DNA from: Lytechinus variegatus | Lineage: Eukaryota | NCBI RefSeq assembly: GCF_018143015.1 | Contig: NC_054741.1 | Coordinates: 72,164,687-72,228,686, forward strand | Direction: 5' to 3' | DNA length: 64,000 nucleotides | In this document: piece after piece, positions 1 to 64,000 of the stretch | How positions within the stretch are numbered: position 1 is the first letter of the stretch | How the letters are laid out: every line of letters begins with the position of its first letter | The notes under the pieces: generated by a model | The model's input: the letters and a program-made list of their open reading frames with translations, nothing else | Told to the model about the DNA's origin: nothing | Databases searched by the model: none | Translations under genes and position numbers: made by a program

Positions 1-290
1 GTTACTGTATGACCAAGACGATTAGGCACAGTTATTGTCTTTGATCCAGGCATTGGTGACAAACCTAAGGAGGTGTACTTCCATGGCCTCACATCTCTTC
101 TGCATGTATAAATCGCATATAGCTTGAACAGCCACTACATATAGGACAGAAAATTAAGACTAAAATATTCAACAGGCATACCTTCCTTCCCATGTCTGGC
201 TTCTGTCATTGGCTACTCTTCATAGGAATGTAAAATCAAGGAAATAGACAGTGTCTTTCTTCACAGGGGAAAGGGGACAAACCACTTATC

Positions 291-568
291 AGTGTTTGAT
301 AGAATACCTTGGTCATATGAGGTGTACCAGGTGCACTGTCTTTCAAAGATTTTATTGATGTAGGTGTGTGTGTTTTTGTTGATTCCATTTGGAAAATCTC
401 AGACATGAGAACCAGACCTGCACAATGAACAGTGTTTGATAGAATACCTTGGTCATATGAGGTGTACCAGGTGCACTGTCTTTCAAAGATTTTATTGATG
501 TAGGTGTGTGTGTTTTTGTTGATTCCATTTGGAAAATCTCAGACATGAGAACCAGACCTGCACAATGA
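291..568. repeat. Tandem duplication, 2 x about 139 bp (unit begins cagtgtttgatagaataccttggtcatatgagg...)
   Basis: The second copy (430-568) is nearly identical to the first (291-429). The ORF 352-603 on the minus strand lies inside this repeat. Confidence 0.85.
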
Positions 569-1755
569 ATTGCATCTTCCTGATCACGTTTTTTGAAATG
601 CAACTATCCTTTATCAACACTGATACTTATGAATACAGGAAATTTTGATCCTTGTTTGACTCTCTTTTTTCACCATTAGTTTGTGATCGTATCAGTTGGG
701 CACCATTACTGTTCGGTTGATATATGCCATGAATTCTTTATATGTTTTGTCATGTTTCTTTTTACTGGAGATATTCTTGTGAGTACCATATTTCCTGTGT
801 GTGCTGTTGTTTCTTGGAGAATTTTTAACCCGTTTGTATTGTGATAATAGGCCTATTTTTCTACCAAGTCTTCAGAAACAAGAGAAAGTATTTGCTGGCT
901 GCTTCTTATATCTGACTTATTCTTGGCAGAATTTATGAGCAAATTGCTGTGCTCAATTGTTTTATCTTTATGAAGTTCTTTCAAAGCTACTGTCCTGAGA
1001 ACATGATCTTTTCTGCTCAGTCAAACAAAAATACCCCAGCGTTCCAGAACCCCTTGTGCATCTGACTGTGGCAAGTCAGATTTAGAATGTTTAGATGTAA
1101 CAGTCGTTGGTATGTTTTGAATAACCACCATTGTCTGATGCTTTTCTTTTTACTATGTTACAATATTTTATTCATTTAGTTATTTACCACTCGTGGGATG
1201 GAACATCCTATCAGCAAATGCTGTTTGTTGTAGGGGTCCATACACAAAAATATAAAGTACAATGTATGCAATCAAACATGTTAATGACAAAAGCACAATG
1301 TCATATGACATAAATCATGAAATATATACAATATTGGTGAAAGAAACAAAGTACTGAATGTGTGATGTAGTATGATAATCCAAATCACAAGAGGGATCCC
1401 AGGAAAGGGTATTCCGTGTATGAATGTAGCTGTGGCATATTTATCTGTAGCTAATGATCGTATCCGTTAGGCACCACTCCTAAAAACAGCCTGTGATTTG
1501 TATTTCGTTACACCAGGTGTCTCACGATGGCCTTTCTTACAGATATTGTAAGACAGAAATTGAAAAAAAAATGGATAACAAAGCTGGGTATATTTGTATA
1601 CTATTCTTGTTTTATATTATTCAAGATTGTTTTGATCTAAATGTATTTGGATGGAATGCATGGTTTTTGTGTGATTTATTTTCCCAATACATAATTGTTC
1701 AAAATGGGATTGTATTTTTGTTAACTTGTATCCAGGGGTTCCCATATCATTGGTG

Positions 1756-1838
1756 CCTCTATCCAGACATATCTCTTGGAGAAGACTAGGCTTGTTCACC
1801 AGGCTGATGGAGAAAGCAACTTTCACATATTCTACCAG
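1756..1838 (+). CDS. Unconventional myosin, motor-domain exon (..[34 protein letters not shown])
   Basis: Acceptor cag at 1753-1755 and donor gtaggg at 1839. The exon encodes the myosin motor motif YLLEK..R......E.N.HIFYQ. Confidence 0.8.
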
Positions 1839-2421
1839 GTAGGGAGTGTGCAGCAATCTCTATTGACTGTTTTGGACGGCTATGCTTCTGTAGGCTATGT
1901 TTCTGTGTGATGGATTCATATTTTCATATTCATGTTTTGTGCTCCTCACACACACATTGCAAAATAGCAACTCTTGTCTATCAATTGTTATAATGCAATA
2001 ACCAATACAGGAAAGAAATCATATTTGTGTGGGTTTCAATATCAATATACTGTATCAGAAACTTTAAACTTAATAAACTTAAAATAATTTTCAAACTTTT
2101 TAAAATTCATGGTCCAACAGGAGAAATATCTTGTGTGTAAGACAGGTTGATTATATGACACTTCTGAGAATAGTCTGGGCTTTGAAATCTATTATTTTGT
2201 GGTTGTACTTTTTTTTTTTTGGGGGGGGGTAGAGTTGTTTGGTTGGGTTACATGTAATGGAATTCTGTATGTTTTCCTTTGCATTAATCTTTCAAAATGC
2301 TTTGCAAAGTCTTTATTTCATTCTTTTTTTTAATATGGAGCAAAATTGATAGATTTGATTGTCTCATCAAGGGGCTTCATTAAGAAATAAATTCACTTTT
2401 CATTTTGTCCTTCCCTTCAAG

Positions 2422-2619
2422 ATCGTGAATGAGGCAACAGAAGAACAGAGGGCAGAATGGGGTCTGACCACACCCACTGGTGATGATGTCATGTTTGCTT
2501 ACCTCCCATTGGATGATGGTATCCAGTCAAGAGCCAATGAGAATCAAGTATTTAGCAGAACCCAGCACGCTATGAAGAATGTAGGCATTACTCATATGCA
2601 CCAAGAAAATATATTTCAG
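2422..2619 (+). CDS. Myosin motor exon (IVNEATEEQRAEWGL...HQENIFQ)
   Basis: In frame with the previous exon at phase 0, between acceptor ttcaag| and donor |gtgaga. It continues into the conserved ILHLGN block of the next exon. Confidence 0.8.
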
Positions 2620-2767
2620 GTGAGAAAACTGAGAGATAGACAGGGAGAAAAAGGGGAAACATCCAAAATATTGAACTTTTTTTATATTCTTTTAAATTGG
2701 AGGAATGGAGTTACTGTGAAAAAGTAAACATGTATAAAGATCAAGAAAAATATTGATTTCAGGTAAA

Positions 2768-2885
2768 ATGAATAAATAAATGAAAGAAAGAAAGAAAGAA
2801 AGGAAGAAAGGAAGGAAGGAAGGAAGGAAGGAAGGAAGGAAGGAAGGAAGGAAGAAAGAAAGAAAGAAAGAGAAAGAAAGAAAGA
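2768..2885. repeat. Microsatellite (GAAA/GGAA)n
   Basis: Long aaag/gaag purine tract. It accounts for spurious ORFs 2682-2903 (-) and 2780-3007 (+). Confidence 0.95.
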
Positions 2886-3000
2886 CAACACATATTGAAA
2901 CAAAATATCAGATATTTACCTTATGTTTTCATTATCTTTTGATTGTTGTATCAGTTGTACTTTTCATGAACTGCAGAGTTAATATGTTTTACTTTGACAG

Positions 3001-3082
3001 GTGTTGAGTGGTATCCTTCATCTTGGCAATCTAGAGTTTACATGTGATGAGGAATTTGATCCTTGTGAATTAGATGAGGAAG
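3001..3082 (+). CDS. Myosin motor exon (VLSGILHLGNLEFTCDEEFDPCELDEE)
   Basis: Carries the conserved myosin ILHLGN.EF motif, between acceptor tttgacag| and donor |gtaaat. Confidence 0.85.
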
Positions 3083-3469
3083 GTAAATGATATTCATATC
3101 CTAGTTTTATCTCCTAAAGCTCATCTACAGATTATACTTAATTTTCAATAAAATGAATTGTATTTGAATAACATCTAATATTGAAATCGTACAAATTTAA
3201 GCATTGGGACTCCTTAACCTTTCATCATCTACTTATTCTGTATGAAAATTTGAATTTTACATTTGTGGATATTTAGTTCCCTCTCGGTAATGTTTTAATT
3301 TGTCTATTTTTCAAAACTTTTAAGAGGCTTTTATGAATGAAATTAAGGGATTGTTGTTATTTTTAAACTTTAGTGACATGATTCAATGGCTGTGTGTGTA
3401 TTTGTTTCTATACAAGGACATTATGAGACAGTGTAAGGTTCTAAAGCTATCATTAAAGGAAACCAAAAC

Positions 3470-3980
3470 CCAAGAAGAGAGGCAATCTTATTGGAAAGAA
3501 GAAAATGAGAGGAACAATTTAAAAAAAGTTTCATCAAAATCGGTTATGAAATAAGCAAGTTATGGACGATTAAAAAGTCTTGTTGTACTTACTATGTGGA
3601 TCCTCAAATTGGCAAACGTGCTTCAAAATGGCTGATTTTGTGGACAACTCTCCATTTGTTTTGTACATATATTTTCAGATTTTCCCCTTTATTTTACATA
3701 TTTCATATTATCTCCTCCTGACCTTGGCATATATGGTGTGGATTATATTTTCCCATGACATATGCTGTGCTCAGAAGGAGGCAAGATGCAATTTGAAAGA
3801 TAATGAGGAAAATCTGAAAATTTGTGTACAAAACAAATGGAGAGTTGTCCACAAAATCAGCCATTTTGTAGCACGTTTGCCAATTTGAGGATGCCCATAG
3901 AAAGTACAACAAGAGTTTTCAAACTCCCATAACTTGCCTTTTTCATAACCGATTTTGATGAAACTTTTTTTTAAATTGTT
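3470..3980. mobile_element. Palindromic MITE-like element in a myosin intron
   Basis: 3480-3700 (..gtttcatcaaaatcggttatgaaataagcaagttatgg...ttggcaaacgtgcttcaaaatggctgattttgtggacaactctccatttg) is the reverse complement of 3830-3965. ORFs 3580-3888 (+) and 3703-3912 (-) encode near-identical peptides. Confidence 0.75.
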
Positions 3981-4431
3981 CCTCTCATTTTACTCTTTTA
4001 AATAAGATTACTTCTCTTCTTGGGTTTTGGTTTCCTTTAATTGAGCAAAGTATAACAATAAAGAATTGGTATGTAGTGTACATATATATATTGGAAAAGC
4101 ACGATGGCTAGTCAGGTATACTGTTACATTGTAAACAATAAGCTTTGTTTAAACAGTATGCAGTTTAAAACAAACGATGTTAAGAGTCCAGGACATTTGA
4201 TGAATTCATATATACAGACATTATTGTTTCATTTGAGATAAGGGGGGGGGGGGGGGATGAAATATGGTTTGTCATAAATATTTATTTTGAAGTCATGATT
4301 AGGAGCTTATGACTGCTTAAAAAGGTTGTAAATTGTTGATCATATTGCTTGCCAGTTACCTTCATTTGTGGTACCTATATGTAGAATTAGGAAAGATTAA
4401 TTTTTAAAAACAAGGCTTTTTATCTTTTCAG

Positions 4432-4618
4432 TGTGCCAGGAATCCCTAGAGCATGCATGTAGACTGCTAGGTCTGGACCCTACCAGTCTGACCACATCTC
4501 TCATCTACCGACGCATCACTGCATCACACAGCAAGCGCCAAAGTGTGTTCATGAAACCATGCTCAGTGGAGGAAGCTGGTGTGAGGAGGGACTGCATGTC
4601 AAAGGTTATCTATGCAAG
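4432..4618 (+). CDS. Myosin motor exon (CQESLEHACRLLGLDPTSL...RDCMSKVIYAR)
   Basis: Matches ORF 4431-4622, between acceptor ttttcag| and donor |gtgagt. The RD.L.K.IY..LF.W motif continues into the next exon. Confidence 0.85.
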
Positions 4619-4805
4619 GTGAGTTGATTTGGTAGGAACGAAGGAGCAGGGAAATATAGAGTTATGACATACAGAGGGCAAAAGACTTGGGTACCCTTTG
4701 CATAGAAATTTGAACTTTGGTTGGGTAGCAAGAAATATTCAATACTTCCCTTTGATTCATGATAAAGTTGATGGTGTTGATGACAATTCTGCTGCTGCAT
4801 TAGTG

Positions 4806-4824
4806 ACATGTGAAAGTGATGAAG

Positions 4825-4855
<31 letters not shown>

Positions 4856-4874
4856 GATGATGGTGATGGTGATG

Positions 4875-4906
<32 letters not shown>

Positions 4907-4915
4907 GATGATGAA
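4806..4915. repeat. Microsatellite (GATGAT/GGTGAT)n, intronic
   Basis: Trinucleotide repeat. It explains the poly-Met/Val ORF 4698-4973. Confidence 0.95.
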
Positions 4916-5008
4916 GTTGATGAAGTTTTTTATAATAACAATGAAATTTGAGTGCCCCGAAAAACATATTTGATTATCTAATATTTCCCTTGCAACTTAC
5001 ATTTACAG

Positions 5009-5198
5009 ACTGTTTGATTGGTTGGTTGCCTTCTTGAACAAGCATACATCAGCCAATCAGTGGCATGCTTTCATAGGTCTCCTGGACATCTATGGGTTCG
5101 AGAGCTTTGCTAGCAACAGTCTTGAGCAGCTCTGTATCAACTATGCCAATGAGAAACTGCAGCAGCACTTTGTGATGCACTTCTTGAGAGCTCAACAG
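5009..5198 (+). CDS. Myosin motor exon ([11 protein letters not shown]...[28 protein letters not shown]...AQQ)
   Basis: Contains the highly conserved myosin switch-II region LDIYGFE and the motif [14 protein letters not shown]. It lies between acceptor tttacag| and donor |gtacag. Confidence 0.92.
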
Positions 5199-5499
5199 GT
5201 ACAGTGGAGGGGGTCCTACAAATTTGCAACTGGGTTGAATGAAAGATTCTCATTAAAAATAGCACCTGGATCACATATATTTGTGCCTTGTACATATTGG
5301 AAAACCTAGCTCTCAAGAAATTTTATGAAATAAGATTTTTTTGAATTGCTATGTGATCTGTTCAGACATAAAGACCCATATTCTTGAAAGTGGTTTCGAT
5401 CGCCTTTTATAAGTTTCATTTGTGTCAAATTATTATTTATATTAACATTGATATCTTTGACACAACCGTAATCGTCTATAATTTTTTTTCTTATTGTAG

Positions 5500-5610
5500 G
5501 AAGAATATGAGAAAGAAGGAATTTCTTGGAATTTCTGTACTTTCAGTGATAACCAACCTTGTCTTCAGACCATTGAGGGCAAGCTCAGTGTGTTCTCTCT
5601 CATGAATGAA
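5500..5610 (+). CDS. Myosin motor exon (EEYEKEGISWNFCTFSDNQPCLQTIEGKLSVFSLMNE)
   Basis: 111 nt at phase 0, between acceptor tgtag| and donor |gtgagt. It carries the conserved myosin EEY..EGI.W motif. Confidence 0.9.
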
Positions 5611-6147
5611 GTGAGTGTATCTAATACATATTTATAAAGGTGGATGCAGCGATATGATCAAGAAACATAATGTTTTGTCTGATTTTCGCCGATGCATGTA
5701 TATTTGCTCTTGGGTAGTCTAATGCAAAGATTTGAATAGCTTCTGACATTTTTTGGGGTGTAAATCTAAAATCTGTCATCAACTTGTTGTCACTGTTTCT
5801 GTAAGATATAATCGCATCATCCAATGTTGAACATATATTGAGAAAAGTACCCATAATTAGAGACATAAGTACAAATATGTTCAGCGCAATATACACATGA
5901 CAAACAACAATGAAGAATACAATAAAAAGTTTCATAAACTTGGCTTGATATATTATATCAGGGTAGTACTGCAATACAGTGTTTCAATATTCCTATTCTT
6001 ATAGTAAAGGATACATGAACATCCATTTTCTTCCGCTTTTCATCTGTCCAACTCCTGTTTAAAGAAACGTTCATGTTACATGCATTGTCTGATAAACATG
6101 ATTTAATGTTTGATAAGTCATAATTTGATGTTTTGTTTCCCGAATAG

Positions 6148-6324
6148 GAATGCAGACTGAACCGCCAATCTGACACGACATCATTTGAGGAGAAACTGTT
6201 AGCAGCTGTAGATAGTCCCTTCTTGACCAAAGCTCCTATGAATCATCCACAATCAGCGTTTACTATCAAACATTATGCTGGATTGGTCACCTATGATATA
6301 CATGGCTTGATAGAAAAGACTAAG
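6148..6324 (+). CDS. Myosin motor exon (ECRLNRQSDTTSFEEKLL...FTIKHYAGLVTYDIHGLIEKTK)
   Basis: Carries the conserved F.I.HYAG.V.Y...GFLEKN-type motif. It is 177 nt and lies between acceptor aatag| and donor |gtaagg. Confidence 0.9.
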
Positions 6325-6812
6325 GTAAGGTACATTTGTTTCCTTAGGATCCATTCATCCAGAATTTATCCTCTGTTAATGATTGTCCCTCTTGTGAACA
6401 GGCATTCATTGATAAAACATCCATAACTGTAATCTTCTTTAAAGCTTGAATTAACAAACGTGGATATCCTTGGGTCCATTGACTAATTTCAATACCAGGG
6501 TTGCAAAATTTATATTTCACAAAGATGGGTTTAGTCAGCCCATGGTTTACATAAGTGATATGACCTTGGATTGTAATAATTATGTCAAATGATACACTTT
6601 AACGAATGGGTTAACTTAACCCAGCTTTGTGAATACAAAACTTGAATACCATTTTGTTAGAGTAAAACCATCGTGATTTTTTGCTATTAAATGGGAGTCA
6701 ACTATCTAATGAATTAGGCTCTTGAACTGCAATGTGTAGCACATGGATGAGTTTAATCGTCAGCTGTGGAAATAAGTTTCAAATAAGAATTTTTGTTTTC
6801 TTTTCATTCTAG

Positions 6813-6905
6813 GATCCGATTCCAATGGAATTGATTGAAGTTTTGATGGAAAGCACAAATCAGTTTGTGACCAAGATCATTCAGCCTGAACAAGAGAGGT
6901 TGCAG
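6813..6905 (+). CDS. Myosin motor exon (DPIPMELIEVLMESTNQFVTKIIQPEQERLQ)
   Basis: 93 nt at phase 0, between acceptor ttctag| and donor |gtaaaa. Confidence 0.8.
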
Positions 6906-7257
6906 GTAAAAAATAATACAATGATAAGATTGATTTAAAAGAACTGAATTTGCTCTCTTTCGCTATATATTCCCATGGTTTTCAGTGATCTCAAACTCAT
7001 GACTGAGACTTCCTTTCTTGCCTATGTAAAATTTACCCAAAAGTCCCTTCTGCAAACAAAGATTGATTTAACCAATTATATAGCAACTATTTACTCTGTC
7101 TTTATGACATGTTATTTCAAAAGATAATATGCAATATGCCAGTTATTTTCTTTCCCCAGAAATGAGATTTCAACATTCAGTAAAATTGGCAGGATTCATT
7201 TTTTTTCCTCTTTAAAATTAGTTTCACGATTTTGTTGCTCTTTTTTTTATTGAACAG

Positions 7258-7317
7258 GAGCTCCAGAGTAAGGGATCCAAATCAAAACTCAGCAAGACTG
7301 TTGTTTCAAGATTCAAG
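7258..7317 (+). CDS. Myosin exon (ELQSKGSKSKLSKTVVSRFK)
   Basis: 60 nt at phase 0, between acceptor gaacag| and donor |gtaata. It links to the conserved ..SL..LM.TL block of the next exon. Confidence 0.7.
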
Positions 7318-7735
7318 GTAATATTGAGTGTAAATATTCTGTTTTACTACAACGACATGGCTTTTGATTTCAATCAGGTTTACAAGGAGTAGCATCTAGT
7401 TACATTTCAATGATATTCTGTTTGCTTTATTAATTTAATAAAATACAGAGATATACATGTGTAATAAATAGTGATAGATGCACGTTGACTGTAGATCACA
7501 TGAAAAGCCAATTTTTACAAGAATGTAGCAACTTTTCTAGACATATATTGAAGAAACTTTGTTGTTGGCATATACATTTAACTCACTCCCGAAATAGATA
7601 GTATTTGATGATAAAGAAAGAAGGAAAAGCAAATCAGTGATCCTTATAAACATCATGGACTGACCATAAGAATTATTGCCTGCTCATTGTTTTGATTTAT
7701 AATTATTTAATTGTGTGCACTTTTCTTAAATTCAG

Positions 7736-7914
7736 GAGTCTTTGGGGAGTCTAATGACCACATTGACCTCTACCACTCCTCACTACATCAGATGCATAAA
7801 ACCCAATTTTCAGTGCCAGCCAGACTTGTTTGACAGTCGTTTTGTTGCCTCTCAGCTGAGAGCTTGTGGTGTCTTGGAAACTGTGGCCATCAGTGCTGCA
7901 GGGTTTCCTTCAAA
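7736..7914 (+). CDS. Myosin motor/converter exon ([24 protein letters not shown]...[20 protein letters not shown])
   Basis: Carries the conserved myosin motifs PHY(I/V)RCIKPN and GVLE..RIS.AGFP. It lies between acceptor ttcag| and donor |gtaagt, at phase 2. Confidence 0.92.
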
Positions 7915-8680
7915 GTAAGTTGGATCTACATCAAAGCCCCGTTTCACAAAAGTTGTTATCCCTGGAAAGTTACGAGATACTGTTGTAATACACCGAATTC
8001 CTTCCATTTGATAGAATGAAAGCAAAGTTCTAAGAATGTTTCCAAAAGCAAGATTTATGTGAATTAGATCCAGAGGCTCTTTTCATAAATATTCTATTTA
8101 ACACACAACTCGTAGCAGAATTTATCCCAAGTCCAAAATGCTTAACTCGATTAATAGAAAGCAAGGATATGTTTGAAATTTCAATGTTGCGATTAACTTT
8201 AACTAGCTCAAGGGCCCCATACCTCAAAGCTTAGCGAATAATTGTAAGGATGATTTTCACAATCAATTGCATTGATCAAGGAACTTGGAAGCAGTCGGGT
8301 GTTTTGTGTAATGGGGGTCAGATGTGTCTGTTATATAGCCTACAAGGGACAGTCTATCTTGAATTTAATGCGAATAGTATAAGAATAATAATGGACCCAA
8401 ATTCTGCCTTGTAAAATTTTCATGCAAATCAGTCTTGAAATATACAGTCTTGCAATGCAGCTGTTGCAATGTCTAGGTTTGGGTTCTGATAAGCTGAATT
8501 TTGAGCATATTCCAAACCTACCCTATGACTTCCATGCAGTATACTTATTCTGCGGGAGGAGAGGGGGACCTCGGGTCATAGGTATGTCTACAGGAGTTTG
8601 AATAAAGCTGAATGTAAAAATAAGGAAACTAAGTTATTTTGAAAGTAGTAATTAACTAAAATGAATTGTCAATTTTTCAG

Positions 8681-8876
8681 GTTATCACATGCAGATTTCT
8701 GTGAGAGATACAGTATCCTCCTTCCCAAGGAGGAGAGGGATGACCTAGGGTCAATACGAGATAGTTGTAGACTCATCTACAAGAGTTTGTTTGGTGATGA
8801 TGATAAGGAGAATCAATCAGATAGTTCATCCACTCAGCAGCTTGGCAAGACAAAGATCTTTCTTAGAGAAGGCCAG
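8681..8876 (+). CDS. Myosin converter/lever exon (KLSHADFCERYSILLP...GKTKIFLREGQ)
   Basis: Matches ORF 8661-8885 and carries the conserved GKTK(I/V)F.R.GQ motif. It lies between acceptor ttttcag| and donor |gtatgt. Confidence 0.9.
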
Positions 8877-9684
8877 GTATGTTAACATGTTCATAGCAAC
8901 ATGTGATTCCTCAAATATTTTTTATTATTAGACTGTCAAAATGATACAGGGTCTATGATGTATGTTTTTATACTGATCTATACTATCTAGCAGAATTGTC
9001 TATAATGACAAACACGGTTTTAAAAGGTAGTAGACATTTTAAAAGGTATATTGACATTAATTTAAGATGAATATTAAGTTCTTGATCACGCTATTATTCA
9101 GCTAGGTTTTCATATATGAACCAGCCTAAAATTGCAAATGGTAACAAGTGACAAATGTGGTATTTCCTGATGAAGAGCAAAATGTCATCCATACTGAGCT
9201 CAATGCATTACTATGATGTGTTGACTAAAGCATTCCTTAGTGTGTCCATGCATGAAAATCAACCCACAAGGAGAGCATACTAACTGAGATATGATTGATA
9301 AGTTGCTGACTCCCTTATGTCATTGTGTTAGATATTGCCTCTACGTGTCCATATTCATTGGGGGTGTCACTTTCTACTGGATGCCTAGTCCATATTACAC
9401 TTAAAAAATCATATACATGTTATGTGATGCAAATCTGACAAACCACAGCAGACGTTTTAAACATGCAATATACTTCATCAATTAACAAGTTTACTATATC
9501 TATTATAGGCACTGTTCATTATGAAAAATGTAATGATAACAATCCATATGATCTGATGTTAATGGGTCTAACTCCTCTCAAGTATGTAAATTCACGTTGT
9601 GATATTATCAAGTAATAATTTACCGATTAAAATGGTGAGTACATAGTTGTCTTAATATCTTTTCCATTTCTTTTTTTTCATCAG

Positions 9685-9814
9685 TTGGAATACCTTGAGA
9701 GTCAACGTATGAAGAAGCTTTCCCAGTGTGCTGCCATAATCCAGAGAGCCTGGAGAGTTTACAGAGCTCTTGTCATAGGGGAGAGGGAATGGGCTGCCTC
9801 AGTTATACAAGCTG
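9685..9814 (+). CDS. Myosin neck exon carrying IQ motifs 1-2 (LEYLESQRMKKLSQCAAIIQRAWRVYRA...AASVIQAG)
   Basis: Contains the IQ consensus patterns IQRAWRVYR and VIQAGYRGWR. It lies between acceptor catcag| and donor |gtagat. Confidence 0.88.
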
Positions 9815-10099
9815 GTAGATTTGAATTTTTAAAGGGTTATATGAACCATACATTCTTATCACAATGGTTATTTTACTGAATAGCAAAACAATACTTTTCC
9901 TCATGAAAACATTTTAGAGTTTCCACACAGATATAATTATAGGCTATCTCACAACATATATTTTAAGACCAATTATTTATAATCCGCTGTAAATGATACA
10001 CCACACAGGTTTTTTGTCAATTTGCTCCCCCTTTACATAAAGTGGCTCATATTACGGAGATCATTTGGTGTACCATGATTTCATCCTTATTATGAAAGT

Positions 10100-10520
10100 G
10101 GGTTGGTTAGTCTGACGAGGGTTGAGGTTAGTCTGTTAGTTGAGAGGGTTTGTATCCACTTTGTCTAGCAGCAGTTGGTCCAATTGCATTATTTCCTAAA
10201 AATGCATGGCTTAAACCAATGGGTCTACTTACAAATTGGTCTAACATATAATCGGTCTATTGTTATTCTCACTTGGTCTATTTTCCAATTTGTATAAAAA
10301 CCAAGTTCTCTCAATTGTCTCTTTGTCTAATTCTCAAATGAAAATTTGATATATTATCAGTTTGTCACAAGCGATAGAGGCAGTGGTGTTTCGCCAAGTA
10401 GACATTAGATGAAGTGAGAATTACCAAATGGTTTAATAGTAGACAAACTGGTTGTAGACGAACTAGAATAGCCTATATGGGATGAGATCAAACGGGGTAA
10501 TAGATAAGTACGATTAGACC
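10100..10520. mobile_element. Palindromic MITE of the ggtctaa/ttagacc family, in a myosin intron
   Basis: The left half is rich in ttggtcta/ggtctaa and the right half in tagacc/ttagac in inverted orientation. It belongs to the same family as 58620-59530. Confidence 0.65.
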
Positions 10521-10573
10521 GTCAGAGCTCATTCCAGTACATTCTTCTTGTAATCCTTGATTCCTACTTTCAG

Positions 10574-10761
10574 GGTATCGAGGTTGGAGGGTACGTAATG
10601 CCATCAAGATCATGGATCATGCAGCGAGAGTGATACAACATGCCATGTTGGACTACCTGTTCAGAAAGAGGCAGGAGAGACTTGATGCCTCTATCTATGA
10701 AGATGATTATGAAGAAGAGCAGGATGTGGAGGACATGGGAGAAGTCGAGGATGATGAGAAG
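10574..10761 (+). CDS. Myosin neck/tail exon (YRGWRVRNAIKIMDHAARVIQHAMLDYLFRKRQERL...acidic stretch...EK)
   Basis: Carries the third IQ motif (ARVIQHA..DYLFRKR) followed by the acidic run YEDDYEEEQDVEDMGEVEDDEK. It lies between acceptor tttcag| and donor |gtatga. Confidence 0.85.
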
Positions 10762-11611
10762 GTATGATATGTATCAATGACAAGTGACAGATGAGCTACT
10801 GAAATGATGCAATTATTGGATTGACCTAGCGTATTGTAGCATATTTTCATTCTAAACAGTTTAATGAAACGGGACTGAGGATCATATCTGTGGCCACTTT
10901 GCAGACACAGATGCAATCAAATTCCCCCCCCAAAAAAAAAAACAATCAAATTTTGATAATCAGAGACAAACATTCAAGGCTTTCATATTATTTTTTAGTT
11001 GCATTTCTGCGATGTGCCCACAAAAAAAATTGGAGAAAGAAAGAAAGCAAGTGATTGAAATAATCTGAAAAAGTTTTAATTTAGCAAAATATTTATGGAC
11101 ATGAAAGTGATACTAATCCCCCTCAGAATTACACTCCATTTCAATAGTGGCATAATCAACTTTTTTTGATGTACACCTTCAACACTTTTCTGAAAACTGT
11201 ACGTTATGGTAAACAAAAATAAATGTTAGCATATTTTTGTTGTAATATTTACCTCTACCCTTTCTCCTGAAAGAAAGCAAATTATCATATGAATGGTTTG
11301 CAAGTCCTGCTGCTTTTGTCTTTTACTCATTGTGTACTCATTGTGTCCTTCCTTCACAAATCTATGTCCTTCCTGCAAATTGATTAAAAGTGGAATGTGT
11401 ATTTGTTAAATAAAGAAATTGATACTGTTTTATACTTTTGTTCATTAATGTTGATTTAAAGTGTTATATTGAGAGTATTTTTGTAACACAAAAGCCTCCA
11501 GCCAATGAGAAGTATTCAACACCGTGAAAAATTTGTGAACTCATTCAGGCAAATTTTAGTACGTTTTGGTCTCTCTAATAAATGTTCAATTTTTGACATT
11601 TGGTATTCCAG

Positions 11612-11998
11612 GTGGAAAGCCCTTCCATACCCACAGCCAAGCTTCCAAGGAAGTCCGTCCACTTTGCATCAGAACTCACCAGCATCCGAGAGATCTGCTC
11701 CCCTAGTCCTCTCCCTACCCCAACCCTCACACCATCATCCCTGGGCTGCACTGCAAGGAAGATTGTCTTCACTGAGAACTCACCAGACTTCCAACGCCTC
11801 TCACCTGTCTCACGTCATCATGGCAATGAGGGAGTGGCCAAGACAGACAAGGAAGAAGAGGAGAGAGAGATGGATAAGAAAGAGGAGGAAGGAGTTGTTG
11901 CTACGATGACCAACATCTTAAAGAAACCTGCAGTTGATATTGCCTTGGTGGGACTTGTCACAACCCTGTTGATAACTGGGCCTCTTAGATGGACTTGA
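11612..11998 (+). CDS. Myosin terminal exon: Ser/Pro-rich and charged tail ending in a hydrophobic segment (..KKPAVDIALVGLVTTLLITGPLRWT*), stop TGA at 11996-11998
   Basis: Matches ORF 11600-11998 after acceptor ttccag| at 11609-11611, in frame with the previous exon. The C-terminal 18-residue hydrophobic stretch is flanked by Lys and Arg. Confidence 0.85.
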   Translation: MESPSIPTAKLPRKSVHFASELTSIREICSPSPLPTPTLTPSSLGCTARKIVFTENSPDFQRLSPVSRHHGNEGVAKTDKEEEEREMDKKEEEGVVATMTNILKKPAVDIALVGLVTTLLITGPLRWT

Positions 11999-12260
11999 TT
12001 CTCAAATATTTTGTTTCCCAAAGAAATACTCCTAAAAATTTTATTCTGTTGATCAACTTTGATACCTGAAAGAAAAGTTTATAATTTGTATGTTTTTAAT
12101 ATTGAGCTCAGAGTTACTAATTTTATTAAAAGATCAGTACTACATTTCCAGATAGAAGTGCCTTCACAAGTTCATGATGATATCCAATTTGGTTGATTTT
12201 CATAACTACTGTTTTCTGAGTTTAGGCCATAAGAAGCTATTCAAATTCTTAACCATATAC

Positions 12261-12266
12261 AATAAA
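12261..12266 (+). promoter_or_regulatory. Candidate polyadenylation signal AATAAA for the myosin gene
   Basis: AATAAA lies about 265 nt after the stop codon. A second AATAAA lies near 12371. Confidence 0.3.
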
Positions 12267-15200
12267 TGTCCATACCTGTTTGTATATTCAGATGATTTGG
12301 AAGTTGTTTTGGAATTCGTTAGTGATTTCTGTAAGAGAACAAATCCACCCAAACAGTAGATTTATATGAATAAATAGAGAAAAATGATATGGGCATATGA
12401 TGAATATGTCTTCAAAGTGTAGGTTGCCTTATTTATGGAATAAGTGAAATTTACAATTCAAACTGTCATTTAACATCTGATTTCATTGACTTAGCATTAT
12501 TGTTCTTTCTTTTTTTTCAAACCAACTTTTTCTTGTGGTTGGCCTTTACTCGAATCAGTTTGATGTTGGATGGCTTTACTGTTCTACAGGGGGTGGGGGT
12601 CAGGTGCCTTTTAAATAACTATGTTATTCTTTAATATTTATTATTGAAATGAACTAAATGTATTTTTCCAGTTGGTTGATTTTCATCACTACTGTTTTCT
12701 GACTTTAGGCCATTCATAGCTATTCAAATTCTTTGTTTGGACTAGCAGTGATTTCTAGGGGGAATGTGAGAAAGAAAAGATGCAATGTGCTTAGTGTCAA
12801 AGTGGCCATTCTTAATTAAATGACACCCTGATTTTCTTAATTTATTCAATGTTTGTGTACTGTTTTGATAAGGCAACTTAACAATAGTTTGTACAACGTC
12901 ATATAGCTTGAATCCTGGCCAGCGTCTAACACAATTGCTATCCCACATTGAGCTGATCCTGAATGAGGGTTAGCTAGCAATAGACAGCACGCGGCACAGA
13001 CTTTGTAAAGTATTTGCGTAAAAGGGCTACCGGGTAATTAAAATGATCAATTTACACCAAATAACAGCCAATTCCCCATTGACTTATGTACAAGTACAAC
13101 TTGCCATCGGATCTGTCGGAACCAAGGTCAGAACTATCTTGACAGATTGCATGGTCTAAAATATAGATCAGTAGATAATAATCATATTCATTTTATTTCA
13201 TTGTATTTTACCTTCTTGAATTTGAGGAAAGAAGATGATTCAAGATTATCAAATGATATTCCAAAGTCTTGCAATTTAAGAGAATAGAAATGGTGAATTT
13301 TATTCTTGGGGGAAAAAATGGAATTTCTTATATTTTTTATTAAGAATTTTAGATATAATTCAAGAAAAATTATGATACATAGTTTTCACTGGCATTAACC
13401 ATTGATATTTAATTACTTTTAAACTGTGTTTTTAACCTCAATGACTCAATGACAATATCCCCAGTTACAAGGAAAGATCATGCCTCTTAATTTTCCAAGA
13501 TTTTTAGCATCTTATAAATACATTGAAGTTTTTATGCGCCCTTTAGTTTTCAATCCTTAGTGGTGTTTGAACAAAAGCTTGTAATATATGCATAGCAGTG
13601 ATCATTTGCAATTGTGCAAAAGGCATAAGTAATGGTGCTTTAAAAATTCAATGTATGAAATGTAAATACAATTGAAATATATATTAAAAAATGTCTTTAA
13701 AACTAATTCAGATTATATATTGTAGTCAGAATATTTCTGATTTCCACCAGCATGCTGGAATGAACTGAATTATGTGAATAAAGTAAATTGTTTGAACAAA
13801 TTTCTTTTGTTGTGCTATGTGGGTATTTTTTGCACCAGTTATGTTGTTCCATTTTAAAGAATTAAAGCATTCAAGCATCAAGATTTTACAGGTATATTAC
13901 ATGAACTTTTAATTCATTTTTTCATTTCCAAACAACACGACATATACAGACAACACATAACATTTTCTTAAAATCACAATTATTGCATATATCAGTGTCA
14001 TATTGAGTAACTCTTCTGTTCTAATGAAAATTCCTACAGTTGTACATAAAATATAATGATTATTATGAATCAAATCTATAAATATACGATCTAATAATTT
14101 CAATCAATATCAGATTTTACTATTTGAGGACAAACTACAAAATAAAAATGGGGACCATGAGTTCATGCCAGAAAATAAACTTGATACAACATCTATCTAA
14201 ATGAATACTACTGTTTTCATGTTAAACATGATGTCTTTTTCTTCTTTAAGATTACACACTTAAAAATGGAACAACATTCATATATATTAAGAATTCCTTT
14301 TTTTCATTATTAGTGAGGTTGGTGGAAAAACAGTGATCATATGTTTCTTTAGCCATTAAAGTGGATGTCTTAATAGTCAGCGAATGGGGAATGCGATTTA
14401 TCTTAAATGAAAAACGGTACAGATGAAAAGCAGAATTATCCGGAAATGCAACTTTTAACAAGTACATGGATATATATTGAAAATGCTTCCAAGAGAATTG
14501 ATTTTGACTAAAGCCTGGCCCAAATCCATTATATTAAAAAGAGTCAAAACACCCCAACTCATTCATACAATATCTCATGTTCTACAATGTACCCATATGT
14601 TTACAATACATCCAGTTTAACTTCTTTAATAATAGTTTCGCTTTGCCTATAGTATCATCCTGGCCATAGTGTACAGTCCTGAAATGCATCATGAATTAGT
14701 CCTACCGAAGGCACAGACTATGGTACTTGAATACTGATCATAAAGTGTTATAGTCTTGTATTTTCTTGGAATTCTCGTCTAATACCACATATTTAAGTAA
14801 TGAAAGAAAGGCGAGTAAACCCCACATAAATGTATTTTGCTACACAATATAGGACAACATGAACATAATTTTTTAACCCGTTTCCTTACATCAACCTTAC
14901 ATGAGGCAAATAATCATACATTTAAAAAAATAGTTTACCCTTGTAGATGAATGCAATAGAATGTTTATATTCTTTGTTTTAATAGGTAAATTTGATTGTA
15001 TTTCAGAATGTCTTCTTTTAGAAGAGCAATTCAATGCAAACATCATTCACCCACCTATTCATATAGGTGGCACTGTTCTGAATATTAAAAAAATGAAATG
15101 AACACAAATATAACAATCATTTTAAGCTTTATTTTTCTTTAGAACAAATAAACATAAAATTAACCATAAAAAAAGATGAAATGAGGTAACAAAATGTACA

Positions 15201-15723
15201 CAACACAGAAGACATCTTTCAAACAAAGAGACTTACAAAACACTGAAACTCTTAGATAAAGTACCCTAAGATAAGTATCAAGCATTCTTTTAAATCAAGC
15301 CAATTTTTTTGTCTTTGTTGAAATCCTTGATTAAGCCCTCCCAATATATCAGCAAATAATTTTATGATAAAGACTCATACAAAACACACACGCATCCCCT
15401 GTCTTTTTTCAAATTACAATCCCAACTGCCAAACCTGTAAAACTTTCATTTCAAACTGTATTGTAATAGTGAGAAAAAAAAAACATAACAGATCAATGAT
15501 TTACTTTCAGTAAATTTTGTTGATTGTAATCAGCCTTTATAACACTTCGAAGAAGAAAACGTGATTGCATGATCACAAATGCATGTACTGTCCTTTGACA
15601 CTTGCTAAAGCTAAATGTATGGTTTTTTTCATGCAAATATTTGAAGGGGGGTGGTGGTTGTGTTTAAAATACTAAATATTGAAATAGTGCATCACAGCCT
15701 GATGCAAAGAGAGATGGGAATAT

Positions 15724-15729
15724 TTTATT
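15724..15729 (-). promoter_or_regulatory. Candidate polyadenylation signal AATAAA for the cathepsin D-like gene
   Basis: tttatt on the plus strand, about 197 nt downstream of the stop codon. Confidence 0.3.
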
Positions 15730-15925
15730 TGTGAGGATGTCTTAGATTGAAATAACATTGTATGACCTGCAACATGAAAGATGATTGATCTTAGAATTGA
15801 TTATCAACCACTGGTCTATAGAAAACCAAATATGAAAGATTTATGAATGAGGAGATCCATCTCTACACGTCACATGGTACTGTTCTAACTGTATCAAATG
15901 CACAGTCAGGTTTAGATTGACAGAC

Positions 15926-16087
15926 TTAGACAGCTACAGCAAATCCCAGACGGTCGTTTGCACGGTCAAACTTGGTGTAGTATTTGCGAAGGAAGGGATC
16001 ACCCAGGATCCAGAGGGGTCCAGCTGGGGGAGGAACATCCAGGCCGATGAACCCAGATACACACAGCTCAACAGTGCCTTGATTCAC
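15926..16087 (-). CDS. ctsd: Cathepsin D-like aspartic protease, exon 9 (last): [53 protein letters not shown]
   Basis: Matches ORF 15926-16165 (-). Acceptor ccccag| is at 16088-16090 and stop TAA at 15926-15928. The peptide matches the conserved C-terminus of cathepsin D ([31 protein letters not shown]). Confidence 0.9.
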
Positions 16088-16841
16088 CTGGGGTAGAATA
16101 GAAAAGGTGATTGATTCATCAACTTTAGGGGTCTTGTCACACAGATCCAGGGTCCCGTACCACAAAGGTTAGCAATTAATCGTACACTTGATTTTCATAT
16201 ATTAATTGTACAGTATAGTCAATGCAATCGATCATAAAAAAATGTTCCACAATGACTGCTAAGCTTTGTGATATAAGCCCTAGGTCACTGTCTGAAACCG
16301 TTTCAAATAACTTACTAGTACATGGCAATTGCATTGGAACTGTTTTTGGTTGCCATTTTGATTACCAAGACAGTGCAATGTTGGTGTGGACATTCCATTT
16401 GGAACGGTAAACACGGCAATCAATTTCAATTTCAGAGATCAATTTCAACAGTTTTTAGTGCAGTGCTGTACCAAAATGGATCCTGATTTGTGCTTGGTGT
16501 GCAAGAGTCTTAAAACTTAAAGGCCCAAATTCACAAAATAACTTTAATGCCAAGGGGGGAAAAAGAAGAACATAGAAAACACAATTTTCATACCAAATAA
16601 TTTGAATGAAGAAAAATGCAGGGAATTTCATGTTAGCACAATATCAAAGCTAATTCCTATGAACAAAACCAAGCATCAGAAATAAATCTTCTGAAAATCT
16701 GCTTATCTACATTCTGCAGTACAGAGTTTACATTTTCAAAGATTTCAACTATTATATGTGGTTTATCATATATTTTATACAAGCCAACAATGAAGAATAT
16801 TAAAGTGAGGGCTGAGGACGTTAGAATCTATAGACACATAC

Positions 16842-16940
16842 CTTGAGGACATAGTCTTCTCCGTTCAGAGTGTATGTCTTGCCAGCAAGGACAATATTCA
16901 CAACAGGAAGAGTAGGTATCAAGTTACAGTTTATCATATA
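16842..16940 (-). CDS. ctsd: Cathepsin D-like exon 8 (YMINCNLIPTLPVVNIVLAGKTYTLNGEDYVLK)
   Basis: 99 nt at phase 0, between acceptor ttttcacag| and donor |gtatgt. Homologous to human CTSD [33 protein letters not shown]. Confidence 0.85.
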
Positions 16941-17709
16941 CTGTGAAAAATACAAAACAAATATACAAAACAATTATTAATGCTTAATGTTCTTCAACCA
17001 CACTTCACTTTTTTCAAACCACTTTTACGCTAATCATAGTTTCGGTCAGACCTGATAATTAGCTAGTCTCAGTTTCAAGCTCATAGCCGGTGACTAGGAT
17101 ACAATGATTTTTTTTCTAAATCCAGTTGAATACCAAAGCAATCGAGACCTATGCTATTGAAAGTGATCATGCAAATATGACTCAGCATGGATAGGATAAT
17201 GTATCAAGTACAAAATAAATGAGGTATTGTTGATCACGAGTACTGACTGAATATTCATGGGCGAACCACATAGTTGGCAAACATCACTTTCAACTAATGT
17301 AGGGTATACTTGTGGAGTTTACAGCACAGACCTTATGGTTAAAAATTCTGGACAGTTTGATACATACATGTAAGGCACATCCACATTATAAATGGGTATA
17401 ATGTAAGAGGAAATATGAGAGAATAAACATTAAAACTCGAAAGTTTAGCTGGAATTCTTTTCTTTAAAGAAACAATGAGTCACAGGGAGCTACTGTGAAT
17501 CAGTGTAACTCTCTAGAATTTTAATCAGGATGTCAGGGATCAGAACCCAGATATCCTTAGGCAAGACATTAATCTAACATTTGCCACTATCAATCCAGAA
17601 GAAGTAAATCAGTTCTTGGTGGGAGGCAAGCCTCGGAAACTTGTGCACCTAATCAGAGTAGCCGTGCTAGAGCTTGGGTAATAACATGCAGCGCTTGCAA
17701 ACATTGTAT

Positions 17710-18300
17710 TAGAGGGATGGTCCGGGCTGAAAGTATGTATAGCTTAATAAATAGAGTAGAATTCACTGAGCAAAATGCCGAAAATTTCATTAAAATTGGA
17801 TAACAAATAACAAAGTTATTGAATTTTACAGTTTAGCAATATTTTGTGAAAACAGTCGTCATGAATATTTATTAGGTGGGCTGATGATATCACATCTCCA
17901 CTTGTTCTTTTGTATTTTATTCTATGAAATTAGGTTTATTCAAATTTTGTCCCCAAAGAATGACAAAAATTGGATTGACAACTGACTTAGTGCATTAGAT
18001 ATTTATTGCTGCAACTTATTTCATTATAAGGGAGACATACTATTCACACAAGTATGAAATAATGACAAAAAGTACGATTTTATGTAATAACATAAGAAAA
18101 TGGAAAGTGGAGTTGTGACATCATCAGCCCACCTAATGAATATTAATGACAACTGTTTTCACAAAATATTGCTAAACTTTAAACTTCAATACCTTTATTA
18201 TTTGTTATCTGATTTTGATGAAATTTTCAGAATTTTGCTCAGTGAATTCTACTCTATGTATTAAGATATAAATATTTTCAGCCCGGACCATCCCTTTAAA
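17710..18300. mobile_element. Palindromic MITE in a cathepsin D intron (arms of about 225 bp)
   Basis: 17710-17935 (..gggatggtccgggctgaaagtatgtatagcttaataaatagagtagaattcactgagcaaaatg..) is the reverse complement of 18070-18300 (..cattttgctcagtgaattctactctat..gcccggaccatccc..). Confidence 0.8.
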
Positions 18301-18435
18301 TGCTTGATTGATGTTACATAGTATCATCATCATCATCGTTATAATCTTAGGTGTTACTGTGCATGAAAACCCTTCTCCAATTACATGCAACCTATCCATT
18401 TTTCTATTATTGGATTCATGTCAGGGATACCTCAC

Positions 18436-18577
18436 CTCGCCAGATGTAAATGGGGCAGCACCAATCTGTTCCTGAAGTTTGGCAATCTCTGCAGAGGGAC
18501 CAGCAATGAGGGACGTACCAGTGTCAGCAATGGCTGCGCAATTGGTGCAATAGGTTCCATTTCCGCCAACATTAAGA
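18436..18577 (-). CDS. ctsd: Cathepsin D-like exon 7 (SLNVGGNGTYCTNCAAIADTGTSLIAGPSAEIAKLQEQIGAAPFTSGE), second catalytic DTG
   Basis: Carries the DTGTS active-site motif, between acceptor ttaaacag| and donor |gtgagg. Confidence 0.9.
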
Positions 18578-19411
18578 CTGTTTAATAAACAAAGATCAGA
18601 TAGGTTGCAAAATATTTTAAAGACCTTTTTTATGAAAAAATGCTCTTAATAAATATATTCTATTGTCTATATATAAAAAATACATGAGACTCAATTCAAA
18701 TTAATTTCAATTCAATCGAATTCATATTATCAAACCATTGTAAAATCAATAGTATGTACACACATGTATAACAATCATTGCAAATATAGTTTAAATGATT
18801 AGGGTGCCCCTAAAAGCAGAAGCTTGACCACAAACAGATCTCTTAGTACATCAAATAACAATTTGTTGATTGGGTGCTTTCTAAAGTTATCACCACTAGA
18901 GATGAAGAGCATTGTAAGTAATATCAGTCACCAGCAGAGACATAAAATACTCACATTATCATCACACACATGTTATCATCATACACATGTTTATCAGACA
19001 TATATTATATTGTGTGACGAATTAAACAAGGCAATCAATAACATGCCACGGTATTAACATTGCATGAATTTCCTGTAAACCCAATAAACATTCAATAAAT
19101 CATACATTTTGCAATAAGATGCTTGTTGACAGGAAAAGAAATCTACACAGAGGATCTGATTTTGCAAGGGAAAGTTGTCCCAAAATTTGTGATAATTTGA
19201 TTACCAAATTGCCAATCAGAAATTTACATATATCATGTCGTCTTAGTGATCACTTTTCAAACAGCCATAACTCTCTCATTGCTTGCCACATTTATTTCAA
19301 ACCTTTACCATTCTGGGTTTTTTATGGTAAACATTTTTCTCCTCTAATGCCATTTAGTGACCAAGGTTCGATTTCCCTTGAAGAGTGAATATTATTTTTT
19401 GATCATCGTAC

Positions 19412-19534
19412 CTGTCCATCTTGATCTGCCAGTAACCTTTGCGTGTGACATTTACATAACTGAAGTCTCCAGTATAGTGATCAGGATCTGCTCCTCCAAA
19501 GACTATCTCACCGCCAACCTTAGCTGACGCATCT
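19412..19534 (-). CDS. ctsd: Cathepsin D-like exon 6 ([40 protein letters not shown])
   Basis: Matches the ORF 19354-19731 (-) frame. The NVTRK.YWQ motif, carrying the conserved N-glycosylation site of cathepsin D, is present. It lies between acceptor gtcgtcag| and donor |gtacga. Confidence 0.9.
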
Positions 19535-19851
19535 CTGACGACAGAGGAATAGAAGAGAGTTAGAGAGAGAAAGACACAAACAGGGGAGACGAAGACAATC
19601 CTTTGTTTTGAGCTGACTTTCGATAACCACACATGCTTGAAAGTTGATGAATCAGTCCTTGCTATCATTCTTATGATGCGATCAGAACCAGATTTCAACT
19701 GAACATTAATCTTATACAGGATGCAAATCACAACCCAAATGATTGGATCGCAAATTAATGGTCAAGCAAGATCATTATTCCGATGAAAAGCAGCAATATC
19801 TTCGCTTTGGTTTGTAAAATAAAATGCAATTTCAAATTAAGCTTATACATA

Positions 19852-20052
19852 CTTTGCAAGATAGACTGCAAATACAGCATCCTGAACCAGGCCCTGCTTT
19901 ACAATGTTGTCAAACACAGGAAGTTTACTGATCCTGGTAATGGTTGGGTAACCCAGTCCTAGAATTCCATCAAACTTGGCCGCTATAAAGGTTAAACCTG
20001 GTTCAGCAGTTGCCTCTCCAAAACTCTGGCTCTTTGCCTTCAGACCACCCAG
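19852..20052 (-). CDS. ctsd: Cathepsin D-like exon 5 ([66 protein letters not shown])
   Basis: Matches ORF 19843-20085 (-). Homologous to human CTSD [50 protein letters not shown]. Coordinates are good to within 1 bp. Confidence 0.9.
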
Positions 20053-21334
20053 CTGTAAGATGTAACACAAAGCATCAACATACATGATGCAGTTGTAAGT
20101 ATATTATAAACATTAGGTACAGTTTTGCTCAATGTTGGTAAACCCTACCTCAAAATACACTATAGACAACAACACTACAATGTTCTGTGAGCCCAGAGAA
20201 ACAAACTGTGTTGAATGTAATATTTTATCACCCGACTTCACAATGGAATATCTAAAACACAGCAGAATGTGAACATTTTAAATAAATTTTCTGGTGGAAT
20301 TCACTGACTTTTGAGCAACACTGCATATCGTATTTTTTGGAAAAGTCATCTCCATTCATTTTAATGCTAAATACATTAAAGTTTGGATGATTAGAAAAAA
20401 AAGAAGCATAAGTTCAATATATAAGCATTCTAAAGTTACCCTGGCCAGGTTTTACAAGTAGGATCATGCAGAGACCATTGTTCTTAAAGAAAAACAAAAC
20501 CAAATACCACATTATATCATTTATAACATGATACAGGATAATTAAAGTAAATCCATCCACTTATACCCCAATGCAATTTCCTGATATAGAGAACCACCTC
20601 TTCAAATTGGGTTTCTTCAGGTTCAAAGTCTTAGGATGGAGGTCACCATGTTCGCGGGGTTAATTCAAAATTGTGACATCAGCGACAAACTAAATCTCTA
20701 AGCAGATATATAAATGTTTGCCTATTATAGATACTAATTTACAAATAATAAATCAAATACACACATAAAGCTCATAAATATATTATTCAGAATTCGTTTG
20801 ATGAAAAAATATTTTTAAAATTCAATTTTACACCCATACCTACAATTTCCAAATTGGCAAGTTATAGCTAATTAGCAAGTTTGAAAAAAGTAGACAATGG
20901 TGAAAAATTACTGATCATATCGTGTTTTGAAACTATAGTACAAAAAATATTTGGAACAATATTTTTATGTGTTTTATTTGTATATATGATTAATTATTGG
21001 TAAATAGAATCAATAACAGTAAATGTATAAGGGATGTAGCTCGTTGCTGACATCATAATTCCTGGAAATAAACTTGGTCTGTAGTTTTCTGATACTCAAT
21101 TATGCTCAAAGACCCTATCAAAGAAAAATTCAAACATTGCATGTCCTTTTTCAATTTCCTCAACTGTCATCCTCCCCTTTAACTTGTCCGCCTTCATTTC
21201 GCAATCTAGGCCTACTCATCTTCTTCTTCCTTTGTTAGCTCCACTTTCTTTTCCTCCCCTTCTTTTGCTTGACATCCTCTTCCACCCCCTTCTATCCCTC
21301 ATCATCAAGTTCATTACCATCAAATATAACTCAC

Positions 21335-21453
21335 CTGTATTGTATCCTCACTGACAAATCCAGAGCAAGCACCCGATCCATACTGTAGAGACCATTTTGT
21401 TCCATTAGCAACATAAGTTGATGATTTGGAGCTGTCATACTTGTGATGAAAGC
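21335..21453 (-). CDS. ctsd: Cathepsin D-like exon 4 ([40 protein letters not shown])
   Basis: Between acceptor acttacag| and donor |gtgagt. It carries the conserved NGT glycosylation site and the YGSGS-like flap motif. Homologous to human [37 protein letters not shown]. Confidence 0.88.
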
Positions 21454-21529
21454 CTGTAAGTTAGGAAAGAGTAAATCATATTGTTTTTTCTTTTAAAACC
21501 TGTATGTGTGCATGAATGCGCACATCAGT

Positions 21530-21720
21530 GGCAATACGCAAGGGGGGGGGGTTACAGGTGTTCACCCCCCTTGTTATTTTTTTTACTACCCAACCCTCCC
21601 CCTAAAATAATATTGATATATTTTTCTGCTTGCTTGTCAATTTTTTTGGGGTACAAAATGACTTGAAAATATGGGTGAGGACCCTTTTTTTTTTTTTGGG
21701 GGGGGGGGGGTGTCAACATT
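21530..21720. repeat. Poly-G/poly-C-containing short element in a cathepsin D intron
   Basis: The sequence ggggggggg..cacccccc...ccctccccc...ttttttttttttggggggggggggg resembles other G-run blocks at 45725-46030, 47555, 48505-49210 and 33290-33350. Confidence 0.5.
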
Positions 21721-21991
21721 TCATTCAGTTTAAAAAATCCTGTGTATGCACATATCTATACAACATGTGTGTATACAGTACAAGTCATAGAACTACGTGT
21801 CTAAGTACTGGATAATTGAGTGCTAAATGACTGCATACCAGTACTGATTTTTTTTAAAGAAACTTTTCATCTTAAAAACTCAGAAAAAAAAATGAATGAG
21901 AAAAATCTGACATCTTGCTAGAAAAAAAATTATTAATCAGAATCTGGATTGAAATTGAAGGAATATCATCACTGACAATGCTTCAACCCTA

Positions 21992-22180
<189 letters not shown>

Positions 22181-23110
22181 CTACAAAATGAAAAAATAAA
22201 ATCAAAATAAATAGAAGATAGTTAGCCATCGCACCATCTCATGCAGATTGGTGGAAAGAAAAGTTAAAAAACATCTATAAACAGACAGAATGCAGATGTG
22301 CCTAAACATCCATACAATGTCACCACTCCTTGGGGGACAAGAGCCCTCCTAATCTCTACGTCAGAGATGCTGGAACAGACAGGTTTTGAGAACTATTACC
22401 AAAAACTTATGAAATCGAACACAAAAATATGTTAAAGCTAAATTACAGTAGATGCAGTAAAACATTGATTTTGTGAGAAAGTCTGTAAAACCAAGGTTAA
22501 GTATTACTATATCATCGTCGATCTAGATCTGGTACAGTTACATAAACTGCACTTTGTGAAATCATAAAATCTAAGCTGAAAAACAATCACACTGAAGATC
22601 GCCAACACAGATAGGCACACGTGGGACAGTGTATATTATATTGCTGGAATAAAGACCTGACGGAAGTGCCCGAATCCGCGCTTATTTTGCTAATTTATCA
22701 GCAATTCCACCATTTCTTCCAGAATCCTTCAGCACATATTTTTTTATTCATATAAACAGACACTTGGGTGGTCATTAGTTGGATTCTGTAAAAAGTCATT
22801 TTGAGATCGTTACCACAACTGGAAGTTATCTTTAAATGCAAGTTGACATTTACACATGTATATACTTACAAAATAAGACAAGACCATACTCATCAGGAGC
22901 ATAGTAAAAATCTGAATCTTCCATCAAATTTCAATGCACAAAACTGTCATACAGTATTATTGGAATGTACATGTGACAAGTAATTTTACTGTTTTGATAG
23001 AAAATAAAAAGTTTGCTGTTTCTTGCCTCTTCTTTAGTAAAAAAAATATAAAAGAAAAAACTTTGAATGTCTCTTTCTAGAAAAATATGAGGTATTGTTC
23101 CTGCGCTTAC

Positions 23111-23264
23111 ATCAAGATAGTCACTCATGTTTACTGGCCATGGTGTGCCAAGTTTGTTGGTGTTCATCATGTCGTACTTGTTGGAAAGTTGAGCCAAATC
23201 TTTAAAGGGTAGTCCTGTGTTGGCCATTTGATGACGTACAGTTTCCATCTTCTTCAGTGGAACC
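23111..23264 (-). CDS. ctsd: Cathepsin D-like exon 2, propeptide (VPLKKMETVRHQMANTGLPFKDLAQLSNKYDMMNTNKLGTPWPVNMSDYLD)
   Basis: Matches ORF 22931-23248 (-). It lies between acceptor tttctcag| and donor |gtaagc, and joins exon 1 in frame (AG+G). Confidence 0.85.
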
Positions 23265-23589
23265 CTGAGAAATAAATAAAGATTACAATTTGTATTGATG
23301 TTTACCAGTCATAAAAATCATGATAAATATAGGCCAATGCAAACATTAAAACAAACATTACGCAACGCACGTGTCTGTAACGTTGGCGAAGAACAATAGG
23401 AAACAAGATGGCAGCGTAAACATCGGGCAAGTCTCTTCAGTCTTTTCATAATATTTTTCTAATTTTTTGATGAAGTCTTGTTTAAAAATAAAATTGATGG
23501 AGCAGAAATGTCGGAAATGAAGTTGTATCCCATGTACATGATTTAGGGCTAGATCTTTTAGAAGGAAAGTAGAAATCTTGTGTGGTATT

Positions 23590-24350
23590 CTGAGATCCAT
23601 TTTATCTCAGATAAAACAAAATATTTTATCTCTGTTAAAATCAGTGAGATAAAATACGCTTAAATTCTCTCCGAATTGGTATTCGGAGAACAATTTTATC
23701 TTCATTTTATCTCTGTAAGACACCTATTTTTAAATCAATATCCAATTAGAAACGCGCTTTTATAGCTCTCTCATATCACTCAACCAATTGAAATCCATTC
23801 CGCTAGGAGTGTGGCAAAGAAGTGAGATTGCATCAATTTATTGACTCCAAATATGCTTGCGCGTCTTTTAGAGATAGGATTTTAACAAAATTGACAATAC
23901 TCTTTTTTTTCCGAAGTCTATTTCGCATCTTTTCAAGCATCATTTCACAGACAATATTAGTCAAGAAAAGTCTTATGAAATATTTCCTGATTGTACAGGA
24001 ATAACTTTAAGGTGTTGTTCTCAGTGGATATATAATTTTTCTTCATTTTCATGTCAACATTTGGAGTTCATTCACCTAGAAATATTGACGAAATCAACGC
24101 CGCGGAGATAAAATAGCCCCAACCCTCTTTTACGTTTATTATTTCTTCAAAGTAACTTAGGCGCAAGCACATTATCTGCATAGCAATGTCCAGATACGAG
24201 TTGGGTATGTCTAAGCAGCCACTGCTCTGTTGCGTATCATCATAGATACGCAAGATAAAATTTTGATTTTATCTGAGAGATAAAATGTCATCTCAGAATA
24301 CCAATTTCATTTTAAGAGATAAAATAAAATATTTTAAAGATAAAATGACC
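23590..24350. mobile_element. Inverted-repeat-bounded insertion (gagataaaat motifs) in cathepsin D intron 1
   Basis: 23590-23720 (tttatctcagataaaac...tgagataaaatacgc...ttttatcttcattttatctctg) and 24250-24350 (gattttatctgagagataaaatgtcatctcagaatacc...gagataaaataaaat...gataaaatgacc) carry the same motif in opposite orientations. Confidence 0.5.
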
Positions 24351-24552
24351 TGTCCTAAGAATACTGCCCCTGCTTTTTTGGCAGTACACGCACATAAATA
24401 GGAAGGTACACCTGGCTTCATTGAAATTAAGCCTACGTCAGTAAATGATTTTTACTCTCAAGAAGCCGCCTGGCTAGTCTGGCTTCTTAATTTAGTTACT
24501 TCCATCTAATGTTAAAAGTTTAAGGATGAGACTTAAGTAGCTTGTTAGGGTT

Positions 24553-24720
24553 AAAGGCATTATCGTGATATTGGGAAACACCGTTCACTTTATACAGCAG
24601 CGCTTTATTCAGTCACACGCACGGTTCCCCACTTCCACCTCCATTCACTTTGTATACAAGTGCGCGTACACAAATCTACGAGTGGTTCCCAAAACCACTT
24701 GTTCACTTCACTGCTACCAC
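24553..24720. mobile_element. About 165-bp MITE/SINE-like repeat, copy 1
   Basis: Near-identical to 24918-25080. Its termini are imperfect inverted repeats (ggcaatatcgtgatattgggaa at the start, ttcccaaaaccacgatttggcc at the end). Confidence 0.7.
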
Positions 24721-24917
24721 CCTGCCTGTGGGGAATCTACAGGTAGGACTATGGTATGCCAATGTTGTACAGAGCACACACTTTAAAAAATCATTAAAAT
24801 ATCACTTTAGTGACCAAAATTACTAATTTCCATACAGTTGCAATTTATTTTTCATTAGTAATTTGGGAATAATTTTTGTATTCACTAGAGCGCTCAAAAA
24901 CTTGAATTTGGGGCATA

Positions 24918-25080
24918 TTTTGGCAATATCGTGATATTGGGAACCACCGTTCACTTCATACAGCAGCGCTTTATTCAGTCACACACACGGTTCCCTATTT
25001 CCACCTCCATTCACTTTGTACACAAGTGCGTGTACACAAATCTACGAGAGGTTCCCAAAACCACGATTTGGCCCATATTT
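24918..25080. mobile_element. About 165-bp MITE/SINE-like repeat, copy 2; a solo terminal fragment lies at 25355-25385
   Basis: About 90 percent identical to 24553-24720. The motif cccaaaaccacgatttggcc recurs at 25360. Confidence 0.7.
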
Positions 25081-25739
25081 TTTGGTACGCCCTCTATTGG
25101 TGGAAAGTAATATAGCAAGAAAATTTTCATTTTTTTATCTCTATTTTTAATTAAGAAAAATATAATTTAAAGAATCAAATTTAAATAAGAGTCAAGTTGT
25201 ATGAATAACAGGTGTAATGGAGACTGTCAGTGTAAAAAGAATCAAGCATTTGCCCCAAAGAAAAAGAGAAAATAAGCCAAACATTGCCACCCTTATTTTG
25301 CCACACATGAAAATATAAGTGAAAACAAGGTTATATCATAACCTTGTTCATTGAATGAGTGCCCAAAACCACGATTTGGCCTGGTTAAACTTACTCAAAC
25401 TGGTTCCAGTGCCATGTCAATGGAAAATAAAAAGAATTAGGCCTAACTTGTTTTGAAAGAAAAATGTTTGAAACTCTTTAGTTTAGACGTTAGTCTTAAT
25501 GAAAGAAATATATTTCTTTTCCTGTCTAACTTCTTGCCTAACCCTAACTTCTAAGATAATTTCGGCTCAATACATTTTTTTTGACAGGACTGCTTGGATT
25601 TATTTGGATGACTGTACTAATTTAGACATTTTGCCTTTGGCTTACGATTATCTGTGGTGACTGTGGATCGACATTACGTCATTAGCAGTACAAAGGTATA
25701 TAGATTATAGGCCTATGCCATTATTTTAAAGTCACTCAC

Positions 25740-25804
25740 CTAATAAGCTGCGCGTTTGCTGCAACTGCCAGCAGCAGCAGTGTTGTTGCGAAAAACGTCT
25801 TCAT
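25740..25804 (-). CDS. ctsd: Cathepsin D-like exon 1: start codon and signal peptide (MKTFFATTLLLLAVAANAQLI)
   Basis: ATG lies on the minus strand at 25804-25802. The hydrophobic signal peptide ends in AxA, and donor |gtgagt follows at 25739. The 65 nt leave phase 2, and joining to exon 2 gives ..QLIRVPLKK. Confidence 0.8.
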
Positions 25805-25946
25805 TCTCCCTGATCCCTCGTCCTTGCTGTAAGTGTAACTTGTTTTGGATGTGAAATTTCAGATCAAAACCCCTCTAGAATACAGAACTGCCTTCACATT
25901 CCTTTTTCAGGGGGAAGAGTCCGGTTGGCGACTTGACTTTTCTCGG

Positions 25947-25954
25947 ATTTAAAT
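25947..25954 (-). promoter_or_regulatory. TATA-like box (ATTTAAAT) about 143 bp upstream of the cathepsin D-like ATG
   Basis: The palindromic atttaaat motif is the only TATA-like element in the 300 bp upstream of exon 1. Confidence 0.35.
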
Positions 25955-26017
25955 GCAAATAAGAAGCAGTTACATGGGAGATCGGAGAGAAGGTACAGGT
26001 CGGGTCGAGTCACGGGA

Positions 26018-26134
26018 CATCATGTGATTCATCAGTGCTTTGTATGCATTGTACGCGATCTCTATTGATTATTTCTCTCAACAGAAATCGCGGAAGACAT
26101 TTAAATCACATGACCGCGTGAACTGTCACGTGAT
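26018..26134 (-). promoter_or_regulatory. Cluster of three E-box/CLEAR-like motifs (tcatgtga 26020-26027; tcacatga 26106-26113; gtcacgtgat 26125-26134)
   Basis: GTCACGTGAT matches the CLEAR consensus GTCACGTGA(C/T) bound by MiT/TFE factors (TFEB). TCATGTGA matches the M-box. All three lie 215-330 bp upstream of the ATG of a lysosomal protease gene. Confidence 0.45.
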
Positions 26135-28599
26135 TCTTTTGTTGCAGATTGAGATTGGTTTGGTATAAATCAGAGGTGGGTTGAATTGAATTGAATAAGT
26201 TTATTGTCCATAAAAGAAATTCTTCTTTCACTGGTTTATACACATGTAGAAACAACGTTTATACACCGAACAAACAAAAAATGATGAAAACATGAATTCC
26301 AACTCAGCCATGCAGGTAACTATGATACACTAAAAAAATTGCAATACACAAGTATTTAAAATTTAAAGTCAAGGTTAAAGTCGGGTTTAGGAATAAATTC
26401 GTATTCTAGAATAATCATGTTTAGTTATACAAGTACTGCAGTTGTCGACAAGAAGTAATGGATCAAGCTGATGCAAGTGCAATTGCAATAGAGAGTAAAT
26501 GAAGCTCAAGAGAGGTGAGTCCCGATTATAGGAAAATCTCTAAGTGATATTAGTGAAAAGTCAAGGTTAGGCCTATGGGCCTATCTACCATGATTAATGA
26601 CGATCAATCAAAATAGCAGGGCATTAATTATTATGTACGGGCGAGACACAGACCTTCGGACTTGAGCTTTAAAGTGATGAATAGCATTGGGGACAAATGA
26701 TTGTATCAAACGAGCATGGAGAATTTTCACCAACAAGCGGAATAACTTTGTTTTAAAAGGTGAAATAATTAGTGGTTTAGTTCAGTGGGTAGGAAGTGTC
26801 TCGATTTGCTAAACCCGATGCCAGCCTGCTTGTGTCGAGCAACGATTTTATTAATATCGACATGATCAATGTATGGTTCCAAGATAGTTTTTCCTTATGA
26901 TAAGTACCCCTCACCAGAAGAAATCTTGTTAGGCCAAGGAGATATTAGGCCCTCTGAATGCCCTGAGGTAAAGCCCCATGGAACTTTGCAGCTAATACAA
27001 CTATAATTTGTGTTAGCTTATATCCAATTCGCACTGAGTATTCAAAATTTGTGTCAAGTTTTGGATCGTGAAAAAAACTTGGACATAAAAAAATCAGAAA
27101 TAACATTTACATTTAGCTAAAAATGTATTTTAAAAAGTATAAAAAAACAGAGTAAAAACAAGAAAACTCTTTATTAAATTGTATTTTCGGCTTTCGAACA
27201 AATGATCAAGAAGTTGTGTGTGTGTGATTTCGTTCAACTCTCCTTTTTCCTCTATTTAATTAGTTTTCAAAACAGAAAAGAATGAATGATTACACTGTAT
27301 TTTGATTAAACGTCATTATGGTTATATTCATACAAATGTCCAAATGTAATGTCCTTTCTTGTTTGGGGGAAGAACTGCACATATACATCCATCATGTATA
27401 TGACATCTCCCCTGCCGTAATATGAATTTACATAAACAATAACCAATATGTGTTGGTGAATAGGCATTCGACCAAAATATATTGGAACGATAAAATAATG
27501 ATAGAGCAAAATTTTAGACGGGAAAATTGTCGGAATGGGGAAAATGCATGCAGCTATCCAATGTCATATGGTCAATTCAACCTGTTCGCATTGACATCTT
27601 AATTGTTTAGCCATGAACGGCAACTCACACATTCGCTTCTTGATAATTGAATTCAGGACTACACGTAAAATTTTCGTCCAATAGGAAATGACCGGACGTT
27701 ATTTCATTTTCTGTGCAGTTTAAAAGGGCGTCACGATGAATCTTTCTCTGTCATGGCCGTATATATTTGACATAAAAGCGTTTATCATTCAGGTTTTCCA
27801 GTTTGGTGATAAGCCGAGTACTTGAACCAAGGCTGGCCTTCACGTCGACTAATTATCAAAATGCTGGTACGAAGTGATCGATTTAACATCGCTCTCATCT
27901 GACGTTTGATTGATTATCAGTCATTTCATTCGATTGTTTTCATGTTTAACATGTTTTTCAGTGTCGTATCCATCGTGTGTTTGGTGTTTTTCGCGGGAAA
28001 CGTTCATTTCACTGAAACATTGTCTATAAATGAAGAACCAAGAGGTGAGAAGACGTCTATGTATCTTTACTTTTTATTTATCTAATCATAGTTGTTCTTG
28101 ATTAAGGTAATTTGGAATCGTGCATCAGAAGAATAAAATCAAAACACATTCAACAGCAGCTTATCTCATATCAGATGCAAGTCCAAACTTTAAATCCAAT
28201 ATGGCCATCATCCAATTACTAAGATAAAAAACTGACATATCGTGTATTATGTCATATTACTTCATACTATGTTTTAAACATATGTATCATATTATATTAC
28301 ATGGAAATCAACTTTATGAAACATAATTTTCTTAGGGGCTATATGTTCATCACTCCTTGGCTCGTTTTTGTCTGTTTAATGAAATAAATAATCCTGTTAA
28401 AAGGGATTAAACGGTACTAAAAACGTTTTAAATCAATATAAACAAAAACTATTTCCTCGCACTTCGAGTTTTTATAATTTTATGTAGTGACATATGCTTC
28501 GATCTTTTTCATGACTACTTAAAATGATTGCCCTTGAATATAGAACATTTCCAGTCCGTGCTGTCATTCGCATTAGTGGATTGGTGACTGTGTCTGCTT

Positions 28600-28835
28600 T
28601 TCATCAATTCCTTGAAACAGTCCTTAAAATGTCCCCTATTATGGCCTGAATATAAAATATTTTCAGCTCGCGCTTCACGCTCGCATCATTTGGTAAGTGA
28701 AATACGTATGGTAATAATGAATTCCAATAAACAAGTTTTATAATGCCTCTCTTCAGGTCTGAATTTCGAAAATTTTCAGCTCGCACTTCGCGCTCGCAAT
28801 ATTTGATTAGTGAGATACGTTTCATGTTCATCATT
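28600..28835. repeat. Three tandemly arranged copies of a short dispersed repeat with core ttcagctcgcgcttcgcgctcgca
   Basis: The repeat aaaatgtcccct...aatattttcagctcgcgcttcacgctcgcatcatttgg recurs at 28755-28830 and 28895-28950. The same family occurs at 32400-33860 and 48700-49010. Confidence 0.65.
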
Positions 28836-29700
28836 AATAAAACTACATAAATTGCTTTATGTGCTTAAGCGGAATTTAAAAAATCAGCATGCGCTTGCTC
28901 TTCATGAATTCTTTTAAAAATATTCCTTAAAATGACCATTAATGACCCAAGGTATATACTAATGATGGTAATCATCAAAATATATTGCATATAACGTGTA
29001 AGAATGTAAATGCATGTGAATATGTAACGTATTTGTTTTTGTTTTTTGTATGTGTATTTGATAATATGGCTCACATGAAGAATTTGTACGTTATAGCCAT
29101 TTTTCTTTCATACATATGCGGATACCTGAAGAAGACTCAAATGCCGAAAGCTTATAAAAATTTGAAGAAACCCAGGCCAGTCTGTCATGCCTCCAGATTT
29201 CTTGCTTTATTAGCATCCTTTCATTATGCGTCACAAAAGCACCCACGCAATGTTCAGGTCTTTCCTCTTCACTTTTGTGTAACATAATATATTATGAAAA
29301 TAGGGTAAGAGAATAATGGAAGGGGTAGCTTAAATAAAAGTTCATCAGAGCTATTATCCCGTCGAAAGCATTTGTGAGGTAGAAAAATGTCTCATCTAGA
29401 AGGATAGCTCAGGGGAACTTTGATTAAAGCCCACGACTACCCGTATTCTATAATAATTACTGCATTTGTTTCATAACATATTTGAATAAAAAGAGTTTAC
29501 AAAGATGTTGTACATGTACAAATTCCAACATTTTTTTAACGCAAAGAGGGGGGGGGGGGTCATAAATTATCACTGCAGGCATTTTCAGATGATGAAGAAA
29601 ACATCTGGTTTTAAGGACGTTTCACTGTCAAAGTAAAATCCATGTCATTTTCACCAAATTTTACACACAGTTACTTTAGCACCTAAATATTCCAAATATA

Positions 29701-30684
29701 CAGTGCGTATCAAAAAAGTTTACACTTAGAAAATATCCTGTAAAATTATATATTTGTAATATCCTGACGATTTTTCGACATTTTAGCATTGGTACAGATC
29801 CATTTAAGCAAATGACGATATAACTGTCGAAAAATATTTCCGCTTGAGCGAGCACCACTTACTTTTGAAAAGTTGGTGAAAAATGATTTGCGCAGAAATT
29901 TGAAATAGTTATGCGAATAAAAGTAGACCTTAATCATGAAGAACACGTGGAAATTAGTTAGTAAAATTGATTTGAAGATATCTTTACCTTTTTAAACTTA
30001 TTTCCTTGCCCAAACACTTCGAAGAGTGCATTGCGCCCCACCCCACTCCCCCACACACCGAGTCCATCGTGACGATATTTGCTTTACACTGAGCTGTGAT
30101 TTACATGAAATGGCTTAGGCTTGATTTTCATTTTGTTAATCATTGCCAAGCTTGGGAAAAGTGTGGAGAAACAAGTATTAAATGAAAAATCAAATGTAAA
30201 CCAACTTTAAATGATAAAAACTTAGTGAAAAATGCTGGAGATGTCTGATATAAACTTTTGTTCAGATTCAGTTATGTCCTCAGATCCAGCTGGCACAAAA
30301 AGGGTAAAGGTTGTGCTTACTAAGTGTTGAAATTTCAAATTTGGGCGGCAAAATTGTTACAAAATGCTTGAATGTATCCGTTTTATGTCAATTGGCTAAA
30401 AGTGCTAGGGAAATTTATGAGAAATGCTTCGCAGGGTAAGTTTGATTTCGCCCTTTCCCCTTGACACAGCGTGAAAACAAGCATTTCTGCGCAAACAGAT
30501 TTCTGCCAGCTTTACAAAAATGGACAGTGCTCACTCAAGTGTAACATTCTGTCAAAATTTTTACTGTCATTGGATAGATGAGACCCAAACCCATAATTAT
30601 ATGTGAAAAAATTACCCACATGTTGTATATTTGTTAATTCCCATGGCTTTTTCAAAGTGTAAACTTTTTTTTGATACGCACTGT
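29701..30684 (+). mobile_element. Non-autonomous Tc1/mariner-like DNA transposon, copy 1 (about 984 bp), with TA target-site duplication
   Basis: About 28-bp terminal inverted repeat: CAGTGCGTATCAAAAAAGTTTACACTT at the 5' end and AAGTGTAAACTTTTTTTTGATACGCACTG at the 3' end. It is flanked by TA on both sides. It has no long ORF and is about 90 percent identical over its full length to 43513-44501. Confidence 0.85.
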
Positions 30685-32189
30685 AGAATAAAAAACTACA
30701 TGGGTTCATGTGTTTGATTTTTTGCTGTTGAGCTTTGAACTTTACCCATTTGAAAGGTCTCGAGGAATAGCAATGAAAATAATTTTGCAGTTTTAGACCC
30801 CACGAGGTCGCAACGTAGAGGTTAAAACTGTATTACTCAGTCCAAATCTATCTAAATTTCACAAAATTTTACACTAGAGTTCAGGATTATATACTAAGAT
30901 AAAGAATCCACTCGTATTGCCATTTGTTTGCTCTTTCAAGAGTAGCAGTACCTTCAAATTGGAAAATGAGGTGTGCCAGACCATAAACACGTCTGAAAAA
31001 TTTGAAAACAAATTTAAGAAGTGCAATAAACACTGCGCCTTGTCCAAACCCATGTCATTTTCACCAAAGTTTGCTTGGTTATATAGAAAGGTATACCAAT
31101 GATGTTTGAATATTAAAAATTAGGGGTTTGTGTACTCGTTTTCAAACTATCAGCAAATTTCATGGAGCAAATGTACTTTGAAAACACACACACACACGCA
31201 AAACGCGTCAAAAGGCTTATCTACACAAAGAAAATTTCTATAGGCCTACCAATATCCCAGCGAATAAAAATCGAGGTCATAGCATCTCATATCCCAACAC
31301 TGCAGAGTGAAGTATTCTGAAGAGGTAGATGCGTTTAAAAAGTTGGTACATAGATTATTTACCGCTTATGGCTTCGTAAAATAACGCATCAAGACAATTT
31401 GCTAACCTGCCGCGCATACATTCGTAATTCCGAAGCTTCGTAATTCCGAAGCTTCGGTTATTCCGAAGGTTCGTATTTCCGAAGGTTCGTAAATCCGAAG
31501 GTTCGTAATTCCGAAGGTTCGTCAATCCGAAAACGAAATAAGGTTCGTAATTCCGAAGGTTCGTTAATCCGAAAACGAAATAAGGTTCGTTAATCCGAAA
31601 ACGAAATAAGGTTCGTAATTCCGAAGGTTCGTTAATCCGAAAACGAAATAAGGTTCGTTAATCCGAAAATTAAATAAGGTTCGTATTTCCGAAAATGAAA
31701 ATTATTCATTTTGGTAACAAAAATGATGTTGTCATTACAAGATTACACGATATTATGCAATGATAGTAATAACGATCGATGATACATGTGTGTGTTGTGG
31801 CCAAAAGCATGTATTTCATTAAGAATATAGATCAAGCATAGGCTAATTTCGATTTTATCTGAGCAATTGCTGCCTAAGCAAAATGGTTTAAAGATGCAGG
31901 GGGTCAAGTGTGTTGGTCGCGTGCGAGTAACCTCTAGATAATAGGATTTGTATTGGAGGGGATGTCATTTTTAATAACAGCTTCTGCTGGTAATAAAATA
32001 AAAAATAATACTAATAATGATCCTTGTGAGATGTTGAAAGCGCGAATTGCAAGCTCAAACTATAGACATTTCATGTAACAAGACGTGAAGTGAGCATTCG
32101 GAGCATTTTTTGTAATCGTGAGAAAGATGTGTATCTTTCTAAAGATGCGAGGGCAAGCTGTAATATATTTATATACTGACCTGGGGCCC

Positions 32190-32345
32190 GTTGCATAAAA
32201 CTTTTTACCTGAGAAAACTCAGGTTGTTTTTACAGGAGTTTTTGCCCTGTGCTAAAGTCATGCAGTGGCGGAAATCAGACTAACCTTAGTTTTCAGTTTT
32301 TACCAGAGTTTTCTCAGGTAAAAAGTTTTATGCAACAGGCTTCAG
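32190..32345. mobile_element. Palindromic MITE (gcccgttgcataaaactttttacctgagaaaactc ... gagttttctcaggtaaaaagttttatgcaacaggc) inside the foldback element
   Basis: Perfect terminal inverted repeats of about 35 bp. A second copy of the family lies at 49862-50030. Confidence 0.85.
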
Positions 32346-32629
32346 AAAGTAATCTTTTAAGGACTGCATTTAGTGACTCATGAATAGAATATATATCTCA
32401 CGAACTAAATAATGAGAGCGCGAACCGGAAGCTTAAAATTTGTGATATTCCAACCTGAAAACTGGACATTCTAAGCATTCTTGTAAAAATGATAATAATA
32501 ATGGCTGGGAGAACAGTTTTCAGAACTGAAGTGGCTTCCCTGGGTAAATGGTATCTATATCAATATTATCATTATTATCAGTCTAGGAATACATGAAATT
32601 TCCAAAAGTTTGAGCACGTGATTCGCTCG

Positions 32630-34040
32630 CAACATCTCACAAGGATGCCCTTTTAACAGTAATTGCTCAAAAAGGCGAATTTTACATCTTCAGATTTGAT
32701 TTTTTTCCCCCAAACCGCTTGCTCGCTATGCTCGCAGAAATGAAACGTAAATATATAACTTTAGTGATCACTTAAAAAAATTTGCTCAATTTAATTACTA
32801 CAAAACACACAACCTGTTTACACAGGTGATAATCTCATGGTGAAAATATCCGTTTGCACCAAATTGCCCCTATTGGCCCCTTTTTTGCTTTGCCCCCCCC
32901 CAAAAAAAAAATAGGAAAATACGTTCCGCCGCCATTGGTTGAAACACGCATCGTCTTCATAGCTAACTGCAAAAAGTTCTTAAAATGTCCCCTTTAGATT
33001 AGGTCTGAGGTTATATATTTTAAATTTCTGTTCGCGCTTCTTGCTCGCAGTTATTATCTAAATTTAGTTACATAGGCATCTCGTTTTAAAGATCACAAAC
33101 ATATTGCCCATCATATTAAAAAAATATATAGCTCGCATTATTTAAAAAGGGCTTATCATGTTATTACATATTTACTTTACTTTATAAGTATAAAGCTAAT
33201 TATTGACTGTTAGGACTACCCTTTGAAAGAAACAAACAAAAATCAACTTTAAGCTGCCGATCGAGGAAAATATGGTTGAAAAAAAATTGCCCCCCCCCTT
33301 ATTTGACGAAAGCTGGATCCGCCGGGAGGGAGGCAGGGGGCACTTGCACCCCAAAAATGAAATAAAAAACAGGGAAATTAATATTTTCCAAAATGGGAAA
33401 GTTCCTTTTTCAAAAATAAATATGCCGTTTTTCATGTTTTTTTCGAAATGAAATACTCTTTTTAAAGTATACAAGTTAAGTTAAGTTTTCAGGCTGGAAT
33501 ATTGCAAATTTTCAGCTTGCGCTTCGCATTTTCATTCGATTGGTGAAATTGCACCCTAAAGAGGTCACTAAATGCTTTCTTTAACAGGTTCCTTTTCTGG
33601 TCAGTATGTTTAAGCTCGCGTTTTGCGCTCGTGTTAATTCTTTAGTTAGATGCACATCTTTTTAATGACAGCAGAAATCTGCTCGGATTTTTAAAAACTT
33701 ATTTTAATTTTTTATTGAAATACCCTAAAGTTTAAGCTTGTGATTCACGCTCGCAACACCTCGCAATATTGCCATTTTAAGAATAATTGACCCCCAAAAC
33801 GTTTTACAACTTCACCTTTGAATTTGTTTTACCAAGCCGCTCGCTCATTATACTCTCTCCCGAAAAATAAAGCCTAAATATACATTTTGCCATAATAAGA
33901 AGTCACTTCAACATAGTTTTTCTCTACTTAATCGATATCAAACACACAATGACTTCAAGCAGATGATAATCTTAAGGTAAAAATATCACCAAAGTGCCCA
34001 TTTTGACGTATGAGTTTCATTTTTTGGCTTTACCTCCCAA
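32630..34040. repeat. Internal direct duplication (about 32630-32930 versus about 33750-34040) plus multiple copies of the gctcgc..cgctcgc repeat inside the foldback core
   Basis: Shared strings include ctcgcaa..tt..gcc..tttaa, ccgcttgctcgctatgctc versus ccgctcgctcattatactc, and caaaacacacaacctgtttacacaggtgataatctcatggtgaaaatatcc versus caaacacacaatgacttcaagcagatgataatcttaaggtaaaaatatcacc. Confidence 0.6.
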
Positions 34041-36959
34041 CGAAAATTCGTTCGGCCGCCCTTGCCTTCCCATCCTCATAATAATTGAACGGCAACAGTG
34101 TCCCCCGCCCCACTCCCCTTGCCTCTGCTTTCCCGCTTTTCATTTTTCGTATTAACGAACCTTATTTTGTTTTCGGATTAACGAACCTTATTTCGTTTTC
34201 GGATTAACGAACCTTCGGAAAAACGAGCCTTATTTCGTTTTCGGATCAACGAACCTTTTTTCGCTTTCGGATTAACGAACCTTCGGAAAAACGAACCTTA
34301 TTTCGTTTTCGGATCAACGAACCTTATTTCGCTTTCGGATTAACGAACCTTCGGAAAAACGAACCTTATTTCGTTTTCGGATCAACGAACCTTCGGAACA
34401 ACGAACCTTATTTCGTTTTCGGATAAACGAACCTTCGGAACAACGAACCTTATTTCGTTTTCGGATTATCGAACCTTCGGAATAACGAACCGTCGGAATT
34501 ACGCCACAAATGTTCGGATTAACGAACCCTTTTTCGTTTTCGGATTAACGAACATCGAGGTATAGGCAATTTACGTGTTTCGGAATTACGAACCTTCGGA
34601 ATAAAGAACCTTCGGAATTACGAAGCTTCGGAATTACGAAGTGTAGAACAACTAAAGACCTTCTTGAGAAAGGAAATGATTTACGGTTATAAAGTGACCC
34701 CTGAGTTCTTACTTATTCGTTAAAGACGCTTCCGTCAGACTATACGACCATCTTACGATTTCTGTTGTCGCAAGATTGTCGTATTTGCCAGGAGTGGGGC
34801 AGCCGGACTAGACCCAATAATTCTGATTGTACAAAAGCAATACAGCCCTAAAAATGTATTGTGTGTAATCCGGCTGGATCTGCAACTCATGACACTCTGA
34901 ATTCATTCGTAAGAAGATTTTAGGATTTTTTGGGGTACATTTTGTCGAGTTGTAAAAAAAGACGCTGCCATATCCTGTCAAATATCCTCTTACTGTTGAA
35001 TTGTTGATTTTTTCAAAATGGATGTAGTGCCAAGGAGACTGCGAGTCCCTTGTGAATGCCTTACAACGTTAAGAGTCGCTCGTAAAAGCGCCGTAAGAAT
35101 TTCCGTTCTAAAGGCGATCGTTAAAACGTCGTCAGAGCGTTTCACGAACAGCTTAACGTGTTCTTACAATCATCGTATGAAATCGAAGCGTTTAGAATTG
35201 TCTCTCGACCTAATCTAACGTGGTTTTCACGATTTTCTTTCAATGTTCGTGCGACCGCCTTACGAAGAGACGATGTGGCACGACATTAAAAAAAGTCTTG
35301 GACAAAGCCATCGACTCGACCAAGCTGCGAACTTACGAATCGTCTACGAACGCTTATTTCGTACGACCATCTTGTGAAGATGAAATGGCCAAAAAAAAAA
35401 AATATCGTTCTTATTGCAGCTTTAAACAACTTCGTGCCAATGACCATGACAGCATTAAGTAATATCCTTGAACTTCGTTTTGACATTAAACACCCCAAAA
35501 CTATCCACCGTATGTACATCTTCTACAAATCACACTTATTATCTTTTAAGTTACCAGTTATAATTCTGTTCCAAATACAAATGTTAAATCCATTAGTACT
35601 TATTTTACAGTAAACTTAATTTTTGTAATCAAGTTTCATTATATATATATAATTGTATATGAATCACACTTTAATATTTACTGTCTGTGTCATAAGTCCA
35701 TGAACGAAAAAAATTATTAATATAGCCTTGGTAAGGAGAAAGTGAAAGTTACGTGAAACAAAATTGTAATTTTATCCTGCTCGCAAGAAGACGAATGAAT
35801 TTCTATATAGCATGGGTTAAGATTTAGTAACGTAAACAATTCAAATTTAAATTGTCAGACAGAATGAAAGAGCATATCATAAAAGGAATGTTTTTTGTGG
35901 ATAAAATTCAACACTTATTGGATAAATATACACCCCCCCCCCACACACACACATATATATATTCCAAAAGGAGCTAAATCCACTTTTGGTATTTTTCTGT
36001 AAATGGAGGTTTTTTAATTCACAACTTTCCCTTAACCACTGCTGTTTTATTCTTAGATTGATTAAATCATAATTTCAAAAATCTAGCAAAGATGAATTTT
36101 TAAAGAATTTGTGAAATTTCATTTTTCATGAATTCAACTCCTTTTGGAACAAAACCCTAGTAAAATGTTATTTTTTGCCAATTTAGACATGTTTGATATT
36201 GGAAATTGAACGCAAAACACATAAATATGGCTGGCAGAGGACATTTCACATCTTTTCTGATGTTTATACATTGATCATAACAAAAAGAAAAAAAATATTT
36301 TGTCATCTTTTCTATAGACGGTGACTTTTCGATATCTAATTCCAAAAAGAGCTAAATCCAAAAATATCCATAAAAACTGTGATATTCTGTTATTTTCAGC
36401 AAGATTTGCACTAATGGTGTGAACTTGTATCCACAACATGTACCTAAAAATTGAATGCATACCTTTATTTAAAATAGGAACAATAACCAATTTCAAATAA
36501 TCGCAAAGTGGATTAAGCTACTTTTGGAACAATACTGAAATTTGCAATCAATTTTTACCAACCTTACCATCTTTTTTTCAAACGCGATATGTTGCATTTG
36601 ATTCCCACGTCTAAGATACAATTATTCTTATTAGAATATCCCGGGGGGGGGCACTTACATTGACGAGTGGAGGATGTCTTTTTCAAGAAAGGACACGTTA
36701 CGTAACGTAATAAAGGTGTCAAAAACACCGAAATAATGGAAAAAGGGTGTCTACTTTTGCTAGGAAAGCTACGTGTTTAGGGTCGAATTTGAGATGGTGT
36801 AAAAAAATAAGACGAAAATATTTTATAAAGGATGTACTTTTTGCCCCAAGAATCAACCGTAAGTGTTTAGGGTACGATTTGCGCGAGATGTTGGAGGTGA
36901 GGCTGTACTAAACCCAATGGTGTAAATAATTATTCAACCTTCATGAAAACTTAAGATAT

Positions 36960-37150
36960 TGTTTAATGATTGAAATATAATGGTTTGATCTTCTTTAAAA
37001 GAAGAAGATAAAGAAGAAGAATGATAGAAGAAGAAGAAAAAGAAAAAAAGAAGAAGAAGAAGAAAAGGAAGAAGAAGAAGGAGAAGAGGGATGAGGAGGA
37101 GGAGCAGAGGGAGCAGGAGAAAAGGAACAAGAAGGACAAAAAGAAGAAGA
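36960..37150. repeat. Purine-rich microsatellite (GAA/GAAGAA)n
   Basis: gaagaagaagataaagaagaagaatgatagaagaagaagaaaaagaa... Confidence 0.9.
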
Positions 37151-37544
37151 ATTTTTGTATACAGTTCAGTATAAAAGATTCGTCATGATTTTATACATTT
37201 CTCTCTCATGTCTCTTTCGAAATATTTGCTTTTTTAAAAGATTCTTTTAAGGTCAGGCTCATCCTTCGAATATCGTCGAGAATCTAGAATTTTTTATTAG
37301 TTCTTGTAACCCTCTTTTTTTCATCTCATATTGAATTCATATTGATGGTGCATTGCAGTTTGCTGTAAAAATTCTCCCCTTTTGTCCTATATTCTATTTA
37401 CTTAGATTTCATTTAGACATATTTCAAGTTATATAATAATGTTTTTTCCCAAGGAACTTGTATTGCTACGATACAAGTATGATTGCAAGGTAACATACTT
37501 TTATATTAACATTTTACATGTGCACTGTCAATTTATGTAAATCT

Positions 37545-38175
37545 CGCAGAAATGCTTGTTTTCACACTGTGTCAAGGGGAAAAATTTGAAATAAAATGGA
37601 TACATGCAAGCATTTTGTAATAATTTGCTACCAAAATTAAAATTTTGATACTTAGTAGGCACAACCTTTACCCTTTTTGTGCCAGCTGGATCTGAGGACA
37701 TACCTAAATATAAACAAAAGCTTATATCAGACATCTCCAATATTTTTTTACTGTTTTTATTACTTAAAGTGGGTTTACATTTCATTTTTCATTTAATACT
37801 TGTTTCTCCACACTTTTCCCAAGCTTGAAAATGATTAACAAAAAGAAAATCAAGCCTAAGCCATTTCATAAAATTCACAGCTCAGTGTAAAGCAAATATC
37901 GTCACGATGGCCTCGGTGTGTGGGGGAGTGGGGTGGGGCGCAATGACACTCTTCGAAGTGATTTGGGCAAGGAAATCAGTTGAAAAAGGAAAAAGATATA
38001 TTCAAATCAATTTTACTAGCTAAATTTCATGTGTACTTCATGATTAAGGTCTAATTTTATTCGCATAACTATTTCATAGTTCTGCGCAAATAATTTTTCA
38101 CTAACTTTTCCAAAGTAAGTGGTGCTCACTCAAGCGGAAATATTTTTCGACAGTTATATCGTCATTTGCTTGTCA
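37545..38175 (-). mobile_element. Truncated inverted copy of the Tc1-like element, corresponding to about 29810-30490 of copy 1
   Basis: Reverse complement of the internal portion (ccccttgacacagtgtgaaaacaagcatttctgcg ... gcaaatgacgatataactgtcg). It lacks both terminal inverted repeats. Confidence 0.8.
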
Positions 38176-39469
38176 CGTGCATTTTATGTTGTTTTGTTAT
38201 TTTTCATGGTCCAGTAGCAGCTGAATAGGGCTTTTACTTTCAATAAAACAATTGAACGTTTTGTTCTTGGAATCAAAAGTGAATATGGTAAATAATTAAT
38301 ATGGAAGTTATATATGCACTGAAATTGAGATCGATGAGGTATATTGATTCTAAGCGAAAATTTACATTAAGTGAACCAAATTTTTAATGAAAGGAAATAT
38401 AAAACTTTCCTGGATGATATCGCCTGCAAGAAGGCGTATTTAATAGCAATTCTAGAATCATATAAAGGGAAATGAAATTTGACAGAGACACACAGAAAAC
38501 AGAAGTAAGGAGAAGAGCGTAAGTACCCATTAGTAGATGGCTATTTTAATGGAATGCATTAACAGTGAACAATGGCGGGAGCACTGATTTCATAAAGCAG
38601 TGTTTAAAAAAGGACGAGTTGCATATTTTATGAAAGGCACCGATTCTTTGTGGTCAAATCAAGCAAATTTTAAAATCTTTGCATTAAAAGATTGTTAAAT
38701 TAAAGAAAGAGTAAACGAATTGGTATCAAATTAAAGAAAGAGGTATACATGTATCCTGCCGTTGAGCATATCACATAACCATTCAATCATGATATCACAA
38801 TGAAAAAAAATATAGACATCGTCCATAACAAACAATTAAAATGAAGAAGTAACAGTAGAAAACATTGTGGAAAAGGGAGGAGTTGAAAAGGAAGCTGCCT
38901 AAAACACGACCCAAAGCAATAAGATATAATGATAGATTCAGATAAAATCAATCTGCCTCTGTTCAGTAGGCTGAGCATGCGCAGATTGATTTGTTTTCTG
39001 CATCTACCGACCTCTTTTCCTGCTGCTGATATGTTATTGAAATAGTTACAAGAAATTAATAAAATGCAAACTTCCAATACGTAAGGTAAGAGTGAATTGT
39101 GTCACCTTTCTCCCTACCATGCCTACGCCGCGTCGTTGCTTCTGAATAATGCCAGAATAATACAAAAGATGGAGAGAAGTATGCAGCATGCATGGAAGAG
39201 GAATCGATTGGTTGATCAGTTTTGTTCCACATGTTCCATTGCATATCTATTGTAGTACAGTCCCCAATATTTTCCTGATTATAGGGAATGGATGTGGTCA
39301 CGGTTGATAGGAATATCTTATTGCATAGAAAAAGTTTCAGCAATACGCGATGTTCCTTCGAGAATATATGATGAGCTATAGGCCTACATTAGGAATATAA
39401 TTGACTACATGTGAACTGATACTACTGCGATACTACTACCACTGCTACTAATTCCACTGCCACTAATGG

Positions 39470-39540
39470 TTATGATGATGATGATGATGATGATGATAAT
39501 AATAATACTGATAATAATAACGACAATGATATTTCTCATA
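39470..39540. repeat. Microsatellite (GATGAT)n followed by (ATAATA)n
   Basis: gatgatgatgatgatgatgatgataataataatactgataataataacgac. Confidence 0.9.
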
Positions 39541-41099
39541 ACAATAACAATTTAATTATTTTTTATCAATGACATCAAAGATGAAGGTTATCGATGCAGG
39601 GGGGCAGTGCGCTCGTCTTTACAATCATGAGAATACTGATAATAACTTCAGCATCTCTCATTGTTTAAGATAAAGATTTACCGTTATTTCGAATTCGTTT
39701 GATAGTGAAAAGTAAAAAAAATATTTATACTCCTGGAAAGTCTAAGAATTCTGATCAAGTCTGAACGATCACATGTCTGCCACATGGTCATCACAGCTGT
39801 TTCAATTATGTGACTAAACCCTGATGACAAACAAAGTAGATGGTCAGCAAATAGAATATAGAGATGTCCAATTTCCAACCAGTGGAACAGATTTGTATCA
39901 AGATCAATATATGCCACCGTATCCAAGGAAACAAAAACGTAGAATATTGATTATAAATCTAGAAAATCATTAAAACTCAAAGCTAAGCTAGGAGATTTGA
40001 TTTCGTTATCAGTGAATATGGGCCATATTTCTTTTAAACATATATAAGATTATTATCCGTAATATTTGTAATAAGGGGGGCAATGGATAGCAAAGTTAGA
40101 GTTAACTATTCAATATTGTTTAGAACAACAAGTTTCAAGTTTAACTCCAAAATCAGAGAACGTTTTCTTTCCCCTTTTTTGGAGGGGGGGGGGGGTGAAG
40201 TGCCCTCCAAAGGGGTCAATTCTGGTGGGTTTCTTTTAATAGACTCATATACATAATGTATTATTCTTCTTGGCATTTAAAGAAGAGAAGAATCACGATT
40301 AGTAATAGAAGAATGCTATACAAATTCGATAAGAGTGAAAACACAGAGCTATCACCTTTCATGTATCTTGGGGCGTTTAATATAATGACTGGTCAATCCC
40401 GAGGTAAAATTAAGGACCGGGATCTTGTTTGTAACCTGTTTGAAGAATCACGACTAATGGAAAAGCACTTCAGTGCTAGGTATACCCTTAGCTTTTTAAT
40501 GAATCACGTTACCGTGATTTGGCATATGCGAAAACTAGGTTGAACTAACGAGGTATTCCTAAATTTAGGGGCTTGCCTTTCATACAAGTTTTAAAAATCA
40601 TCATAATTTTCTTAATTGTGTTTATCTGATGCATAATTGCGTTATATGTATATGATATTATTTACGTTATGTTATGTTCATTATATTATGTACAACATTG
40701 TGAAACGGAAACCAATAAAATGAAATGAGAGTGATGGGACATTATACTGTCATTTTCGAGGCGTTTTGACTCTAGCTCTCTCTCAGAGGCGAAGCTAAGG
40801 AAGGATAGTGTCCTCTTTCATTTATTCATATCGACAATGGGGTGCACTGTTAAAAAACCGTGATTTTACAGAACAGAAAAAATAAGAAGATTTGCAGAAA
40901 GCAATAACACAATCATTCTGTAAATTCATAAAACAGGATTTTTTCTGCAATTTAACAGAACAGGTCTGTTTAAAAAGGGGAAAAGGGTGTTTTATTTAAG
41001 GAAATTTGTAAGATTCCATACCCCCAAAACTGATTTCCTGTAAGATTACGCAATCTTGTAAGATTACAGGTGTTCTCGAGACTGCTGGGGAGTGTTTCA

Positions 41100-41235
41100 T
41101 CCCGGTGTTTCATCAACATCTTTGTCCGACAAGTTTACAGATCTGACAACTTTCCTTGATGTTGGCTGAGAAGCACTGTTACTGTGGCAACTGTCGGACT
41201 TGTCGGATAAAATGTCCTTTCATGAAACGGGCTCC
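41100..41235. mobile_element. Small hairpin/palindromic MITE-like element
   Basis: cccggtgtttcatcaacatctttgtccgacaagtttacag ... ctgtcggacttgtcggataaaatgtcctttcatgaaacgggc. The two halves are imperfect reverse complements. Confidence 0.5.
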
Positions 41236-42394
41236 AGGTCTGGGAAGCTGTACGTCTGAATGATTACTGTATAAATAGTTTTCAATATATATTATCACGT
41301 TATTCTTTTATTGAAAAGGTATTATACAATTAAATGGACTGCAATTTATGTAGGATTATTACTACTTGGACAAAATGCATTCAATTATTAAATTATTTTA
41401 GACATACCATGCATTGGCACGAATCTGATTTTACAACACAGCAAAGAATATTATCCAAGCGTAAGAAATGCCATGTAAAAATGATATTGACTTATTTGGG
41501 AGAAAATACTCTTTCAAGATACATATATATATTATGTAACAGTCAAGCGTTCATGATAAGGAATTTCATTAAATTTTCAGTGATGAGGTATAAATTCTTT
41601 ACCTACTCACTCGGTAGTTGCTGACTTGAGAGAGGTGAACGAAAACTCAAAACCTAATTGTTTTGATAAATACCTCATAATTTATATTTGACCGATCGGA
41701 TAGCAACTTTCTATGTACCCTTTGTATTGACTTCATGGCTCTTGATTTGAGATCTTTCATCAGGAACAATGCATTAATATATGAAGATTTTTTTTTCATG
41801 CCAGAATTACAGCCACATTTGAATGATTCACGCTGTAAAAAAAACATTGTTTGAAATATAAAGCAATGATGTTTAAGCCCAACAATCTTATATAAACCTT
41901 AAAACAATTGTTTACATAAAAAACCCAACTTATCTAAAGTTGATAGAATGGCTGACTAAAACAGCGTTGCTTAATATTTTTAACAGCGTTTTACAGCACA
42001 GAATAAGTCGCTGCAACAAGAAGTTAATTTCGTTTACCAAAAATAAAGATCCGTGTATATGGGAAAATACATGTATATCGGGTGTGTGTTTCATAAAGCT
42101 GTTCGTAAAGTTACACACAACTTTACGCACAACTAGAACACTTTCTTGGGTCATAAATCAATTACATAGGGATATCACATAGCATTAGAAAGGGTCACCA
42201 GTCGTGCGTAAAGTCATTCGAATCTCAGCTGTATGAAACACCCACCAGGAAAGTGAGGATATATATGGAACATGATATTCCCCGAAGTACATTTAAGCAC
42301 ATGTGGTATAGTACATTAGGTTAATTCTCATCAACCACCCTTTCTAGAAATCACATACACCCGCAAACCAAAACCCACACGAATATACACACTT

Positions 42395-42425
42395 GCACAC
42401 ACACACACACACACACACACACCCC
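42395..42425. repeat. Microsatellite (CA)n
   Basis: acacacacacacacacacacacacac. Confidence 0.95.
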
Positions 42426-42589
42426 ACCAACGTGCGAGTATCCACACCCACACAATACCATGACTGCTCTAGATAGTTTTTCTTTATTCTTTATAATTAT
42501 AGACCTTTACAAGCCTACTTCAAATCCCATTTTCGTAATTCAAGTCATAATTATGCCTTTTATTATCTTTTCACAAAAAAAAATGACAG

Positions 42590-42778
42590 TGAAGTCTATA
42601 CGGCTGGTTGGTGGATTGACGCCCTGGGAGGGCCGAGTAGAAATACTTCATGGTGGTGAATGGGGAACAGTATGTGATGATTTATGGGATCTTGCCGATG
42701 CACATATTGTCTGTTTGAGCATGGGTTACGCATATTCTGTGGCCGCTTTAAGTGGAGCTCCGTTTGGTGAAGGCACAG
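42590..42778 (+). CDS. SRCR-LRR gene: SRCR domain A, N-terminal half exon (SIRLVGGLTPWEGRVEILHGGEWGTVCDDLWDLADAHIVCLSMGYAYSVAALSGAPFGEGTG)
   Basis: Matches the ORF 42460-42798 frame after acceptor tgacag| at 42587-42589. It carries the canonical SRCR start (RLVGG...GRVE..H.G.WGTVCDD.W....A.VVC..LG). Donor |gtaaga follows at 42779, leaving phase 1. Confidence 0.85.
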
Positions 42779-42789
42779 GTAAGATGAAA

Positions 42790-43470
42790 GGATTCTAGGA
42801 CATCTACCCCCTGGACATCTACCCCCCGGACATCCACCCCCTTAGGACAAGTACCCCCTAGGACAAGTACCCTCTAGGACATCTACCCCCCGGACATCTA
42901 CCCCCGGACATCCACCCCATTAGGACAAGTACCCCCTAGGACAAGTACCCTCTAGGACATCTACCCCCCGGACATCCACCCCCCGGACATCTACCCCCTG
43001 ACATTTTTTGTCAAATTGCTCGTTCGTTATGATCACTCACAGACGAGCAAAAATATATTTTATCAATTCAAAATCAATTTAAAGATGAGGGGGTAGATGT
43101 CCGGTGGGTGGATGTCCGGAGGGTGGGTGTCCGGGGGGTGGATGTCCGGGGGTAGATGTCCTGGGGGTGGATGTCCGGGGGGTAGATGTCCTGGGGGTGG
43201 ATGTCCTGGGGTGGATGTCCGGGGGGTAGATTTCCGGGGGTGGATATCCGGGGGGGGGGGGGGTAGATGTCCGGGGGTGGATGTCCGGAGGGTGGATGTC
43301 CGGGGGGTGGGTGGATGTCCGGGGGGTAGATTTCCGGGGGGTGGATGTCCGGGGGTAGATGTCCTAGAGGGTACTTTTCCTAGGGGGTACTTGTCCTAAG
43401 GGGGTGGATGTCCGGGGGGTGGAAGTCCGGGGGGTGGATGTCCGGGGGGTAGATGTCCAGGGGGTACATG
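42790..43470. mobile_element. Small foldback-type element in the intron splitting SRCR domain A: inverted arrays of a ggacatc(t/c)acccc(c) tandem unit around a 75-bp spacer
   Basis: 42790-43010 carries direct tandem repeats (ggacatctaccccctggacatctaccccccggacatccaccccc, interleaved with taggacaagtacccc). 43085-43470 is the reverse-complement array (gggggtagatgtccggtgggtggatgtccgg...ggggtacttgtcctaa). The spacer itself contains ttgctcgttcg...cagacgagcaa. Confidence 0.8.
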
Positions 43471-43512
43471 TCCGGATACTAATTAAAGGAATGCACGTAG
43501 AGGGTAGTTATA

Positions 43513-44501
43513 CAGTGCGTATCAAAAAGAAGTTTACACTTTGAAAAAATCCTGTAAAATTATACATTTGTAATATCCTGAAGATTTTTCCACATTTTAA
43601 CATTGGTACAGATCCATTTAAGCAAATGACGATATAACTATCGAAAAATATTTCCGCTTGAGTGAGCACCACTTACTTTTGAAAAGTTAGTGAAAACGGA
43701 TTTGCGCAGAACTTTGAAATAGCTATGCGAATAAAAGTAAACCTTTATCATGAAGAACACGTAGAATTTAGCAAGTAAAATTGATTTGGAGATATCTTTG
43801 ACATCTTTTAAGTTGTTTCCTTGCCCAATACACATCAAAGAGTGCATTGCGCCCTTCCCCCACTCCTCCACACACCAAAGCCATCAAGGCGATATTTGAT
43901 TTACACTGAGCTGTGATTTACATAAAATGAATTAGGCTTGATTTTCATTTTGTTAATCATTGTCAAGATTGGGAAAAGTGTGGAGAAACAAGTATTAAAT
44001 GAAAAATTAAATGTCAACCCCTTTTTAAATAATAAAAACTTAGTAAAAAAGTGCAGGAGATGTCTGATGTAAATTTTTGTTCAGATTCAGTTATGTCCTC
44101 TGATCCAGCTGGCACAAAAAGGGTAAAAGTTGTGCTTACTAAGTGTTGAAATTTCAATTCGGGTGGCAAATTTGTTTAAAAATGCTTGAATGTATCTGTT
44201 TTATCTTAATTGACTTAAAGTGCAAGGGTAATGTAGGAAAAATGTATCGCAGGGTAAGTTTGATTTTGCCCTTTGCCCTTGACACTGCGTGAAAACGAGC
44301 ATTTCTGCGCAAACAGATTTCTGCGAGCTTTACAAAAATGGACAGTGCTCACTCAATTGTAACATTCTGTCAAAACTTTTACTTTCATTGGATAGATGAG
44401 ACCCGTACCCAAGATTATATGTGAAAAAATTACCCGCATGTTGTATATTTTTTAATTCCCAGAGCTTTTTCAAAGTGTAAACTTTTTTTTGATACGCACT
44501 G
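43513..44501 (+). mobile_element. Non-autonomous Tc1/mariner-like element, copy 2 (about 989 bp), nested in the SRCR-A intron, with TA target-site duplication
   Basis: Same CAGTGCGTATCAAAAAGAAGTTTACAC terminal inverted repeats and internal sequence as 29701-30684, flanked by ta...ta. Confidence 0.85.
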
Positions 44502-44914
44502 TATATAGGGTGCCATTTCGGAATATTATCCTTTTACTAAATTGTTTATGAAAGGTTAATCTTTTTTTAAGATACTCATCGCCTTTTTATGCTGTATCAA
44601 CATAATTCTAAAGATCTTCGTTTATGATATCTACATTCATTGTCGAACAAAATGATATTTAACATTTGTTTCTAGAAATAGTGATATGAACACTTCTTTG
44701 ATAAATCGTGTGTAAAATAAGACTTATTTTAAAACCACGACAGGTCATAGTCCTCCAATTATGCTAATGGATTTTGACCTTGATGCATGGCTTCTCAATC
44801 TTAATTCCTTTTTAAGGTACAATTTAAGATCAAGATCCTGTAGTGATTCTCAGTGAATGAAAGCGCTGCATGAACATCCATCACTCGTGATTGCCCTTGT
44901 GTCTCTGACCTTGA

Positions 44915-45112
<198 letters not shown>

Positions 45113-45724
45113 TAAATTTCTGGATGAAAAAAAATCGCCATTACCCCATTTTGTGCGAAGTTTAATGTAAATGCTGATTTTTGCTCGTAACTATGAAGCG
45201 GTCTTGTATAGTCCAAGTCAGTTCAACACAGGATCCGTCCCGGTAAAGTACGTACTTGGGGTTTGCATGAAAGAGACACAAACGAAATCAGAAACAGTCC
45301 ACAATCTTAGATTTTTAAAGAACCTTTTGGTACAGCATTTGAAACGTTTTGGTTCCAAACAGTATTCTATAACCGTTCGTTATACAAGGAATCATCTACG
45401 GTTCTTTATACAAGCTATGGTTTTTTGTTGCTGTGAATTCATAATCTAACAATGGATTGTTTCGTATTATAGGTTCATGTTTTGAAGAACCATAAACGAA
45501 ATGTTCTAATCAGCACATTGCTTTCTAAGAATGCAGGACTGTTGTAAAGACGACAGTAACACCAGGACGTTCTGACCAGACAAGACTTAGGTCTAAGGTA
45601 TTGTGTGTCACGGCTATCAGCTTTGTCCAATGAGAAGGCTCGGGCACCACTGGGAGATGAACCTTTCATGAAATAATTTATTTCGTATAAGTCTTATAAG
45701 TGTAAAAACTTTTATAAGTAACGG

Positions 45725-46035
45725 AAGAACGCAGGGGGGGGGGGGAATCTCTCCCAAAAGGTAGGGGGGACAAGAGGCTGGAAAATTCGACAAGCAAAAA
45801 AAAAAAAAAAAAAAAGGTATCACCCCAAATTTAAGGTCACTTCGACGAAAATAAATTTGACAGGCAGAAAAAAAGGGTCATCATCCCCAAAATAAGGTCA
45901 CCTCGTCCTAAAATACATGTTATATATAAAATTTGAATGATGTATTTCTTATAGTAGGGGGACATTTGATATTGTGTCCCCCCTACTATATTGAGTGGGG
46001 GGGGGAGGGGGCACGTCCCTCCTGGGATTTCCGTC
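45725..46035. repeat. G-run/C-run-rich repeat block with an internal palindrome (tagtagggggacat...tgtcccccctacta)
   Basis: gggggggggggg, a20 tract, repeated aaggtcac(t/c)tcg units and ggggggggagggggc. It is intronic. Confidence 0.5.
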
Positions 46036-46368
46036 CATGGAAGAACGTGATTATCAAACGAGAATATGGGGAGGATTAGACGATGTAAGAAAGGAATTCA
46101 AGAAGAAACGGTTTTTGGTAAGATGTGCTCAATAAGCACTGACAGTTTTGACGAAATGTGCTAAGAGGTCTAATTAACAAGCCCTAAAAGTGTGAAAGAG
46201 TTTAAAGTACAGTTAATAATTATCAAAGAAATCACTTTACATAGATAGGCATTTTCAGGTTAAGCTTATGAAACATGGGAAGAAACATCATCGCACAACG
46301 CGAAGTTATGAAGCTCCAAAGTTAGAGTGACCCTTTCCCCTTTCTCTTGTGACATGTACGCACTGTAG

Positions 46369-46701
46369 TTCGTCTCGTCGATGGGAGATATCCTTGGGAG
46401 GGCAAGGTGGAAGTATTCAAAGATGGTTCCTGGGGAACCGTGTGCGACAATAACTGGGACATGGATGATGCCAATGTGGTCTGCAGAAGTCTAGGACTAG
46501 GTGAGGCTGTTGAGGTATCCACCTTCAAGGATTGCTGTTTCCAGGACTACCAGGATGTTGACGAGGGATTGAATGACATTTTCTTGGACGAAGTAGAGTG
46601 TCTTGGAAACGAATCTATCCTGCTTGATTGTCCTCATTCTGGTTTTGGAGTTTACAACTGCAACCACACACAGGATGCAACAGTAAAATGCGAAACTGGG
46701 A
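46369..46701 (+). CDS. SRCR-LRR gene: SRCR domain B, single exon (VRLVDGRYPWEGKVEVFKDGSWGTVCDNNWDMDDANVVCRSLGLGEA...NCNHTQDATVKCETG), 8 cysteines
   Basis: Matches ORF 46407-46724. The 333-nt symmetric phase-1 exon lies between acceptor cactgtag| and donor |gtaagc. It has the full SRCR consensus, including HC.G.ES.L..C...G.G...C.H..DA.V.C. Confidence 0.9.
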
Positions 46702-47024
46702 GTAAGCATATTTTTTTAAGTTAAGTTAATGACTAGTTATCAATGCAACATCGACCTTTCTTATTTGGAATATACATGTATACCCTTTATACTTCTTTGT
46801 CCTGTATGGCTCAACCCATGTTCTTAATGTCAAACTTAATTTAGTCGTTGCCAAAATGTGTTATTCATCGGTAATTACTCTTACCATAAGCCTGTCCTTT
46901 ATATGGTGTTCCACACGGCAGTGTCTTGGCACACTCTTGCTAATCTTTTTAAAATATAAATGACTTTAACTGGTTGGTTATATAGGATCCTGCGTTTAAT
47001 CCGTAATTATCAATGATGTTACAG

Positions 47025-47333
47025 TTCGCCTAGTTGGTGGAAGCAACAACCTTGAGGGTCGGGTTGAAGTGTTCTACGATGGTTCCTGGGGTACGGTTTG
47101 CAGTCACCACTTCGATATCATCGATGCTCACGTAGTCTGCAAGAGTCTCGGTCACACCTTCGCACTGAGTGCGTCATCGTACGCAGACTTCGGGCAGGGA
47201 AAAGGCGATATCGTCTTGGATGGTCTCCACTGCACCGGTGGCGAATCGAATATTTACGAATGCGAAAGTGATGATACGAATTTCTTCAAATGCTTTCATC
47301 AAATGGACGCGGGAGTCACTTGTTCACCAGAAG
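47025..47333 (+). CDS. SRCR-LRR gene: SRCR domain C, single exon (IRLVGGSNNLEGRVEVFYDGSWGTVCSHHFDIIDAHVVCKSLGH...DAGVTCSPE), 6 cysteines
   Basis: Matches ORF 47069-47365. The 309-nt symmetric phase-1 exon lies between acceptor gttacag| and donor |gtaaaa. Confidence 0.9.
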
Positions 47334-47981
47334 GTAAAAATACTGAATTGGTGTTTGAAAGCTAATTACTGAACCTGACATGTACTTTTTCAAAAATATT
47401 GTCCATCCTTAGATATGTGTTATTTGGCTCTATTGAACATGATGAATATTAATATCAAGATTCTCAATATCAATCGTTTTCACCATTATTAAAAGTCAAT
47501 CGCATAGAATACATTACTCTGCTAGCTAATTATGTAAAGAGGTGGGTTTTTTTTTTGGGGGGGGAGATGGCACATACTCCCGCAACATTTGTTTAAACGG
47601 GGAATCCACACATTATAAGCCAGAACTAAATCTTGACCCGAATCCGTATCATTGCCATCATCCTAATCCTCACTCCATTATCAACCAAAATCCCATCACA
47701 TCAATATTTCAAACTTACAAACCTTACCATAGTCGTCAGAGAAATTAGAATAAGAGCAATTGTTACAAGAGTAGGCCTATATGTCATGTTACAGAAGGGG
47801 CTACTCATAGATTTAGAGTTGTTTCCAGTAAAAAAAAATGCAAAAATTGGAAGAGTAAGTTTGAATGTTAAAGATAATAATAACAAACCGACATCCAACA
47901 TAGAGAGTGGCCCTGGTCAAATTGGGAAGAGCAGAAGAGAATATAATTTTAGATTATTATAGCTTTATATTGCCAACACAG

Positions 47982-48287
47982 ATTACGCCGTCTTCCTCGT
48001 CAACGGGAGCACGTATCTAGAGGGTCGGGTGACGGTTGCTTATCAAGGCTACCTAGGTACTGTCTGCGACACCTCTTGGGATCTAAAGAATGCTAATGTC
48101 ATCTGTAAAAGTCTAGGTTTCGGACACGCCGTGAGCATCAATGACTTTGGTCCAGGGATCGGAGACATCATCCTCGACGACATTCATTGTGTTGGCAACG
48201 AGAGTAGCATTTTCAATTGTTCTCATGGCGGGCTTGGGGTTCATAACTGTAATCATTCCCAAGACGCTGGAGTAACATGTTTCGGAG
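47982..48287 (+). CDS. SRCR-LRR gene: SRCR domain D, single exon (DYAVFLVNGSTYLEGRVTVAYQGYLGTVCDTSWDLKNANVICKSLGFGHA...DAGVTCFG), 6 cysteines
   Basis: Matches ORF 48029-48382. The 306-nt symmetric phase-1 exon lies between acceptor aacacag| and donor |gtaaca. Confidence 0.9.
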
Positions 48288-48475
48288 GTAACATGTCGAT
48301 TCGCTATTTATACCGAATAATTCACAGAATAAAACACTTGACAATAAGATTACATTTCACATTGCGATATCAGAATGAATAAAATATTTCATTTGCGATG
48401 GCAGAATCAAGATAGACAGAATTTTGTTCCTTCATTAAAAAGTGTAAATGTTTCATAACTAGAATGTCTCTTAAG

Positions 48476-49220
48476 CAGGGGCGTCGATCCATTTTTCAGA
48501 TTGGGGGGGGGCAAAATCATGAATCAACGTTCCAAGGCACTCGATGACACAAAACAAACAAACTCGCCCACACATACACAGGCACGCACAAACACCCTCA
48601 CACACACACATATGTATATATATTATATATATGTGTGTGTGTATATGTGTGTATAAATATATATGACTCATGAGATACAGACACGTATCTCACCAACAAA
48701 TTAATGCGAGCGCGAAGCGCAAGCTGAAATTTTGTAGTATACTGATCTTAAAACTAGAAAAGGGTAGGCCTACTTATTTAAGACTGTTTGTAGTAACTCA
48801 TGAGGAGACACCGATAATGCGAGTGCCGAGAGCAAACAGAAATTTCTTTTTATTCTGACCTAAAAGCTTGATATTATGAGCATTTTTGTCACCAATGGTT
48901 AAAATTGGTATATAAATTAGAACTGAAAAATCACCTATTTAATCATGAAAAGTATGGGTTTTTGCTACAGAAATGATGCCAGCGCGAAGCGCGAGCTAAA
49001 AACTTTGATATTCCAATCTGAAAAGCGGACATTTTGAGCACGATTTGAAATATAGAACGAGTTTTGTATCTCAATCTTGCTTGCTGAACATTACAATCTT
49101 ATTTTATTTTTTGCACATCCGGAATTATTGGGGGGGGGGGCAAAACGATATGTTTGCCCCCCAATATTTCCAATGGTGGGGCGATCGCCCCCCCCCCCTG
49201 CCCCCCCCAGGATCGACGCC
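48476..49220. mobile_element. Inverted-repeat-bounded element (ggcgtcgatcc + G-run ... C-run + ggatcgacgcc) containing tandem copies of the gcgagcgcgaagcgcgagc repeat
   Basis: 48481 has ggcgtcgatccatttttcagattggggggggg and 49195 has cccccccctgccccccccaggatcgacgcc, its reverse complement. Inside are a (CA)n/(TA)n tract and two copies of ..tgcgagcgcgaagcgcaagctgaaa.../..tgccagcgcgaagcgcgagctaaaaac.. spaced about 250 bp apart. Confidence 0.6.
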
Positions 49221-49347
49221 TCTGCTCTTAAGGGCAAGACATTTTCCGATCGAAAGTTGAACTATTCAGTGCTTTACTTTCCTTTCTTATTGAAAAAAAC
49301 CCCAACCATAATTTGTTTGTTATTATCTGCTTTTACCATGTTTACAG

Positions 49348-49395
49348 AGGATGTCTGTATTACTGGACTGTGTGAGACTAACATATTTCCAAAAG
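49348..49395 (+). CDS. SRCR-LRR gene: cysteine-containing micro-exon (EDVCITGLCETNIFPK)
   Basis: The 48-nt phase-1 to phase-1 exon is in frame with SRCR-D and lies between acceptor gtttacag| and donor |gtaaga. It overlaps the ORF 49077-49412 frame. Confidence 0.6.
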
Positions 49396-49730
49396 GTAAG
49401 ATGAGAAATTAGACGACGAAAGCAATTTTTATTTCTGAAATATATCGACCAACTAAATTAATTTCAGAAATGTGGAAATAATGGTTATATTGACACTTAC
49501 ACAGTGACGAGTATTTGATATGTCGCTTTAAATCGACCAAGAGATAATTTAGGAATTTGTTTATGAGTGATTTCGACGCACAAGTGATATAAGCTTCTGA
49601 AATCCTTTTTATCTGATTGGCTGCTGAGAGCTAAACTAATCATTTACAATTATTTTCAATGTACACAATCTGCATAGTAATAATATGCATACAAGTATTT
49701 GCAATCATCTGTTGAATCTTTCAAACACAG

Positions 49731-49784
49731 GCACCGGTAAATGTATTCCAGTAGTTCAAAACTGCTTCGTCGACGGTACTTGGG
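49731..49784 (+). CDS. SRCR-LRR gene: cysteine-containing micro-exon (GTGKCIPVVQNCFVDGTWG)
   Basis: The 54-nt phase-1 to phase-1 exon lies between acceptor caaacacag| and donor |gtaaga. Confidence 0.55.
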
Positions 49785-49861
49785 GTAAGATATTTTTAAT
49801 CTTATTCTTGTCTTTCAATCCTTGGGTTGTGGGCTCAAATCCTATTCCACATGCGTGCTGA

Positions 49862-50030
49862 TTCAATCCGAGGGCCTGTTGCATAAAACTTGTAGCCAGA
49901 GAAAACTCAGGTTAAATTGAAGAACTGAGGTAAGTCCGACTTCTACCATTGACTTTAACACAGGAGAAATTCTCAGGTTAGAACAACCCAAGTTCTCTTA
50001 GGTAAAACTTTTATGCAACATGCCCCAGGT
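49862..50030. mobile_element. Palindromic MITE, second copy of the gcataaaac...gttttatgcaac family
   Basis: gggcctgttgcataaaacttgtagccagagaaaactcaggt ... ttctcaggttagaacaacccaagttctcttaggtaaaacttttatgcaacatgcccc. It is related to 32190-32345. Confidence 0.8.
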
Positions 50031-51998
50031 GATGCATATGGGAATCCGGAATAAATAGGTTAATCTTCTATTTGTATGCCTGATGTAGTTATCAATACCT
50101 TAGCTGACTGTTAATTTCAAGATCAGAAATACATTCCTGAAATTTAACGTTTATTTTTGGCTCTAATGACAACGTTCGCCCCACTGGACTGATCAGTCCA
50201 TTCATGGCGATACCAACATGGTCCAGTATGACATGGTATGACAAATGTGTATATACTTCTACGAGTTTTCACCTTACATGTTATTAGATTGAATGTCGTA
50301 GCTAGCCCTGCATAAGTTATTTATTGATTCTCGTTTAATCTATAGGACTATTTTGCATACCCCAAAGACCATCGGTGCATAAATCTGCTGCAATAGAATG
50401 CATGTGAGTAAATGATAAAAATAATACAACTGACAACGTACTTTGTAGATCGAATGTAGCTATTTAGTTTATAGCGTATAATACATGTATATTGATTTCC
50501 TGTCACTCTTCAGTCCCATCTTTGATGCAATAGATTTATTTAATCAATTCGATACTCTGACACTTTTGTGGGAATGCGCATTAATGGGAAAACAATACAG
50601 TGTTACAGTTTATGCAGATGATACCTTCTTAATTCAGCACAGGATTTGAAGTGCACCCTTACAACTTTGGATGAAATTACGAATATATCAAACCTTAGAA
50701 TTATTATAGTAACAACTTTGATGATACGGATTGGCAGGAAATGAAGCTTCCATGTTACGTGATTAAACATGTTAAAGATTTACAGTAGAATCATCACACA
50801 CAGTTTGATCACAATTATCAAAATAAAGTTAATTATTGACTTCCTAGGAAATTTAAACATTATGAAATCATCTTTAATACCAATGTTGAATTTCCTGAAT
50901 TTATTTTTTTCCGAAACCAATATTTGAAATAATGTATGATGTTTGACGATGCTTGTAGGAATTTAAATGGCAGGAAAACCTGATAAAATAAGTAGGAAAC
51001 AACTGTATAGTTATAGAGGGGTTAAATTTACTTATATTTGTATGCACTCCACGTCAATAAAAACTTCGTGGATTAGAAAATGGATATAAATAAACTTTCT
51101 TCAATATCATGGCCTGTACAATGCTATCCGAAATTGTTTAATAAAGAATGTCATACCAATTCCAGGGCCATGAGATATACATGTACTACTCCAGAAACAT
51201 TGCGTTTAAAACTTGATCTGTTGATACTTGAATAAAAATGGTTTTGCTAATATTTTCCATTCTCCTTTGAATTATAATTTGAAAGAATGTTAACATCTCA
51301 CATAATAATAGTTATAATAATAATAATAATAATGATAACAAAAATGTTTGACAATGCTACGTGTTTTTTTATTTTCAAGTTATTATTCCCAAATACTGTC
51401 ACTAATCATATTACTGGAAGCTGTAATCATGACGTTTTTAAAGGAGAATGAAACCTTCGGAACAAGATAGCTTGTGTGAAAAAAAAAATCAAAGAAACAT
51501 ATCAATGAAAGTTTGAGAAAAATCAGACAAATAATGAGAAAGATATGAGCATTTGAATATTGCGATCACTAATGCTATGAAGATCCTCATATTGACAATG
51601 CGACAAAGATGTGTGATGTCACTTGTGAACAACAGTACTCTCCCCATTACTTTTAGTATATATTTCACTTAAAATGCCTCCCTTATTATATTTATCAGTA
51701 GATCATGTATTCTTTTTATAGGAGGGCATGTAATACATATTTTTAAAGAATACATCATGAATTTTAAAGAGTTTGTACCACCATAAGAAAAAGCAAGAGA
51801 CATTTTGGGGGTATTTTATAGTCCATCAAGTGGAAAGTTGTTTACGTGTGACATCACACATCCTTGTCGCATTTCCAATGGGAGGATGTCCATAGCATTT
51901 GTGACTGCAGTATTCAAATGCTCATAACTTTCCCAATTATTGTCCCATTTTTCTCAAACTTTCTTTGTTCTTATTCTTTGATATTTCTGTTTTGACAG

Positions 51999-52155
51999 AA
52001 GCCTACTTGTTCCAGAGCTTTCATTCCCCTTTAAGTTCAAAGATACTAACTATATTTCGATGCAATTGCCTTTCTCGCAGGGGGCTCGAAGACTACAAGT
52101 CCGAAAACATGACGAGACAAATCATTTTAGATCGTCAAAGGAATGTCAAAAATTT
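51999..52155 (+). CDS. SRCR-LRR gene: bridging exon (EAYLFQSFHSPLSSKILTIFRCNCLSRRGLEDYKSENMTRQIILDRQRNVKN), possible LRR N-terminal cap
   Basis: Open frame shared with ORF 51965-52159. It lies between acceptor ttttgacag| and donor |gtaaga. The exon enters at phase 1, matching the micro-exons, and leaves at phase 2, matching the first LRR exon, and it contains a CxC motif. An alternative acceptor exists at 52079. Confidence 0.45.
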
Positions 52156-52976
52156 GTAAGATCTGGATTATATTATTAAAAAAAATTATTATAGTATATT
52201 CATTTCGGTATAAATCCCAAGGTGTGTGCTACTTTTCCAAGTTTAATTAAGATATATTGTTTATATAAATGTTAATGCTCTAAAACAGTTTGTTCTATGA
52301 TGAAAATGGAAAAAGTTGACTTTAAGTGGATAGATTTGGTGATTTGTAATGAAAATCTACATATGATTTGTCAAGTTTGATCGGGTGCCCGATCCAAAAG
52401 GTATCGTATCTTTTTTTTTACCAAACCAATCCCCAGCATGGAATGGAATCAAGTTTCAGAATATAATTATGTCTCTAGTTTTCTGATTATATGCTGGATA
52501 AGTGATCATATGGACATTTTAAAGGTAAAAAAAACTTACCTAGAAACTGTGATTGCTAGATATCTAATACAAACGAAATCCCATTTTCACAAGTGATAGA
52601 CCGCCGACAAATTATAGCCACTACACTTTAGAAAGATTGGCAAGCTAGATAATATCCGAATGATGTAATTCACATTAATGATCCTTCACTAAAGCTTCAG
52701 GTGGGTTTTTAAAAACAATACAAGTTATATATTCCTGGGATTATCATTTTCTAAGAAAAATATCGTAAAGTCTACATGTTGTTCATTTGACGTGAACATA
52801 ATAATTATGTTAATATTGCTTTAATGTGAAGTATAGTTTACTTGTGTATCGATAAGCCCATGATATGATTTATGCAATCAACTTAGTAATAATAATTACC
52901 TAACTTTTAAGCTATTATCTCGGTTTGAGGTAACCAGATGTTTACCATGTCTAACATTATATTCTCTACTTTGAAG

Positions 52977-53048
52977 GTATTTGAATAAAACGTTTATTGA
53001 AGTGCTACCCGCTGGTGCATTTTATGGAATGAAGAATCTCGAATGGCT
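52977..53048 (+). CDS. SRCR-LRR gene: LRR exon 1 (YLNKTFIEVLPAGAFYGMKNLEW)
   Basis: 72-nt exon with phase 2 on both sides, between acceptor ttgaag| and donor |gtgagt. It carries the LRR consensus L..N.I..LP.GAF.G...L..L. Confidence 0.75.
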
Positions 53049-54033
53049 GTGAGTATTGAGTATTTTTATTCCTATTTTGTTGTTTCATTCAAAGAGAACA
53101 CTGCGCATATATTCTATTCAATATGTCAATGATAGTGCATAATAATTCATGGAAGATTATGGCACAGTGACACCTGTGAAACATACGTCAGATCGACCAA
53201 AGTGATGATAACGTTATTTCCCTTGACATATAATCGGTCGTTTTATAGCTTGTTCCGTTGGCGTGACTGTATTTGTGGGAATACAACCGTGTTGTTGTTC
53301 TGCTCTGTGGCGCCTTGAACATCTTATCAAGATGGAAATCTCATGTATTATTTTATTATTATTAAACCTAACTCCTCCCTAATACTGGTACTTTGTAAAC
53401 ACATTAAATATAGATTACTGAAATGTTTTGTGTAAACTTGTGATAATTACGTACACAAGCAATAATCTTCTTAAGAGGATATCGGATAAGTGATAGTAAT
53501 ACTTTTCTACAGCTGAAAAATTAAACATTGTATTTCTGTTTTCCACAGCTACCCATTATTTCTATTTGAAAAATATGTATTATAAATCATCTTTAATTTT
53601 TTTTATGTTTTGAATTTTTTTATAAGTTTGACATTTGAACTTTACTTAAGTTCAGTGACTCCTGTGCCATTCTGCAATTTCTTTAAAATCTTACTGCATT
53701 CAAGAAGTGATCTTTTCTGTACAGTAGCGTTTTATAAAATGAAGTTCGTTTTTACTTTCATTGATCTGATAGCCATATTACAATTCCTTAAAAAACCTAT
53801 TGTATTCAAGAGTGTTTTTTTGTAATTTTTAGTGGATTTAAAGAAAAAAGGAACCCATGTTGCTTTCACTGAATTGTCTCTCATTTTTGCAATTTATTTT
53901 AAAACTAATTGGATAAAAGGCTTAACATTGTTTGATAAAATAAATCGTTTTGAACAAAATTGAAAAAAGCTTTTGCATTCCCTTTTTTCCCCTGAAGGAA
54001 ACCATTTTACATGTTTTAAATTTTTACTCATAG

Positions 54034-54105
54034 AGACCTGAATGATAACAATATAACGACGATTTTTCCTGATACCTTTTCCGGACTGAGCAACCTTTTG
54101 TATCT
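54034..54105 (+). CDS. SRCR-LRR gene: LRR exon 2 (DLNDNNITTIFPDTFSGLSNLLY)
   Basis: 72-nt phase-2 exon between acceptor ctcatag| and donor |gtaagt, carrying L.L..N.I..I....F..L..L. Confidence 0.85.
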
Positions 54106-54581
54106 GTAAGTATGAAATTTCAATTAAATTATTTCAAAGATTTGATTAAATATTTTATATTCCTGACTAGGCTGATGCTGATTGAATACAAAATAATTTA
54201 ACGAATTGGTCTAGGTCTAGATGTATACATACTCCCAATATGGTAATTTTTTCCATTTAGGTAACTTTATTTTTGTTTCAATAACACAACAAAAAAAAAA
54301 CAACCCCAAAAAATGATGGAAAAGAAACCTTAACAGTTTCATGCAACGAGAACATCTGGTAATTGTTAATCCAACAAAGTTATATTGGCGTAGATCGGAA
54401 AATAGAAATATTTGCCGAGTTAAGGTGTATACAAATTTACAAATTCATACTTTATAGAAGATGAACTTGTTTGTATATTGCATATTGTATTGTGAATTAT
54501 GAGGATAATAATGGTCACTTAAGTGATAGATAACCCGATAAGCGTTTGATAGATGCGGATTGTCTTATACTTTGATTACAG

Positions 54582-54653
54582 ATACATTACAAACAACAAC
54601 ATTTCTTCCATTCCCGATGGAACCTTTTCTGAGTTGGACAACTTGGTTTGGTT
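54582..54653 (+). CDS. SRCR-LRR gene: LRR exon 3 (YITNNNISSIPDGTFSELDNLVW)
   Basis: 72-nt phase-2 exon between acceptor gattacag| and donor |gtaagt. Confidence 0.85.
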
Positions 54654-55352
54654 GTAAGTGAAACAGATATTTATTTTATTCCTCACGGCAACCACCTTTG
54701 TGTTTAAAGTAGGAAGTTGAGCATGGCATCTCTTGCTGAAAATTAAAATACAAATAAAAATGTATACAAACATTGATAGTTACAATTGATATTACCTAGG
54801 TAGCCTACCTTCACCCGACCCTCAAGATATGTGCTCCCGTTGACTAGGAAGACGGCGTAATCTGTATTGGCAAATCAACTTTTAGATCCTTACTTGTTCT
54901 TAATTTGATCAAATAGATATGGGAAATACCTCAACAATATCGATGAAAAGATTTTTCTAATCACATGATATCTTTGCTGTTACCGAGAACCAAATTGTTC
55001 TACACACAGTGTCCTTACAGTGCTATTCATAGATGTATTATAATGGTTTACTCATCGAGAAATCCTCAGGGCAATTTATTGTTTTTCAAATGGAAATTTT
55101 CCAGGAAAACTAATTTTACATTAATAAATCTTAAAGAAAAACACCTAGCGAGCGACTATTAAATATATATTGGCGCTCAATTTTTTTCGTGAATGTAATA
55201 GTCAATATGAAGATATTGAGATGACAGTATTTCAATTGTTGGATTTGTTATTCTTTTGCAAATATAAAAACAGGATAATTTCTTTCATTGTGTAATATAG
55301 CATAGCATTCCACTTTGTTTTATTTTTGCGTCGAATCTGATATATTTTACAG

Positions 55353-55424
55353 AGAACTAAACGGGGCAGGAATAACGAGTGTATCAACAAATTCTTTTGA
55401 GGGACTTCACAACCTGCAACATTT
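55353..55424 (+). CDS. SRCR-LRR gene: LRR exon 4 (ELNGAGITSVSTNSFEGLHNLQH)
   Basis: 72-nt phase-2 exon between acceptor ttttacag| and donor |gtaagt. Confidence 0.85.
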
Positions 55425-56013
55425 GTAAGTGAAAAAACATGATTCCATGAACACGATGAAGGTGAAAAATATTGGTTTACAGCATTAGCTTATTGGCGCT
55501 TTTTCTTGTTTAAAGATGCACTTTTGTGCATTCACAGATTTGTAAGACTTATAAAAATCATTGTTCTTAGACCCAAGATGGTAGGTCAAAACTCTGATGA
55601 TTTTTAATACCGGACTTTCCCTCTTTATCCAGAGTTAGTATATACGTGTATATTGCTTTCTCTCTTAATTTTTCCCAAATGTGTGTTATTTGTAAACTTG
55701 CTGATCTGTAAATCAGTCCAAAAAGCTGGAGTGGACTACACATTGCACTTTGATTAATATGTATTTCTCCTATTTTTTTTCTTGGATAATCTTGACCCCG
55801 ATATTTCGATCTACCCGCCCGTCACCCATCTTTAACCTAAACACGCATTGCGGGTATGGGTAACAATGCATTAAGCTAAGGGTTACCAAACTGTATACAT
55901 TTCATATAGCATGGAAAAGGATGTGATCATTCCTAAATCGGATGCATAATGATAATCTGTGTTTTTAAAAATGTCTTTATATTTATTTTTAAATCTGTTT
56001 GTTTGATTTATAG

Positions 56014-56085
56014 GAACTTGGATGGAAACCTGATTGAAACCATACCAACAGACATCTTCATAAAAACATACAGTTTGAATTACTT
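56014..56085 (+). CDS. SRCR-LRR gene: LRR exon 5 (NLDGNLIETIPTDIFIKTYSLNY)
   Basis: 72-nt phase-2 exon between acceptor gatttatag| and donor |gtgagt. Confidence 0.85.
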
Positions 56086-56411
56086 GTGAGTATATTTGGG
56101 CATAAGGAATACATAAATTGACGCACGTGAAGATGGAATGTAGTTATTATTTCAATATCTAGTGTAACGGTACGTAAATGATTACTTTTTTTCTTACCAA
56201 TTAGTTAATTTTTTTTATATCATTTTACCTTTTCGGTTATTCAATACGATATGTGTGTGCAACCAAATAAGAAATTATCATGTACAAATACCCAAAACAT
56301 TGATTATTCATTTACTCCATGAATGAGAAAAAAATGTCTTCTTTGACAAAATACATAAAATGGGGAACAAAGTAAGACAAGTATCTAATTCATCGTTGTC
56401 TACATTGCTAG

Positions 56412-56483
56412 ATATCTACAGGAAAATCGAATAAGATGGATTCCAGATGACACATTCAGTAACTTATTCCTTCTTTTCTATCT
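56412..56483 (+). CDS. SRCR-LRR gene: LRR exon 6 (YLQENRIRWIPDDTFSNLFLLFY)
   Basis: 72-nt phase-2 exon between acceptor attgctag| and donor |gtaagt. Confidence 0.8.
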
Positions 56484-57637
56484 GTAAGTATGTCAAGAAT
56501 ATCATATATTAAATCACACTTTTCCTTCACTTTATAGGGCGTTGCAAAATAACTTAAACGCTCAATTGAGACGCCATTCATGTAATTCACTATTTGATGT
56601 TGTATTATTGAAATGCATGTAAATACCTACATGCATCTTTCTTTCCTTTTCTTTAACTTTACATTTTACTGGATTTATGCTCATATTCTCACCATGTGTC
56701 TTGTTTCTGTTTTACTGTTTATATTATGCGAATATTTTAGTAGGAGGATGCACTCTACAAGCTTTCTGAGCAGCCTCCTACATTTCAAACCTGTTTGAAT
56801 AGTTGTCTTGATTATTGTAATATACATTTTCCTTGTTCTATCGATTATGCATGAAGTTCCTTTTCAATTCTGACAAAAAAAATCATTTTTAGATTTTAAC
56901 GTTAGCCGATATTTTTGGAAAACGGTAATATAAATATTGATTTTCTGATGATGTCATTGTCCCCATTTTACTGATCCTTATTTTATTGTAAATCATCATT
57001 AGTACATATGTGTGTGTAAAACATAACTCCTTTGAAACAAAACAAGTTTCAAGAACAATTTTCCGAACTAAATCAGTTGTCAGCCACACTTTTACATTAT
57101 TTTGTAGAGCACACATTGAATAAAAATGATACAATTGAAAACAAAGGAATATCTATGTGGATATGATATCATGAGCTCGTTCGCTGGATGCGGACATGCA
57201 TTCAAGCGTTTCACGAAAATAATGCAAAACTTTGAAATGTCATATCTTTCTTATTCCTCGTCCGATTTTGATTTTATTTTATCCTATTCGTTAAATTTAC
57301 ATAATTTTCTTTATGCATGCAAGTCAAGAGTTATTATCAAACGTTCTAGTCAAAGTCGACTAGAACAAATTGATTTCTTACTAGAAAATATGGGAATAAA
57401 TGGCTATACATATATTACACCCAGCGAACATGTATTCTGACTAGTTTGTTTTCAAATAACGACTGGCAGTCATAGGACTGCTGTTTCTCATCACAAGATA
57501 TTTCTTAAGGTAAAGACATTACACCGAGGAAACCTATAGATTATCTCATTTTTAGCAAACAATATTTCATTCTCTTTCGATTCATTTAATGTAATTTATA
57601 TAAATTTGATTACCGTTTTTTGTTACTTTCATCAACA

Positions 57638-57709
57638 GTGATCTCCATGACAATCTGCTTGAGGTTATTACTGATAGAACCTTGTATGGATTATCTTTCC
57701 TTTTTTACT
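57638..57709 (+). CDS. SRCR-LRR gene: LRR exon 7 (DLHDNLLEVITDRTLYGLSFLFY)
   Basis: 72-nt phase-2 exon between acceptor catcaacag| and donor |gtaagt. Confidence 0.85.
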
Positions 57710-57882
57710 TGTAAGTGTTCTTTAAATTGATAACAAAGATGAATTTTAGTACATTTCTTTACATGTTTTCGCATCTAACTTGTATACATGAATGCATATC
57801 AATATTCATATATATATATATCTTTCATTTTTGTCCTGATATAACAGCTCATAATTAATTTCTTATTTATAATGCGTTACAG

Positions 57883-57954
57883 AGATCTTTCTTATAACAA
57901 CATCGAAGTCATATCACGGGCTGCATTCTCTGATCTGTTTGCATTGGATCTACT
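57883..57954 (+). CDS. SRCR-LRR gene: LRR exon 8 (DLSYNNIEVISRAAFSDLFALDL)
   Basis: 72-nt phase-2 exon between acceptor gcgttacag| and donor |gtaagt. Confidence 0.85.
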
Positions 57955-58439
57955 GTAAGTAGACAAATATTTAACATATATTTAACCGCAGGAAAAGTTA
58001 GTTTTTTCAGTTTCACGTTAGACAAACGGTAAGACTCACAAACATTAAAAGCAGGCTGACCACCTTGTTTAAAATACTTTCAGTGATTGAATGCAGTATG
58101 TGTATTGTTGTTCTTTGGAATGAATAAGTTTGAATTAACATAAAAAAATACAAAATTTATGTATATGTAGATATATTCTTGACAGAAATTTCAGGGTCTG
58201 TTGCACCACTAATTATCAACCCGCGACAATTTGTGAAAAAAACTGACACCACAATTGTCCCCCCTTCCCAAATTTTCGCCTCGCGACAATTTGTGCTGCA
58301 CGTGCCGGTCTCAATTTTTGAGCATATTGTACCGATTTGTGTCGGCAAAAAGAAACCTAGAACCACACATTTTCGCCCATTACACAATTGTCTTCAACCA
58401 CCAGTCTGGTGTGTGTGTAGTGTATGCGCGTCTTGTCTT

Positions 58440-58500
58440 GGTGTGTGTCGTTTTTTGTGATAAGTGTGTGTTTGTGTGTGTGTGTGAGGGTGTTCGTGTG
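58440..58500. repeat. Microsatellite (GT)n/(TGTG)n, intronic
   Basis: gtgtgtgtcgttttttgtgataagtgtgtgtttgtgtgtgtgtgtgagg. It accounts for the Cys/Val-rich ORFs 58255-58672. Confidence 0.9.
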
Positions 58501-58619
58501 CGTGGGTGTGTGTATTATCATAATTGTTATTATTTCATTAATAATTTTTCTTAATTTAATCTACTTATTTATCATTATTATTTCATTTATTTATTATTAT
58601 TATTTTTTTTTTTTGGGGG

Positions 58620-59530
58620 GGGTTTCCACTTGGTCTAGCAGTAGCAGTTGTTCAAACTCTCTGATCGTCTAACACCATATGAGCTAAACCCATTTTCTCG
58701 AGTAACAAGTTTGGTCTAACTTCCACTCGGTCTAATGTATAGGACTTGGTCGAATTCTTGCTTGGTCTCATGACCACTCGGCATAATTGCCAAATCGTCG
58801 AATAGCCAAGTGGTCTAATCGTCTTTTCGTCTAAATCCCAAATAAGTATTTCCAGTCTGTTACAGGAATTGACTAATTGGTGTTAGACCAATTAGATACT
58901 AGACCAAAAAGAAATTAGACCAAACGGAAATGAGACGGAATGGAAATAGGCAAAATGACAATTAGACCATGAGGTAAACTAAGTTGTAGACGAAGTGGTA
59001 TTAGACCATGTATAGGATGAGGCTAAACGGCCATTAGTCAAATTGGGTTTAGACCAACTGGCAATCTCCCTTTGGGGAGGCTAATATAGAGAACATCAGC
59101 AGATCCCGTGGAAAATTCGGTTTTTATCCACTCGGCCTAATAACATTTGGACTAGTCCTCGGTTTGTCTACTAACATATGGGCTTAACCCATTTGGTCTG
59201 CTAATAATTCAAAAATTTGGTGTAATATATACTTGGTCTCATTCTCTTTTGGTCTTATGACCAATTCGTCTAATAGCCAAATGGTCTAATTGCATTTTCG
59301 TGTAATGCCCAAATGAATATTTACCAGTTTTTTACTGAGAGCGACCAAGTGGTGATAGGTCAAATGGACAATAAACGGAGTGGTCATTGGATGAAATGTG
59401 AATAGGCGAAGTGCTACATAGATCAAAAGGTAATTAGACCGACTGGTTAGAGACAAAATGGAATCAGACTATGTGATATGAGATGGAAAAGACATTAGTC
59501 AAAGTGGGTTTAGGCCAAATGGCAATTTAT
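58620..59530. mobile_element. Two tandem copies (58620-59070 and 59100-59530) of the palindromic ggtctaa/ttagacc MITE family, in an LRR-gene intron
   Basis: Each roughly 440-bp unit has a left half rich in ttggtcta/cggtctaa and a right half rich in tagacca/ttagacc. The two units are about 80 percent similar, and the family is related to 10100-10520. Confidence 0.7.
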
Positions 59531-60356
59531 GAAAAAAATATTGGAACCGTCTCTGCGGTGGAATCGAAAACTATCGTATTCGTGAAGGCAAAAACTATTG
59601 GAGACGTTTCTGAGACAGATTTTGAGACTATTTTGAGACGATTTTGAGATTCCCAAGACTAATGAAATGTCATGGGGCCTCAGAAGACGTCTTTGCGACA
59701 AGTTTTAAAATCGTCTCAAAACCGTTTAAAAGTGGTCCAAAATCCGTCTCAAACGTGAGATACCATCATCAGTTTCACTCACAGTGTTACTAATTAACAC
59801 ACATACATACACCCTCACAACATACACAGTTTCTTACGAACTCTGCATTACCCTTTGTGTGTGTGTTCATGGAGAAAAGTAAATTAAGTGTTAGGTGAAA
59901 TGGGGCGACAATGTGTGGTGTCCCCTCCTCCATAAATTGTCTTAGGCGACACTTCGTGCAGGGGTGACAATTTGTGGTGTCAGTTTTTGCACAAATTGTC
60001 GCTCACTTGTCAGTGGTGACAATTTGGGGTGCAACAGGGTCGCTGCTTTTGAGTTGAAATGTCGTCAAACATGACTGTCGTTAAACCGGGCGTAGAGGCT
60101 CTTGATCATAGCGCTGTGTTTGACCGTAGACTCTTCTTGTTCTCGTAGATCAATGTTGTGACCTTGGAATTGCGTACCTCTCGAATAGAGATACTAAATT
60201 CCCCATAATTTATTTAATTAATGTCTCACAAATGTTCATACATGTTTTCATGCAGCCTACAGGACATGGTTTGAGCAGAATTCATTCGCCATTGCAATCA
60301 CCATTACTCCCTTTAAATTAATTTAAAAAAGAACATTGTTCATCTTTTTTTCACAG

Positions 60357-60428
60357 CGATTTGAAGAACAACAGGATCAAGATATTACCAGAGATCATTT
60401 TTAAAGATTTACACAACCTATTTTATTT
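60357..60428 (+). CDS. SRCR-LRR gene: LRR exon 9 (DLKNNRIKILPEIIFKDLHNLFY)
   Basis: 72-nt phase-2 exon between acceptor ttttcacag| and donor |gtaagt. Confidence 0.85.
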
Positions 60429-60916
60429 GTAAGTTAACATGTAATTTTCTAATGTGTTCAGATTAAATAAGATCTATCAGAATTCTCTCATACCTTATTA
60501 TGATTTCAGATTTTGAATATCCTGACTTTATTATATAGTTTCCGAAGTTACAATTCCTCCACACTCCAGTACTTTTCAAATAGCAACATAGAAGCGATGA
60601 TACTCGATTTCTTTACTTCCTTTTCATCTCATGATGATATTCCTTAGTCTTTAAAAAAGACAACTTAACATGAAATAAATTGAAAGCAGATAATTAAATA
60701 ATTTAATTACACTCTAAATTTAGACCAGTAAATGTCAGTTTTAGAGATGAAATCAATTATAGGTCTACATGGAAATTATACTATCCTACCATTTCGTTGT
60801 TTTTTTTGCTTACAAGATGACCAGAATACTAAATGACCAGTAGCAAAAATATTGTACTGTATAAAATTATCTTCATATTGATATGATTTCCATTCTTCAT
60901 ATATACCTCTTGTCAG

Positions 60917-60988
60917 ATACCTGCAAGATAATAATATTGACGTTATTCCGGAAGGAGCTTTTTCTGAAATGAAGACATTGAGAGTCCT
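60917..60988 (+). CDS. SRCR-LRR gene: LRR exon 10 (YLQDNNIDVIPEGAFSEMKTLRV)
   Basis: 72-nt phase-2 exon between acceptor cttgtcag| and donor |gtaagt. Confidence 0.85.
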
Positions 60989-61528
60989 GTAAGTTTTCTT
61001 AAAAAGTTAATATTTATGATAAAATTCTTTAAAAATTTGAAAGGCCATACAAAAATAATGATGGATTCGATCACAATAGAAATCACATCCTATTCTATAT
61101 TTCACAAATTCTATCTCGTCTTTACTGATAAAAATGTATATGTTGCTTTAGTTTGGCCAAAGTCTATCATAATGATTGCAGTTGTTGTATTTTGATCTTT
61201 TCCTCATCGTAACAAGTATTTTAACACGAACACCTCTAGAGGAGGCGAGTCGATCTCTTTCTTAATTTTGTCAGCATCCTTGGATGTTCTTTTTCGGAAG
61301 ATAGGGAGTTGCAAGAAAGATGAAAGGTGATAAATTAAGCATATTATACTATTATTCTTTGTATATTTAAAAGTTATAATTCTATTGGCCTTTAATGAAA
61401 AAAGTTGACCTTTTGTAACGACGTATTGTAAACATTAAAAATAATTAATGTTGTCTCGCCAATTCTTCTTGCTGATACCTTATTGTACACCACGATGATA
61501 TACGTGTTTGTTGTTTATTTTGTTTCAG

Positions 61529-61600
61529 ATTGTTGCAAAATAACAACATTACTGAAATACCAGATAAAGCATTCATCAACCTGTCTCGCCTTACAACTTT
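61529..61600 (+). CDS. SRCR-LRR gene: LRR exon 11 (LLQNNNITEIPDKAFINLSRLTT)
   Basis: 72-nt phase-2 exon between acceptor tgtttcag| and donor |gtaagt. Confidence 0.85.
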
Positions 61601-61903
61601 GTAAGTGTGCCCATCTAATTTGTATGAGAAGTGTGAGGATGAATGTTTGTGTAACGTAAGCACTGGGGAGTGTTGATTCGGTGTAGGTCCAATTGAAATA
61701 ACTTTTTTAGGTGTATAGTTGTTTTCTTTGCTTTTTTAAACTTCTGTTTGTATGATAAAAAATGACTCCAACACACACATCAATAATAGTTCTAGATTGT
61801 AATATCGTTCTTTCAACGCCCTCTTTTACATCTCATATTCTGGAACAATATTTTGTTGCTTAATTTCGAAAACTTACCCTTTTTATCATATTTTTTATTC
61901 CAG

Positions 61904-61975
61904 GAATATATCATCCAATTCAATCACATATTTGCAAAATGGTGCGTTTCTGGGACAGGAAAACTTGGAATATTT
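61904..61975 (+). CDS. SRCR-LRR gene: LRR exon 12 (NISSNSITYLQNGAFLGQENLEY)
   Basis: 72-nt phase-2 exon between acceptor ttattccag| and donor |gtaagt. Confidence 0.85.
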
Positions 61976-62392
61976 GTAAGTGCCTTTCTATCTAAGCAGA
62001 ATAACATTTCTTACTGTAAAAATGCACTAAATGCCATGAATCACTGTTCTTATTAAAGTAAAGATGCAACGTGTATTGACAAGTAGACTGTTTTCCAAAT
62101 ACTATACTCGATAGCGACCATCAATATCATAATGGTATAGTACACGAAATGAAACACTTCCTAAATATAATTTCTGTTTAAAATATGAAGTGATAATAAT
62201 AACATTAATATGATAAAAAGCGTGATCACTAAGGAGATGACGATGCTAATGACAAGATTTGTGATGATGATGAAAGCAAAACAAACTACAACAATGAAAC
62301 TGATGAAAATAACAATGTAAAGAGGAGACTGGATGAATGGTGCTGCCAAATGTAAACATCTCGGTTTTATTTCGACATGTTTATTTGCACAG

Positions 62393-62464
62393 AGACTTGG
62401 GATACAACAAGATCAAGAGTATCGAAGCTGAATCATTTGCAAATCTGAGTAACCTACTCTATCT
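62393..62464 (+). CDS. SRCR-LRR gene: LRR exon 13 (DLGYNKIKSIEAESFANLSNLLY)
   Basis: 72-nt phase-2 exon between acceptor tttgcacag| and donor |gtgagt. Confidence 0.85.
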
Positions 62465-63018
62465 GTGAGTATTGTTCTTGTTTTTATCTTTAATTATCAA
62501 TTCAAACAAAATGTGTATCAACACCAAAAGCGAGTTGCATATTTTTTTGCCAGAGTTTCTCGATGTGTTAAGTGTCAATGGCATAACTGTATTGCCAGAG
62601 TTTTGTTTATTTGCCAGAGTTTTCTATGGCAAAAGTTTTTTATGCAATAGGACCCAGTGGGGAAAATCATACAAATGACATACGTAGTATATTTTTTACT
62701 CTTAGAAATCGAGAGCATACTTCTTAAAAGTACACTATGAACTTACATGATATTTTGATTTTACAACAAATTTTCCGATCTCATGATATTCTTAATCCCT
62801 TATTGCCATCATTAGTACCAATGTGTGAACATGTTTGAAAAAAGTAATCGGAAGGAATTTCATATAAACATAAAGTAAACTATATTTTGTTAAGCTAACA
62901 AGATTAACATGAAATGTGAATTATGAATTAATATATATATTTTTCAGCATGAAATGTTGTTTGATATAAAATATGAAAAGTAGATCAATACCACTCTATT
63001 GTATTCTGTTTTCTTCAG

Positions 63019-63090
63019 ATTTCTACTGGATCTTGATTTAGACACAATTTCCTACGAAATCATGAACGATCTAACTGGACTCAAAGCTCT
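63019..63090 (+). CDS. SRCR-LRR gene: LRR exon 14 (FLLDLDLDTISYEIMNDLTGLKA); the gene continues beyond the window
   Basis: The 72-nt phase-2 exon lies between acceptor tcttcag| and donor |gtaagt and leaves an open phase-2 junction. No stop codon or terminal exon is seen before 64000. Confidence 0.8.
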
Positions 63091-64000
63091 GTAAGTTTTC
63101 GTGTAGGAGACATGGAATATTCATTTGTATACAATTTGTTAAAGTGGTAATTGTTTGTTAAAAGTTGCGATATTTTGATATTTTTTTTAAATTATTGATA
63201 TGTAATTAAAATTACACGATTGATAGGATTTTGACACTGTTCCTTGTGTGTATCGAGATTTCTTTGCCACACCGACACCGTGGGTCATTGAATTGAATAC
63301 ATTTTATTGTGCGTTTAAGAAATCGTTTTCACATTGAGTTAAAATGATTGTACATGAAAACATAGACGAAATGATACAGAAAATACACATTCCTGTGGGA
63401 GTACAAATATAATGTAGTAGGCAATTTGTTACCATTGAGAATCAGTCTAAATTAAGGCTGGAAATAAAATGGGCAAGTGAGGTAGGCAAATGAACAGTAT
63501 GGGAAATCAGAAAAGGAAGCAACTACAAAAGCATTGGTCATGATGAGAATATATTCAAGTTCAAATATTTTGTTCCCATGGGTATCTGATTTTTGACTAA
63601 GATTTTTGTTGAAGCATCACATTTTGGGGTATGTTCTTTCGAGGTCTGAGTATTCTATTTTTTTATGATACCTGGGTTTGTTATTTATTCTTTAGCTTTG
63701 AGTAACTTGGAATCTAAGAAATATATATTAGATTGTATCCACTTACATTACAATAAAAATAATAATAGTAATAATTCAATTATCTATGTAGACTTGAAGT
63801 GCTTATTAGCAATGGGATAGAGCAATATTATACAGAAGAGTAGAAATTAAATGATAAACCCAAACAATAAATGTTTACCATGTTAGGCTAAAAAATATAC
63901 AATACAAACGTATTCAAGATAGTTAACTTCCACGGTTCCATTCCCTGCCTATCTACAAGCAACGTCTATGAAAGGAATAATTATTTTTCCCCAAAAGCTG

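Follow-up and report, generated by a model that had tools for sequence, protein, structure and literature searches.

Can a myosin carry its own membrane anchor? The question is raised by a gene in a 64,000-nucleotide stretch of Lytechinus variegatus DNA (the window), which encodes a class XIX myosin (MYO19) with a hydrophobic helix at its extreme C-terminus. MYO19 is an actin-based motor of the outer mitochondrial membrane. In vertebrates, it is recruited to mitochondria by Miro and a lipid-binding motif. The protein is degraded once released from Miro. The share of MYO19 function that relies on such regulated recruitment is still debated. The sea urchin gene is ordinary and already annotated; its interest is confined to the tail.

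The window encodes the 3′ two thirds of a MYO19 gene

Within the window, the gene has 14 exons with GT-AG borders. These maintain a single frame and encode 759 amino acids (aa), identical (100%) to the C-terminal 759 aa of RefSeq XP_041456564.1 (P0286), "unconventional myosin-XIX-like [Lytechinus variegatus]". The 11 upstream exons (1736-8876, plus strand) encode the C-terminal two thirds of the motor domain. The N-terminal motor, including the P-loop, is located upstream of the window. A preliminary description of this DNA had proposed three coding segments at 9685-9814, 10574-10761 and 11612-11998. All are positioned correctly, with AG acceptors, GT donors and a TGA end. The features are as follows.

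1736-1838, 2422-2619, 3001-3082, 4432-4618 and 5009-5198, plus strand: upstream exons 1-5, AG/GT borders, one frame
5500-5610, 6148-6324, 6813-6905, 7258-7317, 7736-7914 and 8681-8876, plus strand: upstream exons 6-11, AG/GT borders, one frame
9685-9814, plus strand: exon 12, end of the motor and converter, IQ1 (AIIQRAWRVYRAL, 9733-9771) and first half of IQ2
10574-10761, plus strand: exon 13, second half of IQ2, IQ3 (RVIQHAMLDYLFRKR, 10627-10671) and acidic run (YEDDYEEEQDVEDMGEVEDDEK, 10696-10761)
11612-11998, plus strand: terminal exon, 128 codons plus TGA, encoding the disordered linker, C-terminal helix and stop; Patiria, Anneissia and Saccoglossus likewise have one long terminal exon
11996-11998, plus strand: TGA stop, closing the terminal exon
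12125-12374, plus strand: candidate polyadenylation signals in the 3′ UTR (ATTAAA at 12125, AATAAA at 12261 and 12369), by motif match only

Pfam Myosin_head matches the product over profile positions 165-679 (1.5e-141) and an IQ match covers residues 561-578. The Pfam scan found no other domain, so the tail of ~160 aa is domain-free. Outside Ambulacraria, the top matches are all MYO19 orthologues (about 500-518 bits). The best other classes among solved structures are myosin Va (371 bits), X (322) and II (304). We built an NJ tree from 486 motor columns, comparing 32 MYO19 sequences (window included) with 22 mostly DIL-domain neighbours. In this distance tree, with its limited class sampling, the window protein sits inside a MYO19 clade with bootstrap 100/100 and not in a long-tailed class. 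Class XIX is also marked by a Trp directly past the P-loop (human W140, GESGAGKTW; PMC5599611). This Trp occurs in 12/12 ambulacrarian proteins, including L. variegatus P0286, where it was read from the RefSeq protein because the residue is upstream of the window. The DIL-domain neighbours have V, M or E. Together with the three IQ motifs and short tail, these matches, tree and Trp uphold the MYO19-like identity suggested earlier. We are close to certain that the gene is a MYO19 orthologue.

The gene models are computational. An exon overlooked further downstream, or an incorrect terminal exon, could create the unusual ending artificially. We consider this very remote. The RefSeq model and both L. 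pictus isoforms use the same 3′ exon (11612-11998), and independent annotations of about 15 ambulacrarian species have the same ending. The identical final residue is seen in two short ORF fragments, P0284 (Logan, urchin) and P0297 (ENA, Asterias), and the stop codon position is conserved. Downstream, a convergent aspartyl protease gene starts at ~15.9 kb, about 4 kb past the stop, leaving scant space for missed exons. Using tblastn, we found no relic exon of the ancestral terminal module described below in the 11-16 kb region, the whole window or the 3′ flanks of the Patiria, Anneissia and Saccoglossus loci. Patiria gave a lone weak tblastn match ~750 bp past the gene (VRFDIRRSTRKHWHDVHAR, E=2e-4, tiny search space); it is on the opposite strand and was taken as chance.

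The neck is followed by an acidic, disordered linker

The preliminary description had named three IQ motifs. In the partial protein they begin at residues 544, 566 and 589, which places them 22-23 residues apart. IQ2 straddles the exon 12/13 junction (9799-10605 across the intron). From IQ3 to the stop, the tail is about 160 aa; that of human MYO19 is 146 aa (PMC8186483). The acidic run noticed before, YEDDYEEEQDVEDMGEVEDDEK, lies inside a 33-aa stretch with 48% D/E. The Ser/Pro/Thr-rich stretch, likewise noticed, follows and has 43% S/P/T over 68 aa. Within the linker, KSVHFASELT and KIVFTENSPDF are conserved among urchins. The tail is organised as follows.

11612-11815, plus strand: Ser/Pro/Thr-rich disordered linker, 43% S/P/T, several SP/TP sites, AlphaFold2 pLDDT <60
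11840-11893, plus strand: second acidic stretch (KTDKEEEEREMDKKEEEG), following the Ser/Pro/Thr-rich stretch
11921-11926, plus strand: Lys-Lys basic flank on the N-terminal side of the helix, two Lys (KK) in urchins and starfish, one (K) in brittle star and sea cucumber
11927-11977, plus strand: C-terminal hydrophobic helix (PAVDIALVGLVTTLLIT), candidate tail-anchor segment, from AlphaFold2, hydropathy and gap-free conservation
11978-11998, plus strand: C-terminal flank GPLRWT plus stop, with invariant Gly-Pro, one basic and one aromatic residue

The protein ends in a short hydrophobic helix

The L. variegatus protein terminates with KKPAVDIALVGLVTTLLITGPLRWT. AlphaFold2 predicts an isolated 17-residue helix (PAVD...LIT) at terminal-exon residues 106-122, with the rest of the exon disordered. 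The average pLDDT is 86 for residues 111-120. An 18-residue hydrophobic segment with only 3 residues after it had been described. The segment is indeed terminal and close to the end of the protein. However, it includes a conserved Asp, only 13 residues (IALVGLVTTLLIT) are apolar without interruption, and the predicted 17-residue helix leaves six residues (GPLRWT).

The Kyte-Doolittle 19-mer mean of the helix is 1.91, the maximum of the protein. The next-best 19-mers (1.21 and 1.03) are both within the motor core. The terminal segment is the top 19-mer of the entire protein in 7/7 ambulacrarian proteins scanned end to end. It is also the top 19-mer of the last 170 aa in 11/11 species, where it lies 0-7 residues from the C-terminus. 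Kyte-Doolittle means of the ambulacrarian termini are 1.49-2.06, compared to 1.47 for the human 860-890 motif, whose membrane binding is experimental. For the helix, Eisenberg <H> is 0.53-0.67 and muH 0.04-0.11; for the 21-mer, the values are 0.45-0.64 and 0.02-0.18. Since muH is low, the helix has no polar face. Across Ambulacraria, the uninterrupted apolar core is 12-13 residues. A conserved Asp/Glu at helix position 4 marks one border of the core, and starfish, brittle star and sea cucumber have Lys/Arg at position 17 as the other. For the best 19-mer, the additive Hessa-scale sum comes to +3.7 to +6.8 kcal/mol; by this crude measure, the segment is a borderline candidate for spanning a bilayer. 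The C-flank has a net charge of +1 or +2 in every ambulacrarian species examined. It always includes one K/R, either directly before GP or two residues past GP, in a compensatory pattern. Eleutherozoans also have KK or K upstream of the helix. A simple hydropathy scan detected no second transmembrane segment or signal peptide, and the N-terminus is polar (MAGVLRERFSNIPL...).

The helix is conserved across Ambulacraria

We aligned the terminal 22-mer from 11 ambulacrarian species. The helix is gap-free in all five echinoderm classes and Saccoglossus. Between classes, identity is 45% in the terminal segment versus 24% in the flanking linker, so the segment is not a chance feature. Core positions vary only among G/A/V/I/L/M/T. 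Conversely, the PAVD and GP flanks are fixed, with G and P invariant in the 11 species. A representative library was searched with the L. pictus protein, which is 97% identical to that of L. variegatus. Among the representatives screened (P0121-P0265), only one other myosin has a comparably hydrophobic C-terminus. A profile search with the C-terminal alignment (48-50 columns) matched only urchin P0284 and missed known orthologues, so it is uninformative on other families. This is probably because the acidic low-complexity part ruled the word index.

In other animals, MYO19 tails end differently. Nematostella, Priapulus, molluscs, Owenia, Lineus, Penaeus, amphioxus and vertebrates all have a conserved module at the terminus and lack a hydrophobic segment there. 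The ancestral metazoan module reads DG-I-I-T-x-RR-x-P...P-[IV]-[KR]-F-H...[FL]-x-D-[IVC]-L. The segment equivalent to the ambulacrarian helix is basic in these animals, not hydrophobic (<H> -0.14 to 0.16). Among the tails compared, only vertebrates have added an internal lipid-binding motif. Both the internal WPLGLVL-type motif and the terminal module are absent from the L. variegatus tail. Such traits characterise vertebrate tails and are not diagnostic of class XIX. Hence, judged on the sequences compared, the hydrophobic terminal helix of MYO19 is specific to Ambulacraria (echinoderms and hemichordates).

In human MYO19, F948 and E954 occupy the Miro ELF pocket, and F948A abolishes binding. 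The motif [FLYW]x[DE][ILVCF] is absent from urchin linkers. Since Miro motifs are degenerate (PMC10897228), cryptic Miro binding by the urchin protein is possible. Starfish linkers retain a conserved GGL[MIL]DL that is similar to Miro ELF motifs, and thus Miro binding may persist in some classes. The start of the helix, PAVDIAL, was considered as a degenerate ELF motif (compare FADI, LADI and amphioxus LADVLRF). We dropped this reading because the pocket-filling position is Ala or Thr, while F948A kills human binding.

The new ending may derive from the old. When profiles of ambulacrarian C-termini and of the ancestral module were compared, the sole match paired GPLRW with G[SP]I[KR]F (hhalign P=0.008; probability 4.8%, 6 columns). 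The sea cucumber terminus, LLLKGPIKF, resembles amphioxus QVLKGPIVLH, and that of Saccoglossus, HGPLRF, resembles Mya SGPVRFH. Amphioxus has an intron exactly between K and GP. Therefore, the ambulacrarian terminal exon would equate to the amphioxus penultimate exon plus about 5 codons. Read-through of an amphioxus-type splice donor was rejected as the source of the GP ending; AAG/GTAAAA reads K-V-K-K-K-Y-stop, not G-P.

The terminal helix as a candidate mitochondrial anchor

We found no published description of the anchor-like tail of ambulacrarian MYO19. Its topology, hydrophobicity, flank charges and deep conservation strongly suggest a tail anchor. On balance, we lean towards the terminal helix being a membrane anchor, most likely of the tail-anchored type in the outer mitochondrial membrane. 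Mitochondrial targeting of mammalian and yeast tail-anchored proteins involves a moderately hydrophobic transmembrane domain (TMD) and a positively charged C-flank (Costello et al., PMC5450235). By these mammalian and yeast standards, ambulacrarian tails have the mitochondrial-type features of moderate hydrophobicity and basic flanks. An engineered Myo2-Fis1 tail-anchor chimera carried mitochondria in yeast (PMC3153652). We dismissed readings as a GPI signal or lipidation site, as the protein lacks both a signal peptide and a CaaX-type ending.

Briefly, the anchor could work as follows. A linker of ~135 aa, disordered, acidic and Ser/Pro/Thr-rich, ends in the 17-residue hydrophobic helix and GPLRWT. 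The helix ends 6 residues before the stop. Hence, it should leave the ribosome only after termination and be inserted post-translationally. The Lys-Lys flank and the entire motor would be kept in the cytosol, with GP-L-R-W at the intermembrane-space interface. The flexible linker would then tether the motor permanently to the organelle. With the anchor in place of the ancestral Miro-binding module, attachment would be constitutive and at least partly Miro-independent. Our analysis shows the gene structure, orthology, conservation, hydrophobic and charge properties, predicted helix and phyletic distribution; from these we infer that the helix inserts into and spans the membrane, that this membrane is mitochondrial and not that of the ER or peroxisomes, and that dependence on Miro was lost.

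Three other roles for the helix were weighed. It might dip into the cytosolic leaflet of the outer mitochondrial membrane as a monotopic wedge, like the vertebrate 860-890 motif but acquired independently. The apolar core of just 12-13 residues between conserved charges, and the positive Hessa sums, agree with this. There is also a precedent in vertebrate MYO19, where a short hydrophobic stretch with basic flanks is described as binding outer-membrane lipids (bioRxiv 10.1101/296376; PMC8186483). In our hydropathy scans, that stretch has similar or lower hydrophobicity. However, the helix has essentially no hydrophobic moment and so could not lie flat in the plane of the membrane as an amphipathic element. 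Furthermore, the extreme C-terminal site, fixed length, and basic and aromatic C-flank are needed by a spanning anchor but not by a wedge. We regard the wedge as unlikely, if credible. A still less probable role is that of a docking peptide, in which a truncated ...P-[IV]-[KR]-F-H... module binds a protein receptor (Miro, or a metaxin/SAM component) and is not a membrane segment. The strict conservation of PAVD and GP exceeds that usual for generic transmembrane segments. It suggests recognition by a protein, not lipid alone, and counts against an anchor. The GPLRW match, the resemblances of the sea cucumber and Saccoglossus endings, and the amphioxus intron also favour a docking peptide. Even so, the match has low hhalign probability over few columns, and the counterpart segment elsewhere is basic. 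Unless buried, an all-apolar 12-17-mer that has no polar face and sits on a disordered acidic linker would not be soluble. Shared origin is also compatible with a new membrane function.

If the helix does span a membrane, the destination might be the ER or peroxisomes. The tails carry a charge of just +1 to +2, and their TMD GRAVY is about 1.5-2.1. In mammalian cells, the ER is favoured by low tail charge and peroxisomes by high charge, with overlapping boundaries (PMC5450235). Nevertheless, vertebrate MYO19 is mitochondrial where studied, the motor and neck here are orthologous, and a basic flank with moderate hydrophobicity is the mitochondrial pattern. We give these destinations little credence. 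Returning to the mitochondrial tail anchor, a fuller scenario can be proposed. Here, ambulacrarian MYO19 is a true tail-anchored myosin of the outer mitochondrial membrane. The module would have been truncated just past GP-[IV]-[KR]-F, and the preceding segment hydrophobised, in the ancestor shared by echinoderms and hemichordates. Receptor-dependent, degradable recruitment would thereby have given way to permanent, Miro-independent coupling. This scenario is tentative; it could well be correct, but we stop short of calling it probable.

If true, ambulacrarian MYO19 would have no described precedent in the myosin superfamily, as far as we could find, as a natural single-pass motor with a C-terminal anchor. 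A natural experiment is offered by a deuterostome clade whose MYO19 has apparently exchanged its Miro-binding terminus for an inbuilt anchor. The prediction is that attachment is constitutive and Miro-independent in the eggs and embryos of sea urchins, classic material for studies of actin, mitosis and organelle partitioning. The tail also offers a compact natural anchor sequence for probing what myosin coupling to the outer membrane needs. Our comparison suggests that direct membrane binding by MYO19 tails may have evolved twice in deuterostomes, through an internal motif in the vertebrate line and a terminal helix in the ambulacrarian one. It further suggests that both routes could have begun from a receptor-only ancestor.

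Comparison with known systems

Human MYO19 (970 aa; MyMOMA tail) and the urchin protein share an orthologous motor, the class Trp, three IQ motifs and a Pfam-free tail of ~150 aa. Both tails have a hydrophobic element flanked by basic residues, although membrane contact is a prediction for the urchin. The human element (aa 860-890, WPLGLVL...) is a short hydrophobic stretch described as binding outer-membrane lipids (bioRxiv 10.1101/296376; PMC8186483). It lies inside the tail, 73-93 residues short of the C-terminus and ahead of the conserved SIRALPQGSIKFH...ITGF948NQILLE954 module that binds Miro. Neither occurs in the urchin protein. Instead, it has a longer acidic, Ser/Pro/Thr-rich linker, and its hydrophobic helix is at the extreme C-terminus.

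Cnidarian, protostome and amphioxus MYO19 (Nematostella XP_048581925.1, Mya arenaria WAR03523.1, Branchiostoma) match the urchin protein in class, neck and overall length. Their post-IQ3 exon is positionally equivalent to the ambulacrarian one, and a GST gene lies upstream of MYO19 in both the amphioxus and Saccoglossus loci. However, these tails lack a hydrophobic segment and end DG[IV][IL]T.RR.P..[PG][IV][KR]FHT...LK.[AG]H...[GS]L.D[CIV]L. Ambulacrarian MYO19 stops 3-4 residues past GP, with no terminal [FL]xD[IV]L.

The outer-membrane tail anchors of Fis1, Miro1/2 and the Bcl-2 family resemble the urchin tail in having a single helix near the C-terminus, moderate hydrophobicity, basic flanks and no signal peptide. 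The remainder of each protein is cytosolic, as predicted for the urchin myosin. The urchin segment differs in having no sequence homology to these anchors, a shorter core (12-13 residues; 17-residue helix), a conserved Asp/Glu and unusually conserved flanks. One parallel in layout is artificial. The yeast Myo2-Fis1 chimera joins a class V-related motor and neck directly to an outer-membrane anchor, localises to mitochondria and drives transport (PMC3153652). Hence, the architecture is workable. The chimera combines a dimeric coiled-coil myosin V with a borrowed Fis1 anchor, whereas the urchin protein is natural, conserved and has its own candidate anchor. Motors fused to integral membrane parts also occur in the class XVII myosin-chitin synthases of fungi and in mollusc chitin synthases with a myosin head (PMC3942036). 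These "transmembrane myosins" are large, multi-pass enzymes of the secretory pathway and plasma membrane, and belong to an unrelated class. They are not single-pass, C-terminally anchored proteins of the kind predicted for Ambulacraria.

Gene structure and neighbours of MYO19

The window is AT-rich (35% GC). Fourteen coding segments, each with an AG acceptor and GT donor, lie between 1.7 and 12 kb of the + strand. Together they form a single open frame of 759 codons with a TGA stop at 11996-11998. The motor's N-terminal third is upstream of the window. In the spliced protein, Pfam identified an IQ motif as well as a myosin head (E=1.5e-141, profile positions 165-679). Its sequence matches the C-terminus of RefSeq XP_041456564.1, "unconventional myosin-XIX-like [Lytechinus variegatus]", at 759/759 residues. 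Hence, the gene is already annotated. The three segments of the preliminary description are the last three exons, with AG/GT borders and the RefSeq sequence.

Features of the window
9685-9814, 10574-10761 and 11612-11998, + strand: last three MYO19 exons, AG/GT borders, single frame
12125, 12261 and 12369, + strand: poly(A) signal motifs downstream of the MYO19 stop
15929-23308, - strand: eukaryotic aspartyl protease gene, pepsin/cathepsin D type (Pfam Asp)
15929-16168, - strand: last coding exon of this protease gene, the next gene downstream and convergent with MYO19
42325-48379, + strand: multi-exon gene with at least 4 scavenger-receptor cysteine-rich (SRCR) domains (Pfam SRCR, E 1e-14 to 1e-29)

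The protein details first described were all recovered. The three IQ motifs begin at residues 544, 566 and 589 (spacing 22-23 residues). D/E residues make up 48% of the 33-aa stretch that holds the acidic run. Next come 68 aa with 43% S/P/T, then another acidic stretch. The C-terminus reads KKPAVDIALVGLVTTLLITGPLRWT before the stop.

Two intronic simple repeats of the gene read as long open frames. That at 2776-2939 is purine-rich, of GAAGGAAG type, translating as KKERKEGRKEGRKEG...; that at 4823-4948 is GAT/GAC, translating as poly-Asp (DDDDDGDDDDDD...). Both could deceive a sequence-only reading. Elsewhere, the protease gene, whose 3' end faces that of MYO19, has Pfam Asp matches in exon pieces 15929-16168, 19357-19761 and 19846-20103. 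Sea urchins have a much enlarged SRCR family. Three short tandem-repeat blocks, at 43066-43396, 31358-31657 and 34317-34544, are free of stops in several frames of both strands. The repeat units translate as PPGHPPPDIH..., EPYFVFGLTNLRNY... and RCSEGSLIRKRNKV..., and the blocks are probably minisatellites.

The motor belongs to class XIX

Outside Ambulacraria, the best matches were all MYO19 orthologues (~500-518 bits, 41-46% identity). Among solved structures of other classes, myosin Va scored highest (371 bits), followed by X (322), II (304), VIIa (302) and I (288). This order agrees with the published sister relationship of classes XIX and V (PMC3942036). In an NJ tree of 486 motor columns, 32 MYO19 sequences, including the window protein and all ambulacrarian proteins, split from 22 next-best representatives (bootstrap 100/100). 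Six of these 22 were sampled with Pfam, and four had a DIL domain, which identifies those four as class V-like. Ambulacrarian monophyly was recovered in 60/100 replicates. According to published work, class XIX alone has a Trp directly after the P-loop (PMC5599611). This residue is present in 12/12 ambulacrarian proteins, versus V, M or E in the DIL neighbours. The MYO19-like assignment thus holds.

In amphioxus and Saccoglossus a glutathione S-transferase (GST) gene lies immediately upstream of MYO19 on the opposite strand (loci L002, 1-1792, and L005, 1-1073), a small piece of conserved microsynteny. The corresponding sea urchin region is outside the window. The crinoid Antedon mediterranea has many MYO19-like models (proteins P0010, P0011, P0013, P0014, P0018 and cluster members), each with a longest contig of 38,962,182 bp. 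They probably share this chromosome-scale contig, which points to tandem duplication or to fragmentation of the models. Where the tail is complete, the hydrophobic C-terminus is retained.

The coding sequence ends with a predicted hydrophobic helix

Several results indicate that 11612-11998, the 3' exon originally proposed, is the true end of the coding sequence. Both L. pictus isoforms share the stop position, as do models from S. purpuratus, two Diadema species, three starfish genera, a brittle star, a sea cucumber, two crinoids and Saccoglossus. Short ORF fragments from an urchin (P0284, Logan) and Asterias (P0297, ENA) end at the same residue. Linker, helix and stop occupy one long terminal exon (128-166 codons) in the window, Patiria, Anneissia and Saccoglossus. 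The poly(A) signal motifs past the stop and the convergent protease gene that comes next point the same way. Searching with other animals' tail modules, tblastn found no additional MYO19 exon. In Patiria, a weak match (24.6 bits; VRFDIRRSTRKHWHDVHAR vs Mya VRFHTRESVLKHAHRVHQR) lies ~750 bp 3' of the MYO19 stop (locus L003, ~20523-20579, minus strand). It is on the opposite strand, and we took it as chance rather than a relic of the ancestral module.

We aligned C-termini from 11 species (five echinoderm classes and a hemichordate), anchored on an invariant Gly-Pro. The last 22 residues align without gaps, following P-A-[VI]-[DE]-[IFLV]-A-[LMF], six variable small/apolar residues and L-[LV]-x-[TKRH]-G-P-[LVI]-[RKHNQ]-[WFLI]. 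Between-class identity is 45% here versus 24% in the optimally gapped linker. No other 19-mer is as hydrophobic as this segment, either in the whole protein (7/7 ambulacrarian proteins scanned end to end) or in the last 170 aa (11/11). Kyte-Doolittle 19-mer means are 1.49-2.06, compared with 1.47 for the human MYO19 860-890 motif. Because the hydrophobic moment is almost nil (21-residue window; muH 0.02-0.18, <H> 0.45-0.64), this is not an amphipathic surface helix. Given the terminal exon and an alignment of 11 orthologues, AlphaFold2 predicted a 17-residue helix, PAVDIALVGLVTTLLIT (mean pLDDT 86 over residues 111-120), preceded by a short 7-residue helix (96-102), with the rest disordered.

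The C-flank carries a net charge of +1 or +2 in every species. Where K/R precedes GP, H, Q or N stands two residues after it (K in sea cucumber, giving +2); where T/H precedes GP, R stands there. Such compensation suggests selection for positive charge as such.

Ambulacrarian MYO19 lacks the ancestral tail module

The L. pictus protein served as query for a complete scan of 1.8 billion cluster representatives. Together with subsequent name look-ups, this distinguished three MYO19 tail types.

MYO19 tail types
Type 1 (Nematostella, Priapulus, bivalves, gastropods, Owenia, Lineus, Penaeus, amphioxus): module DG[IV][IL]T.RR.P..[PG][IV][KR]FHT...LK.[AG]H...[GS]L.D[CIV]L; no hydrophobic segment
Type 2 (vertebrates): same module (SIRALPQGSIKFH...ITGFNQILLE); hydrophobic segment internal (WPLGLVL...), 73-93 residues from the end
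Type 3 (Ambulacraria): module absent, helix ends the protein; hydrophobic segment terminal, 0-7 residues from the end

Human MYO19 binds Miro through residues 898-970 and lipid through residues 860-890 (bioRxiv 10.1101/296376). In the terminal motif, F948 inserts into the Miro ELF pocket and E954 forms a salt bridge with it; F948A abolishes recruitment (PMC10897228). MYO19 unable to bind Miro is degraded (PMC8186483). Ambulacrarian proteins lack this module and end in the helix; specifically in this clade, the helix thus takes the place of the receptor-binding end. Whereas the human outer-membrane lipid binder is internal, the ambulacrarian helix is terminal, with similar or higher hydrophobicity. 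As far as this sampling shows, vertebrates and Ambulacraria acquired direct hydrophobic membrane elements independently.

Miro binding may not be lost in all classes, since Miro motifs are acknowledged to be hard to recognise from sequence (PMC10897228) and starfish tails (P0004, P0006, P0007) conserve GGL[MIL]DL in three genera. This motif, ~70 residues before the helix in an otherwise divergent linker, resembles the L-x-D-[IL] motifs of Miro ELF-pocket ligands (LADI, LADV). The same Miro-type pattern found no counterpart in urchin linkers.

Only one other hydrophobic-ended case occurred among the representatives screened (P0121-P0265). P0192 (locus L001, 3001-6135; Logan ERR1598040) is an intronless 1044-aa myosin from a compact eukaryotic genome, ending ...QQSLLFIGLVVAFDAFTIYMTHQY. 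In the NJ tree it branches at the root of the class V-like group with DIL domains.

Profile-profile comparison of the two C-terminus types yielded a single match, pairing GPLRW with G[SP]I[KR]F (6 columns, P=0.008, probability 4.8%). By eye, sea cucumber LLLKGPIKF-stop resembles amphioxus QVLKGPIVLH, and Saccoglossus HGPLRF-stop resembles Mya SGPVRFH. An amphioxus intron falls exactly at K|GP. Hence, the ambulacrarian terminal exon equates to the amphioxus penultimate exon plus ~5 codons of its last. Truncation just past the GP motif, with intron loss, fits but is weakly supported. The amphioxus sequence rules out simple donor read-through as the source.

A putative mitochondrial membrane anchor

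The most likely arrangement would be a motor and neck of mitochondrial-myosin type, stripped of the ancestral receptor-binding end and terminating in a membrane anchor. This would be inserted post-translationally, most likely into the outer mitochondrial membrane. The ~135-residue disordered acidic linker, rich in proline-directed sites, could act as a flexible and possibly phospho-regulated tether. We favour an anchor because the topology is that of a tail anchor, the hydrophobicity is uniform, the length is fixed and the flanks are charged, while the motor and neck are those of a mitochondrial myosin that has lost the receptor end. A positive flank and moderate hydrophobicity also fit the targeting pattern of mitochondrial tail anchors (PMC5450235).

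The helix might instead insert monotopically, without spanning the membrane, or dock into a protein groove. Both are possible given that the apolar core runs uninterrupted for only 12-13 residues, bounded by a conserved acidic residue at helix position 4 and, in several classes, Lys/Arg at position 17. The additive Hessa sum, a crude measure, is also positive (+3.7 to +6.8 kcal/mol). An outer-membrane anchor, as judged from sequence, is still the most likely role.

The searched full-text literature holds no account of this MYO19 tail; most subscription journals lay outside the search, so this is absence of evidence only. In that literature, papers linking Myo19 with "tail-anchored" concern only Miro or other tail-anchored proteins, none pairs "Myosin XIX" with Strongylocentrotus, and none uses "tail-anchored myosin". 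"Transmembrane myosin" denotes multi-pass chitin-synthase myosins (PMC3942036). A parallel is an engineered yeast Myo2-Fis1 chimera, in which a motor joined to a tail anchor can move mitochondria (PMC3153652). That chimera is artificial, whereas the sea urchin protein is natural, with a putative anchor of its own.

Follow-up and report, generated by a model that had tools for sequence, protein, structure and literature searches.

The cathepsin D-like gene of Lytechinus variegatus is preceded by a cluster of three E-boxes of the form TCAYRTGA, and both the content and the position of this cluster are conserved across echinoid lineages. The motifs are of the type that TFEB/MITF, master regulators of the lysosome, recognize in vertebrates. 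They are best read as cis-elements that purifying selection has maintained in sea urchins, and the recurrence of the cluster in distantly related urchins makes a role in gene control very probable, albeit one of an expected sort.

The gene lies on the minus strand of the window, by which we mean the whole 64-kb stretch of DNA that was analyzed, and comprises nine coding exons (Table 1). Its spliced product is 100% identical (rounded) to XP_041456565.1, annotated as "lysosomal aspartic protease-like [Lytechinus variegatus]". An earlier reading of the window, made from the sequence only, had called the gene a cathepsin D orthologue, and the protein bears this out: it contains a Pfam Asp domain (E=4e-115), the DTGS and DTGT catalytic motifs (AIADTGTSLIAG being one motif stretch), a signal peptide and a propeptide, as peptidase A1 / cathepsin D proteins do, and it shares 54 to 57% identity with vertebrate cathepsin D. 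The first N-glycosylation site (NGT) is invariant across the compared proteins; a second (NVT) is present in L. variegatus and lost in Lytechinus pictus and in a third echinoid, referred to here as L001. We predict that the urchin protein is lysosomal. Other genes within the window are myosin and SRCR genes only.

Table 1. Features at the 5' end of the cathepsin D-like gene of L. variegatus. Positions are those of the window; offsets are relative to the A of the ATG.
Feature	Position	Strand	Remarks
Putative proximal promoter and 5' UTR block alignable to L. pictus	25805..26151	-	Homology stops 18 bp upstream of the distal E-box
Distal E-box, CLEAR core TCACGTGA	26125..26134	-	+ strand GTCACGTGAT, gene strand ATCACGTGAC; starts at -329
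Middle E-box, M-box type	26105..26114	-	Gene strand GTCATGTGAT; starts at -309
Second ATTTAAAT	26099..26106	-	Overlaps/abuts the middle E-box, gene strand GTCATGTGATTTAAAT; in an inverted repeat
Proximal E-box, M-box type	26019..26028	-	Gene strand ATCACATGAT; starts at -223
TATA-like box ATTTAAAT	25947..25954	-	At -150..-143; putative element
Start codon	25804..25802	-	First upstream base is 25805
Exon 1, coding part, signal peptide MKTFFATTLLLLAVAANAQLIR	25740..25804	-	Followed by a GT donor at 25739-25738
Full coding span, cathepsin D-like gene	15926..25804	-	9 coding exons, 395 aa

Between 216 and 329 bp upstream of the ATG, we found a CLEAR core (TCACGTGA) together with two cores of the M-box type (TCATGTGA/TCACATGA). 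The sequence-only reading had placed a TATA-like box and three MiT/TFE-type E-boxes in this region, and all four motifs are where it put them: ATTTAAAT at 25947-25954, TCATGTGA at 26020-26027, TCACATGA at 26106-26113, and GTCACGTGAT at 26125-26134. The last of these had been said to fit the 10-bp CLEAR consensus; it matches the consensus form GTCACGTGAC at 9 of 10 positions. Its palindromic core (26126-26133), with T at -4 and A at +4, is the sole copy of TCACGTGA in the window, while the sites at 26020-26027 and 26106-26113 conform to the M-box definition (TCATGTGA in either orientation). On the + strand, TCAYGTGATT is common to all three sites, which follow the general form RTCAYRTGAY. The middle E-box begins 20 bp after the distal one, and together they form an 11-nucleotide inverted repeat with one mismatch; a class-C site, CACGCG, lies between these two. 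The 8-mers of the Lytechinus E-boxes are identical to the CLEAR (TCACGTGA) and M-box (TCATGTGA) 8-mers defined for MITF/TFEB, to which MITF binds with a Kd of 0.9 nM and 2.6 nM, respectively, and knock-down of MITF lowers CTSD expression (PMC6355916).

The clustering of these sites is non-random. The class TCAC[GA]TGA/TCATGTGA occurs six times in the window, with three of the copies falling within 114 bp, and none of 1,000 dinucleotide shuffles of the window produced three sites in 120 bp. Likewise, at least three sites in a 500-bp promoter were obtained in 0 of 5,000 shuffles. The promoter region is single-copy in the window, and an origin from a repeat or transposon was therefore set aside. 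A tRNA scan of the window, prompted by CpG-rich repeats, found none.

We then compared the orthologous promoters of other sea urchins. Three TCAYRTGA sites, located 173 to 341 bp upstream of the ATG, are also present in L. pictus, in Diadema antillarum, and in L001, which by protein identities falls outside Lytechinus and Strongylocentrotus but nearer to them than Diadema does. In L. pictus, positions 9669-10087 of locus L009 align to 26151-25721 of the window with 89% identity, and all three E-boxes are identical between the two species; the next ~600 bp upstream of the aligned block are unalignable. Since background identity is ~90%, conservation in L. pictus is by itself uninformative. A blastn search of the Diadema and L001 loci against the window returned exon matches only, and the promoters of these lineages are unalignable. 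Their sites are GTCACGTGAC at -341, TCACATGA at -243 and TCATGTGA at -229 in Diadema, and TCATGTGA at -255 and -237 and TCACATGA at -180 in L001. The Diadema counterpart of the distal Lytechinus E-box, at -341, matches the CLEAR consensus at 10 of 10 positions. Again, at least three sites arose in none of 5,000 shuffles of the Diadema promoter and in none of 5,000 of the L001 promoter. An unbiased search for 8-mers common to the three promoters found six, compared with 0.25 expected (0 of 1,000 shuffles), and the E-box accounts for five of these six.

The arrangement of the sites is similar as well. Each echinoid promoter has a close pair of sites 14 to 20 bp apart (20 bp in Lytechinus, 18 bp in L001 and 14 bp in Diadema) and a third site 57 to 98 bp away. 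CATGTG-type sites flanked by TCA make up six of the nine in the three independent lineages, and CACGTG is missing altogether from L001. An ATCGCG/ATCGAT (DRE-like) motif also lies between the E-boxes in the three lineages, both copies of which are altered in L. pictus. Motif content and position have thus been retained while the surrounding promoter sequence has turned over completely, the pattern of a phylogenetic footprint, in which a motif is kept in orthologous promoters whose flanks have diverged beyond alignment. That the cluster is kept in orthologous promoters with unalignable surroundings is strong evidence of a function tied to the cathepsin D gene.

The TATA-like box did not hold up. 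The sequence-only reading had made ATTTAAAT part of the putative promoter, but the motif is under-represented in the window (5 copies observed versus 9.2 expected), and a search of the Diadema and L001 promoters found a counterpart in neither. It is kept in L. pictus, which carries little weight at the background identity of that genome. The box is a one-mismatch variant (TTTAAAT against TATAAAT) of TATAWAWR, the form that a TATA box takes some 25-35 bp before the start site. It also shares bases with a perfect octamer at 25953-25960, ATGCAAAT. With neither enrichment nor conservation beyond the genus, it is unsupported as a conserved core element.

The sequence-only reading had further taken this motif arrangement to suggest deep conservation of the lysosomal-biogenesis regulon. 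For the cathepsin D promoter, such conservation is partly supported beyond echinoids. Saccoglossus carries weaker versions of the sites close to the gene, TCACATGA at -113 and CACGTGA at -95, which form a pair 18 bp apart. In Xenopus laevis, a proximal CLEAR element lies at -121 in front of ctsd and at -113 in front of the tandem paralogue, again in weaker versions. Conversely, the promoter of the chimaera Callorhinchus contains a half-site only, at -82, and no full proximal site was found in the orthologues of Anneissia (crinoid), Branchiostoma (amphioxus) or Diabrotica (beetle). The split between Diadema and Lytechinus/Strongylocentrotus is of the order of 200 million years old. We consider it an even chance that echinoids have kept a three-site MiT/TFE module at cathepsin D since that split and that CLEAR control is ancestral to deuterostomes. 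If so, the sites of Saccoglossus and Xenopus would place CLEAR control of cathepsin D in the common ancestor of deuterostomes, and the sea urchin cluster would provide cis-regulatory evidence, the first from echinoderms, of a link between Mitf and the lysosome. CLEAR-like E-boxes are known from genes that Mitf targets in Drosophila and HLH-30 in C. elegans, while a review flags echinoderms as a group without such MiT/TFE-lysosome evidence and lists no reported lysosomal role of Mitf in sea urchins (PMC9363479). Since lysosomal genes of vertebrates, flies and nematodes are already known to be under CLEAR-type control, finding it in a sea urchin would be no surprise and leaves the general picture unchanged. 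Its practical value is that a conserved and easily mutated cis-element of ~115 bp offers a handle on the MiT/TFE-lysosome program in echinoderms.

We favor, as a reasonably probable reading of the sequence, a model in which 25805-26151 is the proximal promoter and selection has maintained its E-boxes as a CLEAR-like module of the MiT/TFE type, which USF may share. Echinoids have a single MiT/TFE factor, Mitf (the orthologue of TFEB/TFE3/MITF); it would bind the E-boxes as a dimer and would increase transcription of the protease gene under conditions that call for more lysosomal or autophagic capacity. At the CACGTG site, it would probably face competition from a bHLH-Zip factor of the USF type, a role that USF2 plays in mouse, and transcription would start a short way downstream of the E-boxes. 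Three parts of this model we infer: which factor binds, in which direction it regulates, and that the start site lies near the cluster.

The E-boxes could be functional and yet be bound mainly by another bHLH-Zip factor (USF, SREBP, Myc/Max or Mlx-type) rather than by MiT/TFE, in which case the cluster would set constitutive or metabolic expression outside the lysosome-biogenesis program. We regard this as unlikely. In its favor, ATCACGTGAC at the distal site is compatible with USF and also with the SREBP form of the E-box, and a class-C CACGCG lies between the distal pair. The prevalence of CATGTG-type sites with a TCA flank among the echinoid promoters and the lack of CACGTG in L001 argue in the other direction. 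Myc/Max disfavors a T flank, which counts against these proteins, and the sites lack the spacing of a carbohydrate-response element (ChoRE) that would point to Mlx/MondoA (two CACGTG separated by 5 bp), the 8-mers being 12 bp and 78 bp apart. Binding to TCATGTG is moreover described in a review as particular to MiT/TFE, setting this family apart from other bHLH-Zip factors (PMC9363479). On the other side, USF2 has a ChIP-seq motif of GTCACGTG and is found in mouse at the CLEAR motif of Ctsd, Lamp1 and Atp6v0d1 (PMC11436898), so that sequence alone cannot assign the factor.

It is rather improbable that the cluster is functional but acts as an upstream enhancer or a bidirectional or antisense promoter, or that it lies within a transcribed 5' leader with the start site elsewhere. 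In L001, the cluster is located between the cathepsin gene and LYRM9, which is arranged head-to-head with it 530 bp away on one RNA-like contig. The coding sequence on this contig has no introns, indicating that the contig is apparently RNA-derived, and as it spans the E-boxes, at least one transcript, on either strand, may cover them there. In both Lytechinus species, a possible splice acceptor (ttacag/CAAGG) at about -25 likewise suggests that there may be a 5' UTR intron or an upstream noncoding exon, and the CpG observed/expected ratio at the promoter shows only a modest bump (0.87 to 1.09 versus a window mean of 0.64), too slight to decide as a promoter marker. These points are countered by the distance from the E-boxes to the cathepsin ATG, which stays within 173 to 341 bp in all echinoid lineages despite differing neighbors, and by L001 itself, where the sequence from the E-boxes to the ATG is contiguous and uninterrupted by an intron. 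In Diadema, a fibrinogen-like gene lies 5 kb upstream of the cathepsin gene; tblastn searches for LYRM9 in the Lytechinus window and the Diadema locus found none, and no genes were called in the 10 kb upstream of the L. pictus cathepsin gene. A bidirectional promoter shared with the LYR-motif gene was rejected on these grounds. It is hardly credible that the cluster arose by chance or is neutral, for instance as the product of recent local duplication or as a piece of a transposon, and plays no regulatory role: the extended flanks common to the three Lytechinus sites could mean local duplication and the L. pictus match says nothing either way, but the shuffles never reached the observed clustering, the region is single-copy in the window, and Diadema and L001 each show the cluster independently.

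The favored MiT/TFE-type module can be set beside several known systems. CLEAR motifs occupied by USF2, which acts repressively there in competition with TFEB, have the same GTCACGTG core, and the mouse Ctsd promoter is a USF2 target (PMC11436898); most echinoid sites, in contrast, are of the CATGTG type, which is less typical for USF. As in MITF M-box targets such as tyrosinase, each Lytechinus promoter contains two exact TCATGTGA/TCACATGA 8-mers, although M-box genes are classically pigmentation genes, whereas in the urchin the motif stands, together with a CLEAR core, before a gene for a lysosomal hydrolase. Drosophila Mitf, acting on v-ATPase genes, and C. elegans HLH-30 are invertebrate single-copy MiT/TFE factors that use the same class of E-box (PMC9363479), and their targets, too, carry these E-boxes in lysosome and autophagy genes; gain- and loss-of-function and expression data underlie those cases, while sequence conservation underlies the urchin case. 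The echinoid promoters differ from the vertebrate CLEAR genes targeted by TFEB/TFE3/MITF, including CTSD, in having a single palindromic CACGTG among their three sites, or none in the case of L001, the rest being of the M-box type TCATGTGA, and MiT/TFE binding and a genome-wide network are putative for sea urchins. CLEAR elements lie close to the transcription start site, often in several copies; the urchin sites number three, would be promoter-proximal and precede the orthologue of the lysosomal protease gene, and the 8-bp core, TCACGTGA, is the same in both.

Nine aspartic protease exons lie in the minus-strand open stretches between 15.9 and 25.8 kb, starting from an ATG at 25804..25802 and an exon 1 that codes for MKTFFATTLLLLAVAANAQLIR and ends in a GT donor. 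The spliced protein agreed with the 395-aa XP_041456565.1, 'lysosomal aspartic protease-like [Lytechinus variegatus]', to a rounded 100%, one exon-junction residue having been misread, and this match identifies the window as green sea urchin DNA. The protein carried a Pfam Asp domain (E=4e-115) and aligned to vertebrate cathepsin D with 54-57% identity, sharing the two catalytic DTG motifs and an NGT glycosylation site that is invariant in the alignment; its S. purpuratus counterpart was 82% identical over the aligned part. Together with the absence of a second L. variegatus paralogue among the best protein matches listed, these results confirmed the cathepsin D-like identity proposed in the sequence-only reading and fit a single cathepsin D orthologue. 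A second glycosylation site (NVT) is present in L. variegatus and was lost from L. pictus and from a third echinoid, represented by the Logan contig L001.

The same reading had placed a TATA-like box and three MiT/TFE-type E-boxes in front of this gene, and every motif was found in its place when we read window 25500-26500. The CLEAR box TCACGTGA occurs once in the 64-kb window (0.5 expected) and the MiT/TFE class as a whole (TCACGTGA, TCACATGA, and TCATGTGA) six times, three of these inside 114 bp. When the window was shuffled 1000 times with its dinucleotide content preserved, 26 shuffles reached two sites within 120 bp and none reached three. None of 5000 shuffles of the 500-bp promoter contained at least three sites, a result obtained also for the Diadema antillarum and L001 promoters (0/5000 each). 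The promoter region is single-copy within the window and shows only a weak promoter-like bump in CpG observed/expected. The sequence-only interpretation found partial support: motif identity, clustering, and echinoid conservation strongly support reading the E-boxes as CLEAR/M-box type elements. The TATA part of the interpretation, however, was left unsupported: ATTTAAAT was found 5 times in the window against 9.2 expected and therefore carries no statistical weight. The first ATTTAAAT copy is directly overlapped by a perfect octamer, ATGCAAAT (25953-25960; gene strand ATTTGCAT), which L. pictus retains and which neither the Diadema nor the L001 promoter showed.

Promoter motifs and associated features, with site positions counted from the A of the ATG in each orthologue
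Feature	Coordinates	Position from ATG	Remarks
TATA-like box ATTTAAAT	window 25947-25954		upstream of minus-strand cathepsin gene; sequence read
Second ATTTAAAT copy	window 26099-26106		adjoins middle E-box
Proximal E-box TCATGTGA	window 26020-26027		sequence read
Middle E-box TCACATGA	window 26106-26113		sequence read
Distal E-box GTCACGTGAT	window 26125-26134		sequence read
L. variegatus sites TCACGTGA, TCATGTGA, TCACATGA	window	-329, -309, -223	
L. pictus, same three sites	L009	-314, -294, -210	unchanged; protein identity 98.7%
Diadema antillarum sites GTCACGTGAC, TCACATGA, TCATGTGA	L002, L003	-341, -243, -229	protein identity 68%
Third echinoid sites TCATGTGA (two), TCACATGA	L001	-255 and -237, -180	Logan contig; protein identity 77%
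Saccoglossus sites TCACATGA, CACGTGA	L005	-113, -95	
Xenopus laevis ctsd site CTCACGTGAC	L007	-121	
Xenopus tandem paralogue sites GGTCACGTGAC, TCACGTGG	L007	-113, -82	
Callorhinchus	L008	-82	half-site only
Anneissia (crinoid) site TCACATGA	L004	-657	one site
CGCGAT/ATCGCG, Lytechinus	window 26054-26068 / 26078-26092	-288 and -255	
Two ATCGCGAT palindromes	L001 1186-1205		
TCGCGAATCGAT and ATCGAT, Diadema	L002 9678-9690 and 9738-9743		
LYRM9-like gene	L001 647-880		minus strand; 77 aa, Complex1_LYR domain

L. pictus showed no change in any of the three E-boxes or in either ATTTAAAT copy, conservation that proves little at such a short evolutionary distance. At 89% identity, the two Lytechinus species align over window 26151-25721, up to a point 18 bp beyond the distal E-box; upstream of this, about 600 bp failed to align (window 26152-26740 against 9012-9668 of the L. 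pictus locus) before homology returned further upstream. This pattern suggests that sequence was inserted or replaced up to 18 bp from the distal E-box, in a rearrangement that respected the cluster. A possible splice acceptor, ttacag/CAAGG at about -25, is likewise retained in L. pictus.

We regard the comparison of orthologous promoters as the decisive evidence for the cluster. Pairwise protein identities placed the L001 species outside Lytechinus and Strongylocentrotus and nearer to both than Diadema, so that the L. variegatus, Diadema, and L001 promoters represent independent lineages. Because blastn of the window against the Diadema and L001 loci returned exon matches only, these promoters are otherwise unalignable. 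An unbiased comparison of all 8-mers, collapsed by reverse complement, in the three 500-bp promoters found six common words versus 0.25 expected (0/1000 shuffles), five of which were the E-box with its flanks. In every echinoid promoter, two sites lie close together (20, 18, or 14 bp start-to-start) and a third lies 57-98 bp off, with RTCAYRTGAY as the consensus. A second, rarer, DRE-like motif class lies between the E-boxes in the three echinoid lineages; the Lytechinus copies are two of only four in 64 kb and together form a 15-nt inverted repeat. Constraint on this motif is doubtful, since L. pictus has changes in both copies. Two further GTCACATGAT sites, 24 bp apart at the 3' end of Diadema intron 2, directly before exon 3 (L002 13946-13977), may represent either a local duplication or a pair of intronic MiT/TFE sites.

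The deep conservation suggested earlier held in part. The element appears solidly conserved in Echinoidea and, given the hemichordate and frog sites, is plausibly older. It is not universal at the cathepsin D gene: the crinoid has a site only at -657, Callorhinchus has a half-site, and neither Branchiostoma nor the beetle Diabrotica has any in 5 kb upstream. In any of the compared loci, 5' UTR introns could hide promoters. The two Xenopus genes, tandem cathepsin D paralogues, each have a TATA box (ATAAATA or TATATAA) about 65 bp downstream of a CLEAR box (L007 27720-27921 and 4800-5001). The 73 bp from the Lytechinus proximal E-box to ATTTAAAT resemble this spacing, which may be coincidence.

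Neighbouring genes vary from lineage to lineage. In L001, the LYRM9-like gene, which among named genes is most closely related to S. purpuratus LYRM9, stands head-to-head with the cathepsin gene (530 bp between ATGs); LYRM9 is absent from the window and the Diadema locus. A fibrinogen-domain gene on the same strand ends 5.3 kb upstream in Diadema, and no gene was called within 10 kb upstream in L. pictus. The cluster keeps one partner throughout, the cathepsin gene, and its distance from that gene's ATG is roughly constant. The L001 contig, apparently RNA-derived because its CDS is uninterrupted, spans the E-boxes and reaches into the divergent LYRM9 gene, and these E-boxes may be covered by transcripts of one strand or the other. 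Its cathepsin D 3' UTR (2590-3000) holds 2-3 degenerate tandem copies of the CDS end (…ILGDPFL…DRLGF..AV(stop)-like).

Elsewhere in the window lie plus-strand myosin motor-domain exons (2359-5306), convergent with the cathepsin gene in an arrangement kept in L. pictus, and a plus-strand run of SRCR-domain exons (42600-48400), with a proline-rich low-complexity stretch at 43066-43396; neither the myosin nor the SRCR-domain genes contain TCACGTGA. A CpG-rich 16/26/42/68-bp tandem repeat (unit TTCGTAATTCCGAAGG) occupies 31421-31700 and 34144-34640 in opposite orientations, about 2.5 kb apart, with CpG observed/expected >2.5 in both blocks, and also matches Diadema L002 25500-25658 (75-87%). Both blocks may belong, as subterminal repeats, to a DNA transposon that echinoids have conserved.

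We infer the whole mechanism, factor and regulation alike, from sequence alone. MiT/TFE is the best single candidate for the factor at the echinoid E-boxes, because 6/9 sites across the three independent lineages are of the CATGTG type and none of the L001 promoter sites is CACGTG; a review names TCATGTG binding as what distinguishes MiT/TFE from the remaining bHLH-Zip factors (PMC9363479). A USF-type factor is the rival candidate and would probably occupy the CACGTG site as well, since USF2 binds the CLEAR motif of mouse Ctsd in competition with TFEB (PMC11436898). For the MiT/TFE candidate, MITF knock-down lowers CTSD expression in melanoma cells and melanocytes (PMC6355916).

No paper that treats CLEAR elements in sea urchins came up in full-text literature searches. 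Regulation of lysosomal genes through CLEAR elements, CTSD among them, is textbook knowledge for vertebrates and is also established for flies and worms. According to the review (PMC9363479), Drosophila Mitf and C. elegans HLH-30 have targets marked by CLEAR-like E-boxes, and a lysosome/autophagy role of Mitf is assumed, though not reported, in sea urchins and molluscs; the review also cites a description of a Mitf orthologue in the sea urchin Paracentrotus. The echinoid cluster is thus a well-supported new instance of an already known element type, useful as a test object, though unsurprising. In Lytechinus, its 8-mers are identical to the CLEAR box TCACGTGA and the M-box TCATGTGA of MITF binding and reporter assays, with Kd values of 0.9 and 2.6 nM (PMC6355916).

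What the first reader, a model, noticed from the sequence alone, without database searches (positions are those of the whole stretch)
31424..34643. 3.2-kb foldback (FB/TU-like) transposon with asymmetric tandem-repeat arms
The left arm (about 275 bp) and right arm (about 500 bp) are inverted arrays of 16-26-bp units (ggttcgtaattccgaa / aatccgaaaacgaaataaggttcgtt). Their extreme termini are inverted copies of (ac)ttcgtaattccgaagcttcg. The 2.4-kb core holds a palindromic MITE, an internal roughly 300-bp direct duplication and many copies of the gctcgc..cgctcgc short repeat, but no transposase-length ORF. This structure matches foldback elements (Drosophila FB, sea urchin TU). Such elements can form large cruciforms and promote rearrangements. 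The degenerate ttcgta/ttacgaa-rich sequence that continues to about 35500 may be an older, eroded arm extension.
Basis: partly seen in the sequence, partly recalled or inferred. Interest (0 to 1): 0.55.

Follow-up and report, generated by a model that had tools for sequence, protein, structure and literature searches.

The report
Decayed foldback transposon with nested repeats
This is a real but ordinary foldback-type "jumping gene" relic in an animal genome: two inverted arrays of a 16-base unit, split by 2.4 kb of other repeats, whose relatives elsewhere are small hairpin elements that insert with 9-base target duplications.

Summary
Window 31414-34648 has two inverted arrays of 16- and 26-bp units (14 units left, 22 right; arms up to 196 nt at 91% complementary). 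The units occur nowhere else in the 64 kb: 39 matches against 0.38 expected.

The foldback-transposon reading is supported by related copies I recovered from metagenome and ENA assemblies. These are compact 0.2-0.6 kb foldbacks at unrelated loci. They share the window's arm units and a unique sequence that interrupts the right arm. They start exactly at GGGTGYGGYTYG at one end and GGTTACAGC at the other. Three carry significant 9-bp target-site duplications (9/9, 9/9, 8/9).

The closest described architecture is Tm1, a Mutator/Foldback family. No transposase was found, so the superfamily is inferred only.

The window copy looks dead:
- Its tips are non-canonical.
- It has no target-site duplication.
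- The original hairpin turn survives at 31692-31712.
- The 2.4-kb "core" is other repeats inserted beside that turn.

The proposed "eroded arm" at 34.6-35.5 kb is not supported. At least 35045-35459 is the end of a different, probably PIF/Harbinger-like, element.

A second, unrelated foldback lies at 42798-43473. Overall this is a new member of a known kind, of modest interest.

The parts
31414..31424 (+). Left tip, GCATACATTCG. It aligns with the family's end-A terminal motif GGTTACAGCTCG but is degenerate (8 of 12 positions, one deletion).
   Evidence: Alignment A2; table of ends.
31414..31703 (+). Left arm: 14 tandem units. The outer part is 16-bp units (GGTTCGTAATTCCGAA); the inner part mixes 16-bp and 26-bp units (GGTTCGTTAATCCGAAAACGAAATAA), giving 42- and 68-bp higher-order periods.
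31692..31712 (+). Surviving hairpin turn of the original compact foldback: AAAATGAA / aatta / TTCATTTT. It is followed, to about 31728, by a degenerate first unit of the right arm.
   Evidence: DNA fold shows an 8-bp stem plus CC/GG. The same kind of turn is seen in compact relatives L010, L018 and L019. The remnant unit was read directly from the sequence.
31729..34136 (.). 2.4-kb middle: a non-coding patchwork of other dispersed repeats, interpreted as insertion(s) next to the turn.
   Evidence: Every complete related copy held has only a short loop, about 50-110 bp or less. The core matches other repeat copies in the window. No ORF inside the element exceeds 94 aa.
32179..32340 (.). Palindromic MITE nested in the middle (39-nt terminal repeats, 95% alike).
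   Evidence: A second copy lies at 49874-50030 (77% identical) and a homolog lies in L017 at 5559-5704.
32594..32875 (+). First copy of the roughly 300-bp direct duplication; it carries gctcgc motifs.
   Evidence: 68% identical to 33716-34005.
33716..34005 (+). Second copy of the roughly 300-bp direct duplication.
34137..34648 (-). Right arm: 22 units, the reverse complement of the left-arm units. Two short unique stretches (34503-34512 and 34554-34579) interrupt it; these are specific to the family's end-B arm.
   Evidence: alignment A1.
34637..34648 (-). Right tip. Its reverse complement is TTCTACACTTCG, which matches neither canonical terminal motif well. The outermost 32 bp are identical to the left tip.

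Best explanation
The feature at window 31414-34648 is one decayed copy of a non-autonomous foldback-type DNA transposon.

ITS ARMS. They are inverted arrays of a 16-bp, nearly palindromic unit (core TTCGnAATTnCGAA) and a 26-bp derivative of it.

ITS FAMILY. Intact members, seen here in assemblies from other organisms, are compact hairpin elements of 0.2-0.6 kb. They are bounded by two slightly different 12-bp terminal motifs, GGGTGYGGYTYG and GGTTACAGCTYG, and by 9-bp target-site duplications. That means they move by cut-and-paste, using a transposase supplied in trans that makes 9-bp staggered cuts.

INFERRED STEPS.
- The transposase is of the Mutator/Phantom (MULE) kind, as in Tm1 and Drosophila FB.
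- The repeated units serve as multiple transposase-binding sites.
- Unit number drifts through slippage or unequal exchange, which would explain the unequal arms.

THIS COPY'S HISTORY. A compact foldback inserted here. About 2.4 kb of unrelated repeats (a MITE, gctcgc-type repeats, an old 300-bp duplication) later accumulated just past the hairpin turn, pushing the arms apart. The tips were homogenised or rearranged. As a result the canonical terminal motifs and the target-site duplication are gone and the copy can probably no longer move. It keeps strong snap-back potential.

Shown: structure, family membership, ends and target-site duplications of relatives, the nested repeats. Inferred: transposase type, binding-site role, order of events, any effect on genome stability.
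For: - Inverted tandem arrays far beyond chance.
- Snap-back energy of -310 against -75 kcal/mol for shuffles.
- A metagenome scan found 16 contigs. Nine of them (L001-L004, L010, L011, L013-L015) carry arrays of the same unit class, and four of those (L002, L004, L010, L015) are compact foldbacks of the window's own family.
- A spurious ORF translated from the arm repeats led to five more copies: L017-L020 from ERZ26222911 and L021 from ERZ27246526.
- The window's arms align with these copies unit by unit. This includes the odd 17-bp third unit at the left end and the unique end-B stretch ACACGYAAATT..CTATACCT..CCGAACATTTGT in the right arm.
- Flanks of different loci are unrelated, and similarity begins exactly at the terminal motifs.
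- 9-bp target-site duplications: L018 GGCACGTAG 9/9 (1 of 2000 shuffles reach this), L014 CGCTGTATG 9/9 (0 of 2000), L019 8/9 (9 of 2000).
- Literature: MULE duplications are 8-11 bp (PMC6446971). Tm1 has asymmetric 7-bp end motifs inside 9-bp duplications, 13-15-bp tandem repeats in its terminal repeats, MITE-like forms and a Phantom-type transposase (PMC3169594).
- Tandem repeats in long terminal repeats bind transposase in Galileo (PMC3688188).
- The hairpin turn is retained at 31692-31712, and the core is made of repeats found elsewhere.
Against: - No transposase was found in the window or on any contig carrying an array. The superfamily therefore rests on duplication length and architecture alone, and foldback architecture has arisen in several superfamilies (PMC3169594, PMC4079207).
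- The window copy has no target-site duplication (best 5/9, reached by 1482 of 2000 shuffles), and its tips differ from the family motifs.
- L002 and L017 also lack duplications. L013, L015 and L020 reach only 6/9, which is not significant.
- No second copy lies in the 64-kb window, and the host genome was not available. Mobility in this host is therefore not shown.
- The insertion history of the core is inferred. No clean boundaries or target-site duplication of the inserted DNA could be defined.
Confidence: 0.8

Rival explanations
1. It is a foldback-shaped element of a different superfamily (P/Galileo-like, hAT, Merlin or another), not Mutator/Phantom. The foldback shape would then be convergent.
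For: No transposase was recovered. The literature states that foldback-like elements are not necessarily related; Galileo, for example, belongs to the P superfamily (PMC3169594, PMC3573991, PMC4079207). The other foldback in this window has an 8-bp rather than a 9-bp duplication.
Against: Three related copies have 9-bp duplications. From established knowledge, P/Galileo gives 7-8 bp, hAT 8 bp, PIF 3 bp and Tc1 2 bp. The asymmetric end motifs plus short tandem units mirror Tm1, whose autonomous copy encodes a Phantom-type MULE transposase (PMC3169594).
Confidence: 0.2
2. The feature is not one element. It is two separate arm arrays brought into inverted orientation by rearrangement, for example ectopic recombination or an inversion between two foldback copies. 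The 2.4 kb between them would then be ordinary host DNA.
For: There is no target-site duplication and the tips are non-canonical. The arms are unequal (14 versus 22 units). In Galileo, copies with non-matching flanks are read as chimeric recombination products (PMC3573991). The right arm has an end-B interior, yet its outermost 32 bp are identical to the left tip.
Against: The hairpin turn and the start of a right-arm unit sit directly at the inner end of the left arm. The inner end of the right arm resumes with the matching TTCATTTT motif, as expected if one compact foldback was split. The end-A and end-B arm types pair in the same way as in intact relatives. Unequal arms are normal in this family; L017 and L018 have 16 versus 7 and 12 versus 7 units.
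Confidence: 0.12
3. It is a composite foldback transposon whose 2.4-kb middle is carried cargo, moved together with the arms in the way of FB-NOF, Pack-MULEs or modular TU elements.
For: The middle segments of foldback families are known to vary and to carry other dispersed repeats (Tetris, PMC4079207). TU and FB-NOF are cited from my own knowledge.
Against: None of the 10 or so related copies has a middle longer than about 110 bp. The middle is a mix of decayed copies of unrelated repeats (68-80% identical to their relatives). The element lacks intact ends and a target-site duplication.
Confidence: 0.08
4. It is a non-mobile local palindrome: a minisatellite array that underwent inverted duplication, with no transposon involved.
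For: This copy has no target-site duplication, and there is a single copy in the window.
Against: The same unit arrays, with the same internal landmarks, occur at unrelated loci with sharp, conserved ends and 9-bp duplications.
Confidence: 0.03

Closest known systems
Tm1, a Mutator/Foldback family of root-knot nematodes (PMC3169594)
   Same: - Terminal repeats are built from variable numbers of a short tandem unit (13-15 bp in Tm1; 16 and 26 bp here).
- The two ends carry short, non-identical terminal motifs just inside the duplication.
- Target-site duplications are 9 bp.
- Most copies are non-coding and MITE-like, the two arms of one element are about 93% identical, and other elements can be nested inside.
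   Different: There is no sequence similarity in units or end motifs. Tm1's autonomous copy, with its Phantom-type transposase, is known; none was found for this family. The host is a different animal group. The window copy itself lacks a duplication and canonical ends.
Drosophila Foldback (FB) elements (structure cited from my own knowledge: Truett et al. 1981, Potter 1982; grouping with Mutator cited in PMC3169594 and PMC4079207)
   Same: - Long, unequal inverted arms made wholly of tandem subrepeats.
- The repeat period grows from the tip inwards (10, then 20, then 31 bp in FB; 16, then 42, then 68 bp here).
- 9-bp duplications, a mostly non-coding middle, and strong snap-back potential.
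   Different: The unit sequence is different. FB4-type coding copies exist for FB but none is seen here. Similarity to FB sequence was not tested because no FB sequence is available in these tools.
Sea urchin TU elements (from my own knowledge only; the original papers are not held)
   Same: Foldback transposons of a marine invertebrate with modular structure: inverted arms with a tandem-repeat outer domain, and middle segments made of other dispersed repeats. The best named relative of the window's SRCR exon comes from a sea urchin.
   Different: As I recall, TU outer domains use 15-bp repeats and give 8-bp duplications. That resembles the second foldback at 42798-43473 (15-bp units, 8-bp duplication matching 7/8) more than this element. 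Host identity is unresolved, and no TU sequence was available for comparison.
Tetris and Galileo, foldback-like elements of Drosophila (PMC4079207, PMC3573991, PMC3688188)
   Same: - Long, internally repetitive terminal repeats.
- Many two-arm-only copies and structural dynamism.
- Chimeric copies that lack matching duplications.
- Tandem repeats acting as secondary transposase-binding sites (Galileo).
   Different: Galileo is a P-superfamily element with 7-bp duplications. Tetris has 220-bp repeats and 8-10-bp duplications. Neither shares sequence with this element.

Membership tests
Foldback-type transposons (structural class) | Long terminal inverted repeats made of tandem subrepeats, often unequal in length | tested here: met
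   14 versus 22 units of 16 and 26 bp, with arms 91-93% complementary.
Foldback-type transposons (structural class) | Variable middle domain with no required coding capacity | tested here: met
   No ORF inside the element exceeds 94 aa. Relatives have loops from about 0 to 110 bp.
Foldback-type transposons (structural class) | Target-site duplication flanking the copy | tested here: not met
   Window copy: best 9-mer match is 5/9, reached by 1482 of 2000 shuffles. The feature is met in relatives L018 (9/9), L014 (9/9) and L019 (8/9).
Foldback-type transposons (structural class) | Multiple copies at unrelated loci with the same ends | tested here: inconclusive
   Met in other organisms' assemblies: end B at six loci and end A at six loci, with unrelated flanks. 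There is no second copy in the window, the host genome is unavailable, and the window copy's own tips are non-canonical.
Mutator/Foldback superfamily (MULE, Phantom, FB, Tm1) | Target-site duplication of 8-11 bp, typically 9 bp | tested here: met
   Family level only: 9/9, 9/9 and 8/9 in three copies. Reference range from PMC6446971 and PMC3169594.
Mutator/Foldback superfamily (MULE, Phantom, FB, Tm1) | An autonomous member encodes a MULE-type DDE transposase | not testable with these tools
   None was found in the window or on about 90 kb of related contigs. The host genomes cannot be searched. Absence on these short contigs is not informative.
Tm1-like architecture | Short, non-identical terminal motifs at the two ends, inside the duplication, followed by tandem units | tested here: met
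   In relatives: GGGTGYGGYTYG versus GGTTACAGCTYG. In the window copy both tips are degenerate (GCATACA-TTCG and TTCTACACTTCG).
Sea urchin TU elements | Sequence similarity to TU inverted repeats; 15-bp outer-domain repeats; 8-bp duplication (features recalled from memory) | not testable with these tools
   The TU papers and sequences are not held. The unit here is 16/26 bp and relatives give 9-bp duplications, which does not fit what I recall.
P-superfamily foldback-like elements (Galileo) | 7-bp target-site duplication and a THAP transposase | tested here: not met
   Duplications are 9 bp. No transposase was available to test.
PIF/Harbinger (considered for the 34.6-35.5 kb 'eroded arm' only) | Terminal repeat shared with copies elsewhere, TWA/TTAA-type flank, and a DDE_Tnp_4 transposase in a full-length copy | tested here: inconclusive
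   Window 35059-35396 is 68% identical to L019 10056-10411. The terminus GCCTTGGTCACAAAT... is shared by L019 and by a palindromic mini-element in L018. A degenerate form sits at window 35441-35459. A DDE_Tnp_4 ORF (E = 6e-31) lies 6 kb further along L019, but it was not shown to belong to the same element.

The most novel reading that the evidence does not exclude
The 16-bp near-palindromic unit (TTCGGAnTnACGAACC) is the shared building block of a widely distributed group of foldback elements in marine or host-associated animals. At least four diverged subfamilies turned up in unrelated samples: the window/L015/ERZ type, the L001/L014 type, the L003/L011 type and the L013 type. Non-coding transposon sequence is rarely conserved this far. 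If the hosts really are distantly related, this would point either to a conserved transposase recognition module that holds the unit in place, or to horizontal transfer. Separately, the window copy has homogenised tips, an end-B interior and no target-site duplication. It could therefore be the scar of a rearrangement mediated by the foldback itself.
Probability: 0.2. Interest if true: 0.5.

Novelty: new member of a known kind. Interest (0 to 1): 0.3.

Why it matters
Foldback elements are under-annotated, because most copies encode nothing and assemblers and repeat-finders handle hairpins badly.

This case yields a usable family definition: the unit sequence, two terminal motifs and a 9-bp duplication. 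A host genome could be screened with it. The case also shows a practical trick. In-frame higher-order repeats (42 bp, or 14 codons) produce spurious ORFs, and these let protein databases be used to find non-coding repeat families.

For the locus itself the consequences are modest. A 3.2-kb sequence prone to forming a cruciform lies between a cathepsin-D-like gene and an SRCR-repeat gene. A second foldback sits about 15-20 bp inside an SRCR intron. Both could promote rearrangement or cause assembly errors.

Tried and rejected
- HOST IDENTITY. Two protein searches, with an SRCR exon and a cathepsin-D exon, gave at best 62% and 76% identity to unnamed ORFs. The only informative name was a Lytechinus SRCR protein at 52%. 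The host remains an unidentified animal.
- RFAM. Nothing in the window reached the gathering threshold.
- OTHER COLLECTIONS. Scans of the bacterial/archaeal genome and viral collections for the two-unit pattern found nothing. This is as expected for a eukaryotic repeat.
- LITERATURE BY SEQUENCE. A full-text search for six forms of the unit sequence found no paper.
- TU AND RELATED PAPERS. The TU, FARE and Casals 2005 papers are not held, and an author search was swamped by unrelated work.
- TA (Tc1/mariner-like) DUPLICATION. I considered reading the window ends as TA|CA...TG|TA. I rejected it because the bases outside it (GGT/GGG) are conserved among independent loci and so belong to the element.
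- 8-BP (hAT-like) DUPLICATION. I considered this after first seeing L014, but the repeat extends to 9 bp and L018 is an unambiguous 9.
- HELITRON/HELENTRON. I considered this because of the missing duplication and T-rich flanks. I rejected it once the 9-bp duplications appeared.
- THE 900-BP REPEAT. I checked whether the copies at 29.7, 37.6 and 43.5 kb form a larger composite around the foldback. Their orientation and distance differ between the two foldbacks, so I treat the proximity as coincidence.
- LINKED TRANSPOSASE. I looked for one on all related contigs. Only an unrelated Harbinger DDE_Tnp_4 ORF and a LINE-type endonuclease turned up.

Full report
CONTEXT. The window is animal DNA: about 35% GC, microsatellites and spliced exons. 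It holds myosin exons at 5-10 kb, a cathepsin-D-like aspartic protease on the minus strand at 16-23 kb, and scavenger-receptor cysteine-rich (SRCR) exons at 42-48 kb (PF00530 and PF00026 relatives). The host species could not be identified. The best named SRCR relative is from the sea urchin Lytechinus pictus at 52% identity. Rfam found nothing.

Tandem Repeats Finder reports arrays with periods of 16, 26, 42 and 68 bp at 31421-31700 and 34144-34640. The arrays are inverted relative to each other. Arms 31498-31693 and 34214-34409 are 196 nt long and 91% complementary, and the tips are 89% complementary over 63 nt.

Parsing shows 14 units on the left and 22 on the right, arranged with the same polarity. 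Each arm starts with two GCTTCGTAATTCCGAA units at the outer tip, continues with plain 16-bp units, then mixes 16- and 26-bp units, and ends in AAAATGAAAA at the inner end. The unit matches 39 times, all within the two arrays, against 0.38 expected. The 20-nt terminal sequence is exact at both tips. The unit is itself nearly palindromic (TTCGnAATTnCGAA), which is why some positions match on both strands. Joined together, the arms fold as single-stranded DNA at -310 kcal/mol, against -75 +/- 6 for shuffles.

- a palindromic MITE at 32179-32340;
- a direct duplication of about 300 bp (32594-32875 versus 33716-34005), though only 68% identical;
- enrichment of gctcgc (8 observed, 0.44 expected);
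- no ORF inside the element longer than 94 aa stop to stop; a 100-aa spurious frame from the arm repeats runs out past the left tip.

RELATED COPIES ELSEWHERE. A pattern spanning two adjacent units (GGTTCGTNNNTCCGAAGGTTCGT) found nothing in bacterial/archaeal genomes or viral contigs. It found 16 metagenome contigs. Nine of these (L001-L004, L010, L011, L013-L015) carry real arrays. L005, L006, L008, L009 and L012 are copies of one unrelated contig with a single chance match.

L002, L010 and L015 are compact foldbacks: forward units, a turn of 0-110 bp, then reverse units. L004 is the same locus as L015, 96% identical over 1.5 kb.

To get more copies I used the fact that the 42-bp higher-order repeat is 14 codons long, so arm arrays give spurious open reading frames. 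Searching the protein collection with one such frame (window 34317-34544, minus strand) returned six predicted "proteins". Four lie on contigs of 7-19 kb from a single ENA assembly, ERZ26222911 (L017-L020). One lies in ERZ27246526 (L021), and one is L004 again. All of them are compact foldbacks of the same family.

THE WINDOW ELEMENT BELONGS TO THIS FAMILY. Its left end aligns unit by unit with one end of these copies ("end A"), including an odd 17-bp third unit (alignment A2). Its right arm contains two short non-repeat stretches, 34503-34512 and 34554-34579. These are the landmarks of the other arm ("end B"...CCGAACACGCAAATTTCCTATACCTGGAGG...CCGAACATTTGTAGC...) (alignment A1).

Across independent loci the flanks are unrelated. 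Similarity starts exactly at GGGTG(C/T)GG(C/T)T(C/T)G for end B (L002, L015, L017, L018, L019, L021). For end A it starts at GGTTACAGC (L015/L004, L010, L002, L018, L020).

HOW THE FAMILY MOVES. I searched uniformly for 9-bp direct repeats at the motif-defined ends, with a shuffle control:
- L018: GGCACGTAG on both sides, 9/9 (1 of 2000 shuffles reach this).
- L014 (a diverged subfamily, 203 bp): CGCTGTATG, 9/9 (0 of 2000).
- L019: GATAGTGTG and GATAGTTTG, 8/9 (9 of 2000).
- L013, L015 and L020: 6/9, not significant.
- L002 and L017: none.

A 9-bp duplication is typical of Mutator-like elements, whose range is 8-11 bp (PMC6446971), and of the Mutator/Foldback family Tm1. In Tm1, asymmetric 7-bp terminal motifs lie just inside 9-bp duplications. 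They are followed by variable numbers of 13-15-bp tandem repeats. Most Tm1 copies are non-coding or MITE-like, and a rare copy encodes a Phantom-type transposase (PMC3169594). That architecture matches this family point for point.

From my own knowledge, Drosophila FB also gives 9-bp duplications, and its repeat period grows from the tip inwards. That parallels the 16, then 42, then 68 bp gradient here.

The idea that the repeated units are transposase-binding sites is an inference by analogy with Galileo, where tandem repeats in the long terminal repeats bind the THAP domain (PMC3688188). No transposase was found in the window or on any related contig. Because foldback architecture is polyphyletic (PMC3169594, PMC4079207), the superfamily assignment remains an inference, at roughly 50-60% confidence.

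WHAT IS PARTICULAR ABOUT THE WINDOW COPY.

1. It has a 2.4-kb middle, while every related complete copy has almost none. At the inner end of the left arm the sequence turns back on itself: AAAATGAA (31692-31699), aatta, TTCATTTT (31705-31712). A degenerate start of a right-arm unit follows. The right arm proper resumes at 34137 with the same TTCATTTT motif. So the original hairpin turn survives, and the 2.4 kb lies just beyond it.

The middle is a patchwork of other repeats. It holds a MITE with copies at 49874-50030 and next to the foldback in L017. It holds gctcgc-type repeats matching 28.7 and 48.7-49.0 kb, and an old duplication. I read it as later insertion(s), not as cargo. I could not define clean insertion boundaries, so this step is inferred.

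2. The tips are non-canonical: GCATACA-TTCG on the left, and TTCTACACTTCG as the reverse complement of the right end. The outermost 32 bp of the two arms are identical even though the right arm's interior is of end-B type.

3. There is no target-site duplication at any length from 7 to 10 bp.

In Galileo, copies with non-matching flanks are interpreted as products of ectopic recombination or conversion (PMC3573991). The same may have happened here. Alternatively the ends may simply have been damaged. Either way this copy is probably immobile.

THE "ERODED ARM EXTENSION" IS NOT SUPPORTED. Region 34649-35500 is CpG-rich (observed/expected about 1.5-1.8). It has no unit-level matches above shuffles and no BLAST similarity to the arms.

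Instead, 35059-35396 is 68% identical over 363 bp to L019 10056-10411. That L019 sequence begins with a terminus, GCCTTGGTCACAAATGCCCTTACGAAC. The same terminus forms the terminal repeats of a small palindromic element in L018 at 11772-11890. The window carries a degenerate version, reading CTTAATGCTGTCATGGTCA on the minus strand, at 35441-35459.

L019 also has a PIF/Harbinger DDE_Tnp_4 ORF 6 kb further along (E = 6e-31). So at least 35045-35459 is a one-ended fragment of a different terminal-repeat element, plausibly Harbinger-like.

One curiosity remains. The well-preserved L019 copy is packed with GTTCGT/ACGAAC, the core hexamer of the foldback unit: 9 in 356 bp against 0.75 expected, reached by 0 of 500 shuffles. 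The window copy has 3. Whether it means anything is unknown.

A SECOND FOLDBACK. At 42798-43473 lies a compact foldback of a different family. It has 15-bp units (GGACATCTACCCCC and its reverse complement), a loop of about 87 bp, and a fold energy of -244 against -115 kcal/mol (computed over 42798-43493). It is flanked by GGATTCTA and GGATACTA, a 7/8 match reached by 60 of 3000 shuffles. It sits about 15-20 bp downstream of the splice donor of an SRCR exon. From memory, 15-bp units and 8-bp duplications resemble sea urchin TU elements. I could not check this because the TU papers are not held.

VERDICT. The finding is a genuine foldback-type transposon relic. It can now be placed in a family with defined units, defined ends and a 9-bp duplication. 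It is a new member of a known kind rather than a new kind of element, and the copy in the window is degenerate. The unit sequences were not found in the searchable literature, but Repbase and Dfam could not be consulted. Interest is modest.

Noticed in passing
window 42798-43473 (flanking repeats 42790-42797 and 43474-43481): A second, unrelated compact foldback. Its arms are 15-bp GGACATCTACCCCC-type units with a 78-bp higher-order repeat, around a loop of about 87 bp. An 8-bp direct repeat, GGATTCTA / GGATACTA (7/8; 60 of 3000 shuffles reach this), flanks it. It lies about 15-20 bp into the intron after an SRCR exon. It may be TU-like, but that rests on memory only.
   Followed up: partly
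window 35045-35459; L019:10007-10411; L018:11772-11890: CpG-rich end fragment of a different terminal-repeat element, with terminus GCCTTGGTCACAAAT... and a TTAA/TWA-type flank. L018 holds a 118-bp palindromic mini-copy. L019 may hold a full-length copy with a DDE_Tnp_4 (PIF/Harbinger) ORF at 16594-17478. The L019 copy is strongly enriched in GTTCGT/ACGAAC, the core hexamer of the foldback unit, and this is unexplained.
   Followed up: partly
window 29699-30685 (+), 37613-38171 (-), 43508-44503 (+): A dispersed repeat of about 900 bp in three copies, 82-94% identical. Two inverted copies bracket the foldback region 7.3 kb apart, and the third starts about 35 bp after the second foldback. No consistent arrangement was seen, so this is probably coincidence.
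   Followed up: partly
window 3452-4041, 17709-18299, 51479-51991: Three further hairpin (MITE-like) palindromes, with arms of 155-215 nt that are 81-90% complementary and 27-203 nt apart.
   Followed up: no
window 32179-32340 and 49874-50030; L017:5559-5704: A MITE family with GGGGCC(C/T)(G/A)TTGCATAAAAC termini. It is present twice in the window and again directly beside the foldback in L017. So the window's host and the ERZ26222911 organism share at least three repeat families.
   Followed up: partly
L014:5366-5568 and L001:2600-2700: The loop of the 203-bp foldback in L014 holds telomere-like CCCTAA repeats, and L001 has similar degenerate repeats just upstream of its array. L014 comes from the same sample series as contigs L005-L012, which share a 99-100% identical GC-richer contig. 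I recall that accession series as host-associated metagenomes, but I could not check that here.
   Followed up: no
window 4974-9876 (+), 15929-23308 (-), 42460-48382 (+): Host genes: myosin head and IQ exons, a cathepsin-D-like aspartic protease, and at least four SRCR-domain exons. The foldback lies in the roughly 19-kb gap between the protease and SRCR genes.
   Followed up: partly
window 31501-32000 and 34001-35500: CpG observed/expected is 1.4-2.4 over the arms and the right flank, against about 0.3-1.1 over most of the 25-40 kb profiled. The CpG-rich units have not decayed to TpG, which suggests recent homogenisation or a lack of methylation.
   Followed up: no

What the first reader, a model, noticed from the sequence alone, without database searches (positions are those of the whole stretch)
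52977..63090. Strict one-LRR-per-exon organisation: 14 exons of exactly 72 nt, all flanked by phase-2 introns
Every LRR exon I delineated is 72 nt (24 codons) with a 1-nt plus 2-nt codon split, so the junctions read CT|N or TT|N and regenerate the Leu that ends each repeat. Any subset of exons can therefore be skipped or duplicated without a frameshift, which permits combinatorial LRR-number variation by alternative splicing or exon duplication. The same layout (about 72-bp LRR exons, all phase 2) is known for the ectodomains of glycoprotein-hormone-receptor/LGR-type GPCRs. That would predict a 7TM region downstream of this window.
Basis: partly seen in the sequence, partly recalled or inferred. 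Interest (0 to 1): 0.65.

Follow-up and report, generated by a model that had tools for sequence, protein, structure and literature searches.

The report
Sea-urchin LGR receptor: one-LRR-per-exon array
The region is the ligand-binding part of a sea-urchin receptor gene of the hormone-receptor-like LGR type. Each of 14 leucine-rich repeats sits on its own 72-base exon, a layout already classical for this receptor family, though this gene unusually carries scavenger-receptor (SRCR) domains in front and is split in the current genome annotation.

Summary
There are 14 exons of 72 nt (52977-63090, + strand). All are AG/GT[AG]AGT-bounded and phase 2/2, and every junction codon is Leu. A 15th phase-2 exon of 75 nt (52081-52155) was missed.

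The window is Lytechinus variegatus DNA. The exons form the LRR ectodomain of an LGR-type class-A GPCR:
- NCBI protein XP_041456566.1 matches LRR10-14 at 100% and continues into a hinge and 7TM.
- The L. pictus orthologue (XP_063966265.1, 1183 aa) matches my spliced model as one ungapped 795-aa block.
- That orthologue carries hinge, 7TM and tail on a single terminal exon, which here would start about 137 nt past the window end.

Upstream in the window, four SRCR domains and a 6-Cys linker belong to the same gene. The L. variegatus and S. purpuratus annotations split that gene.

Exon skipping is not shown for this gene. Paralogue isoform models do lack single 24-aa LRRs, one verified as one 72-nt exon, and a starfish paralogue shows a recent exon duplication.

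The exon layout is long known for LGRs. The SRCR-for-LDLa architecture appears undescribed. Interest is modest.

The parts
42590..42778 (+). SRCR domain 1, first half-exon (phase 1 in and out). The 5' end is an acceptor, so at least one upstream signal-peptide exon is still missing.
   Evidence: tblastn to S. purpuratus P0028; splice and phase analysis; Pfam SRCR 1.2e-112 for the four domains
44973..45104 (+). SRCR domain 1, second half-exon (phase 1/1)
   Evidence: same exon in the L. pictus locus
46369..46701 (+). SRCR domain 2 exon (333 nt, phase 1/1)
47025..47333 (+). SRCR domain 3 exon (309 nt, phase 1/1)
47982..48287 (+). SRCR domain 4 exon (306 nt, phase 1/1)
49348..49395 (+). Linker exon 0 (48 nt, phase 1/1), encoding EDVCITGLCETNIFPK
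   Evidence: orthologous 48-nt exon in L. pictus
49731..49784 (+). Linker exon 1 (54 nt, phase 1/1), encoding GTGKCIPVVQNCFVDGTW. The equivalent exon is skipped in paralogue isoform P0125.
50346..50403 (+). Linker exon 2 (58 nt, phase 1 in, phase 2 out), encoding GLFCIPQRPSVHKSAAIEC-M. This is where the gene switches from phase-1 to phase-2 introns.
52081..52155 (+). 75-nt cap/LRR0 exon (phase 2/2), encoding GLEDYKSENMTRQIILDRQRNVKN.
   Evidence: 75-nt orthologous exon in L. pictus
52977..53048 (+). LRR1 exon, 72 nt, phase 2/2 (YLNKTFIEVLPAGAFYGMKNLEW)
54034..54105 (+). LRR2 exon, 72 nt, phase 2/2
54582..54653 (+). LRR3 exon, 72 nt, phase 2/2
55353..55424 (+). LRR4 exon, 72 nt, phase 2/2
56014..56085 (+). 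LRR5 exon, 72 nt, phase 2/2
56412..56483 (+). LRR6 exon, 72 nt, phase 2/2
57639..57710 (+). LRR7 exon, 72 nt, phase 2/2
57883..57954 (+). LRR8 exon, 72 nt, phase 2/2
60357..60428 (+). LRR9 exon, 72 nt, phase 2/2
60917..60988 (+). LRR10 exon, 72 nt, phase 2/2. It contains the internal Met at which the truncated L. variegatus model XP_041456566.1 starts.
61529..61600 (+). LRR11 exon, 72 nt, phase 2/2
61904..61975 (+). LRR12 exon, 72 nt, phase 2/2
62393..62464 (+). LRR13 exon, 72 nt, phase 2/2
63019..63090 (+). LRR14 exon (degenerate last repeat, FLLDLDLDTISYEIMNDLTGLKA), 72 nt, phase 2/2
63091..64000 (+). 5' part of the last intron. The hinge+7TM+tail exon is predicted to begin about 137 nt beyond the window end.
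   Evidence: 88.4% alignment to L. pictus intron L001:31873-32800; the terminal exon starts at L001:32937

Best explanation
The 14 exons, plus a 75-nt cap exon, encode the leucine-rich-repeat ectodomain of an orphan sea-urchin LGR-type class-A GPCR. This is the L. variegatus orthologue of L. pictus XP_063966265.1.

The full gene reads as follows:
- an unidentified signal-peptide exon;
- four SRCR domains on phase-1 exons;
- a family-specific 6-Cys linker on three mini-exons;
- the 75-nt cap exon;
- 14 LRR exons of 72 nt, all phase 2;
- one terminal exon with a short Cys-containing hinge, all seven transmembrane helices and the tail, lying just beyond the window.

Each 72-nt exon encodes exactly one 24-residue repeat. 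The split codon is the Leu that opens the next repeat's beta-strand.

Inferred from solved LGR/LRR structures: the 15 repeats stack into one curved solenoid whose concave face binds a ligand. Binding is passed through the hinge to an RXFP-like 7TM.

The symmetric phase-2 layout is inherited from the LGR ancestor, which grew by exon duplication. It makes any LRR exon skippable or duplicable in frame. This is realised in paralogues but not demonstrated for this gene.

Shown: exon geometry, colinearity with the orthologous model, domain content, purifying selection. Inferred: single transcript in L. variegatus, solenoid structure, ligand binding, signalling.
For: Exon geometry and statistics.

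Origin and 7TM continuation:
- P0001 is 100% identical over LRR10-14 and then carries 7tm_1.
- The 836-aa in-window model aligns to L. pictus P0240 residues 1-795 as one ungapped block at 95.3% identity.
- In the L. pictus locus all 24 exons map exactly: a 75-nt exon, 14 x 72-nt phase-2 exons, and a 1165-nt terminal hinge/7TM exon.
- The window tail aligns to the last intron.

One gene rather than two:
- Phases are continuous from SRCR4 through the linker to the cap.
- S. purpuratus P0028 spans SRCR1 to LRR3.
- Paralogues combine a signal peptide, SRCR, LRR and 7tm_1 in one protein, even though SRCR was left out of the query.

Selection: LRR exons are 95.8% identical to L. pictus against 83-88% for introns. 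There are 42 nt differences but only 12 aa changes, giving a rough dN/dS of about 0.13. S. purpuratus has 1:1 72-nt orthologues.

Extracellular character: 8 N-x-S/T sequons and no Cys in the cap+LRR region.

7TM affinity: best PDB match is RXFP1 (1.1e-41), then TSHR, FSHR and LHCGR (about 1e-30).

Layout known in LGRs: PMC11378527, PMC9927937, PMC11678308.
Against: - No transcript evidence was available for L. variegatus itself. NCBI annotates the locus as two models: P0239 'DMBT1-like' and P0001 starting in LRR10.
- The 7TM exon is outside the window and was not read in this species' DNA.
- No signal peptide was found. Two unverified candidates exist.
- Ligand and function are unknown.
- The orthologue and paralogue models are Gnomon predictions, not cloned cDNAs.
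Confidence: 0.9

Rival explanations
1. Two separate genes, as currently annotated in L. variegatus and S. purpuratus: a secreted SRCR 'DMBT1-like' protein, and a short LRR-GPCR starting within LRR10 (L. variegatus) or LRR14 (S. purpuratus). On this reading, LRR1-9 would be unused or relict exons.
For: NCBI models P0239 (354 aa; SRCR2-4 plus linker exon 0, then reading into the intron) and P0001 (490 aa) are separate. S. purpuratus P0270 is 7TM-only.
Against: - P0001 and P0270 begin at internal Met codons in the middle of an LRR and lack a signal peptide.
- P0239 ends by read-through into an intron.
- LRR1-9 have consensus splice sites, are open, and are conserved with mostly silent changes.
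- L. pictus has a single 1183-aa model.
- P0028 bridges SRCR to LRR3.
- Paralogues with genuine signal peptides have SRCR, LRR and 7TM together.
Confidence: 0.06
2. A programmed cassette-exon diversification system: LRR exons are combinatorially skipped to generate many receptor variants, analogous to DSCAM or the brown-alga ROCO proposals.
For: - All exons are symmetric and every skip junction gives Leu or Phe.
- Five different single-LRR deletions appear among paralogue isoform models.
- One is verified as exactly one 72-nt exon.
- The family is tandemly expanded.
Against: - No isoforms are recorded for this gene or its L. pictus orthologue.
- Only 1-3 variants are recorded per paralogue, each missing one exon, which is compatible with low-level splicing noise captured by Gnomon.
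- All donors here are strong GT[AG]AGT sites.
- In human LGR4 and LGR5, loss of LRR exons impairs ligand binding (PMC9927937, PMC11678308).
- Exon number is strictly conserved across about three genera.
Confidence: 0.1
3. The LRR exon array belongs to a non-GPCR LRR protein (Slit-, LRIG-, chaoptin- or IGFALS-like). Some of these also have 72-nt LRR exons (from memory).
For: The LRR part alone hits IGFALS, LRRC15, LRIG1, podocan and chaoptin as well as LGR4/5.
Against: Exact identity with a protein that continues into a 7TM, and full colinearity with the L. pictus LGR model. No LRRCT, Ig or EGF exons follow.
Confidence: 0.01
4. A decaying pseudogene copy within a tandemly expanded family.
For: The family is large and many models are fragmentary. 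No signal-peptide exon was found.
Against: All 23 in-window exons are open with intact splice sites. There are 12 aa changes against about 30 silent changes versus L. pictus. The orthologue is intact in three species.
Confidence: 0.03

Closest known systems
Relaxin-family receptors RXFP1/RXFP2 and invertebrate type C1 LGRs (Drosophila Lgr3/Lgr4 types)
   Same: - The 7TM is closest to RXFP1 among solved structures (1.1e-41).
- The hinge is short.
- The LRR ectodomain is built from 24-residue repeats on about 72-nt phase-2 exons.
- The nearest non-echinoderm hits are relaxin-receptor-like proteins (P0151, P0153).
   Different: - There is no LDLa module. Pfam and profile searches of the linker were empty, and four SRCR domains take its place.
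- There are 14-15 LRRs against about 10 (from memory).
- The 7TM is intronless. It lacks both the phase-1 introns in TM2/TM5 of the RXFP/LGR3 type and the phase-0 intron after TM7 of the LGR4 type (against PMC11863921).
GRL101 (Lymnaea) / type C2 LGRs, the name NCBI gives these proteins
   Same: An LRR plus rhodopsin-type 7TM, with extra N-terminal cysteine-rich modules.
   Different: - GRL101 is defined by multiple LDLa repeats (PMC8286064, PMC4079206), and none are present here.
- Veenstra (PMC8286064) finds a single true GRL101 orthologue per ambulacrarian. This gene belongs instead to a large echinoderm expansion.
Glycoprotein-hormone receptors (LHCGR, FSHR, TSHR; type A LGR)
   Same: - The gene layout is the classical one: a run of similar-sized LRR exons all separated by phase-2 introns, then one large terminal exon with hinge and 7TM (PMC11378527 citing Koo 1991).
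- The 7TM similarity is second best, at about 1e-30.
   Different: - The hinge is short (about 45 aa) rather than long.
- There are more LRRs.
- SRCR domains are present.
- No LRRNT was detected.
LGR4/5/6 (type B)
   Same: - A long LRR array. The ectodomain hits LGR4/5 structures at about 1e-42.
- 72-nt LRR exons (LGR4 exon 6, PMC9927937).
- In-frame LRR-exon skipping variants are known (LGR5 delta-5, PMC11678308).
   Different: - The 7TM is much less similar: no LGR4/5 chain appears among the best 60 7TM hits.
- No Pfam LRRNT hit.
- SRCR domains are present.
Brown-alga ROCO LRR exon arrays
   Same: 72-bp phase-2 exons, one LRR each, proposed to be shuffled and alternatively spliced (PMC11378527).
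   Different: An unrelated protein family (cytosolic ROC-COR GTPases) in a different kingdom. In ROCO genes the exons are highly similar to each other; here they are only 44% identical.

Membership tests
LGR (leucine-rich-repeat-containing class-A GPCR) family | An extracellular array of typical 24-residue LRRs | tested here: met
   LRR_8 at 3e-89; 14 repeats plus a cap
LGR (leucine-rich-repeat-containing class-A GPCR) family | A rhodopsin-type 7TM domain on the same polypeptide, C-terminal to the LRRs | tested here: met
   The 7TM is not in the window. XP_041456566.1 (same species, 100% identical over LRR10-14) carries 7tm_1 at 1.6e-31. The L. pictus orthologue locus shows LRR14, a 1064-nt intron and then the 7TM exon. 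The window tail aligns to that intron.
LGR (leucine-rich-repeat-containing class-A GPCR) family | LRR exons of about 72 nt separated by phase-2 introns, with the hinge and 7TM on a large terminal exon | tested here: met
   literature PMC11378527 and PMC9927937
LGR (leucine-rich-repeat-containing class-A GPCR) family | A conserved Cys-containing motif just before TM1 (F-x-P-C-E-x-L-x-G in LGR4-type sequences) | tested here: inconclusive
   P0001 has SPLDTCGSLYP before TM1, against AFKPCEYLLGSW in P0003 and P0018. This is a visual resemblance only.
Type C LGR (RXFP / GRL101) | N-terminal LDLa module(s) | tested here: not met
   No Ldl_recept_a hit anywhere in the 836-aa model. A profile of the linker finds nothing in Pfam or PDB even at E<=10. 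Some other echinoderm family members do have LDLa.
Type C LGR (RXFP / GRL101) | 7TM sequence closest to relaxin-receptor-type 7TMs | tested here: met
   RXFP1 7tmw at 1.1e-41, against 1e-30 for type A. No formal phylogeny was made.
RXFP/LGR3-type (type C1a) | Conserved phase-1 introns within TM2 and TM5 (PMC11863921) | tested here: not met
   The L. pictus orthologue and a paralogue have an intronless hinge-7TM-tail exon.
Type B LGR (LGR4-6 / bursicon receptor) | An LRRNT cap, about 17 LRRs, and a type-B 7TM | tested here: not met
   No LRRNT (PF01462) hit. There are 15 repeats. LGR4/5 chains are absent from the best 60 7TM matches.
Type A LGR (glycoprotein hormone receptors) | A long hinge region and cystine-knot hormone ligands | tested here: not met
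   The hinge between LRR14 and TM1 is about 45 residues. Ligand is not testable with these tools.
SRCR superfamily (group B-like, one domain per exon) | SRCR domains of about 100-110 aa with conserved Cys, on phase-1 exons | tested here: met
   Pfam SRCR at 1.2e-112 with 4 stretches. Exons are phase 1/1. Domain 1 is split over two exons.

The most novel reading that the evidence does not exclude
Sea urchins have a tandemly expanded family of SRCR-LRR-7TM receptors. These are LGRs in which scavenger-receptor domains replace the LDLa module. They may act as pattern-recognition or chemosensory GPCRs that use in-frame LRR cassette skipping and duplication to vary the binding surface.

More broadly, a large share of the echinoderm 'GRL101-like' 7TM-only gene models are truncated LGRs whose arrays of 72-nt LRR exons were missed by annotation. 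These models may overlap with the expansions treated as odorant-like receptors; that overlap is speculation.
Probability: 0.2. Interest if true: 0.65.

Novelty: new variant of a known kind. Interest (0 to 1): 0.32.

Why it matters
The exon layout itself only re-confirms a textbook feature of LGR genes, now for an echinoderm lineage-specific branch. It supports an ancient origin of the one-LRR-per-phase-2-exon design.

Three things are practically useful.
1. The locus is mis-annotated in two reference sea-urchin genomes. The gene is split, and LRR1-9 are orphaned in L. variegatus.
2. The same truncation seems common for this receptor expansion in sea urchins, starfish and brittle stars. Receptor repertoires, and any classification as 'chemoreceptors', that are built on 7TM-only models may be missing large ectodomains.
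3. An LGR with SRCR domains in place of LDLa is an architecture I could not find described. It links two families that are hugely expanded in echinoderm immunity and sensing.

If the LRR skipping seen in paralogue models is regulated, it would offer a tractable case of receptor diversification by cassette LRR exons.

Tried and rejected
- **More LRR exons elsewhere.** I looked in the window on both strands for exons of 72 nt with LRR motifs. None exist besides the 14 and the 75-nt cap.
- **Faulty motif.** My first exon-register LRR regular expression was mis-specified and matched nothing. The corrected version matches 11 of 14 exons, with no false hit on the minus strand.
- **Recent exon duplication within this gene.** Rejected: mean pairwise nt identity is 44% and the maximum is 61%.
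- **Linker as a degenerate LDLa or LRRNT.** No support from Pfam on single sequences or from a 5-sequence profile against PDB.
- **Fetching the L. variegatus locus beyond 64000.** P0001 and P0305 are not on record. I used the L. pictus and S. purpuratus loci instead.
- **5' signal-peptide exon.** Two candidates were found (16322-16385 and 27942-28044). They lie outside the L. pictus DNA I hold, so they remain unverified.
- **Literature for SRCR together with LGR/GRL101 in echinoderms.** Nothing was found. 'The echinoderm adhesome' is not held. The library is open-access only, so absence is weak evidence.
- **Slit/LRIG-type identity.** Considered and rejected.

Full report
**1. The observation**

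Reading 52500-64000 shows short coding blocks bounded by polypyrimidine-AG and GT[AG]AGT in AT-rich DNA (31-38% GC). This is a eukaryotic gene.

- Each is 72 nt and ends in CT or TT.
- Each is followed by GTAAGT or GTGAGT.
- Each encodes one 24-residue LRR.
- All 14 native junction codons are Leu.

With the strict donor, the pattern occurs 14 times on the + strand and 0 times on the - strand in the entire 64 kb. A Markov null gives 0.05 per 10 kb, with a maximum of 2 in 200 simulations. The concatenated 335 aa score LRR_8 at 3e-89.

One omission: a 75-nt exon at 52081-52155, also phase 2/2 and ending TT|G = Leu, precedes LRR1.

**2. What the region is**

The first homology search gave a 100%-identity hit. 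[quoted passage not shown] It starts at a Met inside LRR10, runs through LRR14, and continues into a hinge and a 7tm_1 domain. So the window is L. variegatus DNA and the LRR array belongs to an LGR-type GPCR.

A second hit, S. purpuratus P0028 ('DMBT1-like'), carries four SRCR domains, a Cys-rich linker and then LRR1-3. tblastn placed its SRCR and linker exons at 42.6-50.4 kb of the window on the same strand.

I delineated every exon and phase:
- SRCR1 is split over two exons.
- SRCR2, SRCR3 and SRCR4 have one exon each. All SRCR exons are phase 1.
- Three linker mini-exons are 48, 54 and 58 nt. The last one switches the gene from phase 1 to phase 2.
- The 75-nt cap follows, then the 14 LRR exons.

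The cluster of P0001 contains the L. pictus orthologue P0240 = XP_063966265.1 (1183 aa, 'relaxin receptor 2-like'). My 836-aa in-window model aligns to its residues 1-795 as a single ungapped block at 95.3% identity. Every predicted junction is therefore reproduced.

On the L. pictus locus (L001) the protein maps exactly onto 24 exons:
- Exon 9 is 75 nt.
- Exons 10-23 are 14 x 72 nt, all phase 2.
- Exon 24 (1165 nt) holds the hinge, the whole 7TM and the tail, 1064 nt after LRR14.

The last 910 nt of the window align (88.4%) to that intron, ending 136 nt before the exon. The predicted 7TM exon therefore lies about 137 nt past the window.

In S. purpuratus (L002), LRR2-14 have one-to-one 72-nt orthologues in order. 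The annotated model P0270 starts at a Met inside LRR14.

**3. The annotation is split**

L. variegatus has P0239 ('DMBT1-like'; SRCR2-4 plus linker exon 0, then read-through into the intron) and P0001. Linker exons 1-2, the cap and LRR1-9 are in no model. S. purpuratus is split likewise, into P0028 and P0270.

Evidence that it is one gene:
- Phases are continuous across the SRCR, linker and LRR exons.
- L. pictus has a single model.
- P0028 bridges the SRCR domains to the LRRs.
- Paralogues (P0121, P0124, P0125, P0130, P0129, P0254) combine a signal peptide, SRCR, LRR and 7tm_1 in one protein. They were found with a query that contained no SRCR.

**4. The exons are functional**

Against L. pictus the LRR exons differ at 42 of 1008 nt (95.8% identity), while introns are 83-88% identical. 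Only 12 of the 42 differences change an amino acid, giving a rough dN/dS of about 0.13.

The cap+LRR region has 8 N-glycosylation sequons and no cysteine, as expected for an extracellular solenoid.

**5. Which kind of LGR**

The hinge+7TM is closest to RXFP1 among solved structures (1.1e-41). TSHR, FSHR and LHCGR follow at about 1e-30. LGR4/5 chains do not reach the best 60.

The type-C hallmark, an LDLa module, is absent. Neither Pfam nor a profile of the conserved 6-Cys linker (alignment A1) finds LDLa, LRRNT or anything else.

A search with the hinge+7TM alone returned at least 197 clusters at E<=1e-30.
- The listed 120 are essentially all echinoderm 'GRL101-like' proteins or unnamed. They come from Strongylocentrotus, Lytechinus, Diadema, Patiria, Acanthaster, Asterias and Amphiura.
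- Some have LDLa+LRR.
- Some echinoid ones have SRCR or CUB+SRCR.
- Many are 7TM-only.

This gene is therefore a member of a large echinoderm expansion of type-C-like LGRs with variable N-terminal modules. It is not the single true GRL101 orthologue discussed by Veenstra (PMC8286064).

**6. Is the layout family-wide, and are 7TM-only models truncated?**

The 10 kb upstream of three 7TM-only models contained same-strand 72-nt phase-2 LRR exons ending CT/TT with GTAAGT-type donors:
- at least 9 in S. purpuratus (L002);
- 4 in the starfish Patiria (L003);
- 3 in the brittle star Amphiura (L004);
- none on the opposite strands.

This is a small sample. It suggests systematic loss of the tiny LRR exons by gene predictors.

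**7. The alternative-splicing and duplication idea**

The arithmetic holds. Any subset can be removed in frame, and of the 91 possible skip junctions 82 give Leu and 9 give Phe.

For this gene I found no isoforms. The exon number is fixed at 14 in three genera. The exons are old, with a mean pairwise nt identity of 44%.

Paralogues do show both processes.
- L. variegatus XP_041472087 (916 aa) has three 892-aa isoforms, each lacking a different single 24-aa LRR. One of them has the junction residue changed from L to F, which is the signature of a split codon.
- Two further genes show 24-aa LRR deletions, and one shows a skipped linker exon.
- For the L. pictus pair P0260/P0128 I mapped both proteins on the DNA (L005). 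Isoform X2 is X1 minus exactly one 72-nt exon, 11122-11193.
- In the Patiria paralogue, two LRR exons are 85% identical with 95-97% identical flanking introns. This is a recent exon duplication.

These are Gnomon models, so abundance and regulation are unknown. In humans, loss of LRR exons in LGR4 or LGR5 is in frame but impairs ligand binding (PMC9927937, PMC11678308).

**8. Comparison with what is known**

One-LRR exons of similar size, all with phase-2 introns, followed by a large 7TM exon, have been known for the LH receptor since 1991 (as cited in PMC11378527). The same holds for LGR4 (exon 6 = 72 nt, PMC9927937).

What I could not find described is an LGR with SRCR domains. The library searched is open-access only, and the key sea-urchin 'adhesome' paper is not held. 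The proteins themselves already exist as automatic predictions in NCBI.

**9. Verdict**

The feature is a new variant (SRCR-bearing, intronless-7TM, 15-repeat) of a well-known kind. The exon organisation itself is ordinary for that kind.

Interest is modest at 0.32. The value lies in the corrected gene model, the likely family-wide annotation problem, and the undescribed SRCR-LGR architecture.

**10. Surroundings**

The first 6.4 kb of the window carry exons of an unrelated myosin-motor gene on the + strand. No paralogue sequences occur in 1-42.5 kb.

Noticed in passing
window 2359-2724, 4974-5306, 6148-6423 (+ strand): Open segments matching the myosin head (motor) domain (Pfam Myosin_head, best 8.2e-25). 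This is a separate upstream gene on the same strand.
   Followed up: partly
window 54793-54873 (intron 3 of the LRR array): An inverted copy, about 80-90 nt long and 84% identical, of 47970-48059. That source region is the acceptor and 5' end of the SRCR4 exon of the same gene. The copy is absent from the L. pictus orthologous intron, where alignment blocks break at 54794/54865. It looks like a species-specific templated insertion.
   Followed up: partly
window 42798-43004 and 43089-43475 (intron between the two SRCR1 half-exons): Two arrays of a 15-nt minisatellite in opposite orientation: GGACATCTACCCCCT x13 and its complement-like GGGGGTGGATGTCCG x26. Together they form a large potential hairpin and account for the local GC peak of 0.45.
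   Followed up: no
window 57955-60356 (intron 8, 2402 nt): Repeat-rich insert with a (GT)n tract, internally repeated units of about 380 nt (58666-59046 against 59266-59528) and inverted terminal-looking segments. The orthologous L. pictus intron is 4419 nt, with about 2 kb of extra sequence. This is probably transposon-derived.
   Followed up: partly
window ~30085 (+), ~43902 (+), ~37889 (-): The same translated string (…RYLLYTEL*FT*NGLGLIF…LLII.K.GKS) recurs three times. This indicates an interspersed repeat family.
   Followed up: no
window 16322-16385 and 27942-28044 (+ strand): Two ATG-initiated, hydrophobic, phase-1-ending mini-ORFs could be the missing signal-peptide exon. The first, MAIALELFLVAILITKTVQCW, loosely resembles paralogue signal peptides (…VCILTRIAFCQ). 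Neither is verified.
   Followed up: partly
L003 (Patiria miniata) 4203-4274 and 5404-5475: Two 72-nt LRR exons upstream of a 7TM-only model are 85% identical, and their flanking 60 nt of intron are 95-97% identical. This is a recent tandem exon duplication in a starfish paralogue.
   Followed up: partly
L005 (L. pictus paralogue) 3001-3002; L002 (S. purpuratus) 10001: Annotation artefacts. Model P0260 begins with a 2-nt 'exon' (AT|G), which is the split Met codon at the linker/cap junction. Model P0270 begins at a Met inside LRR14. Both point to N-terminally truncated models.
   Followed up: yes
L002 15591-20708: About 3.5 kb downstream of the S. purpuratus orthologue's 7TM exon, the next called gene starts with an SRCR domain on the same strand. 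This is consistent with a head-to-tail tandem array of SRCR-LGR genes.
   Followed up: no
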